A DNA stretch of 64,000 bases, taken from contig JAANOX010000017.1 of assembly GCA_020184695.1 (NCBI GenBank), positions 471,283 through 535,282 on the forward strand. The letters are read 5' to 3'. A program made the position numbers and the translations under genes. Below the pieces are notes generated by a model, which saw nothing but the letters and a program-made list of their open reading frames with translations, did not search any database and was not told the origin of the DNA. This DNA comes from Histomonas meleagridis 2922-C6/04-290x (taxonomy: Eukaryota; Protista; Parabasalia). Below, one piece after another: positions 1 through 64,000 of this stretch; within the stretch, counting starts at the first letter, position 1; each line of letters opens with the position of its first letter.

Positions 1-5
1 TTTCA

Positions 6-1403
6 ATGATGATTGTGGTGGTTTATATCAATTTTTTTCAGAAAAAACCACTGTTTCTACAGAAATTTTTATTGACCAACTACAAATTGAAAACAAACGA
101 AAAGAAAAAACATAAAAATGTTATAATTTTTGTTATATTTTTCATAAATTCTTTTCAATTATTTTATGATGATACCTTAACATTAACAATAACAAACACA
201 AATGATTTTAGTGAAATTGACCAATATAAAATTATCACGAAATTTATAAATATCAGTGAAGGAATTTATTTCATTCCAAGTGGCGCATTTTCAGAATGGC
301 CTTCAGTTGTTTCAGTTAATTTTGGTAATTCTATATCAGATATTGGGAATTATGCGTTTTCATCATGTTCTAATTTAGAAACGATTATTTTTGGAGAAAA
401 TGTTACAACTATTGGTAGCTCAGTATTTTCATTGTGTTCATCAATCAAAAACATTACAATTCCAAATTCAGTCATACTGATTGGTAGTTCAGCATTTGCA
501 TTATGTTCTAACTTAATGATATTAACTCTTGGGTATGAAATAAAAGAAATTGGAGATTCAGCATTCGGTAATTGTAATGCACTTGAATGCATTTATTATT
601 ATGGAACTAACGAACCAAATATTGGAGTAAATGCATTTTATAATGTTACAACAACAGTTATAACATATCCAACATATATCAATAGTAACTTTGGAGTATT
701 AAATGTATTCAAATCATATGCAGAAGGAAATTGCAAACCAATTCCAACACTTTCATTTTCAGCATCACATACATTCAGTCGAAGCAACACATATTCCAAC
801 TCAAATACATTCAGATGTAGTCACACATATTCTCAGTCAAATACATTTTCTCAATCGCATGCATTCAATATTAATACATTTTCAAAATCTAATACATTTA
901 CTGAATCATTTCAAAATGATATAACGAAATCTTTTTCATATCTATTAACAGTCACATTATCATTTACATATTCATTTACTTGTTATGAAATACAAACAAA
1001 ATCACTTTCACTAATTGTAATTAATTCATCGAATATTTTTATTGAAACAGAATTTATATATTACGATTACACTGTTGTTATTTATTCAACTTATTATATT
1101 TATTATTCGAACTTCTTTACATTTATTTATAACAATGAATTTCAAACAAATGATAACAAAATAACAATTATCATAATAATCGTTTGTGTTATTGTTATTA
1201 TTATTATAATTTCATTACTTATAATATTATTAATACGAATTAAAAATAAAAAAGAAGAATTTGCTGAAAACGAAATTTCAGAACAACAAAATGATGATAA
1301 CCAAACCACAAACACATGCACAACAGGAATATCAATCTCAAATATTGAGGAAGATCCTTTTGCAGATGATTTCAAAGAAGAGAAATTCATTGAGCAAATG
1401 TAA
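6..1403 (+). CDS. BspA-like (TpLRR) type I membrane protein: short LRR block, Ser/Thr repeat stalk, TM helix, acidic cytoplasmic tail
   Basis: TpLRR-type repeats (IGNYAFSSCSNLETIIFGENVTTIGSSVFSLC), SNTFS repeats, hydrophobic ITIIIIIVCVIVIIIIISLLIILLI followed by RIKNKK, tail EEDPFADDF. True start uncertain: the ATG at 118, just before the signal-like segment, is out of frame. Confidence 0.7.
   Translation: MMIVVVYINFFQKKPLFLQKFLLTNYKLKTNEKKKHKNVIIFVIFFINSFQLFYDDTLTLTITNTNDFSEIDQYKIITKFINISEGIYFIPSGAFSEWPSVVSVNFGNSISDIGNYAFSSCSNLETIIFGENVTTIGSSVFSLCSSIKNITIPNSVILIGSSAFALCSNLMILTLGYEIKEIGDSAFGNCNALECIYYYGTNEPNIGVNAFYNVTTTVITYPTYINSNFGVLNVFKSYAEGNCKPIPTLSFSASHTFSRSNTYSNSNTFRCSHTYSQSNTFSQSHAFNINTFSKSNTFTESFQNDITKSFSYLLTVTLSFTYSFTCYEIQTKSLSLIVINSSNIFIETEFIYYDYTVVIYSTYYIYYSNFFTFIYNNEFQTNDNKITIIIIIVCVIVIIIIISLLIILLIRIKNKKEEFAENEISEQQNDDNQTTNTCTTGISISNIEEDPFADDFKEEKFIEQM
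765..903 (+). repeat. Degenerate 18-nt coding tandem repeat (S-N/H-T-F/Y-S-x hexapeptide)
   Basis: SHTFSRSNTYSNSNTFRCSHTYSQSNTFSQSHAF in the 6..1403 ORF. Confidence 0.7.
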
Positions 1404-2032
1404 ATAAGACAAATATATAATAAAATATCCTAAGTTCTAAATGTGTTTCATTTTTCGTATGGTTGATTAAACGTCACCTCGTTATTTTCTACCAGCATTG
1501 ATGTTTAGTATTGTGCTTTTTGTTTTTGTAAAACTTTAAAAAAAATCACTAACAATATCCCCTTGTAGATAATAGTCAAAATATATTTTTTATTGAAAAT
1601 TGAGTTAACCTTCATGAAGCGTTTATTGATTACTAGGTTATTTAATATTAATGTACATTAATATAAATATTGAATCCAAAATTTTGCAAAAAAACTTCTT
1701 TATAAACCATAATAACACACCTTATAATACATATTTCTACCTAGAAATTCTCGAAACATTTGTTCAAATATCGGCATTAAATGGTCATATTTTTAAAAAA
1801 TCCTTTTTTTATCTATATTCTATATATGATAACTATACACTAGTGAATTACTACTAAAAATTAATGAAAAATGAAAAATATATATCTCAAAATTCAAATT
1901 TTAATTTTTTTTCACCGTAAAAGTGGTCTTCTTCGTGTATATTACTTTCAATGCGTCCAAATAATTTTAAACATATTAATAGTAAAATTATTTAAATTTA
2001 AAAACATGCAAAAACATTTATTTTATTTTACA

Positions 2033-3100
2033 TTATTCACAAAACTCATCAGGATGATATCTCCCGAACATTTCGATCATTTCATTATCGCCCATTTCCT
2101 TCACAACGTCCACAATTTCCTTCCCATACACATCCTCATGTATATTTGCTCCGTGCAACAAGAACCACTCAATAACTCTCATTTCCTTTTGTATGGCGCA
2201 CACAAACTCTCCAAGCATTGTCGTCTGTACTTCGCCGGATGATTTCAAATCGATTTCGTACCCATTATCCAACAATAGGTCCAAAATCAAAAGAGCTTCC
2301 GCCTCATCGCCGGTGTCCAAAAGGTAAAATGGCCCTTGACGACCATAACCGTCGAGCCGATTCACATCAATTCCTTTCTTCAGTACGATCTCGGCAATCT
2401 GGGAGCTTTTCGACGAGCAGATCCAATGGACTGCTGAGGGATACCGCATCTCGACGGGGATGTCGACTTCGTCGAGTTTTTCGCACAATGCTTCGACATC
2501 CGATACGCGTGAATGAAAACATGCAAGTTTAAGAGCACAATCACCGTTCGGTAAAATGACTGATGGATCTTCTCCATAATCTAAAAGGAGTCGAACAGTT
2601 GATGAATTATTATAATTAATTATTGATTGCATTAATGGAGTGTATTGAGTCGTGTCGCTTTCTATGTTGACGCCTTTTTCAAGAAGGATTTTGAGACATT
2701 CAAAGTTTTTGGTTTTGATTGCGCCAATAATGGAATGATTTCGTTTATTGGCATTTGCGGTAAGATCTGCTCCACAAGAAAATAAAAGTTGAAGTATGTC
2801 GGTATTCCCAGAAAGTGTGGTGAGATATATGAAATTAAAGTTGGGATGGAGAAATTCGGCTTGATGTGGATCTTTTTGAAGAATATAGGCAACAACTTCA
2901 ATAGAGCTGTTGGCACATGCATAGTGGAGAGGAAGGTAACCACCGGCTGAAAGAATGGTGAGTGAAAAGTTTTGAGACTCAAGATATACAAAAACTTCAA
3001 GTGAATCCGTATAAGAAGCTATGTGAAGTAGAGTTAGGTTGTCCGGTGGGAGGGTGAAAGGCTTTCCTTTTTTTAATGAGGTATTTCTGATATTAAAAAT
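2033..3100 (-). CDS. Ankyrin-repeat protein with uninterrupted repeats; 5' end frameshifted or uncertain
   Basis: The frame of the 2033..2632 ORF stays open upstream to 3100 (LTLLHIASYTDSLEVF; YLPLHYACANSSIEVVAYIL; FECLKILLEKGVNIESDTTQYTPLMQS). There is no ATG in this extension, and plausible N-terminal coding continues in another frame to about 3240. Confidence 0.7.
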   Translation of the reverse strand: MFNIRNTSLKKGKPFTLPPDNLTLLHIASYTDSLEVFVYLESQNFSLTILSAGGYLPLHYACANSSIEVVAYILQKDPHQAEFLHPNFNFIYLTTLSGNTDILQLLFSCGADLTANANKRNHSIIGAIKTKNFECLKILLEKGVNIESDTTQYTPLMQSIINYNNSSTVRLLLDYGEDPSVILPNGDCALKLACFHSRVSDVEALCEKLDEVDIPVEMRYPSAVHWICSSKSSQIAEIVLKKGIDVNRLDGYGRQGPFYLLDTGDEAEALLILDLLLDNGYEIDLKSSGEVQTTMLGEFVCAIQKEMRVIEWFLLHGANIHEDVYGKEIVDVVKEMGDNEMIEMFGRYHPDEFCE

Positions 3101-4106
3101 TTAAAATACGATATTTTGAATATGGAACTTTGGTCTAATTTTCCATATTTCTTTAAATCATTGACAGCATTGTTTTCAACCAATCGTACAATTTCTATTG
3201 CAAAATTGTGTTCAAGAGTTGTGCTGGAGTTGATCAAGAGTATCTAGGAAAAAAATTGCCATTTATTTTTATTCAATTTTTTTCTGGCGAAAACATTTGT
3301 TTCAAATCCTGATCAACTTTTTATTGTCATTAATATTTGTAAGAAATAAAAAAATGTCAGAACACGAAGTTCCAAAACTCACAACCATCATGAATTCGAC
3401 TTTTGCTCTCTTCTAATTTGATAAGCTTTACATTTTTATTTACAAGACGTTTAATTATTTAGTATTCTTCATTTAATTATTTGTAGGTTTGTAAAAAAAA
3501 ATAGGAGTGTGTGTTCATTAATCAACATTCTGACTGAAGAATCCCATTTATTGTTTTTCTTAATCATTAATAATTCATAATAAGTCACCAACATGTTTAA
3601 ATCTGTATACTTTGTGTTTACAAAGGGAAAAAATCTGGCCATCAAATCAAATGATATTTTCATATATTTAATTAAATTCATCAATTACAAACAGAATATG
3701 AAATAAAAACCAGATGTGTTGACAACCAAAATTTGTTTTAATTAATTCTATAGAATTCTGCAATTCAAAATAAGTTTCTTTTACCATTAAGATTGAGTTC
3801 AAAAAATGCTATTTTAACAGAACATTTTCATTTCACTTCACCAATTTTTCAAACAAACGTCACTCAGAAAATTTTAAATTTGGCTTCAAAATAATCGTTG
3901 CTGTTTTTACACATTCAAAATTTCATAACAAAAAAGATGGCCCTCCATTCGCGAGGGTTAAGCAAATATTGTAGTTCAATATCACTTAAAAGAACTTTTC
4001 ATACATTTGGGAATAAGCGAATCTATTGTTTTTTAATATTTTTATTTTTTTACATCTTTTATTAAAGCAAACGAAATTAATCTTAAAGTAAAATACGAAG
4101 ATAATC

Positions 4107-5732
4107 ATGTTTTACTCGATTGGACAGGATCCCAAAGATCAGAATTTAAATTATAAAGTTTATTCACAAAGAAATGAATTATATTAGCATCCAATCAGTT
4201 TATTCGATTTTGCTACCACAAAAAACATCAAGGTACTTAATGTATATCCAAGCACAGAAGCTGAGGTTAATTTTATATAAAACGCAACCAACAGAGAACA
4301 AAACACTTCATCTTTCAGCTATTCTTAAAGCATGGGTTGAAGGAGGTAGTTATACATATAATGGAGAAATTTATGATTTTGAAAGTTACTAATCGTGGTT
4401 TAGTTACTACTTATACATACTACATTCCATCTGATGTTTCCTTACCAATAAATTTAACGCATACAAGTTCAAATGCTGTATTTGGTGATGTTTGGGTTGA
4501 ATTAAGTGAATCTAATTCCCAAAATTCCGGAAATTTTACAGAAGCAGAAAACTTCGAATGGGCACTTGATGGATATTCTGAAACAAGATATAGTAATCCG
4601 CATTATTACTTAACAACATATAAAAACACAGCTATGATTCAAACAGGACATATGTTCGGTAGCACAACATTATATGAAAGACAACTTCTTGTGAATACGA
4701 TTTATTATTTATATCAAAGAACATCACTTCAATATGCATATGATAATTCAATTGAACACCAAAACTAAATCCACCAAATATTACCAGAATTGAAGGAGGA
4801 AGAACAATTGAAATCAACACGAGTAATAATTATGAAACCGCAACAATTTATTATAAAGTTGTAGGTTACACAACAAATGAAATTACATATGAATCAGCAC
4901 TAACACAATTTAATCTTACAACATTTGTCAAAGAATATTATTACATTATTGATGATGTTGAAATTACAAATATTACAAAAGAAAACTTAAATGAAGATCA
5001 AATAACAAATGGAACAATAACAAATATTAAAGATGGAGATCTTTATGTTCATGTTGCATCAATTGATAACTATGGAATATTAAGTGGTACATCACATATC
5101 TTTATAACGAAAGAACCATCAACATTAACATTCACCGAATCGAATACATATTCACAATCAAATACATATTCTAAGTCAAATACATATTCTAAATCAAGCA
5201 CATTTTCTAAATCAGATACATTTGCCCAAACAAATACATTTTCTAAGTCAAACACATTCACTATATCAAATGCATTATATTCATTGACTCATTCTATCTC
5301 ATTATATTACACATATTCTATAACAAAAACAGTTATTATTAAAACGCAATCCATAAATACTAATAATGATCAGTTACATTCATCAATACTATGATTATTT
5401 ATTTTGATTATTCTGTTGTTTTTTATACATCTTATTTCTCATTTTATTCTGATTTTTATACTATTATAAATCAAAATGAACAACAAATAAAATCTGATAT
5501 TTCAACAACATTTATCATTGGTATTTGTGTTGGAATTGTTTTAGATTTATTGATTTCTTTACTCATTATTTTTCTTGTTCATATTCGTAACAAAAAACAA
5601 AATAACGAAGAAGAAATTGATGAAAGGTCTAATGAAATAGAATCATTATACAATAATAAATTAATTAAATGCGAAGAAGATCCATTTGCTGAAGATTTTG
5701 CAAAAATAATATTATTAGAAATATATAAATAA
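4107..5732 (+). pseudogene. Multiply frameshifted type I membrane protein gene; C-terminal half paralogous to 6..1403
   Basis: Coding-like fragments in several frames (4174..4392, 4337..4768, about 4770..5390, 5391..5732), SNTYSK repeats, TM segment, EEDPFAEDF tail. Confidence 0.55.
5137..5262 (+). repeat. 18-nt tandem repeat (consensus near TCAAATACATATTCTAAG; SNTYSK)
   Basis: About seven imperfect units visible directly. Confidence 0.75.
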
Positions 5733-6086
5733 CATATTTTTTATTATATTTTTTTTTTTTGATTTTTCGAAACTATTATTTGAAATATGAATCATAAGCT
5801 GATTTAAAATAAAAAATTAATTTTTCTTAAGAAATTCAAATGTTTTTAAATCATTTGAGGGAGAAATCAAAGTACAATGATTAAACTACGAAATTAATGA
5901 AACAAATTAATAAATATTTATATTGGGTGATTATATAAATATGCATATGGACATCCATTTTGATTCCATTAAGAATATTTATTATGCAAAATGCAGTCAA
6001 ATAGTTTGAAAGATGGAATAAAGGTTTAAAAGATTTTAAATTATAAATTCTTTTTAACAAATGAATGTATATATACAAATGTTTAT

Positions 6087-6971
6087 TTACATATTCTTAT
6101 CTATGTCTGTAAGTTTTTGCTCAAGTGTATTCAAATACATCACGAAATCAGCAGACCCTTCTCCAACAACAAACATTGAGTCATTAAATTTGATCGCATT
6201 TAACATTTCGTTCAGCGCTTTGATGTTATTTTTGAGTTCTTCATTTTTGGACCTTAATTCTGCAATTCGTTGCTTCCGAAGTGAGTCAACTACATCTTCT
6301 TTGGTGTCAATGCTCAGATCTATAGATTGAACTCGTGAATTTCCATTTAATGCTTGCTGAATCAATCTCCGATCAGCATCAGGAATTTCTGTAGGACTAA
6401 CTTCAAAAGACTGTAGACCTATCTCTGGCGATGTCTTTCGATTTATAAATTGGAGAACTGTTTGGGTGATCGCGCCAGTTAATCCGCATTTAAGAAATGA
6501 GATACGTTCAATTTTGTTGGGATTTAGGATGCGAAGAACTGAACCTACACCAGTGTCGCCAATAGCAACATATGTAAATTTAATTGACTTAATGTTATTT
6601 GATTTATTAATTACAGTGATTAATCTTTCGATTAGTTCGTTGCGAATACTTAGGTGAGAAAAGGTTACCTCTTTGATACGTTGGCTTCGTGGTATAAAGT
6701 AACAAAGAAGTTCAATCATATTGCGAATATAATGTTTCCTTTTCTTCGCAACAGAATTAATAACATTGTGTGGAAGTCGAACATTCGGTTTGTTATTATA
6801 TTTTGCAAGTTCATTGCAATTAAATCCAATTGAATCTACATTTTTGATACAAAATGTTTGTAATGAACGAAATAAAATTTCATAATATTCTGATGGAATT
6901 AAAGAAAAATCAAAGTCATAAACTCCTTCTCCGCCTTTTGAGAGTTTGCGTATTTGTGTTGGCTTTAACAT
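6087..6971 (-). CDS. RNI-like leucine-rich repeat protein with C-terminal coiled coil
   Basis: 294-aa ORF; LRR-like segments (IKSIKFTYVAIGDTGV; IERISFLKCGLTGA) and heptads (IAELRSKNEELKNNIKAL). Confidence 0.6.
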   Translation of the reverse strand: MLKPTQIRKLSKGGEGVYDFDFSLIPSEYYEILFRSLQTFCIKNVDSIGFNCNELAKYNNKPNVRLPHNVINSVAKKRKHYIRNMIELLCYFIPRSQRIKEVTFSHLSIRNELIERLITVINKSNNIKSIKFTYVAIGDTGVGSVLRILNPNKIERISFLKCGLTGAITQTVLQFINRKTSPEIGLQSFEVSPTEIPDADRRLIQQALNGNSRVQSIDLSIDTKEDVVDSLRKQRIAELRSKNEELKNNIKALNEMLNAIKFNDSMFVVGEGSADFVMYLNTLEQKLTDIDKNM

Positions 6972-7381
6972 TAATTAAAACTTCTGTAATACGTTTAAAT
7001 ATTTTTTTTCCTAAAAATTCACAAATAAAATAAGAAAATCTTATTGATAATGCTTAAGCTTAAACATATTTATTCAAATACTGCTAAGTCACATGCATTC
7101 CAAAGATTCATGTTAAATAAAGATTTGTTTAAACATATGATCATATGAATTTTTTGATTCAAAGAATCATGATCACAAAAATTTATCCAAATAATTTAAT
7201 ACATTGAAATTACAACAAAATAATGTCTATAGTTTATAGCATAGTGTATTCCTGCATTTTATAGTATTTAATTAAAAGCTAATTTTCTTATAAAATTATA
7301 AAATTTATTTTTGTTTAACACTGAGGCAAAAAGAGTTGTTCGATAGTTTGAGGTGATACAGCTAATTAAAGCTTTCCTCCT

Positions 7382-7401
7382 TCCGTTTAACGTTAAACGG
7401 A
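7382..7401. other. Perfect 20-bp palindrome TCCGTTTAACGTTAAACGGA
   Basis: Equals its own reverse complement; lies in a divergent intergenic region 100 nt upstream of ATG 7501. Confidence 0.9.
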
Positions 7402-7489
7402 GGTCATTTTCAGTTGAACTAGCCGGCTAACGTTTTTTCTGCGTAAACGATCACACAATTTTTGAATGCCATCGGTGGCAATTTTCTAG

Positions 7490-7494
7490 TCATT
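7490..7494 (+). promoter_or_regulatory. Trichomonad initiator (Inr)-like element TCATT
   Basis: TCATT ends 6 nt before ATG 7501, matching the TCA(T/C)(T/A) Inr consensus. Confidence 0.55.
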
Positions 7495-7500
7495 TTTATC

Positions 7501-7836
7501 ATGGATTTATCAAGCCAGCCGCTACTTTCCGATCCCCAATCCGATATAATTGGACCACAAGGTGATATCCCCCAACCTCCAATAGATGGGAGCATCGAAG
7601 CACCAATCGAACCTCAACCAAACACCGAAGAACAAAAATCAAAATTAGACATAGTTGCAGAAAAGGCAGATAACGTCACACAAACTATTGTCTCCGAAAC
7701 AGCAAGAGTTTTGGAGCCAGTGACAAGAACTGTTGGACCTATTTTATCTAACTTTTTCGAGAGTGTTGTTGAAGCTACTGGTAAGATTAACAAGTCCATA
7801 TGTGATGCACTTGAAATACATCAAAATTCACCATAA
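7501..7836 (+). CDS. Small hypothetical protein, Pro-rich N-terminus
   Basis: Open frame from ATG 7501 with Inr-like element; no recognised domain. Confidence 0.55.
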   Translation: MDLSSQPLLSDPQSDIIGPQGDIPQPPIDGSIEAPIEPQPNTEEQKSKLDIVAEKADNVTQTIVSETARVLEPVTRTVGPILSNFFESVVEATGKINKSICDALEIHQNSP

Positions 7837-8163
7837 ACATTTGATAATATTTTAGTTTTTTCTTTCAACCATTATAAAGTAGATAAAGGATTGTGTTAAA
7901 TTCATTAATTGATTTCTCAATGATGACCAATTACAATGAAAGTTTTATTCTTCACTAATGCTATGCCTTGACATCCTAAATTTAATGTTTCGAAAGATTA
8001 TAGAATTGGAGTGTTGCTCAATTTGCTTTGTACCTGCACATACATGAAGCTAAACAATTGAAATACCCGAATTTGAAGATATGGAAGAATTAAATATATA
8101 TAAATGAGACAAAACAAAAGAGTTGGTTGAAATAAAATAAACATTTTTATGCAAATATCAATA

Positions 8164-8859
8164 TTAAACATTATCTTTAGTATCATCATCATCCAAAATA
8201 ATGGACTCTGCATACTCCCTTACGTCTTTTAATCGTTGTTGGATCAGTGTTTCCGCTTCTGATATCCTTTGTTGACATTCTTTTATTGATGATGAGACTT
8301 CATCCATTTGTTTTTTTAACTTCTGTTCAACATCATCAAAGTTTATGTTGACATCCGGACCAGCAAAACTTACAGTTGGTGGCTTTTGAATTGAAGAATT
8401 ATCAAATTTTGGAAAAAGCAAAAACTCCCCATTCAATTGCCTAACAGTTGGCATTGCTTCGCGAACATATTGAGGGAGTGTTGGCAGTTGAGCAATTGGA
8501 TTATCACTCAAATCTAAATATTTTAAATTTGTTAATTTCTTGAATTCCTCTGGTATTAGCGAAGAAAGTTGAGATATTCCACAGTTTTTTAGTGACAGAG
8601 ACTGAAGATTTGAAAGTTTTCCTATTCCTGTTAATGGAACTGAAGTTCCATCGAGTATTAATTTTTCTAACTTAGTGAGCCCACTAACTCCAGCTAAACT
8701 TTTAAGTTTATTACCTGAAACATCAAGTGATATTAAATCTGGACATAATTTACTTAGCTGACTAATATCAGTCAAGTCTAAATCTGATATATCCAAATTA
8801 TATACTGTTGTTGTATCATAATTACCTGAGTGAATTTTTACTAAAGCAGCAGAAAGCAT
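8164..8859 (-). CDS. Leucine-rich repeat protein (SDS22-like LRRs) with C-terminal coiled coil
   Basis: LISLDVSGNKLKSLAGVSGLTKLEKLILDG, LQSLSLKNCGISQL, LKYLDLSDNPI, LRRcap-like VRQLNG; probable ATG at 8859. Confidence 0.75.
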   Translation of the reverse strand: MLSAALVKIHSGNYDTTTVYNLDISDLDLTDISQLSKLCPDLISLDVSGNKLKSLAGVSGLTKLEKLILDGTSVPLTGIGKLSNLQSLSLKNCGISQLSSLIPEEFKKLTNLKYLDLSDNPIAQLPTLPQYVREAMPTVRQLNGEFLLFPKFDNSSIQKPPTVSFAGPDVNINFDDVEQKLKKQMDEVSSSIKECQQRISEAETLIQQRLKDVREYAESIILDDDDTKDNV

Positions 8860-9285
8860 CTGAAATTTCAGAAAACCAAAACAAAAACGACCGTTAAACA
8901 ATATTTTTCATGAAGATTAAATCCATAAAATTGGATTATGTGTATAAAATTCAAAAATTTTATTAAAAACTCAAATAACAATATATACTAAAGATATACT
9001 TAAAAAATATTTTTTAGAATTTTAGAAATATTGTAGCATGAATTTAAATAATTTTGAACATTTGTCTTCACATAAATATTTCTCTTTGTTAAGTAAACAA
9101 TATGCAAAGGTAAATACATGTTATAAATGAATGTATAATATCGAATGCACTAAGAGTAAAAACCCTCACAAGACTTTTTTTTGGCCGAAGATAAAAAGTG
9201 ACATCACTTTTTCTTTCGAAAATTGATTTGAAAGTACTAATGATCGGTTTTGCTTCAAAAATTTTTTGCAACAAATTTTATAGAA

Positions 9286-11696
9286 ATGATTGAACCCCAG
9301 CCACCGGACAGTGTTGGCGGTTCGAAATCACAGTCATCAACACAACAAGTATACCATAGGATTTATTATTGTCTGAAATCCCAGAGAACAACTTTTGAAA
9401 CATTAAATCAAGTTGTAAATCGACTTACTCCAGAAACAACCGATGACAAAAAGGCAATAGAAATGTTTAAATCTTCACTTTCTCAAATATTAGACTCTTC
9501 TTATGGTCTTTTATTTCAGTTATCATATAATTTTGCAGCATCAGTCAATACTCTTCTTACAGAAAAACTAACGCCAAGCATCGAAAAAGTTGGATACCAA
9601 ATCCTCTCTGCTTGCTTATCTATAAATCGACTTATTCCTTTGCTCTCTCGCTCGAATTTTTCAGGTTCATTTTCAGATGATGATCATCAATTCAATTTTT
9701 CAGCTTCAGGCTCACCTATCTCACCTCCTTCTTTTTCAGATCCAAGTGTTCCAACAGCCAATTCCCAATCGTCAGATTCTGATACTGTCATATGTCGAAT
9801 ATGTGAGAAAAAAATACCACTTAGCATGATTGAAGAACATTCTAAGATGTGTGAAGTTGCATATTTATCAAGTCAGACCATGATGACCACTGATGAGAAA
9901 ATGAAAAAGTTACAAATTCGAACCCAAGAACATCTTCTCAAAATCCATTGGCCTGGTAACGAGCAAAATGTTATTGATACGGTCATTCCTATTCTTCATA
10001 TTATAGCTCTTCTTGATAATGCGATCAAAATTGATAACAATTCAAGTGGCTCCTTTGAAGAATTAGAGTCTATCAAAGACTCCTTTAACCTTGTCAATGT
10101 CCCTGTGTCAAGTCCAGAGCTTAGCATTATATATAGCGAAGCCTTAGTTTTACTCGATGAGAAAATTAAAGCATCAAACAAACTATCCGAAGCAATGGAC
10201 TTTGTAGAGAAAACAACATCAGAAAAACTATGCATTCGCGAAACTACAATAGCTGACTTCCAATTTCTTAAGCGAATTTCAAGCGGCGCATATGCACAAG
10301 TTTTCTTGGCAAAACGAAGTGCAACTAATGACTTAATCGCAGTGAAAGTTATATCTAAGAGTAGTATCCAACGAAAAAATGATAGACAACGAATCCTTCT
10401 CGAGAAGAATATTCTTGAGCAAGTAACTTGTCCATATATGACACAATTCTGTATGTTTTAATATGCGCATTTTTTTATTTCTTTTGTTGATATTTTCATA
10501 AAGCTTGATGCGGACGATAGGAAATTCAATGATATACGATCGTTTTCACCAGAAAATAGTATCGTTGCATAGAATTTTTGTATCGTTTAGATAATGTCAA
10601 AAAAGAAATAAAAAAAGCGCTTTTAGATAGAAATAACTAACACATAGATTTTTCATATATCGGGAAAAATAACTATTACATTGTTATGGAATATTGTCCT
10701 GGAGGCGACTTATATTCATTGCTACAAAATATTGGTTGTTGCCAAGATGAAAATGTTGCTAAGTTTTATACAGCTGAAGTTGTAGAAGCCTTAGAATTCC
10801 TTAGGGAGAGCAATGTAATTCATAGGGATTTAAAACCAAACAATATTTTGGTAAGTGAAATTGGACATTTGAAATTGGCCGATTTCGGTTTAAGTGTTTG
10901 GGGGTTAGTTGATAGGCAATGTGCCTTCGAAGAATCACCTGAACGGATTATGGGCACGCCTGATTACATTGCGCCAGAAATTATCCTCCAGCAGTCGCAC
11001 ACGTTTACTGCCGATTACTGGTCGCTCGGTTGTATACTTTTTGAGATGTTAACTGGGGCACCCCCGTTTCACAGAGAAACCGTTGCGGATACGTTTACGC
11101 AAATTCTAAAAGGCGAATATGACGTTTCTGAATTAAACGATAACTCAGATGAAGCAAAGGATTTAATAGCTAAGCTGTTAAATAAAGACCCTGCAGAAAG
11201 ATTGGGGGCATCGTCAATTAGGGAGATTAAGAATCATCCTTGGTTCGCAAGTATTGATTGGGATAATCTGCAAGAACAAGAACCACCTTTTGTCCCAAGT
11301 TTAGAATCCGAGTTAGATACATCGTTCTTCGAAGAAAAAGAGCCCCCTGAACAAGATTTTAGTACTGATATAGAAGAAGACATAAAATATGCATCAAATT
11401 CCAAAGCACAAAAAAGAGCACTTTCATTTTTCGAGGACTTAAGTGACCAGTACTCGATGAAAGGAAGTGTTGACGAAGAAGATGATTTATTAGGATTTCC
11501 ATCTGCATCTCCAGAAGCATTATCGAGAGTTACAAGGAGAGCAGCGAAGAAAAAGAGATCGTCAAGTATGATACTTGATGATAAGCTTCCCGAGCCAGCG
11601 CCATTACATGAAAGTTATCTTCTCATGGAATCTCACAGTTTTTCAGCTGCAACTGTGCAAACAGGACGGCCTAAGTCTAGAAAGAGACCACAGTAA
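9286..11696 (+). CDS. AGC-family Ser/Thr kinase, MAST/Greatwall/Rim15/IRE-like, one intron: join(9286..10450,10648..11696)
   Basis: Zn-finger-like CRICEKKIPLSMIEEHSKMC, ISSGAYAQV, AVK, HRDLKPNN, DFG, GTPDYIAPE and an AGC C-tail. Splicing gives MTQF-YFSYIGKNNYYIVMEYCPGGDL in frame. Confidence 0.9.
10451..10647 (+). other. Canonical trichomonad spliceosomal intron, 197 nt
   Basis: 5' GTATGT and 3' ACTAACACATAG (fused branch point and acceptor); removal joins the two kinase ORFs in frame. Confidence 0.92.
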
Positions 11697-11918
11697 CGAG
11701 TTACAAAACATTTGTTTAGACTAAATTATTTTGTAATGTGGGATTTTTGTTTACATTATTTGTAGCTTGATGCTAAGTTCACACTATTTTCATTCTTAAC
11801 ATTTAAAATCTTCAGCTTTTACAAACAATTTGCATCGTGCAAAAGTAACTGCATTGAATCAATGTTGTCACTTTTGGATTTTTTTCGATTTAATATGACG
11901 GTTGGCCGTTAATTAAAT

Positions 11919-13437
11919 ATGGAATCTGGCGCACCAAAAAATGACTCATTGAAAATACTAAAATTTATTCAACAAGCAATCTATAATTTAAATGATAAAA
12001 ATATTTCTCAAACAGTTCAATCATTAATCAATTTTTTAGACAATGATGAAATATACTCTTTTAATCTTCTGATTAGTCAGATCATTTTTTGTTTATTTAA
12101 ACATATGCAAGCAAAAATGGAACATATGGAAACATATTTAAATTTCATAAAAGAGATTGAAAAATTCGAAGAAAACTATCAAAGCAAATACAAAATCATC
12201 GATGTTTTTACAAATTTTCTGATCAATGAACATAAGCAAGAATCAAATTATCTTCTTGAATATATGGCTGAAAATAATTTCATTAATCCAAAAGTTGTGT
12301 TAAATACAAAGAGTTCATATTTTGTACATTACATGTCAAAAAATGAAATTAAAAGTTTAACGAACGACCCATTCATGTACCAAATTATTAACAATTATGA
12401 AGAACTTTCTAAGAATGATTGGGAACTTCATAAGAAATTAATTAAAGAAGGACATAATACAAATGAAATAGCAAAAATAATTCGAAATGATGAAATAGAA
12501 AAACTTCAAGAAATATCATCTCAAAATGATTTTAATTTTAATCAAACAATTAAGTCATCACTCTATGAAAGAAATTCATTTGTGAATTTTGATTGTTCAC
12601 TTATTGATTATGCAGCATTTTTTGGATCAATCAAATGTTTTAAATATTTAATGTTAAATAATGCTAATATAAAAAATACACTTGAATATGCAGTGGCAAG
12701 TGGAAACCTTGAAATCATTCATTTATGTGTACAAAATAATTCATCAAAATTATATTTATATCAAACAGCTATTGAATTTCATCGAAATGATATCTTTAAA
12801 TATCTTTATGAAAATAAAATTTGTAAGATTAAAAATCTGAGTAATTTAGGGAAGAAATGTGTTCTTTATCATAACTATGATATCTTTGCTTTGTTAGAAA
12901 AAGAAGGAATGAAAATAAATAAAGATATTATAAATGAATCAGCAAAAATAGGAAATATATTTCTACTTAAATATTTACTGCAAAATCATCCAATTCCAAA
13001 TGATATTTTAGTTACTGCTTCCGAATCAGGAAACATTGAACTTGTTAAATATATCTTAGACAGAAATGAAATTAATATTAATAATAAAAATATTTGTTTC
13101 CATTAGTTGATGTTTTTTGAAATATAAAATAATTTTAAAATAACATTTGGTAATTATTTATATTATTTGATACAGCACTTATTTCTGCATCTTCTTTTGG
13201 TTATACAGATATTGTTAAATTACTTCTTAAACAAGAAGAGATTGATATCAATACTAAAAATATTTGTTTGTTTTATTTAAAGCATATTTTCCTGATTTTA
13301 TATTTTAAAATAATAATCGAAAATTATTTAAATTATTTGAAACAGCACTTATATTGGCTACTCGAAATGGTCATACAGAAATAACTAAATTACTTCTTGA
13401 ACAAGAAGGAATTGATATCAATACTAAAGATATTTAA
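11919..13437 (+). CDS. Locus A: DUF3447-like/ankyrin protein with 2 spacer-interrupted ankyrin cassettes
   Basis: Conserved core IIRNDEIEKLQEIS...LIDYAAFFGSIKCFKYL. The ORF stops inside the first spacer block (13106). Cassette Thr codons are at 13172 and 13342. Confidence 0.7.
13092..13437 (+). repeat. Ankyrin cassette array A (170-nt period)
   Basis: Decoded hairpins KNDIGDTAL and KNKYEETAL. Confidence 0.85.
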
Positions 13438-13761
13438 AAGCTTTAAATAATATAAAGAAATTTCATAAAATTTCAATAAAATACTAGGAAAAAGACATGA
13501 GGAAAATGGTCCATTATTATTTAAGATATAAATTTTTTAATCATAAGATGTGCATAATTCTGTTAGAAATAACTATCTTATTTATGTATTCAATATCAAA
13601 AGATTGATATATGTATAGGATTCGATATCAACATATTTGCTGTAAATGTATTTGTCAAAACCGATAAGAATTTTGCGAAAGAGCACTTTTTATTGAGTGG
13701 CAAAACAGCAAATGTTGCTGTTTCAAATAATATAAAGAAAACAATGGCAATAATTAAGAGT

Positions 13762-14547
13762 TTAGTTACCGCCCATGATAAGGCCCATAAGCCTTTGCAT
13801 TCTTGGATCACCCAAATATGACATAATTGCAGCTGGATTTGCTTGTATCTTCTCATATAAATCCTGCATTTCAGGCTCTTGGAGAAGTGCTTGAACCTCT
13901 GGTGATTGAAGCTTTTGTCCTAATTGTGCAAACATTGGATTATTCATAAGACCCGAAAGGAAGTCCTGACCACCTTGTGGCTGTGGATTTGGTATTTCTG
14001 GGCCAAGCGATTCAAGGTTGTCTTTTAGATTCTGATTATTCGGACATGCGCGAAGTCCTCTTTTGTATGCTTCACGTGCTTTCTCAGTTTGGCCCATTGA
14101 ATAATATGCATAGCCAAGTCGAGAATAAGCTGTTGCATAGTCTGGTGTTAATTGTATTGCTTTCTCACAATCAGTTATTGCTTTTTCATGCTGGTTTATC
14201 TTTGAATAAACAGCGGCACGATTACAGTAATAGGCAGATTGCGTTGGGTCAACATCTATGGCTTCTGTATATTTAGATATGGCTTCTTGGAATTTTCCTG
14301 CTCTAAGTAAATCATTACCTTCAAGTTTGAGAGCATTAGCCTTCTCAGTATCATACCCGCTATCAGGTACGAGATCAAGAATTGAAGAAACTCCTGGAAT
14401 TGAAATTGATGAATTTTCTATTCCCCAAATGTTCTTCAAGCAATCAATTGCAACTTCTAATTCATCACGATGATCTTTATCTTCTTGACTACATGATTCA
14501 AGATATTGAAGAATCAAGCAACGCGCTGTTTTGTGCTTTCCGCTCAT
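13762..14547 (-). CDS. SGT2: SGT2/SGTA-like TPR co-chaperone
   Basis: N-terminal dimerisation motif (ELEVAIDCLKNIWGI), three TPRs (KLEGN...YYCNRAA...AYSRLG), C-terminal STI1/DP-like region. Confidence 0.85.
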   Translation of the reverse strand: MSGKHKTARCLILQYLESCSQEDKDHRDELEVAIDCLKNIWGIENSSISIPGVSSILDLVPDSGYDTEKANALKLEGNDLLRAGKFQEAISKYTEAIDVDPTQSAYYCNRAAVYSKINQHEKAITDCEKAIQLTPDYATAYSRLGYAYYSMGQTEKAREAYKRGLRACPNNQNLKDNLESLGPEIPNPQPQGGQDFLSGLMNNPMFAQLGQKLQSPEVQALLQEPEMQDLYEKIQANPAAIMSYLGDPRMQRLMGLIMGGN

Positions 14548-14625
14548 TTTCTTAAATAGCCGGCCAATTTTTGTATCGTCTGTTGCGATCGTAATGCCTT
14601 TTTAAATAGTTTATAAAAAAGCCTT

Positions 14626-17600
14626 TTGCAATTTTCAGATAAATCACTTAAAAAGTTATTGAACAATTGCATTTTAACTGATCTAAATTCATTGGAAGGA
14701 AAAAATCAAACTGCTTATCTCCAAAAATTGATTTCTCTAGAACATGTTGTATTTAACTCAATCGAAAATAACTTTGATTTTATTGTTGCAGAAACGATGA
14801 ATTTATTTGATGAAAGTTATCCTTATACATTTAATTGTATATTAGTTATTTTAGTTTATTCTGCATTCGTATCACACAGAGAGTCATTTGAAATGTATTT
14901 AAATTATTTACAAACAATCCAAGCAAAAGAAGATAAAATTATTAAAAACAATTCAAAAATTATTGAAATTTTTATTAATTATGTAAAAGAATTTAATACA
15001 CAAGAATCATATTACATTATTGAAAAAATGATTGAAAAAGACTTTGTTAATTCAAACATCACTCGAGGAATTAATTCTAAATTCTTTGTTCATTATAAAA
15101 CAGAAAAAGAAAACAAAAAAATTAAATCAAAAAGTTTAATGGATGAAAAATTTGATAAAAATTATTTAAAACTTTCAAAGAATGATTGGGAACTTCATAA
15201 GAAATATGTTAAAGAAGGAGCTAATCCAAATGAAATTGCGAAAATGATTCGAAATGATGAAATAGAAAATTTTCAAGAAATATCATCACAAAATGATTTT
15301 GATTTTAATCAAACAATTGAACCATCACTTTATGAAAGATGTTCATTTATTAATCAAAGAAATGTTACATTAATTGATTATGCAGCATTTTTTGGTTCAG
15401 TTAAATGTTTTAAATATTTACTTATTAATAATGCAAATTTAACAAATACAGGTAAATATGCAATTGCAAGTGGAAATTTAGAGATAATTCATTTATGTGA
15501 ACAGAATCATTCATCATTTGAAGATGTATATGAAACAACAGTTAAATTTCATCGGAATGAGATCTTCAAATATATTTATGAAAACAAAAGCGGAATTCAT
15601 CAAACAACAACTTATTTAAATAAAAAACAAATTCCATATAAAAATCTTGAATATTATATAAATAATGCACAAAGCTTATCTGATGTAAAGTTACAAGAAT
15701 TAATATATTATTGTATTAACAATGGAAATTATGAAATTTTTTCTATTTTAGAAGAAAAAATTAAATTTGATGAAAACATAATAAATGTAACAGCAAAAAC
15801 TGGAAATTTATATCTTGTTAAACATTTTCTTCAAAAATATCATGTTCCAAAATATATTTTATTGTTTGCTACAGAAGCAGGAAATATTGAACTTGTTCAA
15901 TATATTCTTGAACAAGAAGGAGTCGACATTAATATTAAAGATATTTGTTTTTTTGTTATAAAACTTGTTTTCTTATTATGATATTTGATAATAACATTTG
16001 GAATTTATTTATGATATTTAGAACACCTTTAATGATAGCATCTTCAAGAGGTTATGTAAACATTACTAAATTTCTTCTAGAACAAAAAGAAATTAACTTT
16101 AAAGTCAGGGATATTTCTTTACAATTCTTAAAATTTGTTGTGATAATAATGTAATTTTTTGGAATATTTGGAATTTTTTTTAGATATATTTGATTCAGCA
16201 CTCTTATATGCAGCACATTATGGTTATGTTGAAATATTTAAATTACTTTTTAATAAAGAAGAAAATAATCTTACTAAAAAAGTTATTTTTGATTGTTTTA
16301 TGTATGCTTTAATATGTTAATGTTTTAAATATATATTTGCTATCTGTTGAAAATATTTCAAACATCATTTTTTTATGCAACTTCAAATGGTCATTTAGAA
16401 TTAGTTAAATTACTCCTTGCTCTAAAAGATATCGATGTTAACATGAAAAATATTTATATGTTTTATACATTATTTATTTTAATAATTTGCTATATCAAAA
16501 TAATATTTAAAAATTATTCAAATTAATTCAAACACTTCTTATGAAAGCATCTGAAAATGGTCATACAGAAATAGTTAAATTGTTTCTTGAACAAGAAGGA
16601 ATTAGTGTTAATGATAAAGATATTTGTTTGTTATATTTTGTATTTATTTTAATGATTTGATATTTTAAAATAATATTTGGAAATTATTTATATATATTCA
16701 AACGGCGCTGATGTTTGCATCTCAAAATGGTCATGCAGAAGTAGTTAAAGTACTTCTTGCACAGGATGGAATTGATATTAATGAGAAATCTGTTTATTTG
16801 TTAAATTTAATATCAATTTATATAGTTTAAAATTTCATAAGATTATTTGGAAATTATTTATATATATTCAAACGGCGCTTATGTTTGCATCTCAAAATGG
16901 TCATGCAGAAGTATTTAAATTACTTCTTGCACAAAAAGGAGTTGATATCAATGTTAAAGAATTTTATATGTTTTATTTAAAATTTATTTTAAAAATTTTG
17001 GAATATTTTAAAACAATATTTGGAACATCACTTATTTATGCAACCAAAAATGGAAATTTAGAAATAGTTAAATTACTTCTTGAAAAAGAAGGAATTGATA
17101 TTAATGCTAAAGATATTTATTTGTTTTATTTAATATTTATTTTAATAATTTTATATTTCAATATAATATTTGGAAATTATTTAAATTATTTGAAACAGCA
17201 CTTATGTATGCATCTCAAAATGGCTATATACAAATAGTTAAATTACTTCTTGAACAAGAAGGAATTGATATTAATGATAAAGATATTTGTTTATTTTATT
17301 TGAAATTTATTTTAAATAATTTCGTATTTCAAAAAAATATATGGAAATTATTTTAAATATTTAAAACAGCACTTATGTTTGCATCTGAAAAAGGTCATAC
17401 AGAAATAGTTCAATTACTTCTTGAACAAGAATCAATTGATATTAATGCGAAGTGTATTTATTTGTTTTGCTTAAAATTTATTTTTGTGATTTTGGAATAT
17501 TTTAAAACAATATTTGGAAATTATTTTAATTATTTGGAACAGCACTTATTTATGCATCTAAAAATGGTCATTCAGAAATAGTTAAATTACTTCTTGAACA

Positions 17601-18278
17601 AGAATCAATTGATATTAATGCTAAAGATATTTGTTTATTTGATTTATAAAATTGCTTATCTGGGCATCTAAAAACAATTATACAGAAATAGTTAGGTTAC
17701 TTCTTAAACATAAAGGAATTGATGTTAATGCTAAAGATATTTATTTGTTTTATTTGAAATTTATTTTAATAATTTATTATTTCAAAATAATAATTGGAAA
17801 TTATTTAGAATATTTCGAACAGCACTTATTAAAGCATCTAGAGATGGTCATATAGAAATAGTTAAATTACTTCTTGAACAAGAAGGAATTGATATTAATG
17901 CTAAAGATATTTATTTGTTTTGCTTTATGAATGTTTTAATAATTCTTGATTTCAAAATAATATTTGGAAATTATTTAAATTATTTGGAACAGCACTTATT
18001 TATGCATCTAAAAATGGTAATACAGAAATAGTTAAATTACTTCTTGAACAAGAAGGAATTGATATTAATGCTAAAGATATTTATTTGTTTTATTAAATAT
18101 TTATTTTAATAATTTATTATTTCAATATAATATTTGGAAATTATTTAAATTATTTTGGACAGCACTTATGTGGGCATCTAGATATGGTCATAAAGAAATA
18201 GTTAAATTACTTCGTGAACAAGAAAGAATTATGAAAAAGAAATTCAAAAATGAATATGAATATTCTACAGATAAGTAA
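14626..18278 (+). CDS. Locus B: DUF3447-like/ankyrin protein with 14 spacer-interrupted ankyrin cassettes
   Basis: 451-aa open N-terminal frame with no ATG upstream of the conserved N-terminus. Cassette starts from 16023 to 18159. The final cassette runs into a natural C-terminus ...EYSTDK*. Confidence 0.7.
15943..18278 (+). repeat. Ankyrin cassette array B
   Basis: Intervals 172,167,170,170,170,153,170,171,173,110,170,170,170. Confidence 0.9.
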
Positions 18279-18545
18279 TTTAGTAAAGTTTCAATAGCTT
18301 GATTGAAATTTTCTTCATTTAAATCAGAAATAAATTATTCAAGGTCTCGCAACATTTGAAGGTATTCTTGATATTTATTTTTTCTTGTATGATTTTGACT
18401 TCCTCCCATCAATTAATGAAGATTGAAAAAGTGAAATGAGTTACCGTTTATCTCCGAATTTTTATCTTTTTAGACACTTCTCACTCGATTAACTTTTTTG
18501 CATTCATTTGGATTAACGGTCATCATTTGGGGTATACCCACAAAA

Positions 18546-19757
18546 ATGGAAAAGATCAGGTGCCATGTTTTCGAATATTTCCTTGCATTTAGTTTCGTAT
18601 TATTGTATCTATCTTTTTTTCAATCTTATCACAAGTATAATTCTGACGAACATTTTGAAGCATCAATTCAAAGATCAACAATTTTTGGAAAAATCTATCA
18701 ATTTAACAGAAAACTAATAATATACCTCATCAAGTTAAAGCGGACACTACTATTTCAGAATAAAAATGTCATTATAATTAATAATAACGAAATTAATTTA
18801 CAAAATAAGCAACATAACTTATCGGAAACTAATCACTCTAGTCAATCCAAGGCCCCTACTCCTGATTCTAAAATACATACAATGCAAACACCAACACCTC
18901 CTCCAAATGATCCAACATTATCACCAACGCCCACACTAGAAGTCCCCAAAATCACAAGCACCTCGTCCCCTTCGCTTACACATACAAATACACCTTCACA
19001 CATTATCACACATTCCAAAACTCAACAAAATCATATCACTTCACATTTTTCATCCAGTACAATTTCTGTATCTCATACACCAGAGCCAAATAGTTACACA
19101 CCACAGCCGGAACCAACAATTGTTGCTCAGCCAACTGTTACAGATGATGCTGAACCTATTATTCGCAAAGATGTTGAAATGCATCTCTCGTCTATTTCAT
19201 CTAAACTTTCATCCCATGTTACTGAGACCTTCGAAATCATTTCGAACATACGTAATAATGTTGACAATTTGTTCACACTTCATGAGTCGGAAGTCGAATT
19301 TTATTTATCACAAATTGATGATGAAGAAGGTTCACATACACATAAGCCAACACTTTCTTTGCTTCCGAGCAAATTCTTTGATCAGTTCGAAGGCGTTTCT
19401 CTTCCAAAAGGAGATAACAATCTTTGGGAAGCTGCTGGAACGAGTGCGGAGTTTAAGTTTAAAGTTTTGAGGAAATCTGTTTTCAGCAAAATATCATTTG
19501 GTTACGTAAGTGATGAAACATGCGTAATGAGGAAATTTTATGTTAAAATGAGACTGAAAGAGGAAGAAATTGCATCGAATATATTCACGCTGAAAACAAT
19601 GAGCGCTGTAAGACAGAATTTTACATTAGCATTTCCAGTGCAATTCGATGATTTCGATATTGTTGCTGTGGATAATTATGGAAACCAGTCGTACATATGT
19701 TTACCAGATTTTAAAGTATACCAAAGAGTTGGATTTCTTTCAGCAAACAATGATTAA
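18546..19757 (+). CDS. SUN (Sad1/UNC-84-like) domain membrane protein
   Basis: N-terminal TM segment, Pro/Thr/Ser-rich linker, coiled region, SUN-like C-terminus (DIVAVDNYGNQSYICLPDFKVY); probable ATG at 18546. Confidence 0.65.
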   Translation: MEKIRCHVFEYFLAFSFVLLYLSFFQSYHKYNSDEHFEASIQRSTIFGKIYQFNRKLIIYLIKLKRTLLFQNKNVIIINNNEINLQNKQHNLSETNHSSQSKAPTPDSKIHTMQTPTPPPNDPTLSPTPTLEVPKITSTSSPSLTHTNTPSHIITHSKTQQNHITSHFSSSTISVSHTPEPNSYTPQPEPTIVAQPTVTDDAEPIIRKDVEMHLSSISSKLSSHVTETFEIISNIRNNVDNLFTLHESEVEFYLSQIDDEEGSHTHKPTLSLLPSKFFDQFEGVSLPKGDNNLWEAAGTSAEFKFKVLRKSVFSKISFGYVSDETCVMRKFYVKMRLKEEEIASNIFTLKTMSAVRQNFTLAFPVQFDDFDIVAVDNYGNQSYICLPDFKVYQRVGFLSANND

Positions 19758-20236
19758 ATTGAAACCAAAAAGAATAACGATAGAACGATACGCATTGAAA
19801 AGTGGTTTCAATAGGATTTTATCGTTTCATTTGATTCATGATCTGATACAACTCTGAACAATGCAAAGAAAATAACAATGTCCAAAGCTGATGTTGCCCC
19901 TTTGTGTTAATAAATTTATGTAATAGAAAGAAAATTATTTCAAACTATTTTAATTTTGATTGTGAATCACAAAAAGAATTAAAACACACAATTTTATTCA
20001 TTATCATAAAAAAATTTTTATCTTACAAATGCTTGAATGGCGTTATGAAAAGTAAGAAAATAGAAAACAAAAAATATTTTTAATACAAAAAATGATAATA
20101 TCATCATTTGCTAAGAATTTATATTGTATTTCTAAACTTGGCGCTTGTAGTTGGTAGGTTAATATTCTTAAAGATTGAAATCATGAAACTGATTTAAACA
20201 TTTTAACATCATTGAACTGTTATCCATATTTTTAGG

Positions 20237-20578
20237 TTAGCCCACCAAAGGCTTGTTTGACTTGTTTGTTTTTCTCAATCTTTTTTGAAGGTTGTTTTGC
20301 TCATGTTTCATTATTTCAGCCATTTCTTTGATTTTTTGCAATTTAAGATCCTTTTCTGAAATGCATTGGCTACTTGTGTCTTTAGCTTTCATATCTTCTG
20401 TCTGAATAATATACATTCCTTTTGGAAATACGAAGATTTTTGCACGAGTTGAATTTTCAAGTTTCTTATTTACATATATTTTAAATTGTTCTTTCCTTTG
20501 ATTACACTGTGCTTCAAGGTCCCTTATAAACTTATTTTTATGGATATGTTCTATTTGAGATTTCTTTGTTGAATTCAT
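20237..20578 (-). CDS. Hypothetical basic coiled-coil protein
   Basis: 113-aa ATG-initiated ORF, no recognised domain. Confidence 0.45.
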   Translation of the reverse strand: MNSTKKSQIEHIHKNKFIRDLEAQCNQRKEQFKIYVNKKLENSTRAKIFVFPKGMYIIQTEDMKAKDTSSQCISEKDLKLQKIKEMAEIMKHEQNNLQKRLRKTNKSNKPLVG

Positions 20579-20695
20579 TATGTTTACTGTACGTTAAGAG
20601 CATATACCATTTTTTGAGCGAAAAATGATCGATTTGACATTCCATTTAACATCACAAGTCATATTAATTAGACCAAACAAAGTCTGTCAATTCGA

Positions 20696-20700
20696 CCTTT
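20696..20700 (+). promoter_or_regulatory. M5-like core promoter motif CCTTT
   Basis: Ends 3 nt before the ATG of a ribosomal protein gene; M5 is a described alternative initiator enriched at T. vaginalis ribosomal protein genes. Confidence 0.5.
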
Positions 20701-20703
20701 TCG

Positions 20704-21132
20704 ATGAGGTTGTTCGTCAAGACAAACGAAGGAAAGCAAATCTCTTTGAATGTTGACTCTTCAAGCACAGTTGAAGAAATCAAGTCAATGATTCAAGCAG
20801 ATGGCTTCCTCATTTTTGCTGGCAAAGAATTAGAAGATGGATTCACTCTTCAAGATTACGAAATAGAAGAAGATTCCGTTCTTTATGACATCCCAGAATG
20901 CGATGGTGGTAAAAAGAAGAAGAGGAAGAAGAAGAGCTTCACAACAAAGAAGAGGGTTCCACATACACGCAAGAAGGAAAAGATGAAGCTCCTTAAGTTA
21001 TTCAAGATTGGAAAGGATGGATCTGTTGAACCACAACGCAAAGAATGTGAAAACTGCAAGGGTTGTTTCATGGCCAAACATAAAGATGGACGTCTTTATT
21101 GCGGCAATTGCCATCTTACAATTACTAAGTAA
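20704..21132 (+). CDS. RPS27A: Ubiquitin-like/40S ribosomal protein S27a (eS31) fusion with a divergent Ubl
   Basis: GG|KKKKRKKK junction, C4 zinc finger (CENC...CGNC), N-terminal Ubl (LIFAGKELEDGFTLQDY). Confidence 0.9.
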   Translation: MRLFVKTNEGKQISLNVDSSSTVEEIKSMIQADGFLIFAGKELEDGFTLQDYEIEEDSVLYDIPECDGGKKKKRKKKSFTTKKRVPHTRKKEKMKLLKLFKIGKDGSVEPQRKECENCKGCFMAKHKDGRLYCGNCHLTITK

Positions 21133-21281
21133 ACATTCACAAAATATTGAAGTTGTTTTGCTTTTTGAAAAAAAAAAATAAATAAATTATTTTTAAAAAA
21201 AGAGAATTAGTATTTAGATCTCCTTATTTTACTGATCCAATCGAATATAGACCAATAAGAATTTATCATCCATTTACTGCG

Positions 21282-21803
21282 ATGAATAGATACTTTAATA
21301 ATCTTGAACTTCGTTTAAATTCTTTATTTGCTGATGCATTTGATGATGAATTTAATAATATGATTGAACAAGATAAACCTAAAGAAGAAAAAGAAGAAAA
21401 ACCTGTTAAAAAGAATGAAAATTATATTCCACAAAAATATTATAGAACTTATTCATCACAAAGTTATTTTAATGGTAATGAAAAATTCGAAGAAATTCGT
21501 GAGCAAACTAAAGATGGTGATAAAACATATATTTCTAAAATTAAAGAATTGGTAATCGTTGAGTTCAAGTTGATGAAGTTGTAGATAAAGAAGGTAAGAA
21601 AACAACTAAAGAAACATGGCATAATGTAGATAAAAATGAAAATTGATGCATTTTAAAATTAAAGGTCTTTAAGACGTGGTATTGAAGCTATTGGTAGTAA
21701 AAATGAAGAAAAACCTGCAATTAAATCAGAAAATACAGAGACAAAGGAAGAAACTAAAGAAGAAACTAAGGAAGAACCTAAAGAAACAAAAGAACAACAA
21801 TAA
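21282..21803 (+). pseudogene. Frameshifted or stop-disrupted gene, weakly myeloid-leukaemia-factor-like, Glu/Lys-rich tail
   Basis: The 100-aa ORF continues in other frames (IGNR*VQVDEVVDKEGKKTTKETWHNV...EETKEETKEEPKE*); the family call is from memory only. Confidence 0.4.
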
Positions 21804-21979
21804 AAATATTAAAATAAACATGTAAATTAAATTTTTTTTTATTATTTTTTAAATTAAATTATGAAATTAATAAATCATTTCTTAAACATTCTTCTATTCA
21901 TTTGAAAAAGTAAATTCATATTTCTAAACTGTTTATATTTTACTAATATAATTTCTGTAAAAAAAAATTAAAAATATTT

Positions 21980-23194
21980 TCATTGAGGCAATGTATAAGT
22001 TAACCAACTTCCTACGAATATACCTATGTTCAATCCAAGAGATACACAAAACGACGCCAGTTCGACTTCGTTTTCTTGAAGTGTCTCCAATTTTGCAGTA
22101 TACGAGATACAAAGCGTCAAGAAATATCCATTTGTCAAAGCCAACAAAAACGTCACCACGTAAATCCAAATGTCATCTTCCAGTGCCGCTCCTTCGATTG
22201 ATATTATATATGCGGGAAAGAAAATCAATCTCACCAAATGCGGTATGAACAAGAACTTTGGCGATGGGAAACATATCCAACGCGGGAGAAGTCTTCCGAT
22301 GAAGTCGCCAACCATATACAACGATGTAACTATCGTCGATACCCAATCGCTTGTAAGCCCGTGCTTACTTTTAGTCTGTGTCGCATATCCAGGGAAAAGA
22401 GTCAGCGTAATTGTCATGCACAAAAATGCTTCGAATGCAAAAATCCACATTTTCTTAAAGATATGCGTGATACGACTCATACGTTGACAAAAATTGGTAG
22501 AAATAACAGTGTTACTATACTTCGCTTTGGCAATGGTCGTGTTTTGGAAAAACGCAAAACAAATAAGCGAACAAACAATGATGACAAATGAAATGCCAAA
22601 ATAAAACCAGCCTTCCCCGCGGCCCATGGCTTTGGAAATTAATCGAAATATGGACGTTAAAACACCAGACATAGCTAAACCAGTTGATGCAAGCGTTGCG
22701 CAATTTCCTCCAAATAATCCTGCATAACCCATCGTAGTACCAAAAAGAAATCCGGCAAAAACAGAAGTAACACCTTCAACTACAAGAACAGCGGTGTAGT
22801 TAGGATTGGGTAAATTTGCATAGATAGTGAAAAAAAGCATGCAGATTGCAACTATAGTGGTTGAAACATAATACCGAAGTTTGACACTAAAATTTTCAAT
22901 AAAGGGAGTGGAAATAAAGTATGAACATGATGCTGCAATATTGTAAACACGTGCAATGTTCTGTGATACTGAAGATTCATTTGGAAATATTTTCTGGAAA
23001 TAATCAATTCCGTTTATAAATGTGTTGTATGCAAATAGGACATTTGTTCCAAATAAGAAAAATAAAAGTTCGACTTTGATTGATGTTTTTGTATCTGTTT
23101 CTTCTTCATTTTCATCTTCATTTTCTTCGTGATTATCTATAATGCTACTTGGAGTGTCATCAGTGCTGGTACTGCTTGATGATTCAGTTGACAT
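21980..23194 (-). CDS. Equilibrative nucleoside transporter (ENT/SLC29)
   Basis: About 11 TM segments; LFAYNTFINGIDYF, ITLTLFPG, GDFIGR, LALTNGY. Confidence 0.9.
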   Translation of the reverse strand: MSTESSSSTSTDDTPSSIIDNHEENEDENEEETDTKTSIKVELLFFLFGTNVLFAYNTFINGIDYFQKIFPNESSVSQNIARVYNIAASCSYFISTPFIENFSVKLRYYVSTTIVAICMLFFTIYANLPNPNYTAVLVVEGVTSVFAGFLFGTTMGYAGLFGGNCATLASTGLAMSGVLTSIFRLISKAMGRGEGWFYFGISFVIIVCSLICFAFFQNTTIAKAKYSNTVISTNFCQRMSRITHIFKKMWIFAFEAFLCMTITLTLFPGYATQTKSKHGLTSDWVSTIVTSLYMVGDFIGRLLPRWICFPSPKFLFIPHLVRLIFFPAYIISIEGAALEDDIWIYVVTFLLALTNGYFLTLCISYTAKLETLQENEVELASFCVSLGLNIGIFVGSWLTYTLPQ

Positions 23195-24236
23195 TTTGAT
23201 ATTTTAAATCTCAGTTGGTCATTCGAAATTAACGTTTTTCCTTGTCAAAAATTCACTTTTGACTCCATACAACACATAATGCGGCATTTATTAAACTGGA
23301 ACCAAATTAATGACTTCTAAAAAGTACTTTATATAATTCATTGGATCCTATTAATTGAAAATAACATTGTTTTATAGTTTTCTTGACATTAGGTGTTATA
23401 ATGAATGTTTTATGAAAATTTTGTTGGATCTAAAAGATTTTAAATTAAAGAATTTTTACAAAAAGATTAATTAAAAAGCATAACAACCAAATGAGTTTTT
23501 CATGATTTAGATTTTTTTATAAAAATGCATATTCACATCAACTTTCCTCTGTTTATAACTGACACTTTTTGAATAAAGCTACAATTCACACTTAGAAAGC
23601 ATCAATAGGAATTAAAAATAGTGTTCCCATGATGTTAAAATAGGTTCTTCAAAATTAATATAACTAATATTGTATAATAATATTGCACCGCTTGATTCAA
23701 CCTAAAACAAATAATATTAATATAAAAATTAAATATAAATAAAAAAAAAATTTATATTTTTATCATTTAACTCAATAATTTCGTATTTGAAAAGTAGTTT
23801 GGCTTCTTCAATGAATCCATTGTTTAATGCAATAAAAACTGCTATTTCAAATAATTCATTTGAATTACAAGTGTCATTTTGACATATAAAATAATTTAAG
23901 TTAATTTTAAATGAAATAAACAAATACTTTCAGCTTTGAGATCAATTCCTTCTTTTTTAAATAGCAAAATGAAAATTTCTATGTAATTCTTTTTTAATGC
24001 ATACATAAGTGCTGTGCAATATAATTTGAATTAATGTTATTATAAGTAACATAGATATACATTCATGAGTATTGAGACATTTGCATCATTCTCGATATAA
24101 ACGGTTTCTATGATCTCGCAACATATTTTGATTCAGAAAAAACCAAGCAAACTTAGTTAAACATGTATTGGCAATTTATATGTAAACTTATCAAATAACT
24201 CCTGCATATTGTGAGAAATTTAATCGTATTTTACAA

Positions 24237-27059
24237 ATGAAAAAGGAAAACATGAAAAAAGATCTAAATGAAATGAAAATGCTTTTATCAATAAAACAAA
24301 TTGTATTCAATTTAGATAAAGAAAACATTAGTCTATCAGCAGAAACAATCATTAATGTTTTTGATAAAAATTTCCCAACATCTTTTAACATAATTATTAC
24401 GCAAATGATATATGGATTCCTTGTTGGGAGAATACATGATTATGACATAAATATTTATTTAAATTTTATAAAAGAGATTGAAACATTAGAAGATAACAAT
24501 AAAATTAAATCAAAAATTTTTGAAACATTTTCAAGTTTTCTTCTAAATAAAGATTCACAAGAATCATATTATCTTCTTGAGAATATGATTGGATGTAATT
24601 TTCTTGATTCAAGTATTGCACAAAATAAAAAGAATGCTCATTTTGCTCAATATATGGAAGAAAGTGATATTAAAAAATTTTTTTATATTAAGTTTATGAA
24701 ACAAGTCATCAAAAATATTGAAGAACTTAAAAAAGACAATTGGAAATTACATAAGAAGTTAATTAAAGAAGGAGTTAATCCAAATGAAATACCAAAAATA
24801 ATTCAAAATGATGAAGTTGATAAACTTCAAGAAATATCATCACAAAATGATTTCGATTTTAATAAATATATTAAACCATCACTTTATGAAAGAAGTGATT
24901 TTATTAATCAGAAATATGTTTCATTAATTGATTATGCAGCATTTTTCGGATCAATTAAATGTTTTAAGTATTTACTTATGAATGGAGCAAATGTAAAAAA
25001 TACAGGTAAATATGCTGTTGCAGGTGGAAATTTAGAAATAATTCATTTATGTGAACAAAATCATTCATCATTTGATGATGCATATGAAACAGCAATTATG
25101 TTCCATCGAAATGATATCTTTCATTATCTTTATGAAAAGAAATATAAAAATTTAGAAATATTAGGAATAAAATGCATTATGTATCATAACTATGAAATTT
25201 TTATGTTTTTACTTGATGAAGGAATGAAAATCTATGATTCTTTTATCAATGAAGCAGCAAAAATTGGGAATATATTTCTCATAAAATATTGTCTTCAAAA
25301 TCATCAAATTCCAAAGGATATTTTGGTTTTTTCATCAGAATCAGGAAACATTGAACTTGTTAAATATGTTTTATCTCTAAAAAGTATTAATATTAATACT
25401 CTATGCGTTTATTTGCTTTGTTTAAAATTTGTTTTATTTTTATGGAATTTTAATACAATATTTGGAAATTATTTATTTTATTTTATACAGCACTTATAGC
25501 TGCATCTGAAAGAGGTTATACTGAAATAACAAAATTACTTCTTGAACAAGAAGGTATTGATGTTAATGTTAAAAATCTTTTTAATTTTAATTATTTTATA
25601 TTTCAAAATAATAATTGGAAATTATTCATTTTATTTAATACAGCACTTATGCGTGCATCTCTATTTGGTTATATAGATATTGTTAAATTACTTCTTGAAA
25701 ATAAACAAATTGAAATAGATGCTAAAAATTTTTATTTACTTTTTTTAATATATATTAATATGTTTTAATGTGTAATACTAAGTTTTATGGATCATTTATA
25801 ATATTTGATACTCCACTTATTTTCGCATCTTTAAGTGGCAATACAGAAATCGTTAAATTACTTCTTGAACAAAAAGGAATTGATATTAATGCTAAAAATA
25901 TTTGTTTATTTTATTTAAACTTTCTTTTAATATCTTGATGCTTTACTACAATATTTGGAAATTATTAAAAATATTTAATACAGCATTTCTTTGGGCATGT
26001 TTAAATGGTCACACAGAAACAGTAAAATTCCTTCTTGAACAAAAAGGAATTGATATTAATGCTAAAAATATTTGTTTATTTTGTTTAAACTTTCTTTTAA
26101 TTTCTTGATGCTTTATTACAATATTTGGAAATTATTAAAAATATTTAATAAGGCATTTCTTTGGGCATGTTTAAATGGCCATATAGATACAGTAAAATTG
26201 CTTCTTGAGCAAGAAGGAATTGATGTTAAAGATGATATTTATTTATTGAAATTCTTTTAAGTGTTTTGATATTACATAAAATTATTTGGAAATTATATAA
26301 AATATTATGGGCTGCACTTTTACTTGCATCTAAAAATGGTTACTTAGAAATAGTTAAATTACTCATAGAACAAAAAGGAATTGATGTAAATACAAAAGAT
26401 GTTTATCCATTTTACATCAGGTTCATATCAATGATTTGAAAAATCAAAATAATATTTGGAAATTATTTGTATTATTTAATACAGCTTTAATGTTGACATG
26501 TTTAAGTGGTTATACAGAGATAGTTAAATTTCTTCTTATGCAAAAAGGAATTGATATTAATGTTCAAGATATTTATTTGTTTAATTTGATATTACTTTTG
26601 GTTATTTTTTGTTGGAAAATATTATTTGGAATTTGTTCTCAATATTTTATACACCTCTTATGGTTGTTACATTAGATAATCATATTGATATTGTTAAATT
26701 ACTTCTTGAACAAGAAAGTATTGATGTTAATGCTCAAGACATAAAATTGTTTTATTTAATATTTATTTTAATAATTTGATGTTTCAAAATAATATTTGGA
26801 GTTTATTTATATTATTTAATACTGCACTTATATATGCATCTCAAAATGGTTATACAGAAATAGTAAAATTACTTCTTGAACATGAAAAAATTGATATTAA
26901 TATTAAAAATGTTTATTAAATCTTTTTAATATTATTTTTAATGGTTTAATGTTACACAAAATTATTTGGAAATTATTTATCTTCCTTAAAACAGCACTTC
27001 AAATAGCATGTGAAAATGAAATAATAGATGTTATTGAAATGTTTTCTGGTAAAATCTAA
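24237..27059 (+). CDS. Locus C: DUF3447-like/ankyrin protein with 10 spacer-interrupted cassettes
   Basis: Intact 420-aa N-terminal ORF ending just after the first spacer block. Cassette starts from 25487 to 26991; final repeat TALQIACENEIIDVIEMFSGKI*. Confidence 0.75.
25407..27059 (+). repeat. Ankyrin cassette array C
   Basis: Intervals 153,170,170,170,161,170,170,170,170. Confidence 0.9.
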
Positions 27060-27577
27060 CAGTCAAATTGTTAGAATACACAAAAATAGCAAATAACATA
27101 ATGAATGTATATGTTAGCTTTGTTGAAACAATAAATTAAGATAGGAAAGAAGTAAAAAATATGTTGTGAATTTATAATTAATTCTATATTTTGAATCAAT
27201 TTCTATAATCTTTTAAGAATTTACTTAATGACGCATATAAATATTGTTTTCGGCTTTTTTTTAGCTGAAAGACTTTTATTATTTGCTTGATGAATGCAAA
27301 GAGCACATGCATCTAGAAGTGTGAATAAAAGAAAGTGCTAAAAACAAAACTATTTTATTGCTTAATTACACCCCATTGTAGGTTAATCACAATATCATAT
27401 ATCCAATAATTTATTATTAATTTGATACAAACAAATTAATATTATTATATACCTTTACTCAATTATCTCAAGTTGGATTAGTTATTGAAACAAAATTTTA
27501 TATGAAAAAAGCAGATAGAAAAATTAAGATTTGATTAAAAAGCATTAAAAATGAAAAAGACAAAAACTTAAAATGCA

Positions 27578-27874
27578 TTATTTATTCTCAAATTCTTCAA
27601 TTCCTTCGTCAATTAGTGGCATTATTTCACGCAATTTTTGCCATTGATTAAGATCAAGATTAATTCCCTTTTTTCCTGGTAACCACTCACCATCCTTAAG
27701 ATAAAATTCTCGTATATCGATTCGTGTTTTCCCATGAAATTGGGAAATTGTAACTTGTTTTTTATTGTTTGATGTTTCTGATATTGGGATGACAAAATTG
27801 GTTTCTTTTTTTACCTTAGTTGAGAAATCACGAATAGACTTTACTCCTTCAGTTTCCTTTTGGTTATCAGACAT
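27578..27874 (-). CDS. SUB1: Transcriptional coactivator PC4/Sub1 (ssDNA-binding)
   Basis: VTISQFHGKTRIDIREFYLKDGEWLPGKKGINLDLNQW. Confidence 0.9.
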   Translation of the reverse strand: MSDNQKETEGVKSIRDFSTKVKKETNFVIPISETSNNKKQVTISQFHGKTRIDIREFYLKDGEWLPGKKGINLDLNQWQKLREIMPLIDEGIEEFENK

Positions 27875-28195
27875 CTAAAATTTTTGTGTGATGTGAAAAT
27901 CTTCTTCACTCATCAAGTGAAGTAGGGTAAAATTTACCCTTTGATGCATGAAATTTCGAAATCTTTGTTTCATGTCTATATGAGTAAGTTTTGGAATCTT
28001 TTTCTGAATGTCCATGCTGTGAGTCTTATAAGAAAAGGAAAGATATAAAAATTAAAATTAATTTGTTAATTATAAAATTTAGTAAAAAGTTTAAATATCC
28101 TAATACTAGCAGATAAAGCTTTACACCTTTCTTAAACGAAAAGAAAAAAGTCAAAATCTTTATTTAACAAACAAAAGCAAAATTAAAAATCGATT

Positions 28196-28429
28196 TTATT
28201 CAGAATCAACATCATTTCCGACACTTGCATCAGTTCTTGTATAGTGGAGCATGCGATCAATTAAGTCAACATGCGCAAGAAGCATTCTACGACAACAATA
28301 ACGTTTCAGCCCAAGTTTATCAAGTGCTGCTCCCTTATTATTTGGATTTTCCTGAACAAGGCGAAGATATTCATCCCATTTATTACCTATAATATTACCG
28401 CACGTGAAGCATCTGACTGGAATTATCAT
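28196..28429 (-). CDS. RPB10: RNA polymerase I/II/III shared subunit RPB10
   Basis: [11 protein letters not shown]...[19 protein letters not shown]. Confidence 0.97.
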
Positions 28430-28616
28430 TTTTGGAGATAATTTGCCCTTTGTTCAGAATTTTTACCCTTTTAGCGAGGCACCCCAAATTTTGTTTTTGC
28501 TTTTTTATCTTGAGTGATGATTTTTAATCCGTTAATTATATTTTACTTATATTTTTTATATCTTATCAAACAAATAATTTATGAAAATAAACATAGTAAT
28601 GACAAAAGCATCTGAA

Positions 28617-29222
28617 TTAACAACAACCACTCTTTTCTTCCTGATCCTTAATATTTGGAGTAAGGTGAATATCATCGCCAATGTTACGAAGTGCAACCTT
28701 CTGATCCAAAGCTTTTTTCGCAATATGATACATTATACTATCAATACCTGTGTTTGCATAAGCACTGACTTCAAAGTATTCCATATCAAAACTACGCGCA
28801 AACTCTATTATTTCTGGCTGCGAAATCTCTCTATCGTCTTCAAGATCAGACTTATTGCCGCATAAAACAAAATAGGGATCTTCATCACCACAGTTAGCGT
28901 TGACTTCATCCATCCAATCTCTGATGTCTTCGAATGATTTTAACGAAGTAATGTCAAAAGTCAAGATAACTATTTCAGCATTTTTGAAATAAATACTTAC
29001 TAATGACCTGAACTGCTCCTGCCCTGCAGTGTCCCAGATGTTTAGAGCAACATCGGTATTCTCGACTCGATAAATAACAGTTGCAAATCCAACACCCATG
29101 GTTTCACTTGGAATCGAATGAACATCTTTATTAAGTATCCTTTGAAGAATAGTTGTTTTCCCGACTGATGATGATCCACAAAGTACTACTTTTGTATGTG
29201 TTCCTTCTTTATTTGATTCCAT
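28617..29222 (-). CDS. Rab-family small GTPase
   Basis: GSSSVGKT, WDTAGQEQF, NKSD, EVSA, C-terminal CC prenylation motif. Confidence 0.92.
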   Translation of the reverse strand: MESNKEGTHTKVVLCGSSSVGKTTILQRILNKDVHSIPSETMGVGFATVIYRVENTDVALNIWDTAGQEQFRSLVSIYFKNAEIVILTFDITSLKSFEDIRDWMDEVNANCGDEDPYFVLCGNKSDLEDDREISQPEIIEFARSFDMEYFEVSAYANTGIDSIMYHIAKKALDQKVALRNIGDDIHLTPNIKDQEEKSGCC

Positions 29223-30780
29223 TGATACACTGTCACTTTTTGTTCATAGCATCACTTGTCAAATGTCAAGAACTATAAATTAACGGCTTCCAAAGCAGCA
29301 CATTTTTCGTAAACTTTCATTTCTTCTTGTATTATATCTTAGTTTGATATCATTATTGTTAACATCAAATGAAACACCTGTATTTCAAAGATCAAATGCA
29401 ATAATGAAATTCGAGATTTAGCTATGAAATTTGGTCCTAGATTTGATCTATATTAACTTTTTCTTATTCTTTAATGTTAAAGATAGAGTATTTTAAATGG
29501 GTCTAACCACATACACATAAATATTAAGATCAAGAAAACAAATTTGTTTAAATTTAAAACATGTGACTTTATTTTTCTTGTTTGATACCTATTATCAAGT
29601 TTAGTATCCCTCCCTTTTGTCTTAAAATTTGAGCAATAATTATCAAACAATTTTTTTTATGCTCTAAATTGGCTGCACATATTTTTTTTATTCGAAGTCA
29701 AAAAATTATAAACGAAATAAAAGATTAATTAATAAAAATGTTTATTTATTAGAATATGTGAAAAAAGCTGAATTATCAGAAATATATGAAGAAATTTAAT
29801 TTTTGATGATTGAATGGTTTTCGTACAAAATCCATCATTTTTAAATTAATAAATTTTGACCCCGAAAAATAAGAATTAAAAGAAAAATATAATGATATAA
29901 TTCCATTGGTAATAGTGAATATGAAAATGATGTGATGGACAACTTTGGTTTAAAACAAAATAATCAAATTTTAAAACTAATGAAATTTATAAAGAAAACA
30001 ATTTATATAAATTAAAACTGATAGCAATGAAGAATCTGTGAAAATTCGTGTAAAATTTTGATGAAATTGTAATTTGGCATCAGAAGTAAAAATGCATTTA
30101 ACTAAAAAACTAGAATCATAATATCTTAAATTTGAACAACATAATTGATTATGGTAAAAAAAATTGAAGATTTCTTCGAATTTGAGCCTATTTCATTAAA
30201 ATGGGGAAAAGAATCAAAAAAAATAAAACCGGACTCCAAATTAACCATTTATTCAATAGATTACAAAAAATTATATCTAAAAAAGTCATAATGCTTATTT
30301 AACCGTTGGTTCTATTATTTGTACACACAAAATTTTGACTTGTGCTAACCAATATAAGGAACGTTTACACTACTGTTTATAAACAACGTTTTTACTTCAC
30401 AAATTTGTGAAATTTATATCAAAAATTGGTCCAACCGTCCTCATAAACCAACCTTTTGAATCATGTTTTCGTTAAGTTAATCTCACAAACCAACAAAATT
30501 TTTGTGTAAAGTTTAGAACAATTTCTGCATAACCGTATGATTAGTCGAAATTCAAACAATAAATTACATTTTTTTCTCCAATTTCTTCGAATATGATTTA
30601 TTATCAAATAATATATAATTACCAATTATATATCGAAATAAAAAATGATAAAAAATATAAAAATATCTATTAAAAATAAAGTTTTTTTCATTTTTCTTTT
30701 GAGTTTAACGAGATATTTCAATGCCCATAAATTTGAGTTCTCTCAAAAATGAGCACAACCGTTCTTGCCACTTGTAAGGA

Positions 30781-31557
30781 ATGCAATTCAACGTCAGGAT
30801 TATTGAAGCGCAAGGCCTTCCAAAGATGGACAAATTTGGAAAGGTCGATCCATACGTTGTTGTTCAGCTTTTCGGAGACAGTATGCAACGTCGAACAAGG
30901 GTTATCCAAAAAGAATATAACCCGAAATGGAACCAAGAATTCTCTTTCTTACTTAGAAACCCAGCTACACAAAAAGCTGTCCTCACACTAAAAGACCAGG
31001 ATGCTGTTGGAAACGACGACACAATTGGAATGATTGAGATTCCAATCTCCTCAATTCCACCAAACGTAGTTCTTGACAGATGGCTTGACCCAAGACCAGC
31101 TAAGGGTGTTAAGAACCCAGGAAAACTTCATGTATTATTACAAGTTGCTGATAAAAGCGTTAAACCATTCTCTGGACCAGTACAACCACCTCCAGGAGTA
31201 TATCCACAAGTTCACCCAGTTCCACCACCCGGCTATGGTGTACCTCCAGGACATCCAATGCCACCACCCGGCTACGGTGCACCTCCTCCTCCACCTCCAG
31301 GATATGGTGTTCCACCACCAGGCCATCCAATGCCACCTCCACCAAGGCCAATGCCAGGACAACCAATGCCACCACCAGGATATGGTGCACCACCTCCAGG
31401 ATACGGAGCACCACTTCCAGGACAACCAGTTCCTCCAAGACCATTACCAGGTCAACCAATGCCACCACCAGGATATGGTGCACCTCCACCACCAGGCTAT
31501 GGCGCTCCACCTCCACCAGGTTATGTTCCACCACCAGGCCCACCACGACCATATTAA
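30781..31557 (+). CDS. C2-domain protein with Pro/Gly/Tyr-rich (XYPPX-like) repeat tail
   Basis: C2 motifs (IIEAQGLPKMDKFGKVDPYV; NPKWNQEF; DDTIG) followed by PPPGYGAPPP repeats. Confidence 0.88.
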   Translation: MQFNVRIIEAQGLPKMDKFGKVDPYVVVQLFGDSMQRRTRVIQKEYNPKWNQEFSFLLRNPATQKAVLTLKDQDAVGNDDTIGMIEIPISSIPPNVVLDRWLDPRPAKGVKNPGKLHVLLQVADKSVKPFSGPVQPPPGVYPQVHPVPPPGYGVPPGHPMPPPGYGAPPPPPPGYGVPPPGHPMPPPPRPMPGQPMPPPGYGAPPPGYGAPLPGQPVPPRPLPGQPMPPPGYGAPPPPGYGAPPPPGYVPPPGPPRPY

Positions 31558-31917
31558 ACCAAACCTAGCACTTTATCACAATCATTTTTTTTAATGTATT
31601 ACTTTTTTTATCATCTAAAGATCAAAAGAAGAAACCAAAATACTGTTTACATGGATGGTCTTCTTTGGTTTGATGACTTTTTGATCCGTTTTCAAATACA
31701 TTCGTCAAATGCCATTTCCAATATTCTAACAAAAAAAATCAAAACTAAGGTATACACAGCCAATTCGATCAAGCAAAAACAACTTCTAAAATTTATAAGC
31801 ACATTAACATCTGAAATTACAAATTTCTTCATCAGGGAAAACGATAGAATTCAAATTTGGGACACCCCAAAAACATCAAAAGTTTGAAAGACAAATTAAA
31901 TAAATAAATGTTATCTT

Positions 31918-33621
31918 TTAAAAGACGTATTGGTATGGAAGTGGTCCATCGAATTCAACCTTTGTGATCTTCTTTGTTGAATTTTCCATGTAAGTATGAT
32001 CGAATGGTTTGGAGTCCGCATGTTTCATATAACTTTGTGGAGCAAATGTAACATGATAATCGAACACTCTAAAGTTATCAAAGAAGTCCCAGTTAATCTT
32101 TTGCATATTTTCGAGTGTTTGATAAGGTAACATCCAATAGCCGCAATCAAAGTCATCATTTTGAACTAATGTTTCTGGATTTGGTTGGAAGATTTGGCTA
32201 AGAGCCCAGAAAGGCATATCATTAATAGCCATTTCTTTAACCTCATTAGTATTTGTAATTTCGGCAATTTTGATGTTGTTAACGCCACCAGGAAGAGCTT
32301 CAACGTCTGGATTAGAATCAGATTCAGTCTTCTTAAGTAATACGTACTTACTTGTGTTTGTGCAAATACCTTTAGCAATAGCAGAGCTCTTACATGTAAG
32401 GATATCAGCGCCTTTAGTATGACCTTTACCACGGACACGCTTTGTATCACTTGAACATTTAGTATAATCGAAAACTCCATTAACAGTATTGTTCTTAATG
32501 CATTCAAGTGTGGCTGGGATCCAATTAAGTGGGCAAACATGATTTGGACAAACAATAGCTTCGTTTTCTTCACTTCTTTGACCCATTAAATACTCAACAG
32601 AATGACCTGTTTGACGCCATGAGTTATGAAGAATCAATCCTCCCTTTGTCATGATAGCGTTATTCTCTGTTTGATATCTATTGCGATATAACCATTCATC
32701 GTTATAAGCAACAACATTCATTGCATGGCCGCCAAGTTCGCCCATGTATTTAGGATCGACATTTGATAAGAAGATACCATCTTGTTGACGTGCATCGAGT
32801 TCAAGTTTATAGCAATATTGACCAACTGCATCTGGGCAAAGGATTGACTTGTTAACGCACATATCTGTTTCGGCAAAGATTGATCCATTGCATGGAAGAT
32901 AATAGACGAGATTTGGAAGTGGAACGCCAATTCCGAGTGCTCTGTTAGCCTTAATAAGAAGGCGCTTAACATCGTTAAGTGTATAAGCTGTTTCTGATGA
33001 TACATATTCCCATTTGATTGGATTCTTCTCAAGTGCCTTATAAAGGTTTGGACAATAGAAGTAATCGAATGTCTCTTCTTCTCCTTCTGGAATAGATCGA
33101 TATGGGCAAACGCTTTCTGGAAGTACTGATGTCTTAGTTTCTTCCCAAGCCTTAGCGAAGTAGTATATTGATTCGATTTGTTGGTCGGCGGAAGTGTTGT
33201 GCATTAATCCACCGTAATGACATGCCTTAACATCTGGATGTTTCATGCATTGATCATGAAGCCATGTGAAGAAGGCCTGTTTACTGAATTGGACGTATTC
33301 GTTCTCTTCGAGAAGTCCTTGTTCAACACCTTGTGCATGGTATTGGGATTCGAGAAGATATATCATTGCAAAGCTCCAGCATGTACCAATGTTCATTTGA
33401 TCTGTGGGTGGTAAGATATAGTTCTTGTCAACACTGAACCTGACTGGGAGTGCGGTGTTGTTGATTACTTGTTGGATGATTTGCACATTCGAGGCTTTGA
33501 TAGCAAAGATCATTGCTACAACACTGATGATAAGTGTGCAAATAATGAAGATGAGGATGGCAATAAGAAGTGGTGACTTCTTTGGTTGCTTTTCTCCAAA
33601 CAATGGATCGTTGGATATCAT
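31918..33621 (-). CDS. Divergent papain-family (C1A) cysteine peptidase with N-terminal membrane anchor
   Basis: QMNIGTCWSF (Gln, Cys), GGHAMNVVAY (His), LHNSW (Asn); hydrophobic segment near residues 18-42. Confidence 0.82.
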   Translation of the reverse strand: MISNDPLFGEKQPKKSPLLIAILIFIICTLIISVVAMIFAIKASNVQIIQQVINNTALPVRFSVDKNYILPPTDQMNIGTCWSFAMIYLLESQYHAQGVEQGLLEENEYVQFSKQAFFTWLHDQCMKHPDVKACHYGGLMHNTSADQQIESIYYFAKAWEETKTSVLPESVCPYRSIPEGEEETFDYFYCPNLYKALEKNPIKWEYVSSETAYTLNDVKRLLIKANRALGIGVPLPNLVYYLPCNGSIFAETDMCVNKSILCPDAVGQYCYKLELDARQQDGIFLSNVDPKYMGELGGHAMNVVAYNDEWLYRNRYQTENNAIMTKGGLILHNSWRQTGHSVEYLMGQRSEENEAIVCPNHVCPLNWIPATLECIKNNTVNGVFDYTKCSSDTKRVRGKGHTKGADILTCKSSAIAKGICTNTSKYVLLKKTESDSNPDVEALPGGVNNIKIAEITNTNEVKEMAINDMPFWALSQIFQPNPETLVQNDDFDCGYWMLPYQTLENMQKINWDFFDNFRVFDYHVTFAPQSYMKHADSKPFDHTYMENSTKKITKVEFDGPLPYQYVF

Positions 33622-34513
33622 TGTGAGATGTCAAACCGATACTTTCAATTTTCAATGGAAACGTTTCAAAAACGACAGACACTTTTGGATCGGCTTTGTA
33701 CTGAGTAAAAAAACCAATTAAAGAGTTCCAATTGGAACTGTTTGAGATACAACTGTTTGATGTTTAGTGTCAACTCTCTACTAACGGCAGTGTTTGGCAA
33801 TTTACGAATTTTGTTGCGATTTACAATTTGAAATTAAATGTTTTTAAAAATTAGTTGGATTAAATCCGTTTCAAGGCATCTCCAAAGCGGAATGCGCCGC
33901 CAGCTGCATGTAAAATATAACGCATATTTGAGTATTCCGTTTTTTTATAATCCGTACAGCGGGGCGCCCCAATTTGTGAAATCTCGAAAAATAAATGAAA
34001 TTCCTTTTTTGAGACATTCTAACTATATGTTTATACTGTCGAAAAAGCAAAAAGACCTAAAGTTGCTACAAAAAAGTCAATTATATGGAGATTCAACATT
34101 TTTTAAACAAATCTTCTGAAACTGGTCTGCAAAATTCGAAACAATGTTCCCACGATTCTGTTTTGCGTCTGTTGGAAATACATTTTTATTGTTTTAAAAC
34201 TCAATTATAATTACCTCGATTTATAACAATAGAACTTTCAATGTGACGATTGGAATTTTCTGTAGAAAACGTTTTCTTGATTATTGAATTTATCTATCGG
34301 TTTTTGAACGACGAAAGGTCTTGAGGCGAAATCAATTTTTAATATTATTTGTTGTTAAATATGTTTAATGGCAAAAAACATCACTGGCTTTTGAATTAAT
34401 ACAAAAATATAAAAGGATAATGATTATCAACTCAAAGTGATGTTTCAACAAAAGATTAAATAAAATTTCTAAAGATAAAATGTTTATAAAATTATTTTTT
34501 CTATTTTTTATCA

Positions 34514-36310
34514 TTAAATTTTATAAATTTTCCATTTTTCATTTTCGTACACAATTGTATTTTTTCCCAATTTCTCATTTGCGATTTCGCACAGCTCATT
34601 CTTCTTCAAACACGTTACCCAATTCGTTCCGATTCTTTTCATTATTTCGACGATATTTTTATTGTTTTTCAACTCATTAAACACATGGAACGAATCCCAA
34701 ACATTCACATTACGTTTCCACATCTCATTCATGTTGCCAGAAATCATTTGTCTTCCAGCAACAAACGCAATCGGGTTATAAGAAATTGGATCTGTTAAAA
34801 CGATTTCTTTTTTACGCAAATTTTTCATTATCCAATTCCCACAACTTAAATCATATTCGTCAATTCCTTTCATAGTTTTATTTTCTGTTGCTTTAATGGA
34901 TGTTAATCCTCCAATGAATATCATTATAAACATTACAACAGCTAAAGATAACATTATACCTTTTAACAAGGAATTTTTAATTTTATGATATACATAAATT
35001 AAAGTGTTAATAAACATAGTACAGAAATATGGTAAAACAGAACTTGTTATAATAACAATGTTTTCATACGATTCATTGCCATCGCGAATAAACAATAGAA
35101 TTGCAAAGGCCGTTAAAAAGACAAATGACGAGTGAAGTTCACTCATGCTTTTGAGAGGAATAAACGGGAAAAGTGACGTTATAAACATGGGACCAAACAT
35201 TTCGAAGATCACAACAAAAGGAGAAAAGAATACACCAGCCATTTGGTACTCACGCCAAATTGGAAAGTTTTTAAGGTGGGAATGAGTAAGTTTAAATAAT
35301 AATGAGATTGAAAAAGGCATAAATGATGAAAAAGAATGTGAATAACAGGATCCAATAGCAAAAATAATAATGGAACCAATAGTACTGGGTATGAATATGG
35401 ATAAAACACCAGCAAAAATATAACTCTCTCGAAATGAACCTTTGTCATGAGATCTTTGTAATAAAAGTATGATTGCAATAATCAATGGAACTGTAAAAGA
35501 TGATGTCTTGGAATAGCTTAAAACAACAGCTAATGTTTGGTACCAAGGAACTGGTGCCCTTTTACAAATATCATGAATAAGATCACTTTGACATGAAAGA
35601 GAACCGAAAAATGATCGCAAAAATGCCCAAGAGCTATTAAGTATAAAGCATAATGTTGATAAAAATGGATTTCTTGAGAATTGGTGTGAGAAATAATAAA
35701 CAAGGATAACCGTCGAAACCGTATTCAAAAAACAAATTGAAACGGAAGCGGTTTCTAGGGTAGCCCCGGAAGACGTTAATGCCGCTGTGTAAAGTAATGG
35801 AAAAACATATGAATGAAAATATTGGTTATTAACTTGTGGATCTTTATAATAAAAAATGTTTCTGCGCCTACGATTAATTCCATATTTAAGTGATGAAATA
35901 AATGATTGTTCTGAATCAAAGATTAAATTTGCGTATGAAGGAACTTGAAATGGATATTGAGAATATGTCTGATAAAGATGATAGGAAGAAAGAATACCTG
36001 TGAAAAAAATTATAATATATAATGGATAAGAATTTTCAAATTCAAACTTAAATTGTGATTCTGGGAAATTATGTTTGAGTAATTTTTTACCTTCATATAT
36101 CACAAACAATTGGATGGCAATAGTAATTAAAATACACCCTATTAAAGGAACAATGAAATTGATTATGAACATTAATAAAGAAGTAATCATTGATCCCAAA
36201 AGCCAAGAAAGTGTAAAATGCAACAAAGTCTGAAAGTTTTTATTTCTAATAAGCTGAATTAGTGTGCTTCCAAAAAGAATTGTTGTTCCAATGAAAACAA
36301 CCCACAGCAT
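34514..36310 (-). CDS. Polytopic membrane protein, possibly a GT-C-fold glycosyltransferase
   Basis: 598 aa with many TM segments, a lumenal loop and a soluble C-terminal domain (GNWIMKNLRKKEIVLTDP...FVAGRQMISG); function inferred from architecture only. Confidence 0.5.
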   Translation of the reverse strand: MLWVVFIGTTILFGSTLIQLIRNKNFQTLLHFTLSWLLGSMITSLLMFIINFIVPLIGCILITIAIQLFVIYEGKKLLKHNFPESQFKFEFENSYPLYIIIFFTGILSSYHLYQTYSQYPFQVPSYANLIFDSEQSFISSLKYGINRRRRNIFYYKDPQVNNQYFHSYVFPLLYTAALTSSGATLETASVSICFLNTVSTVILVYYFSHQFSRNPFLSTLCFILNSSWAFLRSFFGSLSCQSDLIHDICKRAPVPWYQTLAVVLSYSKTSSFTVPLIIAIILLLQRSHDKGSFRESYIFAGVLSIFIPSTIGSIIIFAIGSCYSHSFSSFMPFSISLLFKLTHSHLKNFPIWREYQMAGVFFSPFVVIFEMFGPMFITSLFPFIPLKSMSELHSSFVFLTAFAILLFIRDGNESYENIVIITSSVLPYFCTMFINTLIYVYHKIKNSLLKGIMLSLAVVMFIMIFIGGLTSIKATENKTMKGIDEYDLSCGNWIMKNLRKKEIVLTDPISYNPIAFVAGRQMISGNMNEMWKRNVNVWDSFHVFNELKNNKNIVEIMKRIGTNWVTCLKKNELCEIANEKLGKNTIVYENEKWKIYKI

Positions 36311-36543
36311 ATTCTCGAGGAAATGTTATATGAAAAGACAACTATTTCTTGACTATTTCTTTTTACATATAATTTATCAATTTAATCCAAATTTATCATA
36401 AGAACAAGCTATCAATTAATATATTTTTGCAATTTTTCCATTTTTTTTTTTTCTGAAAATCATTATGATGTTTCATCAAAAAATAAAAATATATAATTTC
36501 ACGAACATATTTTTTATACAAACAAATTTAAGTGTAATTGAGT

Positions 36544-39500
36544 TCACCAGAAGGGGGCCCACCCATAATACATTTGCGCCAAATTCATTTCATCTGTTGC
36601 CATTTCTATTAACTTCTTCACCTGTTCTTTTTCGTTCAATTTCATTCCGAATTCCACTCCGCATAATTTGTCACTGACTCTACTGATTGCCTTTTTCATC
36701 ATTGTTCCTTTTTCCTCATTTCTTTTCTCACTATTTCGATACCAAATTGTATCCGTAATTGGATCTTTGACGAAAATATCCAAAAAAGCCAACAACACGT
36801 CCTTGTTTTTCCTCATTAACTTCATTACATATTCCGCAGTCATAGAGAAAACTCCATTAACTCCACTTGCTCCAAATGCTCTTACGATCATTCTCGTCAA
36901 TCTAAAAGGAACAGTTTCATGTACATAAGCTCTTAAATTCGCCTTTTCGAAACAATCGCTAAAATCAATATGGATAACATTACCAGTGCCTTTCATCACT
37001 AATATATTCGATGGATGTCTATCACCAATACCCATAATGTAACCAATGATCGACATTAATCCATTTGACTTCGAAAAGTTTGTAACTTTGTTCAGCCAAA
37101 TTTCGGCGTTTTGAGATTGTAACCAAATTGTTTCACGAATATCATCATCAGAATGACAAGAACAAACTTCACGATGTAACTCAAGTTTTTGGATGATACT
37201 TAATCTTAAAGTTGCTTCTTTTTCGCCGTATATTTGATTGTTCCCAATGTAATCACGGATAATTTGTTGTTCCTCATTTTCGATAATACCTAAAACTTTC
37301 CGATGCCAAGAAATCATTGAATATAAAGTTTCTCCTCCTTCAGCCCAAACTATTAAACCAGCGTTTGGTGATATTGGTACAATTGGTACTTGTTTAATGT
37401 TCAAATGTTTCTCTAATCCGTTTTTATCATCATGTAAAATGGAATTAGCTAATGAGAACAATTGTACTATTCGTTGATCTAATCTTAAGTCTTCTCTACC
37501 TTTTAATAAATATTTATAATTTCGACCATCACTACCTATTATACGTAACTTTCGTGGGAGTTTCGCAGATGGTATCATCTTCATTACATGTCCAATCTTG
37601 TGTATTGTGATTGGAGTTTTATCCACGGAATAATATCCGGGAACGACTAATGAATAAGGATGATCAATCGAATTAAGTTCTAAATCATTTATATCAATTG
37701 TTGGAAGTCTTTCCATTTTAGTTTGTAATGCATTCTTTATTAATGTCATTGTATTACATATTATTACTAAACTTTTATATTGTATACCATTTTTACCCTT
37801 ATCCGCACCACCACATATTCGACCTAATTGTACATTAAATCCTATAATTTTCGAATCATTTAATAGATTACTTTCAAATTGTGATTTTTTAGATTTCATT
37901 ATAGTGATAATTTGTTGAAAGATATTTATAATTTCATCATATTTCTCATTTTCATAATAAGAAATTGCTTTCTCTAATAATATTATAGTTTCTTCAACAG
38001 ATGTAACAGCGATATGTAACATTGCTGAAGTAAATGTTTCTGTATCATTCATTAATGTAAAATGTTTCTCACTCATTTTCTTAATAAAATTTAATAATGT
38101 TTTCGATGATGTTGGAATTCTTTCAACTAAACATAAAGGGATAGCTAATGCTTGAAAATGATTTATCGAAAAATTCCGTACAATTTTATAGACAACATTT
38201 CGTACATCTTTATTTTCATTATCGAAATGTATCATTAATTGTGGTATTATTTGTATGATAGAAGAAGGAGATAAAGACAATAAATTCTTTGCAGCACATT
38301 CAAAATTTGTTAAATGTGGACCAAAAGTAAAAAACAAATTACATAAATGACATAATAAATGTAATGAAGGCCGAGTTAATGATATTAATGTAGCAAATCC
38401 ATGTATAGCATTACTCGCATAATTATTACGATCAACTTCATTATAAGAATCATTTTGTGCACAACCTAAGTTAAAAAATGCCCAATGTTTCCAACCTTTA
38501 ATTCTATTTGGTTGTATTTCAGTTACAATTTTTAACAAAGGTATTGGATTAGGATTAATAGGACAACGACTAACATAAGCACAAACAGCATCACAAAATG
38601 TTTCATTATAACTTAAATTATTAATAATATCAATGAATTCATTACAATTATTAGTTAATTGATTATCAAAACGATATTTTGCTTTTAATATTTTAATTTT
38701 ATCGTTATTAATATCTTCTTTTATTATATCATTAAAACAATTCTCTAATAAGTTATATTCATGTAATTTACGTAATGAATTTATATAATCGAAATTGATT
38801 TCAAACATTTCTTCTTTATTACATTGAAGTAATTGTTGAACTTTATAAATATGACCTAATTGAGTTGAATCACGTTTAATATAATCTGCTTTAGATTTCC
38901 ATATTAATAAAATTTCTTTTGATGTAATTTTGTTTTCACGTTGATATATTATATCTTTTAATTCCATAAATATCATTGATTTATATATAATAGAAAGTGA
39001 TGGCTCATAAGTACCTGATAAAAAAGAAGACATATTCATTGATAATAAAGAAAACCCTCGTTTAAACCATTGTTTAGCAGTATCAGTTTGATTTAAATCT
39101 AAAGCGATTAATGATTTCATTATACAAGTATTAGGATCATCGATTCTAATATATGGTAAAAATTTTTTTGCGTTTTTTTTCGAATACCTTGCAGCCGCTG
39201 CAAATATTATTGCTGTTTGTGATTGAATATTTTTAGGAAATGAATTAAAATCTTTACTAATTTCATTAATACTTTCCCAATCTTCAATTAACATTGAACA
39301 AGATAAATATTTAATTAAATAATTTTCATTACGTTTGTTTTCATTTAATTTTTGTGAATATATATCACGAGCTTGTTTCCACATAGATAAAGTTTCAAGT
39401 AATTCACAATTACTATTTGGTGATTTAGCTATAGATAATAATCCTAAAGCTGATTCTTTCCGTTTTAATAATGATTGTATTCGTAATAAATGTGGTATAA

Positions 39501-42500
39501 TATCATTATTTAAATTCGATATCTTCTCATAAAATCGAATAGCTATAAACCAAGAATTACATCTTTCTGCTATTTGCGCTATAATTAAAGGATCTTTAAA
39601 CAAGTTAAATTGTGCTCTATCCATAGCTTCACAAGCAGATATTATAACCTCTAAAATATCAGTAGGTGTATGAGAATTATGAACTATTTCTAGTAAATAA
39701 TTACTTAACATTTCTTTCCCTTTATCTTCAGAATAATCCCATACAGATACTATGACAAAAGGAAATAATCCACGTTCAAAATCAGATGAAACTCGTAATA
39801 ATGGATGTGATGCACGAATAGCTGGTGAATTAGAACATAATACAAGTTCTTGTGTGATTTGTAATAACCATGAAGACCAATCATTTTCATTTACTGAACT
39901 TTGAAGTCTTCCACGACTAAATACTTGTGATAATGATGAAGGTTGTATTGAAGGTTTCGATCGAATTGGATAAGGATCAGGTACAGCATCGAAATTACGT
40001 AAGAATTCAAACGTTGAATTTGTATTAATTTCTTTTAAAAACTTTGTGATTTCGGGATGTATTTCATTTAAATTAATTGGTAATGAAAACATTATCGAAT
40101 GAAATCGAATGATTAATAATTCAATTAATCGGATTGATATATATTGTAAATGATTATTTGTGTTTATAAAATTATATACTAAATGAAATGAAGGTAAAAC
40201 TATTTGAGGAAATGAACAATTTCGTAATATTTGACATAAAAATGTTATAGCGAATTCTGATACAAAATCACATTTTAAAATATATTTTTGAATTAAATCA
40301 AAATATAATCGAATTGTACCATCAGCATAAATTACTATTAATGTTAACGCTAATAAATAATTAATTATAATATTTGAATCTTCTTCTTTTTGTATTAAAT
40401 TATAAATAATTTTAAATGTTTTTGGTCCATATTCTTTAAAATTATATTTAATTGCAAAAATTAATGCACATAAAAGTTTAATTGCATCAATACTTGTGTT
40501 TTCTTTTAAATAAGGTAATATTAATTTATATATATCATCTTTATAAGGTAAAATTGCTACATCTACAACTAATATTATAGTCGTTAAAAAATGTAATAAA
40601 TCATCAGATGCAATTAATTCAGGTTTCATATGAAATGAATTAATTATTTTTATTACATCTTCTAAATATATTAAACATTTTTGTGAATCACTTTGAAATA
40701 TATAAGTCAAAGCATTAATTAAAACAGGTAATTCATGTTGTTTACCATCTTTTAATTGTCCTAAAATATATTTCATTACATAATTTAATGTGCTTTTTTC
40801 TCGGTTTTCTTTATCATATAATGGATATGAATCATTTGTTGGAATATGAGTTTTAGGACTATGAAATTGATGTGGATCTAATGCACCAATAGTACCTAAT
40901 AATTGTAACATTGATTTATTAACTTTAGAATTCGTTGAAGTCTTTAAGAATTGATATAATTGTTGATGGAATTTTACAATATTCTTACTACTAATTTGTT
41001 GAATTATAGGAAAATTTCGGGAAATTGTTTTTAATGTTTTAATTGTAGCTAAATAAATTCCGGTCTTTTTATATATAAAAAATTGATTAACAACTGAAGA
41101 TATTGTTAAAAATAACATATCATTATCAAGCGCTTTTTTATTAGCTAATTCAGTTATACTTTTTAATGTATAAATACGAATTTTTTGATCAACTTTTTGT
41201 TCTAATTTATCATAAACTCTTTTTGGCATTGTCAATGATACTTCTATTCTCGAATTAAGGATTTTTAATAAGAATTTTAATAAATTCGTTTGATAATTAG
41301 TTATAATTTCTCCACTGTTTCGAATTAATAATGGTAACATTGATATTTCTTTTAATCGATCTTCATTTAAATAATTCTGGAAATAAAATGAAGGAAATTG
41401 TTCAAGTTTTGTTTGGAAGAAATCTATTTTTATGTTCGGAATAATTTTTTGAATTTTTGATATTAAATTTAATGCCGAAATTTTAACCGAATATTCTTCA
41501 TCTGAATAAAGAGTTTCAATAATAAAAAATAACAAATGATCTGAAAAATTTATTATTAAAAAATCATTAATAGAATAAAAAAATGTTATTTTACATTTTG
41601 TTGAAAAATTATTTTGTTTCGTATATAATAATATTAATAATTCTTTCTGTTTTTCTTTGTCAAAGCGTTGAAGGATAATTATTAATGTTTGTATTGATAT
41701 GTTTTTAATTTCCTCATCAGTTGAATTAATGAAACAATTATAAACAAAATCCCAAAATTCTTCGATTTCAAATTCTTTAATATTTGATAATATCGATATA
41801 AATTTAATAATATATAAATTCATTGTTTTAATTTCTTCTTCAAGTTTTGGTTTAAATATATTAATAATATTTGTGGAATCTTCTGGAAATGTCTTAAAAT
41901 AAATGGAACAAAGGTTAATCGAATATTCATTAAAATTTAATGTTTTCATTGTATTCAAAAAAAGATTTCGATCAACTATTTCAGGTGAATATTTGATTAT
42001 ACTAGTACCAATAATAAAGAAACAATTAGCATTGTTTTTAAGCGTTAAAAGTAATAAATTTCCATAAATACAAAATGTTTTTGGCATAAACTTCATAATT
42101 TTAGAATAAACCTCACAAACATTGGTATCGTTGAAATTGATGTTATCGTTACTCTGAAAAAGTGAGAGAATTGAATCGGAAAATTCAAGTGCTGTTTCGC
42201 GGAGTACTTTGCAAAGTTTAATGAGAATCCATAGATAATCTGGAGTGGCATTTGACTTTAAAAACAAAAGAATATTTGTAAAGATATCTTTTGCTTTTTC
42301 AATGCATACATCACTGTTGTTCTCTAGAAAAGACTCAAGAAGTAAGAGATATCGAGGTAAATTTGCCGGGGCGCTATAAAGGATTGTTGTGATTTGTGCG
42401 GAAACGATATGGTTACCTTGTGGACTAAATTGGATTAAACGCTGAAAGAGATTTACTGCTATTTGTTGAATTTCTTCAGTGCCAATATTTATTGCAGTGG

Positions 42501-43017
42501 AAATTATTGTGTTAAGTTCATTTGATGACTTGATAAAAAAATTGGAATCAATTGAAAAAAGATGATGAACAAGAAAAACAGAAGACATTACTGCGGAACG
42601 TGTGGCCCTTGTTGTGAGCCAGGAAATACATCGTTCAAAAAGCTTGGGGATTATTGGATATGTGATAACATTTAAAATACGTTTTATAATATGAGCTATT
42701 CCTTCTATTAAAATAATGGATTCCAAAGGTAGGATTCTTTCGATATTCTGATTGATTAAAATAAGTTGGTTTTGATCTTCTTCAATATCAATATAAAAAG
42801 AAAATCCTACTAATGTGCCAAGGCGATCTTCAGTATTTCGCGAGTGTAGTTTCTCTTGTGACCACCGGAATAGCTCATTTAGAAAAATTTTTTGATTTTC
42901 TTCTTTCGCATTTTTGAAAGCTTTTGTAAACAAGATGTGTGATTGTGTATAAGCTTCTTTAAAAGTTGTAGCAGAAGATATTTTAGCTTTGATGTTTTCG
43001 AAAGTTTGAAAATCCAT
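36544..43017 (-). CDS. TOR: TOR-like PIKK kinase (HEAT, FAT, FRB-like, kinase, FATC)
   Basis: LQLLGTIGALDP, LVLCSNSPAIRA, YLLKGREDLRLDQR, GIGDRHPSNILV, HIDFSDCFE, ETVPFRLTRM, NLAQMYYGWAPFW. Confidence 0.93.
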   Translation of the reverse strand: MDFQTFENIKAKISSATTFKEAYTQSHILFTKAFKNAKEENQKIFLNELFRWSQEKLHSRNTEDRLGTLVGFSFYIDIEEDQNQLILINQNIERILPLESIILIEGIAHIIKRILNVITYPIIPKLFERCISWLTTRATRSAVMSSVFLVHHLFSIDSNFFIKSSNELNTIISTAINIGTEEIQQIAVNLFQRLIQFSPQGNHIVSAQITTILYSAPANLPRYLLLLESFLENNSDVCIEKAKDIFTNILLFLKSNATPDYLWILIKLCKVLRETALEFSDSILSLFQSNDNINFNDTNVCEVYSKIMKFMPKTFCIYGNLLLLTLKNNANCFFIIGTSIIKYSPEIVDRNLFLNTMKTLNFNEYSINLCSIYFKTFPEDSTNIINIFKPKLEEEIKTMNLYIIKFISILSNIKEFEIEEFWDFVYNCFINSTDEEIKNISIQTLIIILQRFDKEKQKELLILLYTKQNNFSTKCKITFFYSINDFLIINFSDHLLFFIIETLYSDEEYSVKISALNLISKIQKIIPNIKIDFFQTKLEQFPSFYFQNYLNEDRLKEISMLPLLIRNSGEIITNYQTNLLKFLLKILNSRIEVSLTMPKRVYDKLEQKVDQKIRIYTLKSITELANKKALDNDMLFLTISSVVNQFFIYKKTGIYLATIKTLKTISRNFPIIQQISSKNIVKFHQQLYQFLKTSTNSKVNKSMLQLLGTIGALDPHQFHSPKTHIPTNDSYPLYDKENREKSTLNYVMKYILGQLKDGKQHELPVLINALTYIFQSDSQKCLIYLEDVIKIINSFHMKPELIASDDLLHFLTTIILVVDVAILPYKDDIYKLILPYLKENTSIDAIKLLCALIFAIKYNFKEYGPKTFKIIYNLIQKEEDSNIIINYLLALTLIVIYADGTIRLYFDLIQKYILKCDFVSEFAITFLCQILRNCSFPQIVLPSFHLVYNFINTNNHLQYISIRLIELLIIRFHSIMFSLPINLNEIHPEITKFLKEINTNSTFEFLRNFDAVPDPYPIRSKPSIQPSSLSQVFSRGRLQSSVNENDWSSWLLQITQELVLCSNSPAIRASHPLLRVSSDFERGLFPFVIVSVWDYSEDKGKEMLSNYLLEIVHNSHTPTDILEVIISACEAMDRAQFNLFKDPLIIAQIAERCNSWFIAIRFYEKISNLNNDIIPHLLRIQSLLKRKESALGLLSIAKSPNSNCELLETLSMWKQARDIYSQKLNENKRNENYLIKYLSCSMLIEDWESINEISKDFNSFPKNIQSQTAIIFAAAARYSKKNAKKFLPYIRIDDPNTCIMKSLIALDLNQTDTAKQWFKRGFSLLSMNMSSFLSGTYEPSLSIIYKSMIFMELKDIIYQRENKITSKEILLIWKSKADYIKRDSTQLGHIYKVQQLLQCNKEEMFEINFDYINSLRKLHEYNLLENCFNDIIKEDINNDKIKILKAKYRFDNQLTNNCNEFIDIINNLSYNETFCDAVCAYVSRCPINPNPIPLLKIVTEIQPNRIKGWKHWAFFNLGCAQNDSYNEVDRNNYASNAIHGFATLISLTRPSLHLLCHLCNLFFTFGPHLTNFECAAKNLLSLSPSSIIQIIPQLMIHFDNENKDVRNVVYKIVRNFSINHFQALAIPLCLVERIPTSSKTLLNFIKKMSEKHFTLMNDTETFTSAMLHIAVTSVEETIILLEKAISYYENEKYDEIINIFQQIITIMKSKKSQFESNLLNDSKIIGFNVQLGRICGGADKGKNGIQYKSLVIICNTMTLIKNALQTKMERLPTIDINDLELNSIDHPYSLVVPGYYSVDKTPITIHKIGHVMKMIPSAKLPRKLRIIGSDGRNYKYLLKGREDLRLDQRIVQLFSLANSILHDDKNGLEKHLNIKQVPIVPISPNAGLIVWAEGGETLYSMISWHRKVLGIIENEEQQIIRDYIGNNQIYGEKEATLRLSIIQKLELHREVCSCHSDDDIRETIWLQSQNAEIWLNKVTNFSKSNGLMSIIGYIMGIGDRHPSNILVMKGTGNVIHIDFSDCFEKANLRAYVHETVPFRLTRMIVRAFGASGVNGVFSMTAEYVMKLMRKNKDVLLAFLDIFVKDPITDTIWYRNSEKRNEEKGTMMKKAISRVSDKLCGVEFGMKLNEKEQVKKLIEMATDEMNLAQMYYGWAPFW

Positions 43018-43471
43018 TATTTTTTTGATGAGAACGTTAAAGTGTATTTCGTTTTTAATTCAACGATGGTTCAAAATTTGTCAGCATGCTGAAGTCTTTT
43101 TGACTACGCAACATCTGACACTGGTATTGAATAGTTTATGTTTATATAAATGAAAAAAAATATGAAATTTGAAAGGCAATTGAAAAATCTTCACAATCGA
43201 TCTATTTTGTGGTCAAGTTTAAATACATCAGTTAAAAATGAATATATCACCAAATATAACAATGTATATAATCTGATAATAGCCACAATCAATGGTGCGT
43301 TCTATTGCAAATAATGTCTTAATTTATAATCGAATTTGATAAAACATTGTGAAGAAATATCAAAACTTTGAGAAGGTATATTTATTTACTTGTTTTTGTA
43401 GATTTGGATGTTGAGGGCGTTACATCGTGTCCATATCTTAGATAGTGAGATACAATTTCTTTCATTTTATC

Positions 43472-44329
43472 TTAATCATCAATATCAATACCATGCATTC
43501 CTTTTTGTTCATAAAGTAATTTAACTATTTCTGTGTGACCATGTTGAGATGCTAAAATTAATGCTGTTTCAAATAAATTTAATGATTTCCAAATAATATT
43601 TTCAAATAAAAAAGTATTAAAATAAATTTCAAATAAAAAGAATAAATATTTTTGACAATAACACCAATTCTTTCTTGTTCAAGAAGTAATTTAACAGTTT
43701 CTGTATGACCTTTCCAAGATGCAACCATAAGTGCTGTATAAAATATTTGGAATAATTTCCAAATATTATTTTGAAACTTCAAATTATTAAAGCATTTTAA
43801 AAATAAAACAAATAAATATTTTTAGCATTAATATCAATTCCTTCTTGTTCAAGAAGTAATTTAACAATTTCTATATTACCTTTCCAAGATGCAAGCATAA
43901 GTGCTGAATTAAATATTTTAAATACTTTTCAAATAAAAACATAAAATATCAAATTTTTAATATATATATCAAATAAAACAAATAAATATTTTTAGCATTA
44001 ATATCAATTCCTTTTTGATCAAGAAGTAATTTAACGATTTCTGTATAATCTCTATCAGATGCAATAATAAGTGCTGTTTCATTTATTTTGAATAATTTTC
44101 AAATATTATTTTGAAATATAAAATTATTAAAAGAAATTTTAAATAAAACAAATAAATCCCTTTAGTATTAATATCAATTCCTTCCTGTACAAGAAGCAAT
44201 TTAACTATTTCTGTATGACCATTTTTAGTTGCTTGTATAAGTGCTGTTTTAAATATTTTATACAATTACCATATATATTATTTTGAATTCCAAAATAATT
44301 GAAATAAATTTTAAATTAAACAAATAAAA
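43472..44329 (-). repeat. Ankyrin cassette array D
   Basis: 4 of 4 intervals are exactly 170 nt; decoded KGKYEETAL, KNDDENSAL, KNLEGYTAL, KNEFGETAL. Confidence 0.9.
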
Positions 44330-45513
44330 ATCTTTAGAATTTACATCGATTCCTTCTTGATCTAAAATATATTTAACAAGTTCAATATTTTCTAGATGAG
44401 AAAACTAAAATATCTTTAGGAAGTTGATTTTCTTTAAGAAAATATTTAACAAGAAATATATTTCCAATTTTAGCTGCTTCATTAATAATTGAATTGCTAA
44501 TTTTCATTCCTTCTCCAATTAGATATGTAAATAATTCATAATTATGATGTAAAAGACATTTCTCACCTAATTTTTCTAAATTATCTATTTTATAAATTTT
44601 ATTTTCATAAAGAGATTTAAATATATCATTTTTATGGTATTCAATTGCTGTTTCATACGCATCTTCAAATGATGAATGATTTTGTTCACATAAATGAATA
44701 ATTTCTTCATTTCCACTTGCAATTGCATATTGGCCTGTATTTTTTACTTTTGCACCATTTATAAGTAAATATTTAAAACATTTAACTGATCCAAAAAATG
44801 CTGCATAATCAATTAATGTAACATTCCAATGATTAATAAAATCACATCTTTCATAAAGTGATTCTTCAATATATTGATTAAAATCAAAATCATTTTGTGA
44901 TGATATTTCTTGAAGTTTTTCGATTTCATCATTTCGAATTATCTTTGCTATTTCATTTGGATTATTTCCTTCTTCAATTAATTTGTGAAGTTCCCAATTG
45001 TTCTTTTTAAGTTTATTAATATTATATTTGTCTTCATCTAAAAAATTTATATATATTATATCTTCGATGTTTTTTCCAGATAAATGAATGAAATACAATG
45101 ATTCTATTATGCCAACAATATTTATTTCAAGAAAATTATTATCAATCATTTTTATAAGAAGATAATATGCTTCATGTGTAGATTTGCCAATAAGAAAATT
45201 TGTAAATATATTAAATATTCTTAAATCACTTTTTTTATTTTGTTCTATTTTATCAACTTCTTTTAAAAAGTTTAAATACATATCAGAACCAGTTAATTGT
45301 ATGGTGAATAATGAATATATTATTTTACTAATAATAATGTCAAATGATAATGGATGTTTTTCGTAAAATTTGTTGAATATTGTATTTACTGATTGAAAGA
45401 TATTTTCTTTATCTAAATTAAAAATAATATCTTTTATTGATTTTATTGTTTCCCATTCATTTTGATATTTTTTATTTGACTTTTCAAACTTTTCCAACTT
45501 GTTTAAGATGCAT
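43472..45513 (-). pseudogene. Locus D: DUF3447-like/ankyrin gene with 5 spacer-interrupted cassettes; N-terminal part frameshifted
   Basis: The ATG at 45513 is out of frame with the core ORF. A small deletion near 44385 breaks FSS..GNIELVKY. Cassette starts at 44247, 44077, 43907, 43737 and 43567. Confidence 0.65.
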
Positions 45514-45771
45514 TGTGTCGTTAACGACTTTTTGTATAATATTGAAAAAATTCAGAGAAAATTTCCTCGTCATGAATTATTTGAATGAAACTAGAAAATG
45601 TCAATTACAAGCTTGTAATAATACTCCACTTACACAATATCAAGAATAGTATTGAAAATACGTCTTCATAAAAATTGAATGCTTCACCATTCAAAAAAAT
45701 TTCAATGCAATGTAAATTATTCAAAAAGTCATTATCAGCAAGTTGAAAGAAAATACGTTTGTGTAACAACA

Positions 45772-46257
45772 ATGATTTCCGGACAGAATCGAAAATCTCA
45801 ACGTGCTGACCTTACTGAAGAACAAAAACTTGAATTACAAGAAGCTTTTAATATGTTTGACACTGATGGAACTGGTAAGATTCAAGCTAATGAACTCAGA
45901 GTAGCTCTTCGTGCACTTGGCTTTGAGCCAACCAAAGAAGAGCTCCGACGTATGATCACAGATGTTGATAAAAAAGGTGACGGCCTTTTGGATTTCCCAC
46001 AATTTATGGAAGCAATTGTAAAAAAGATCAGTGAGCCAGACCGCGATGAAGAAATTGAAAAGTCATTTCGGCTGTTTGACAACAATAAAGATGGTTATTT
46101 GGATATTGATGATTTGAAATATGTTGCAGATCTAATAGGAGAATCAATGAGTCAAGAAGAACTCTATGAAATGATAAAAGAAGCTGACAGAGACCACGAT
46201 GGTAAAGTTACTCTTGAAGACTTTAAGCGTGTTGTTCGTAGGGCAACTCTTTTCTAA
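45772..46257 (+). CDS. CETN: Centrin (caltractin)
   Basis: [24 protein letters not shown]...[12 protein letters not shown]; four EF-hand positions; probable ATG at 45772. Confidence 0.9.
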
Positions 46258-46672
46258 ATTTGTTTCATAATCATTGAATTTAAAAAAAATAAAAAATAAT
46301 TCCATATTCACTATATCGTAGTGAATGTATGCATTTCTTTAAGTTTCTTATTTTAAAAAATTCGAACAGTGAAATTGATTTGAGTTTTCTCTACAAAGTA
46401 GACAGATAGAAAATGTGCTTTAATTCCACTCAAATGTTTTGTTTAAATTAATATAGATTATTTTAATATAAATGTTTATTTGCTATATCTAGCTTTCGAA
46501 ATTTTTGAAATAACAGGTTCTGATCGTAAGTTACTGTTGTGATTTTTATCATTTAAACATATCATATTAAATATTTGTAGTAATAAAACCACATGTGGTA
46601 TCGATATCAATATTTCATCACAAAATTTGAGCGCTTTTTAGGAAAGTATTCAATACAAAAACCGATTACAAA

Positions 46673-48402
46673 ATGATGAATGAATGGGAAAGCCTAAAAA
46701 CTATTACTGATATCATTTATAATATGAACAGTGAAAATGTTCTCAATTCAACAAATTTGATCATTAACAAATTTGATCATTAACAAATTTGATAAGGATC
46801 AACCATACTCTTTTAACTTAATTGTTAGCCAGATGATACACACATTGTTTCCTATTAAAATGAATAATTTAGAAGTGTATTTGAATTTCATTAAAGAAAT
46901 TGAAATATTTGAAAGAAATAATAATTCCAAATCCTATATTTTTGATGTACTTTCTAGTTTTCTTCTGAATTCATACACAAATGTTTCTAATTATATTCTT
47001 GAAAAAATGGTAGAATACAACCTTATTAATCCAAAAATTATTAAAACAAAAAAGAGTCCATATTTTGCCAATTACATGACAAAAGAAGAAATAAATAACA
47101 TAAAATTCCCTGTTTTTCGTAGACAAATCCTTGATAATTATGGAGAACTTTCAAAGAATGATTGGGAACTTCATAAACAATTAATTGCAGAAGGACATAA
47201 TCCAAATGAAATAGCAAAGATAATTCGAAATGATGAAATCGAAAAACTTCAAGAAATGTCATCACAAAATGATTTTGATTTTAATCAATATATTGAAGAA
47301 TCACTTTATGAAAAATGTGATTTTATTAATCTTTATAATGTTAAATTAATTGATTATGCAGCATTTTTTGGATCTATTAAATGTTTCAAATATTTACTTA
47401 TAAATGGTGGAAAATTAAATAACACAGGTCAATATGCAATTGCAAGTGGAAATGAAGAAATTATTCATTTATGTGAACAAAATCATTCATCATTTGAAGA
47501 TGCATATGAAACAGCAATTAAATTTCACCGAAATGATATCTTTAAATATATTTATGAAAATAAAATTATTGAAATTAAAGATTTAACTGAATTAGCAATA
47601 ATATGTATACAATTACATAATTATGAAATTTTTTTATTTTTACTAGAAAAAGGCATGAAAATTAAAAAAGTTATTATAAATGAATCTGCAAGAATAGGTA
47701 ATTTATATCTTGCTAATTATTTCCTTAAAACCATTAAATTTCCGAATGATATTTTGGTGTATTCTTCACAATCAGGAAATATCGAACTTGTGAAATATGT
47801 TTTAAGTCTAAAAAAAATCAATCTAAACTTTAAATATATTTATAAATAATTTTTGCTTGTGAATCACTTTTAACAGCTTCTAGATACGGTTATATAGAAA
47901 TAACTAAATTACTTCTTGATCAAGATGGAATCGATGCTAATTATAAAAATTTTATTTGTTATATTAATTTTGTATTTCGAAATAATATTTGGAAATTATT
48001 TAAATTATTTGAAACAGCACTTATTATAGTAACTAAATATGGTTATACAGAAATAGTTAAATTACTTCTTGAACAAAAAGGAATTGATATTAATGTTAAA
48101 AGTATTTATTTGATTTATTTCTTATTTGTCTCAATACTTTCGTATTTGAAATTAATATTTGGAAATTTTTCTAAATATTTGAAACAGCATTAATTTTAGC
48201 AGCTAAAAATGGTTATACAGAAATAGTTAAATTACTTCTTGAACAAAAAGGAATTGACATTAATGCTACAGATAATTTTTATTTTAATTATTTAATATCT
48301 CAAAAAAATATTTGGAAATTATTTAAATTATTTTATACAGCACTTATGCATGCCAAAAGATGTGGGAACAAAGAAATTGAAAAATTATTTCTCGCACATT
48401 AA
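46673..48402 (+). pseudogene. Locus E: DUF3447-like/ankyrin gene with 4 cassettes; frameshifted by a 16-nt tandem duplication
   Basis: CAAATTTGATCATTAA is duplicated at 46752-46783; removing one copy fuses ATG 46673 to the 46773..47849 ORF. Last repeat is TALMHAKRCGNKEIEKLFLAH*. Confidence 0.7.
47835..48402 (+). repeat. Ankyrin cassette array E
   Basis: Intervals 153,170,153; decoded KNFCGETAL, KSLRGETAL, TDNNGYTAL; first block degenerate. Confidence 0.8.
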
Positions 48403-48892
48403 GAAATTGGTATAAATATAAATAATAAAAAAAATATATTTATTATTTGCTTTGTTTATGATTTATTTTCTTAACTTTCATGATTTGTTATGAGAATATG
48501 TGAGTATAGAAAATGGGGCATAAATCTATAGAAAAATTTATCAATTTCCATTTCGGAAAAATTTTTAATAAATATTTCGTTTTTATGAAATTTTTTTGTA
48601 TAAATTGCTATTTTTAATTCTATCTCAAGTTCGATGGGTGATACCCATTTTTGTACGTATAGGCCGATTAATGTGTTTTTTATATCATCTTTTTTTTAAC
48701 TCAAGATTAGCATGATATTTCAAGATTATACTTTCCCTGTTAAATCAGGACATAATTTAAAATGTTTTGTTCATGATAGCTATCTAGGTAAATTATTATA
48801 ACTTTATATAGAGAAAAAATCACTGAAATTTCAACAGCCAAGACAAGAAAAAATTTCCGGAAAAAGAAAAAGGAAAATTTAAATCAGTTTAC

Positions 48893-51298
48893 ATGGAATT
48901 ACTTACTATATTAGAGCATGTTATATTTAATTTAACTGAAGAAAATATGGAGATATCAATTGATCAAACCATGAAATTTTTTGATCTTAATTTTCCATAT
49001 TCATCCAATTTTGTTATTAGCAATTTAGTTTATTCTGCATTTTGCTCACAAAAAAACTCAAGTAATATATACATAAATTACTTAAAATCAATTCAAATAA
49101 AAGAAGAAGAAATAAATCCAAAAATAAATGAAATTTTTTCGAATTGTATCGTTCAAATTAATTCACAAGAATCATATTATTTAATAGAGAAAATGATTGA
49201 ACAAAATTTAGTTGATTCAAATATAACCAAAAATATTTTATCAAAATATTTTGCACATTACAAAACTGAAGCAGAAAATAAATCAAATACCAAACAAAAT
49301 AATAAAAAACATGTTTCTGTCTTTGGATTATTTGAAGGTTTTTAAATCGATCCAATAATATATTTTTTTAGAAATTATGAAGAACTTTCAAAGAATGATT
49401 GGGAACTTCATAAACAATTAATTGCAGAAGGACATAATCCAAATGAATTAGCAAACGTAATTCGAAATGATGAAATCGAAAAACTTCAAGAAATATCATC
49501 ACAAAATGATTTTGATTTTAATCAATATGTTGAACCATCACTTTATGAAAGATGTGATTTTATTAATCTTTATAATGTTAAATTAATTGATTATGCAGCA
49601 TTTTTTGGATCTATTAAATGTTTTAAATATTTACTTATAAATGGTGCAAAAGTAGAAAATACAGGTAAATATGCAATTGCAGGTGGAAATGAAGAAATTA
49701 TTCATTTATGTGAACAAAATCATTCATCATTTGAAGATGCATATGAAACAGCAATCAAATACCATAAAAATGATATATTTAAATATATTTATAAAAATAA
49801 ATTTGAAGGAAATCAAAAAGATCACGCATTGTCTAGTGATGATGAAATTAACAGAAGAAGAATTCTAAATAATTATTTACTTATGATTTGTGTATGTAAT
49901 AGCAATTACGAACTATTATCATTTTTAAATAAAGAAGTTGATCAAATTGATACTCATATTATTAATAAAGCAGCAGAAATAGGCAACTTAATTCTTGTTA
50001 AACATTTTCTACAATATAATCAAATGCCTGATGATATTTTGGTTTATTCTTCTCAATCAAAGAACATTGGACTTGTTAAATATATTCTCGAACAAGGAAA
50101 AATTGATATCAATACAAAAGATAATTAATATTTTTATTTAAAATTTATTTTGATAATTTGATATTTCATAATAAAATTTGGAAATTGCATCTAAAAATGG
50201 TAATATAGAATTAGTCAAATTACTTCTTATACAAGAAGGAATTGATATTAATGCTAAAAACGATATTTGTAAAAAATAATTTGATATTCTAAAATAATAT
50301 GTAAAAAAAAATATTTAATTTATTTCAAACAGCACTTATTATAGTAACTAAAAATGATTATATAGATATCGTTAAATTACTTCTTGAACAAGAAGAAATT
50401 GATATTAATGCTAAAGATAGAATTTATTTTAATCATTTTATATTTAAAAATAATATTTGGAAATTATTTAAAATATTTAATACAGCACTAATGTATTCAT
50501 TAATTCCTGCAGGATCTGAAAGTAAATCTGAATAAGATGATCCCATAGAAATATTTAAAATACTTCTTGAGAATAAAGGAGTTGATATTAACGCTAAGAA
50601 TGTTATTTGAGATTGTTTAATGTTTATTGTAAATTCCAAATAAAATCTCAAAATGTTATTTGGAATTTTTTCATATTATTTAAAACAGTACTTATGAATG
50701 CATCTGATATTAATAACACAACAATAGTCAAATTACTTCTCGAACATGGAGGAATTAATATTAACGAAACAGATTGTGTTTATTCTTTTAATTTTTTATT
50801 TATTATCAACATTTGGAAATTATTTAAATTATTTAAAACACCACTTATGATAGCATCTGAATATGGTAACGTTGAAATAGTTAAATTATTACTTGAACAA
50901 AATGGAATTAATATTAATGCCAAAGAAAATGTATAAATGTTTTGTTTTTTATTTATTCAATTGATTTGAAGTTTCAAGCTAAAATATGAAAATTATTCAA
51001 ATTATTTAGAACAGCACTTATGTTTGCATCAAAATACGGAGGGTTAGAAGGTGTTAAATTACTATGTGAACAAGAAGGAATTGAAATCAATGCTTCGGAT
51101 AAATATCATTTCGTTAATTTGCAGTTCCAAAATTAGATTTGGAAATTTATCAAATTATTTAATACAGCACTTTCACTTGCAAATTTTTTTTGTTGTGATA
51201 AAGTAGTAAAGTTTCTTCAGGAAAAAGGAGCAATAAGTAATCTACAAAAAAACAGATTTTACTTATCAAATGGTAATATATATTATAAATGTTTTTGA
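48893..51298 (+). pseudogene. Locus F: DUF3447-like/ankyrin gene with 7 cassettes; in-frame nonsense codons
   Basis: In-frame TAA at 49343 (homology resumes in the same frame, RNYEELSKNDW) and TAA at 50533 inside a 10-codon insertion. Confidence 0.7.
50122..51298 (+). repeat. Ankyrin cassette array F
   Basis: Later intervals 153,203,153,173,153; decoded KDRYGNTAL, TDCFGKTPL, SDKAGNTAL; first two blocks degenerate. Confidence 0.8.
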
Positions 51299-52608
51299 AA
51301 ATATCAAATAAAATAATGAAATAGTACTCAGTACTTCCTCCACGAGAGTATCTCACTTCAAGAAAAACCAATGAATATTTCAGAACGGAAAATAATCGTA
51401 CACAGAATAAGAAAGATCTTGTCATATTACATAATGTAAATATTTACCATATTGAGTTATTAGATTATTACATGTATAAAGATTTCCATGTTAGATTATA
51501 ATTTGAAAAATAAATAATTATATTGTATTTAACAAACTCATAATGAATTTCATCATTTTTTCTCATAACACAATTATGTTAGATTATTGTGATGATTATT
51601 TTCATGAAAACCATCAAAAAAAAAAATCGGAAATATAATCAGAAAATTGGTATAATAAACAAAAAATATTGAATATAAAACGATTAAAAACAATGCAATC
51701 ATTAAAAAATGAAACTTAAAATGAATAGAGAGGAATGGATATAAGAGATAAAAAAATAAATAACATCAGAATATTGTAAAAAATATTTAAAATAAAGTTA
51801 TTGAGAGATATTGGAGAAATTTTGAAAAAAAATTTCAATTGCAAATTACAAGATAACATCATAATATTATCATATTATTTTTTAAATTTAAGATATATAT
51901 AATAATTATGTTGTTTATTTAATACAAGAGAATTATATTTGTATATAAATAATAATAAGAAAAATATATTTGAAAACAGGTTTTTCATGTCCAACTTTTT
52001 AGGTATTTTCTATGCTTTTTGATCGTATTTTCTTGTTATAAACATTTTTATCTCCAAATCAAATAATAATTTATCAAAATAATATTGTAGCATCAATTGG
52101 TATTATTATGTTGTTTATTATATTTCAAAATCAATTTTCATGATTTTTTGATTTTAAAATGAATAGAACTCAATATTAACTGAATATAAATCAAAATTAA
52201 TAAAAAATTTAAATATACCATATAATTCTAAAAAATGTAATAGAGAGATTTTTCAACTTTTTGATTCAAAATGAAATTGATTATCTATCATAAAAAAATT
52301 TCAATTAAAATAATTTAGTATTTAACAAAGAGCATTAATAATTATAAATATTTTTTTGGTTTACATATTAAAATTATAAATATGTATCAATTTATTAACA
52401 AAACAATATTTTTTCGGTGGCGACCGTTTGGAGTACAACCTTAAAAATTCTGAAATAATAAAATGGAAGATTTGCTATTTTTTGAATACAAAATATTTAA
52501 GATTACTATTCCATACAAGAATCGATTTCTTATTCATCAAAACAAAGCAATTTTTATTAACGATCAAAATCAATTGAAAAACAAGGCACCCCAATAATCA
52601 AACCCCAA

Positions 52609-54825
52609 ATGACGCGTTCCCTCCGCGATTTTATCACAGCTGTTCGTTTTGCAGAAAATGCTGAACAAGAAAAATTCATAATATCATCCGAACAAGCCGA
52701 CATGCGATCATATATTCGAAAATGTGAACCAAGTATGCGACCAAGAATTGTCTCCAAGTTAATTTTTCTTGGAACGCTTGGGGAGAATGTATCATATGGT
52801 TACATGGAAGTTCTCACATTAATGAGCCATGAGTTATTTTCATATAAACGGATCGGATACATTGCTGCCTCAGTTATGCTTGACGAAACATCCGAAATCT
52901 CAGTGCTCATTACACAGACAGTTCTCAAAGACCTACAGTCAAATGACCCACAGATTCAATCTTTAGCGTTAGCTTTCATCGCAAATAACGGATCACCCGA
53001 AATGTGCCAAACAGTTTTCACCGAAGTTTTGAAGCACATCAAATCAGTTGACCACAGCGTTGTCAAGAAAGCTGCGCTTGCCTCGTTTCGAATTATTCAA
53101 AAATTACCCGATCTCATGGAGAACTTTACGCAATGTGTTCAACCTCTCATGAAAATTGGGATCCACTCAATCACAACCGCGTGCTTAAATCTGATGGAAC
53201 AACTAATCAAAATTGATCCGTCGTTAATCTCAACATTTCAAAAGTATACCAAACCTCTCACCAAAATACTAAAGCAATTACATGAGTCGCGTCAATCCAA
53301 AGAGTTCTATGTTTCAACATTCAATGATCCATTTCTTCAAATCAAAATCATGAAAATCCTATCTCTCCTTAAGAAGCCATCGCAAGAGCTTGATGACGTC
53401 TTACAGTCCATCGTCACCGGTGTCGACATCCATCGTAACCCTTGTCGGTCACTTTTGTTCCAAGCCGTCGAAACCGTCGTATCCACCGCCAATAATCCAT
53501 CGTTGCGCGGTTTAGCGTTTACACAAGTCGGCCGACTTTTACAGATGAACGATCAGAACGTATTGTATTCCTCTCTATCGGTGTTCTCACGAGTTTTGTA
53601 TATTGGTAACGAAATCATTGGACGTACGAGTAATGACTCGATTGCACTCCAACGGTACAAGTCGCAGATTGTCCACTGTTTGAATAATAGGGATTCTTCT
53701 ATACGTCGTCGTGCACTTAATGTAGTCTCAGCACTTGTTGACGAAACGAATGCGACGACAGTAATTCCGGAAGTTTTAGATTACGTCAAATTGGCCGATT
53801 CTGAATTTCGAGTTGAACTTGTTTCGAAGTTATTTACAGCAATACAAAGGTTTGCGCCGAATGAGAAATGGAACTTCGACATTGTGTATCGGATGTTGTT
53901 AGAGAATGGGAATTATGTCGGTACAGAAATAATATCTTCGTTTTGTAAGATGATTTCACATTCGTTGGAATTACAAAATAATGGAATTAAGGTGTTAAGT
54001 GAATCATTGTTAAGGCATTCAGATAACCAAATATTGGTCCAAGTGGCGTGTTGGGCTATCGGTGAATATTTGCAAGTGGACGACGGAAGCTTCGAGAATA
54101 TGAAAAGAATTATGTTAATGCCTCAGACTTCTGATCAAACTAAAGGTTATATCATTACGGCAATTACAAAGTTGGCCGTTAGAATTAATAAGAAAGATGA
54201 AGCAAAAGAATTCATTGCGAAATTATATAAATCACCAAACCTTGACGTGCAACAACGCGCTGGTGAAATGGTCAACTTATTAAATGAACCAGAAATCGTT
54301 GATGATGTACTTGCTCCTTTAGTACAGAATGAAAATGGTGAACAAACTCTTCAACAGAATCATGAAGATGATTTACTGAATTTAATAGACGATTATAATA
54401 AATCTACAGAACAACAACCTCCACAAAAAGATAATTCATTGTTAGAATCATTAACAGAAACTAATATAACACCACCAAAAGGTGCTGTGGAAGCACTAAG
54501 AATGCCTGATTATGTAATATACTTCGAAGTGGTGAAGAATCCAAATAATTTTAAGCAAATTGCAATTAGAGCATCAATCTTCAATCTAGGAAAAGTGCCA
54601 CTGGAGCGGTTTACGGTTAAGTTTGGGGCACCTAAAAGTTGGATGCTTCAAGTTCAACAGCCTTCAAGCGAAACATTAGAACCAATCGGCGGAAAACCAA
54701 TTTTCCAACAAATGATGGCTGTAACACAAAGTGATATGCCTTTAATGATGAAGGTACAAATAAGTTACATGTACAGATCTCAACCAATTACAGAATCAGG
54801 CGACATAAACCCAATATTTAATTAA
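52609..54825 (+). CDS. AP1G1: AP-1 complex gamma adaptin
   Basis: LRDFITAVR..., KRIGYIAASVMLDE, DSSIRRRAL, DVQQRAGE, C-terminal gamma-ear-like domain. Confidence 0.88.
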   Translation: MTRSLRDFITAVRFAENAEQEKFIISSEQADMRSYIRKCEPSMRPRIVSKLIFLGTLGENVSYGYMEVLTLMSHELFSYKRIGYIAASVMLDETSEISVLITQTVLKDLQSNDPQIQSLALAFIANNGSPEMCQTVFTEVLKHIKSVDHSVVKKAALASFRIIQKLPDLMENFTQCVQPLMKIGIHSITTACLNLMEQLIKIDPSLISTFQKYTKPLTKILKQLHESRQSKEFYVSTFNDPFLQIKIMKILSLLKKPSQELDDVLQSIVTGVDIHRNPCRSLLFQAVETVVSTANNPSLRGLAFTQVGRLLQMNDQNVLYSSLSVFSRVLYIGNEIIGRTSNDSIALQRYKSQIVHCLNNRDSSIRRRALNVVSALVDETNATTVIPEVLDYVKLADSEFRVELVSKLFTAIQRFAPNEKWNFDIVYRMLLENGNYVGTEIISSFCKMISHSLELQNNGIKVLSESLLRHSDNQILVQVACWAIGEYLQVDDGSFENMKRIMLMPQTSDQTKGYIITAITKLAVRINKKDEAKEFIAKLYKSPNLDVQQRAGEMVNLLNEPEIVDDVLAPLVQNENGEQTLQQNHEDDLLNLIDDYNKSTEQQPPQKDNSLLESLTETNITPPKGAVEALRMPDYVIYFEVVKNPNNFKQIAIRASIFNLGKVPLERFTVKFGAPKSWMLQVQQPSSETLEPIGGKPIFQQMMAVTQSDMPLMMKVQISYMYRSQPITESGDINPIFN

Positions 54826-54908
54826 ATGTTAATAAGATAAGTTGTTGCGATTGGTCAATAAGGTTCTTCAAACACAAAAATTAAATAATGTTTTATTAAT
54901 TAATTAAA

Positions 54909-55142
54909 TTATTTTTTGGGTTCTGGCGGCTTTTGTGACTTCTTGGGTTTAAGGCCATTTATCTTTTTGGTAAAATATGGAAGAAGAATATCTTCTTCGA
55001 CATCACGTGGATCTGGTACAACATCAACAAGAAGAGAGGGAAGCGGTGTTGTTTTTTCATCGTCTTCATATTCAGATTGTTCGGTATTGATTTCTTCGCC
55101 TTCTTTCTCTTCTTCTGAAGTGCTGGAACTGGTATCGCTCAT
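54909..55142 (-). CDS. Small acidic hypothetical protein (77 aa)
   Basis: ATG at 55142 preceded by an Inr-like TCACT; MSDTSSSTSEEEKEGEE... Confidence 0.5.
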   Translation of the reverse strand: MSDTSSSTSEEEKEGEEINTEQSEYEDDEKTTPLPSLLVDVVPDPRDVEEDILLPYFTKKINGLKPKKSQKPPEPKK

Positions 55143-55647
55143 TGAGTGAGATAAACTTATCAAAAGCGCGCTAATCCTTTGAAAATAAACTGTTTTTAAA
55201 CGTAATAAACGTCTACTCCGGTGGAACGTCTCAAATAACGTTTTTTTTGTGAACAAAAACATCATCGAAAACACAGCAGATGAAAAGCTAAACAAGAATC
55301 TAAATAATGTGTTAATTCGGAAAAACATTGAAACAAAAACTGTGATGCATTTGTTTTCCATTGATCATGTTTGATTGTAAATTTAACGAATAAGCATAAC
55401 CTTTCGTATTTTACTAATAGCCTCCACCAAGTTTTGTGTGCTTTTAGCCCACAAGAAAAACAGTCTTGTGTTGGCTATTGAAAAGAAGAAGTTTCCAACT
55501 TGGCATGAGAAATTAAAAATGATCATTCCCACTTTTACATAAATATTTTAAATTTTTGTGCACAAAAAAATTTTTAAATAAAACATCATAATGGTTTGTA
55601 TAAAATTCTTTATGAAATGGAAGAGTGTATAGCGGGTCTACCAGAGT

Positions 55648-58001
55648 TTATCCTCTTTTTGCTTCAATCTTTTCTTGAATCAAATTTACAATGTCTTTAT
55701 AACCGTTTTTGGATGCAATCATTAGAGCTGTTTCAAATGTATTAATTAGTTTCTATGTATTGCTTTAAAATTCTAAATTAATACTATAAATTTTAAATAA
55801 AACAAATAAATATTTCTTACATTAACATCAATTCCTTCTTGTTCGAGTAATGATTTCACGATATTTTTGTAACCTTTACTAGATGCATACATAAGTGCTG
55901 TATAAAATAATTTAAACAATTTCCAAATGATATTTTTAAATATCAAACGAATAAAATAAATCTTAAATACTCCAAAAAAATATCAATATTATTAATATCA
56001 ATTCCTTCTTGTTCAAGAAGTAATTTAACTATTTCTGTATAACCACTTTCACATGCATATATAAGTGCTGTTCTAAATAATTCAAATAATTTCCGAACAT
56101 TATTTTGCAATATTAAATAATTAAAATAAATATAAAATAGAATAATTTAATATTTTTGGAATTAATATCAATTCCGTCTTGTTTAAGAAGTAATTTAATT
56201 ACATTTGTATTATATCCCGAAAATGCATACATAAGCGCTGTCAAAAATATTTCAAATAATTTCCAAAAATTATTATAATATTTTAAAATATTAAAATATA
56301 TATTAAATATAACAAATAAATATCTTTACCGTTTATATCAATTCCTTCTTGTTTAAGTAATAACTCAACTATTTTTCCATGATTATCCCAAGATGCTAAC
56401 ATTAGTGCTGTTCGAAATACATTAAATATTTCCCAAATATAATTTTGGAATATAAAATGATTAAATTAAACATTAAATTAAATGAATAAATATCCTTAGC
56501 ATTGACATCAATTCCTTTTTGTTCAAGAAGTAGTTTAACTATTTCTGTATAACCTTTTGAGGATGCTTTAATTAGTGCTGTTTTAAATAATTTGAACACT
56601 TTCCAAATTATATTTTGAAATATCAAATAAAGAATATTTATATCTTTAGCATTAATATTAATTCCTTCTTGTTTAAGAATTAATTTAACTACTTCTATAC
56701 ACCCAAAACCGCATGCCGAAATAAATGCTTTATTAAATAATTTAAATGAATTATAAATAATATTTTGAAATTTCAAAATATTAAAATAAGCATTAAATAA
56801 AATAAACAAAAATTTTCAGTTTTTGTATTAAATTTTTCATGTTCGAGAAGTAATTTAACTACTTCTAAGTTCCCATCAGCAGATGCCAATATAAGTGCAT
56901 TATTAAATAATTTAAATAATTTCCAAATATTATTTTGGGATATCAAATTATAAAATTGAACTTTGAAGATAACAAATAAATATCTTTTGCATTTACATCA
57001 ATTCCTTTTTGTTCAAGAAGTAATTTAAATGTTTCTATGATACAACATTTAGCTGCTTCCATAAAGACTGTTCTAAATAATTTAGACAAATTCCAAAGAT
57101 TATTTTGGCATATACAATTCAAAAAATAAATATTAAATAACATAAATAAACATCTTTAGCGTTGATATCAATTCCTTTTTGTTCAAGAAGTAATCTAATG
57201 ATTTCTCTATGATTATGTTTAGCTGCTATAATAAGTGCTGTTTTAAATAATTTAAATAATTTCCAAATAACATTTTGAAACATGAAATTAAAAATATGAG
57301 TTTTATTTAAAATAAATATATGTCTTGAGAATTAATATCAAATCCTTTTTCTTCAAGAAGTAATTTAACTATATCTGTATGACCATTTGCGGATGCATAC
57401 ATAAGTGCTGTATAAAATAATTTAAACAATTTCCAAATAATATTTTGAATTTCCAAATTATTAAAATAAATATTAAATAAAACAAATAAGAATCTTTGGA
57501 ATTAATATTAAATCCTTTTTGTTCAAGAAGTAATTTGACTATTTCTATGGAACCATTTTCAGCTGCACATATAAGTGCTGTTTTAAATAATTTAAATAAT
57601 TTCTAAATATTATTTTGAAATTTCAAATTATTGTAATAAATAAAAAACAAAGTAAAATAATATTGTATATATAAATATTAATTCCTTCTTGTTCAAGAAG
57701 TAATTTGACTATTTCTGTATAACCATTTCCAGATGCTAGGATAAATATAGTATTAAATACTTTTAATAATTTCCAAATGTTATTTTAAAATTGAAAATTA
57801 TTGTAATGAATTATAAATAAAATAAATGAATATCTCTTTCATTTATATCAAATCCTTTTTGTTCAAGAAGTAATTTAGTTAATTCCAGATGACCATTTGA
57901 AACTACAAAGAAAAGTAGTTTTTGAATTAATTTAAATGAATTTCAAATATTATCTTAATATATCAAAATCTTAAAAAAAATCTTATATATAAACAAATAT
58001 A
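55648..58001 (-). repeat. Ankyrin cassette array G
   Basis: Cassette starts from 57921 down to 55731; 12 of 13 intervals are exactly 170 nt and one is 150. Confidence 0.92.
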
Positions 58002-59060
58002 TCTAGCATTAATATCAATTACTTCTTGTTTAAGTAAAAAGTTAAGTATTTCATAATTAATGAATTTACCAGTTAAAAATAACTTAATAATTCTTTCTCC
58101 TAAATTTTTGGTTTCACTAATTTTATTTTCATAAATATAATGAAAGATATCATTTCGATGATATTCAATTGCTGCTTCATATGCATCTTCAAATGATGAA
58201 TGATTTTGTTCACATAAATGAATAATTTCTTCATTTCCACCTGCAACAGCATATTTACCTGTATTACTTACATCTGCATCATTCATAAGTAAATATTTGA
58301 AACATTTAACTGATCCAAAAAATGCTGCATAATCAATTAATGTAACATTTTTTTGATTAATAAAATCACATCTTTCATAAAGTGATGGTTCAACATATTG
58401 ATTAAAATCAAAATCATTTTGCGATGATATTTCTTGAAGCTTTTCTATTTCATCATTTCGAATTACTTTTAATATTTTGTTCGGATTATGTCCTTCTTCA
58501 ACTGATTTTTTATGATGTTCAAAATCATTATTTGATAGTTTTTCATAAACTTCTTTGTGATAATTCCACATGTAATATTGCTTATTTATGTCATTTGGCA
58601 ATTTATTAGGAAAATGATGTGCAAAATAATAAGTCCTTTTATTTTCAACTAAATTTAATGAAACTAAATTCATTCCAATCATTTTTTCTAGAATAAAATA
58701 TGATTCTTGTGAGTTTATATCAAGAAGAAAATCTCTGAATTTATTAATCAATTCATAATTACTTTTGGTGATTTCTTGTTCTTTTATTTCAATTTGTTTC
58801 ATGAAATTAATATATAAATTAATATCTTTCATTTGTGAAAGAATTGATGAATATATCAATCTACTAAGAATTAAGCTTGAGCAAGACGAAACATAATCAT
58901 TATTTATTTGATCTATAGTAGCACGGGTTGATTCTAAAATATTATCTTCACTCAAGTTAAAAATAATTTTTTCAAAAGATATAAAATAATGCATAAGAGC
59001 AGTTGAGGAATAATGAATTAATTGATCAGGTTTAAACCAAATTTTAAAAATGTTGTTCAT
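55648..59060 (-). CDS. Locus G: DUF3447-like/ankyrin protein with 14 spacer-interrupted cassettes
   Basis: Intact 365-aa N-terminal ORF ending in the first spacer block; final repeat TALMIASKNGYKDIVNLIQEKIEAKRG*. Confidence 0.75.
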
Positions 59061-59135
59061 TTAGAAGATTGGTTATTTTTCGTAAACTATTCAAATATCA
59101 AGTTTATGTAAACTATTTAAAAAGTTATTAAAGTG

Positions 59136-59810
59136 ATGAACATCAAAAAATACTTCAAAGCACCACAATGTTATTTTACGGTTCCATTGATAGTACCATT
59201 GGCGTTACTTTTATGTATTTTTATAGGTTATTATAACCGGCAATATAATTTTGAATATTATCCACCTCTTCCTTCATCGATTATTGTTTATACACCTCAA
59301 AATATCATATATGGAATTTCTGTCGTAATTGCATGCATTTTTATGGGTATTGGAATTTATAAAAATTTCAGATATCTAAATTCAAGTCATCGTGTAGGTC
59401 TTCAATCGATAACGACAAAAATGTTTGTATATGTTTGTGTAGGCGCAGGTGCTACATCTGTCGTTTCTTTATTATTGATGAGCCTATTTTCAATTGCTGA
59501 TGGATTATGGATTCATTTTTCATTCCACTTTGTTTTCTTCACAACACTTATGATATACCTTGGTGTTACCGATTACTTGTTTAACCTTCTTAAATTCAAA
59601 CATTCACTTGGTCATTGGATATTGGATGGAGTAATATTTGCAATTTACCTTTTCTACTTCATCATTGGTTACATTATGTTCTTCCGCCCTCCAAGTTCTT
59701 TCTTTTCACTGATTTCATTAGCTGGACATGCACTTTTCATTCTTGTCTTTATTAAGTTTCACATCAACGGAACTATCCTTTTGAGGCATATACTAGTTAA
59801 AAGAAACTAA
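59136..59810 (+). CDS. Multi-pass membrane protein, possibly Frag1/DRAM/Sfk1 family
   Basis: About 6 TM segments, YYPPLPSSI after TM1, IHFSFHFVFF motif; family call tentative. Confidence 0.55.
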   Translation: MNIKKYFKAPQCYFTVPLIVPLALLLCIFIGYYNRQYNFEYYPPLPSSIIVYTPQNIIYGISVVIACIFMGIGIYKNFRYLNSSHRVGLQSITTKMFVYVCVGAGATSVVSLLLMSLFSIADGLWIHFSFHFVFFTTLMIYLGVTDYLFNLLKFKHSLGHWILDGVIFAIYLFYFIIGYIMFFRPPSSFFSLISLAGHALFILVFIKFHINGTILLRHILVKRN

Positions 59811-59937
59811 AACGCACAAATTTGATACTATTTTTTTATTTATTTGTAAAATTCGAAATCAAAACTTTCAGACGGTTTTTTATGTGTATTGAATACTTTA
59901 CTTCATTTTTTGGGCTGCCCTTAATTCGAAATTGTGG

Positions 59938-60642
59938 ATGCATGAAGCTAGCCACTCAAACCGACTCAAAATTCGTGTAAAAGATCCTCAACAAAAACAA
60001 AAAACAGATGAAATCCAGCAACAGATGAAGTATGTTCCTTATCATTCTAAATTTAAAAATAAACAAGAAAAACAAATCAAGAAAAATTATGATGAAATTT
60101 CTATAAGATACCCAACGTTTTACTCTGTGTTTGGTAGCTACTTTGCAACAAAATTAGCCAAGCATGAGGAAGAAATCATAATTGAAAATGAATTTCAAGC
60201 TGAAACACCAAAAAGTTCATTTAAAATACAGAACGTTTCATTTACTGAGAACGCGAGTCCTTCCTTACAAGATGATAATAGTTTCGAACCAATCAATTTT
60301 CATAATTTCCCAATTTGTTTCAACAATGGTTTTTCATACAAAGAGCAAATTGATGCTACTGAATTTGCTAAGATGTATCAAAATTTCATTTTTAAGCCAC
60401 GTGATTCGAAACAACAATTAAGAACAAATTCATTTAATCTTGATGTCAATATGGTTCCACAATACCAGGAAAGACCAATGCCGCCAAATAGAGAGCCCCT
60501 TCCGCGAAACTTTAGGAATGAGCAAGTGCCAATCAAATCTAATTATTTTTCAAAACCAAGAAAAGCATTTCCAGACAGAAGCGAAAACAGACAAAGGATC
60601 CCAAACATATCTCCATTTCGGAATCCTTTCATTCGAATATAA
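59938..60642 (+). CDS. Hypothetical hydrophilic protein
   Basis: Open frame from ATG 59938; no recognised domain. Confidence 0.5.
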   Translation: MHEASHSNRLKIRVKDPQQKQKTDEIQQQMKYVPYHSKFKNKQEKQIKKNYDEISIRYPTFYSVFGSYFATKLAKHEEEIIIENEFQAETPKSSFKIQNVSFTENASPSLQDDNSFEPINFHNFPICFNNGFSYKEQIDATEFAKMYQNFIFKPRDSKQQLRTNSFNLDVNMVPQYQERPMPPNREPLPRNFRNEQVPIKSNYFSKPRKAFPDRSENRQRIPNISPFRNPFIRI

Positions 60643-60798
60643 TATTATATTTCAATAAATTGTTTGTTAAACAAATTTTTATTCACTTTTGTTATTGAAT
60701 AATAGCCATTGGCTTTTTCATTGCTGCAGAGAATATATTAAATTTTTAGTTTTAGTGATATTCATAAAAGAGAATAGAATCCTTGCTAAAAATTATTG

Positions 60799-62845
60799 GG
60801 GCAATCGCTTAATAACACGCGACTTTTCTGAGGAAATTTGAATGCTTTATTCCCACTTTTGGGTACATCCATGAGAAAAGGAAAAATAACACGCCACTTT
60901 TTGTGTGATTTATTTTGGCATTAAAGCAAGTCATCTTGTAGCATTTTTAAATGAAAACATGGTGAAACATTCATTTGTGAACGCAACGGCGACTTTTTAA
61001 AAAGGAGAATTTGGAATTCCAACTGTTTACAAAGGATTCTCGAATATGCTTATCCTCACATGATTTATGATGTTTTTTTCTCATGAACTGTTAAACTGTA
61101 TATTCACATTTCTGATATTATGAGTTTAATATATTAAGTTTTCATTAAGTAGCTAAAACATTTTATGGACATCTAGGTGCAGTATGAGTATCACCTCCAC
61201 ATATACTGCAACGATATTTCTTCTTCACTTTTGGAGCGCCTGCTTTATCCACATTGTTTCTTGGATATCTTGAAGGCGCTCCAGAAATCTGTATGTGTTC
61301 TGGTGGAAGAATATCTCCATCTTCTCCTGTTTCATGTTCAAGCGAGCATAAATCATTTAAGGCTTTGTCTAGAATATTTCTAATTTCAGAAGATCGATTC
61401 GCGAGGGAGAAAAAACGTTCAAATTTATCAATGCAATTACTGTAACTCCAATTGTTTTCTTTGTTTTTTGGCCGTAAATATCTTTCAATGGTATTGGGAT
61501 TATCTGTTTTATTTTCGTTAGTGATTATCCATCTACAAGGTATGTCATTGATTGTTAAGAGTGGGTTCTTATCTTCTTTAATTCTCATTAGAATAAGGTG
61601 TTTACAAGGGAAATTGTATAATGTATGATTTTTGCAGCAGGTCTCAGAGTATGGAATAGACAATACACCATTTAGTTTGAGGTCCATATATTCAGAGAAT
61701 ATCATTGCTGAAGCAAATGTACCGAGTTTTTTCTTTTCTTCTTTGCTCATTAATTCTTGTGGGATAATTGTTGGTTTATCACTTTTAGATAATATTCTAA
61801 GTCTTTAACGTATTAAATGATTGCATATACAAGATTTTCCTAATCGTTACACTTTATGTTCTAGTAAATTCTTGAGACTTCCAAAACCTTCAACTCTCGA
61901 TTTGATGTTGTATTATCGCAATGTATATATTTTCGAAATTATACTTGCAGCCACTTATCCTGATCCGCTAATAAGTTTTGTAACGAAACGCTGATCCTTT
62001 TTGTTTTTGGATGTTCAGCTACATAATTATTACATGCATTGATATAAATTCTTCTTCAGAAATTTCTTGTTGTAGCTTATGAACTAAATCACACATTTCT
62101 TGCCCTGCCTTCTGTCGATGATTACGAGAAATGTGAACACTGCCACATAGAATTTTGCAACATGGAAAGACAAATTTCCGTGTGCTTTGACCTGTGTTTT
62201 GTTTCGATCGCAGATAAAGAGCCCGATATCACTTATGTTTGTTTTACTTGGCAAAATAATTTATAAATTCATTATTTGTTCGTGAGCGTATCATTGACTA
62301 AAGATAATACTTGGTTTCTTGAACCATTTTGATCTTCACTAATCATTAATAAAAGAGGGAGGTGATAGTAATTTGTACAACTTGTATCGTCAATAATGCA
62401 CAGATTATTAGCATATTTTTCAGACATAATAGGTTCGTGAAATACATAACATCCATTAAAACGCTTATTTTCATCTATTATTATTTTGTTCGACCAATTA
62501 TTTCCATTTTTATATAGATTGTTCGATACTCGTCTACAGCAGAAGAAGTTGCATTGATCTTGATCTCACCTGTTGATCTAGGAATATATCGGCACTCTGT
62601 ATTGATCAGAAATCTCGCGCACCCGTTGAACAAGAGCATGTACATCTTCAAGAATGCACTGTCAAGACGAGTAAATGCTTCTATGAGCTCAGGAGGAGTC
62701 TCCATTGCACTGATTTGGATGGAACATGATAAATCACACAAAAAGTGGCGTGTTATTTTTCTCTTTTCTCATGGATGTACCCAAAAGTGGGAATAAAGCA
62801 TTCAAATTTCCTCAGAAAAAGTCGCGTGTTATTAAGCGATTCTCC
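60799..62845 (-). mobile_element. Mutator-like element (MULE), 2047 bp, with about 115-bp TIRs and 9-bp TSD AAATTATTG
   Basis: TIRs at 60799-60913 and 62729-62845 are near-perfect reverse complements. AAATTATTG sits at 60790-60798 and 62846-62854. Transposase remnants lie inside. Confidence 0.93.
61163..62705 (-). pseudogene. Fragmented MULE transposase
   Basis: IIDDTSCTNYYHLPL (first Asp), FICDRNKTQVKA (second Asp), SWIM-like CCKNHTLYNFPCKHL, zinc knuckle CSICGGDTHTAPRC; split over several frames. Confidence 0.85.
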
Positions 62846-62989
62846 AAATTATTGCATCTTTTATTTTAAAGATAGTTGGGAACTTAGGAAATAAAACTTT
62901 AAGATATTCCATTGATTGAAATGATATTCCATTATCTTGTGTACTTGTTGGTTTAAGGCACCATGTGATTAAATCTTTCGATTGGAAAT

Positions 62990-63691
62990 GAAATTGGCTC
63001 AATATAATCTCTTAGAGGGGGAATTCTCATTGAATGATCTTTTTGTGTATACTCCGAGTGTCTCTTTGTGTTTTTCTGAAAATAAACTTAAGTGGACATT
63101 TTGGAGTACGTTACTTTTTTTTTTCCACGAATTTATCCACATTCTTCAAAGCTGATCCCGTAATTAGAAAAATTTCAGAAAACCTTACATGCCAATCTGA
63201 AGCATACAAAGCAAAAGGTGAAAGCTTTATATACTTCACTACGTAAAATATTAGACATTGTCGAGGCTAATAGCACCAGAATTTTTCATGTATTGCAGAA
63301 CATATAACAAACGTATTTGACTTCTTTCATCGAAGTTGAGGACAAACAAACAGTTTTTCGATTCAAAGGTGTGCAGACGATATTCGAGATATATACGAGA
63401 GAAAAATGGTCTTAGATAGCTTAGCAGAAAACTACAAAACATTGCATACAAAAATTCCTATCTGCTAAAGCAAAGCTTAAAATAGTGCATCTTGGGACAC
63501 AAAATGATGAAGAAAATTGCCAGTCAGAATGCTATACAATGTTTGAACTCATTGAAGAAATCGCTTCAAGAACTAATAGACCAAAAGAAAAGATTTTTCT
63601 AGATTTGTCAGCTGTAATCGATTATCACATTGCCACTCATTTCTTCTGTTTCGAAGTTGCAAAAATGCAACCAGCAAAGCTCAAGAATTAA
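62990..63691 (+). pseudogene. Degraded coding remnant of unknown family
   Basis: Coding-like composition with several stops and frameshifts; no recognisable motif. Confidence 0.3.
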
Positions 63692-63887
63692 ATCAGCAAG
63701 CATAATGAGATATGCATCTCGAATAGAAGTAATGAACAACAGAGATTTTGTATAAAAATATTGTTTTCCTATGCATATCTAATATATCCTTATATTGTAG
63801 TTTTTAATGATTGTCTAAAAATATATCAAGATCATTGGTTAATCTTGTATAATATTATATTTCTTAGTATATAATGGATATTGAATA

Positions 63888-63960
63888 GCTTCACTAGTCT
63901 AGCAGTTTAAGAACAGTAGCTTTACACGCTATTGATCAGGTTCGACTCCTGGGTGAAGCA
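63888..63960 (+). tRNA. tRNA-Val(TAC)-like gene with atypical D arm and variable loop
   Basis: Acceptor stem GCTTCAC/GTGAAGC, anticodon stem GTAGC/GCTAT with loop TT-TAC-AC, T arm TCAGG-TTCGACT-CCTGG, downstream T-run. Confidence 0.75.
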
Positions 63961-64000
63961 AAATTTTTATTCGATATTTAGTGAATATGTTCAAAAAGTG

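Follow-up and report, generated by a model that had tools for sequence, protein, structure and literature searches.

Tandem 17-nt spacers and single-codon triplets in ankyrin-repeat genes of Histomonas meleagridis: candidate micro-introns without GT–AG ends

Ankyrin-repeat genes of Histomonas meleagridis are interrupted, between consecutive 31-codon exons, by blocks of 17-nt spacers alternating with single triplets. The spacers are present in genomic DNA yet absent from RNA, and exons observed in RNA end exactly at the spacer borders, which we regard as demonstrated, or nearly so. The most probable explanation is that the four spacers of a block are independently removed 17-nt micro-introns, presumably of spliceosomal derivation, and that the triplets are kept as single-codon micro-exons. 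Taken as a class, the elements point to a so far undescribed variant of ultra-short introns; a search of the literature for a published description of these 17-nt elements found none.

Layout and length of the spacers

The original prediction, made from the sequence of a 64-kb stretch of the genome (hereafter, the window), placed four spacers at positions 17739–17815. This four-spacer, three-triplet observation is confirmed, and its coordinates are exact: the region parses as 17 nt, GAA, 17 nt, ATT, 17 nt, GGA, 17 nt, and directly 3′ of the last spacer, S4 (17799–17815), the sequence continues as CGA ACA GCA CTT (Table 1). The 17/3/17/3/17/3/17 layout is repeated in about 60 ankyrin units forming eight arrays in the 64-kb window; a one-unit profile search of the window returned 63 units on both strands, and TRF reported arrays with a period of 170 nt at 16385–18230, 25585–26999, 43497–44383, and 55775–58052, as well as periods of 153, 150, and 110 nt. 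Each array is preceded by an ORF of 365–450 codons that belongs to the DUF3447/ankyrin family, a family characteristic of parabasalids; among named relatives, those matching this N-terminal domain best come from H. meleagridis and then from Tritrichomonas foetus. No 17-nt spacers were found in the window between long ORFs outside the ankyrin arrays. A period of 170 nt is not a multiple of three, so that the frame moves by 2 with each unit; nevertheless, none of the 31-codon exons contains a stop, even at 25–35% divergence. Stop-free exons in spite of the non-triplet period, together with stop-free triplets (see below), show that the layout is not due to chance.

Table 1. Features of the window discussed in the text (positions of the window; c1–c3, triplets; S1–S4, spacers).
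Feature	Position	Strand	Remarks
Upstream 31-codon ankyrin exon	17646–17738	+	End ...NAKD
Spacer S1	17739–17755	+	17 nt, ATTTATTTGTTTTATTT; identical to the S1 class consensus
Micro-exon c1	17756–17758	+	Single codon GAA (Glu); Ank profile position 33
Spacer S2	17759–17775	+	17 nt, ATTTATTTTAATAATTT
Micro-exon c2	17776–17778	+	Single codon ATT (Ile); Ank profile position 1
Spacer S3	17779–17795	+	17 nt, ATTTCAAAATAATAATT
Micro-exon c3	17796–17798	+	Single codon GGA (Gly); conserved loop glycine, Ank profile position 2
Spacer S4	17799–17815	+	17 nt, AATTATTTAGAATATTT; class with AA start
Downstream 31-codon ankyrin exon	17816–17908	+	RTALIKAS...NAKD
Whole gene	14626–18278	+	DUF3447/ankyrin N-terminal ORF to 15942, 14 repeat exons with spacer blocks, stop at 18276–18278
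Unit with a single 17-nt spacer	17629–17645	+	No loop codons; 110-nt period
Exceptional 18-nt S2	17305–17322	+	One extra A
Exceptional 19-nt S4	16173–16191	+	T8 homopolymer
Diverged spacer block	16282–16358	+	Parse 17/3/17/3/17/3/17; S1–S3 start with GT; triplets TAT, AAT, GCT
Repeats of a second gene	12999–13440	+	Same spacers; RNA contig end at exon end 13091
Array	25311–26910	+	170- and 153-nt units
Array	43478–44419	−	170-nt units
Arrays	47858–51100	+	153-, 170-, and 173-nt units
Largest array	55642–58094	−	15 units; one 150-nt unit without one spacer and one codon
Ordinary parabasalid intron of a kinase gene (contrast)	10451–10647	+	GTATGT...ACTAACACATAG

The lengths of 45 inter-exon gaps are 77 nt (33 gaps), 60 nt (four gaps), 80 nt (two gaps), and 57, 17, 74, 68, 78, and 79 nt (one gap each), the 74-nt value resulting from a mis-set exon end in a gap that is really 77 nt long. 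With the odd gaps parsed by eye, 43 out of 45 gaps fit a multiple of 17 nt plus whole codons. Gaps of 60 nt consist of three spacers and three codons, S1 or S4 being absent and the orphan codon being fused to the exon (e.g., S1 is absent from the gap that follows the exon with its start at 25484, and its codon is fused to that exon); the 57-nt gap comprises three spacers and two codons, the 80-nt gaps, four spacers and four codons, and the 17-nt gap, one spacer and no loop codons. At the level of the repeat unit, one spacer is missing from units of 153 nt, one spacer and one codon from those of 150 nt, and three spacers and the loop codons from that of 110 nt. This absence of whole modules, together with an RNA contig retaining S4 alone (see below), demonstrates, or very nearly so, that single spacers are present or absent independently of one another.

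Some 169 of approximately 172 parsed spacers are 17 nt long, a very narrow length distribution, as is also typical of Stentor-type tiny introns. Two of the exceptions, an S2 of 18 nt and an S4 of 19 nt, lie in the same gene (Table 1), and a third odd-length spacer, of 14 or 11 nt, is located near 26234. The three length changes are to be compared with 339 substitutions from the consensus in 2244 bases; this is far below any neutral indel rate and thus indicates a strong constraint on length. The length of the spacers is hence conserved more strictly than their internal sequence, as had been suggested, and this holds also in sequence-divergent relatives. The block at 16282–16358, pointed out earlier as highly diverged yet retaining the lengths 17/17/17/17, does retain them, with three of its spacers starting with GT.

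The original interpretation is thus supported in part, its further suggestion of a mechanism measuring 17 nt as a ruler being more tentative. A strong length constraint is equally expected of minimal spliceosomal introns, and the gene also contains the 18- and 19-nt spacers. Under a strict 17-nt ruler, these two spacers would set seven intact repeats out of frame; they reflect either tolerance of the process or homopolymer errors of the Nanopore-based assembly.

Spacers and triplets at the RNA level

Four RNA runs were compared with two DNA runs (2021, two samples) using sampled 31-mers. For the array at 15943–18278, the share of 31-mers present was 0.40, 0.39, 0.37, and 0.34 in the RNA runs and 0.84 and 0.81 in the DNA runs, the share expected if only wholly exonic 31-mers survive being 0.394; for the flanking parts of this gene, the RNA runs gave about 0.82–0.96. 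The RNA runs indeed behave as RNA, since the depth ratio of two neighboring unique genes varies approximately 1- to 15-fold between runs. Words that span a spacer are therefore specifically lacking in RNA, while DNA contains them, and this excludes an assembly artefact, translational bypass, and retention of S1–S3. By the 31-mer shares and the contig ends described below, the spacers are, similarly to U2-type introns, absent from mature RNA and present in genomic DNA, whereas germline-limited DNA of the ciliate IES type does not agree with the 0.81–0.84 of array words found in the DNA runs.

Two other parses were considered and rejected. Retention of S1–S3 predicts a 31-mer share of about 0.72 in RNA, compared to 0.34–0.40 observed, and frame 0 of the stretch running from S1 to the end of c3 is open in 11 out of 33 units and contains a stop in 22. 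A shortest-path parse following ORF logic takes out no more than about one 17-mer from each unit, and the frame nonetheless stays open; hence, reading frames cannot decide how many spacers are excised.

The readings that place the spacers in mature mRNA, to be passed by ribosomal bypass or frameshifting, or that explain them by removal from the DNA of some nuclei or by assembly artefacts, are largely refuted, and we give them hardly any credence. They could draw on the shift of the frame by 2 in each 170-nt period and on one unspliced paralogue form present among the RNA contigs (X2 record 15). However, spacer-spanning words are missing from RNA while being present in both DNA runs, and the same layout is observed in independent metagenome assemblies. 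Bypass would, moreover, call for matched take-off and landing codons; these are absent, as had been noted from the sequence, with GAT or AAT before the block and a variable codon after it, and bypass is unnecessary, the spacers being gone from RNA.

Most RNA contigs placed on the locus are cross-mapped paralogues with an agreement of 0.7–0.9. Base-exact junctions come from one locus-specific contig, and the depth of spacers versus exons, being confounded by paralogue cross-mapping, is of qualitative use only. RNA depth varies at 17756, the first base of GAA in c1. The locus-specific contig (X1 record 7, 416 nt, with gene-like depth) has a zero-mismatch match only at 16358–16454. Compared to the exon at 16359–16451, it includes an additional T on the left, which is the last base of the GCT triplet in the neighboring diverged block (16282–16358), and an additional ATT on the right, which is the first triplet of the next gap. 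These extensions of 1 and 3 nt are exactly those predicted by the micro-exon model, whereas a single 77-nt intron predicts 16359–16451; we estimate the chance of both extensions arising at an arbitrary junction as about 0.002. Another contig, X1 record 1, ends at 13091, that is, at an exon end. None of the RNA-defined borders (13091, 16358, and 16454) adjoins GT or AG, and thus ordinary GT–AG sites in another register, named in the original prediction as an observation that would contradict it, are not in use.

At least ten paralogue RNA contigs pass from ...GAT to ACAGCA via three codons and a variable codon, e.g., AAA AAT GGA AAA or GAT TTA GGT GAA, reading ...GGA xxx ACAGCA with 9–12 letters between the exon ends. 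In one paralogue contig (18078 to 17171), c1 and c2 are joined to GGA, with S1–S3 gone and S4 retained, which looks like a partly processed form. A comparison of the loop letters in RNA with the units of the window gave a single near-match (26758), where the codon in front differs, and is not informative. Very short exons kept in frame in mRNA, the defining feature of microexons, are seen here in one locus-specific contig and otherwise in paralogues.

It seems extremely unlikely that each repeat has a single non-canonical intron of approximately 77 nt, removed in one step and leaving a 31-residue ankyrin unit without the loop. A joint between 17115 and 17193 does skip 77 nt in four to eight contigs per run, the intervening letters not being given, and the 31-mer share cannot separate a single excision from four. 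Nevertheless, the locus-specific contig extends by 1 and 3 nt, as retained triplets predict, RNA contigs have 9–12 letters between the exon ends, the units of 153, 150, and 110 nt differ by whole 17-nt modules, the triplets avoid stop codons, and three further residues between the exons are called for by the Ank profile.

The triplets themselves behave as codons, which is demonstrated, or close to it, by several features of their composition. No stops are observed among 99 triplets c1–c3, compared to approximately eight expected (P about 1e-4 to 2.5e-4), and purines constitute 74% of the triplets versus 37% of the spacers. Position c3 is a glycine codon in 25 out of 33 units (GGA in 23, GGT and GGG in one each); c1 encodes variable residues (N, K, D, E, Y), mostly Asn or Lys, and c2, mostly D, Y, E, N, or I; no other columns of the unit vary as much as these two, whose pairwise identity is 0.51 and 0.46, respectively. 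Single exons, whose block follows the pattern x-T-A-L-...-I-N-A-K-D, match Pfam Ank (PF00023) with 32.5–36.6 bits, above the gathering cut-off of 21.1, and cover profile positions 3/4–32 out of 33 (positions 3–32, E = 3.6e-8, for the exon at 17816–17908). Exactly three profile positions, 33, 1, and 2, which form the K/N-D-G hairpin tip, are absent between the exons, and thus the three triplets fill exactly the missing positions. An uninterrupted G-x-T-A-L does not occur in any frame of the window, with its approximately 60 units.

It is also very improbable that the interrupted arrays represent dead or untranslated relics and that other ankyrin genes of the genome, free of interruptions, are the source of the RNA containing loops. 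The prevalence of paralogues with an agreement of 0.7–0.9 among the RNA contigs on the locus and the two spacers of odd length would be in line with this. However, all 31-codon exons remain open at 25–35% divergence; RNA contains essentially all exon words of the locus, including those of diverged unique units, and not the junction words; the locus-specific contig ends at exon borders; the layout is kept in other species; and no uninterrupted loop is seen among the approximately 60 units of the window.

Spacer ends, relatives, and the candidate excision mechanism

Class consensuses were built from the 33 clean 77-nt gaps of the window, that is, from 132 spacers: ATTTATTTgTTTTATTT for S1, ATTTATTTTAATAATTT for S2, ATTTcAAAATAATATTT for S3, and AATTATTTAAATTATTT for S4. 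They match the four position-specific classes proposed earlier, the own-class consensus being the unique closest one for 121 out of 132 spacers, and the reported similarity of S2 and S4, which have 14 out of 17 positions in common, is reproduced as well. The existence of position-specific classes is largely a matter of inheritance via unit duplication within the genome. Pairwise identity of the spacers is 0.68–0.79, third positions of the exons having 0.67; 92% of spacer bases are A or T, and 37% are purines.

The first dinucleotide is AT in 26, 21, and 24 and GT in three, four, and five out of 33 units for S1, S2, and S3, respectively, and AA in 26 and AT in five units for S4; overall, 76 spacers start with AT, 28 with AA, and only 13 out of 132 with GT, the 5′ end of U2-type introns. 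At the 3′ end, TTT is found in 24, 27, 30, and 28 units for S1–S4 (109 out of 132 in total); none of the 132 spacers ends in AG, nor can shifts of the border produce AG. An ACTAAC-like parabasalid branch motif is absent from the 132 spacers of the window. The ends described in the original prediction, that is, purine–T starts and TT ends without AG or the parabasalid branch motif, are thus borne out. U12-type (AT–AC) signals (5′ ATATCC, 3′ AC, and the branch sequence TCCTTAAC) are not present either, the spacers starting with ATTTAT or AATTAT and ending with TT. Adenine at position 14 is kept in all four classes (108 out of 132 spacers) in this genome and is not kept in the relative L004. As ATTT occurs also inside the spacers and the base following the 3′ border varies, this border is not definable from the local sequence alone, and hence it likely lies at a fixed distance from the 5′ end, similarly to Stentor introns.

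The same 17/3/17/3/17/3/17 layout is present in metagenome contigs of relatives with paralogous or orthologous genes, whose identity is about 50% for the N-terminal domain and 77% for AP-1 gamma. The spacers of L004 have a very different internal sequence, and all gaps are still 77 nt, S1–S3 mostly starting with G (usually GT, sometimes GC or GA). Thus, the length and end composition are conserved in the relatives, and the sequence is not. In L006, which belongs to another ankyrin subfamily and likely to the same species, there are two 17-nt spacers per unit, some of them starting with GT. A 5′ G seems to be the ancestral state. The trait is seen in the Histomonas-like genomes sampled, and a single T. 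foetus homologue that was inspected lacks it, its loops being uninterrupted. No array was found downstream of the Histomonas locus L002 (P0014), and a search for related loci in JGI metagenomes yielded no matches.

In the explanation that we favor, each of the four spacers would be removed separately from the pre-mRNA, and the three triplets would remain in the mRNA as single-codon micro-exons; these would encode the β-hairpin loop (Lys or Asn, then Asp, Asn, or Tyr, then Gly) linking the 31-codon ankyrin exons and would restore the 34-residue repeat in frame. The spacers would be removed one by one via two-step transesterification, so that a 3-nt exon is never released. The putative agent is the spliceosome or a derivative accepting a purine–U start (G in the relatives, mostly A here) and selecting the 3′ site mainly by the fixed 17-nt distance in a U-rich tail, not by AG. 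The spacers probably spread by duplication of ankyrin units and not by general intron gain. Given that transesterification leaves no free trinucleotides and that spacers of the relatives start with GT, the spliceosome or its derivative is the most economical agent; judging by sequence comparison, these GT starts would point to spliceosomal ancestry rather than to wholly new machinery.

Several observations count against this explanation. We know of no spliceosome accepting AU...UU or GU...UU ends without AG and ACTAAC, and four introns with 3-nt exons within 77 nt are, to our knowledge, smaller than any spliceosome substrate. The same genome uses canonical splice signals in the GTATGT...ACTAACACATAG intron, which the original prediction had mentioned and which we located at 10451–10647. 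In addition, the spacers of 18 and 19 nt do not fit a fixed 17-nt distance.

As a more tentative alternative, the spacers may be processed by a hitherto unknown RNA-processing system, in which length-measured excision of 17-nt U-rich segments without GU–AG or branch signals is performed, and single codons are stitched together, either by non-spliceosomal machinery or by a deeply remodeled spliceosome. The ruler idea of the original prediction, with the same four pieces excised by an endonuclease measuring 17 nt and an RNA ligase (of the tRNA-splicing or RtcB type), or else under the direction of guide RNAs, seems rather unlikely. It would account for the absence of AG, of a branch motif, and of a 5′ dinucleotide shared by S4, for the fixed length with a drifting sequence, relatives included, and for a 3′ border not set by the local sequence alone. 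At the same time, no conserved structure was found in the spacers (for 33 units, RNAalifold predicts 0 pairs, whether exon flanks are included or not; mean MFE z-score, −0.4), cutting and ligating would set the 3-nt exons free, and GT at the start of the relatives' spacers is the spliceosomal 5′ signal. As for guides, the spacer sequence differs between species, making one universal complementary guide unlikely, and neither stand-alone nor antisense spacer-like copies, which could serve as guides, were found in the window outside the arrays.

Comparison with known systems and consequences for annotation

Non-spliceosomal excision of short RNA segments is known from tRNA-type (bulge–helix–bulge) splicing and from IRE1/HAC1–XBP1 splicing, and the tRNA endonuclease of eukaryotes works with a ruler; both kinds of splicing depend on defined helices or hairpin loops. 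Euglenid non-conventional introns, which resemble the spacers in being nuclear, non-GT–AG, and removed from mRNA, vary in length, and their two ends pair with each other, which defines them. Neither a helix at the cut sites (RNAalifold, 0 pairs; mean MFE z-score, −0.4; 33 units) nor pairing, covariation, or complementary ends and variable length were found in the spacers, and this lack of conserved structure argues against bulge–helix–bulge, IRE1-type, and euglenid end-pairing mechanisms. Bypass elements, such as those of T4 gene 60 and the byps of Magnusiomyces mitochondria, are, like the spacers, short non-coding inserts interrupting the frame without splice signals; however, they are retained in the mRNA and depend on matched take-off and landing codons, whereas the inserts described here are absent from RNA. 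Microexons of animals and plants, 3–30 nt in length, are located between long canonical introns and defined by intronic enhancers. The triplets resemble them as one-codon exons kept in mRNA and encoding surface loops, and differ in that three micro-exons are spaced only 17 nt apart.

The closest counterparts by length are the tiny spliceosomal introns of Stentor coeruleus, 15–16 nt long (91% of them 15 nt), with GU...AG ends and the branch A fixed at position 10 (PMC9505925). Similarly to these, the spacers are ultra-short, AU-rich, extremely narrowly distributed in length, and removed from RNA, and by analogy, a steric minimum in the catalytic center would be a likely common cause. The differences are in the signals and the location: the spacers are 17 nt long and have AU, GU, or AA starts and UU ends, with no AG or fixed branch A, and while Stentor introns are scattered in ordinary genes between normal exons, the 17-mers come four in tandem with 3-nt exons and are confined to ankyrin loops in the window. 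Within the same phylum, Trichomonas vaginalis has 63 active introns of 23–196 nt, at most one per transcript, all of them with GT at the 5′ site and the motif CTAAC...AG at the 3′ site (PMC12316389). Its type B introns (23–25 nt; PMC12316389) share with the spacers the small size, a U-rich interior, and an intron-poor genome; none of their GT and CTAAC...AG signals is found in the 17-mers.

According to the published H. meleagridis genome (28% G+C, two sequenced strains), introns are scarce, with at most one per gene, and ankyrin is unmentioned (PMC8529796). Current gene models of the DUF3447/ankyrin family stop at the first spacer, and a search with the N-terminal ORF against 5.8 billion proteins and their 50% representatives returned only genomic and metagenomic models ending at that point, with no transcript-derived full-length protein among the results. 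If our explanation is correct, ankyrin genes of Histomonas-like parabasalids are truncated in the current annotation, and hence numerous long ankyrin proteins, at present missing, would belong to the real proteome; pipelines in which introns must have GT–AG ends would overlook such elements in other protists too.

If confirmed, the spacers would rank with the shortest known intervening sequences of nuclear mRNAs. They would be the first abundant class to lack AG altogether and, for the most part, GU as well in this genome, and the triplets would be the first case of several consecutive one-codon exons. Length and base composition could then be nearly all that specifies excision at the RNA level, which bears on the choice of the 3′ splice site and on the minimum substrate of the spliceosome. 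Optional use of single-codon exons may contribute to loop diversity in the large, binder-like ankyrin family of the parasite.

As to the window itself, an Rfam scan of it detected nothing but one tRNA. The window is AT-rich (20–38% G+C) and densely packed with genes, its long ORFs using the standard code.

Partial spacer removal in paralogue RNA

Most of the RNA contigs that match the ankyrin gene region are cross-mapped paralogues, and two of those from RNA run X2 differ in their processing state: one (18078 to 17171) keeps S4 and has lost S1–S3, and the other (record 15) is the fully unspliced form. These paralogue contigs hint that the 17-nt spacers are removed stepwise, with S4 the last or slowest to go. 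S4 is also the sole spacer class starting with AA.

Ordinary intron signals

The two ORFs of a protein kinase gene (9250–10461 and 10686–11696) are joined by a canonical parabasalid intron (see the table), which shows that this genome also uses the standard spliceosome with its usual signals. Loose ends of RNA contigs from runs X2 and X4 at place 18002 carry ...TTTTTAGCACTAACAA immediately 5' of ankyrin exon sequence; in this they resemble the 3' terminus that a canonical intron of the ACTAAC type would have in one or another paralogue.

Gene models and the start of the ankyrin gene

Public models of the family (locus L002; L006, another ankyrin subfamily, likely of the same species; database proteins P0014, P0015, P0030, P0031), which bear the name “cask-interacting protein (caskin) 1,2” in H. 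meleagridis, stop at or just past the first spacer, and hence the ankyrin arrays are absent from the annotated proteome. The P0031 model reads in frame through a 60-nt block of three spacers. In the ankyrin gene itself, the N-terminal ORF lacks an ATG before about residue 57 (14626–14800), and the alignment with its homologues (P0030) begins further upstream than the first ATG; a further interruption or a frameshift may separate this ORF from its real start.

Distribution of the spacers

Very long genes here lack spacers, e.g., an uninterrupted ORF of 2157 codons, and therefore the 17-mers are not general to long genes. Two diverged ankyrin units retain the same spacer layout and may be placed on the N-terminal side of a gene.

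Other features of the window
Feature	Position	Strand	Details
Canonical parabasalid intron	10451–10647		197 nt; GTATGT...ACTAACACATAG
Two diverged ankyrin units	23759–24018	(−)	upstream of ORF 23194–21980 (−)
Proline-rich tandem repeats	31327–31536		21–24 nt, PPPGYGAP type; within ORF 30781–31557
Uninterrupted ORF	36544–43017	(−)	
tRNA gene	63888–63960		Rfam RF00005, 45 bits
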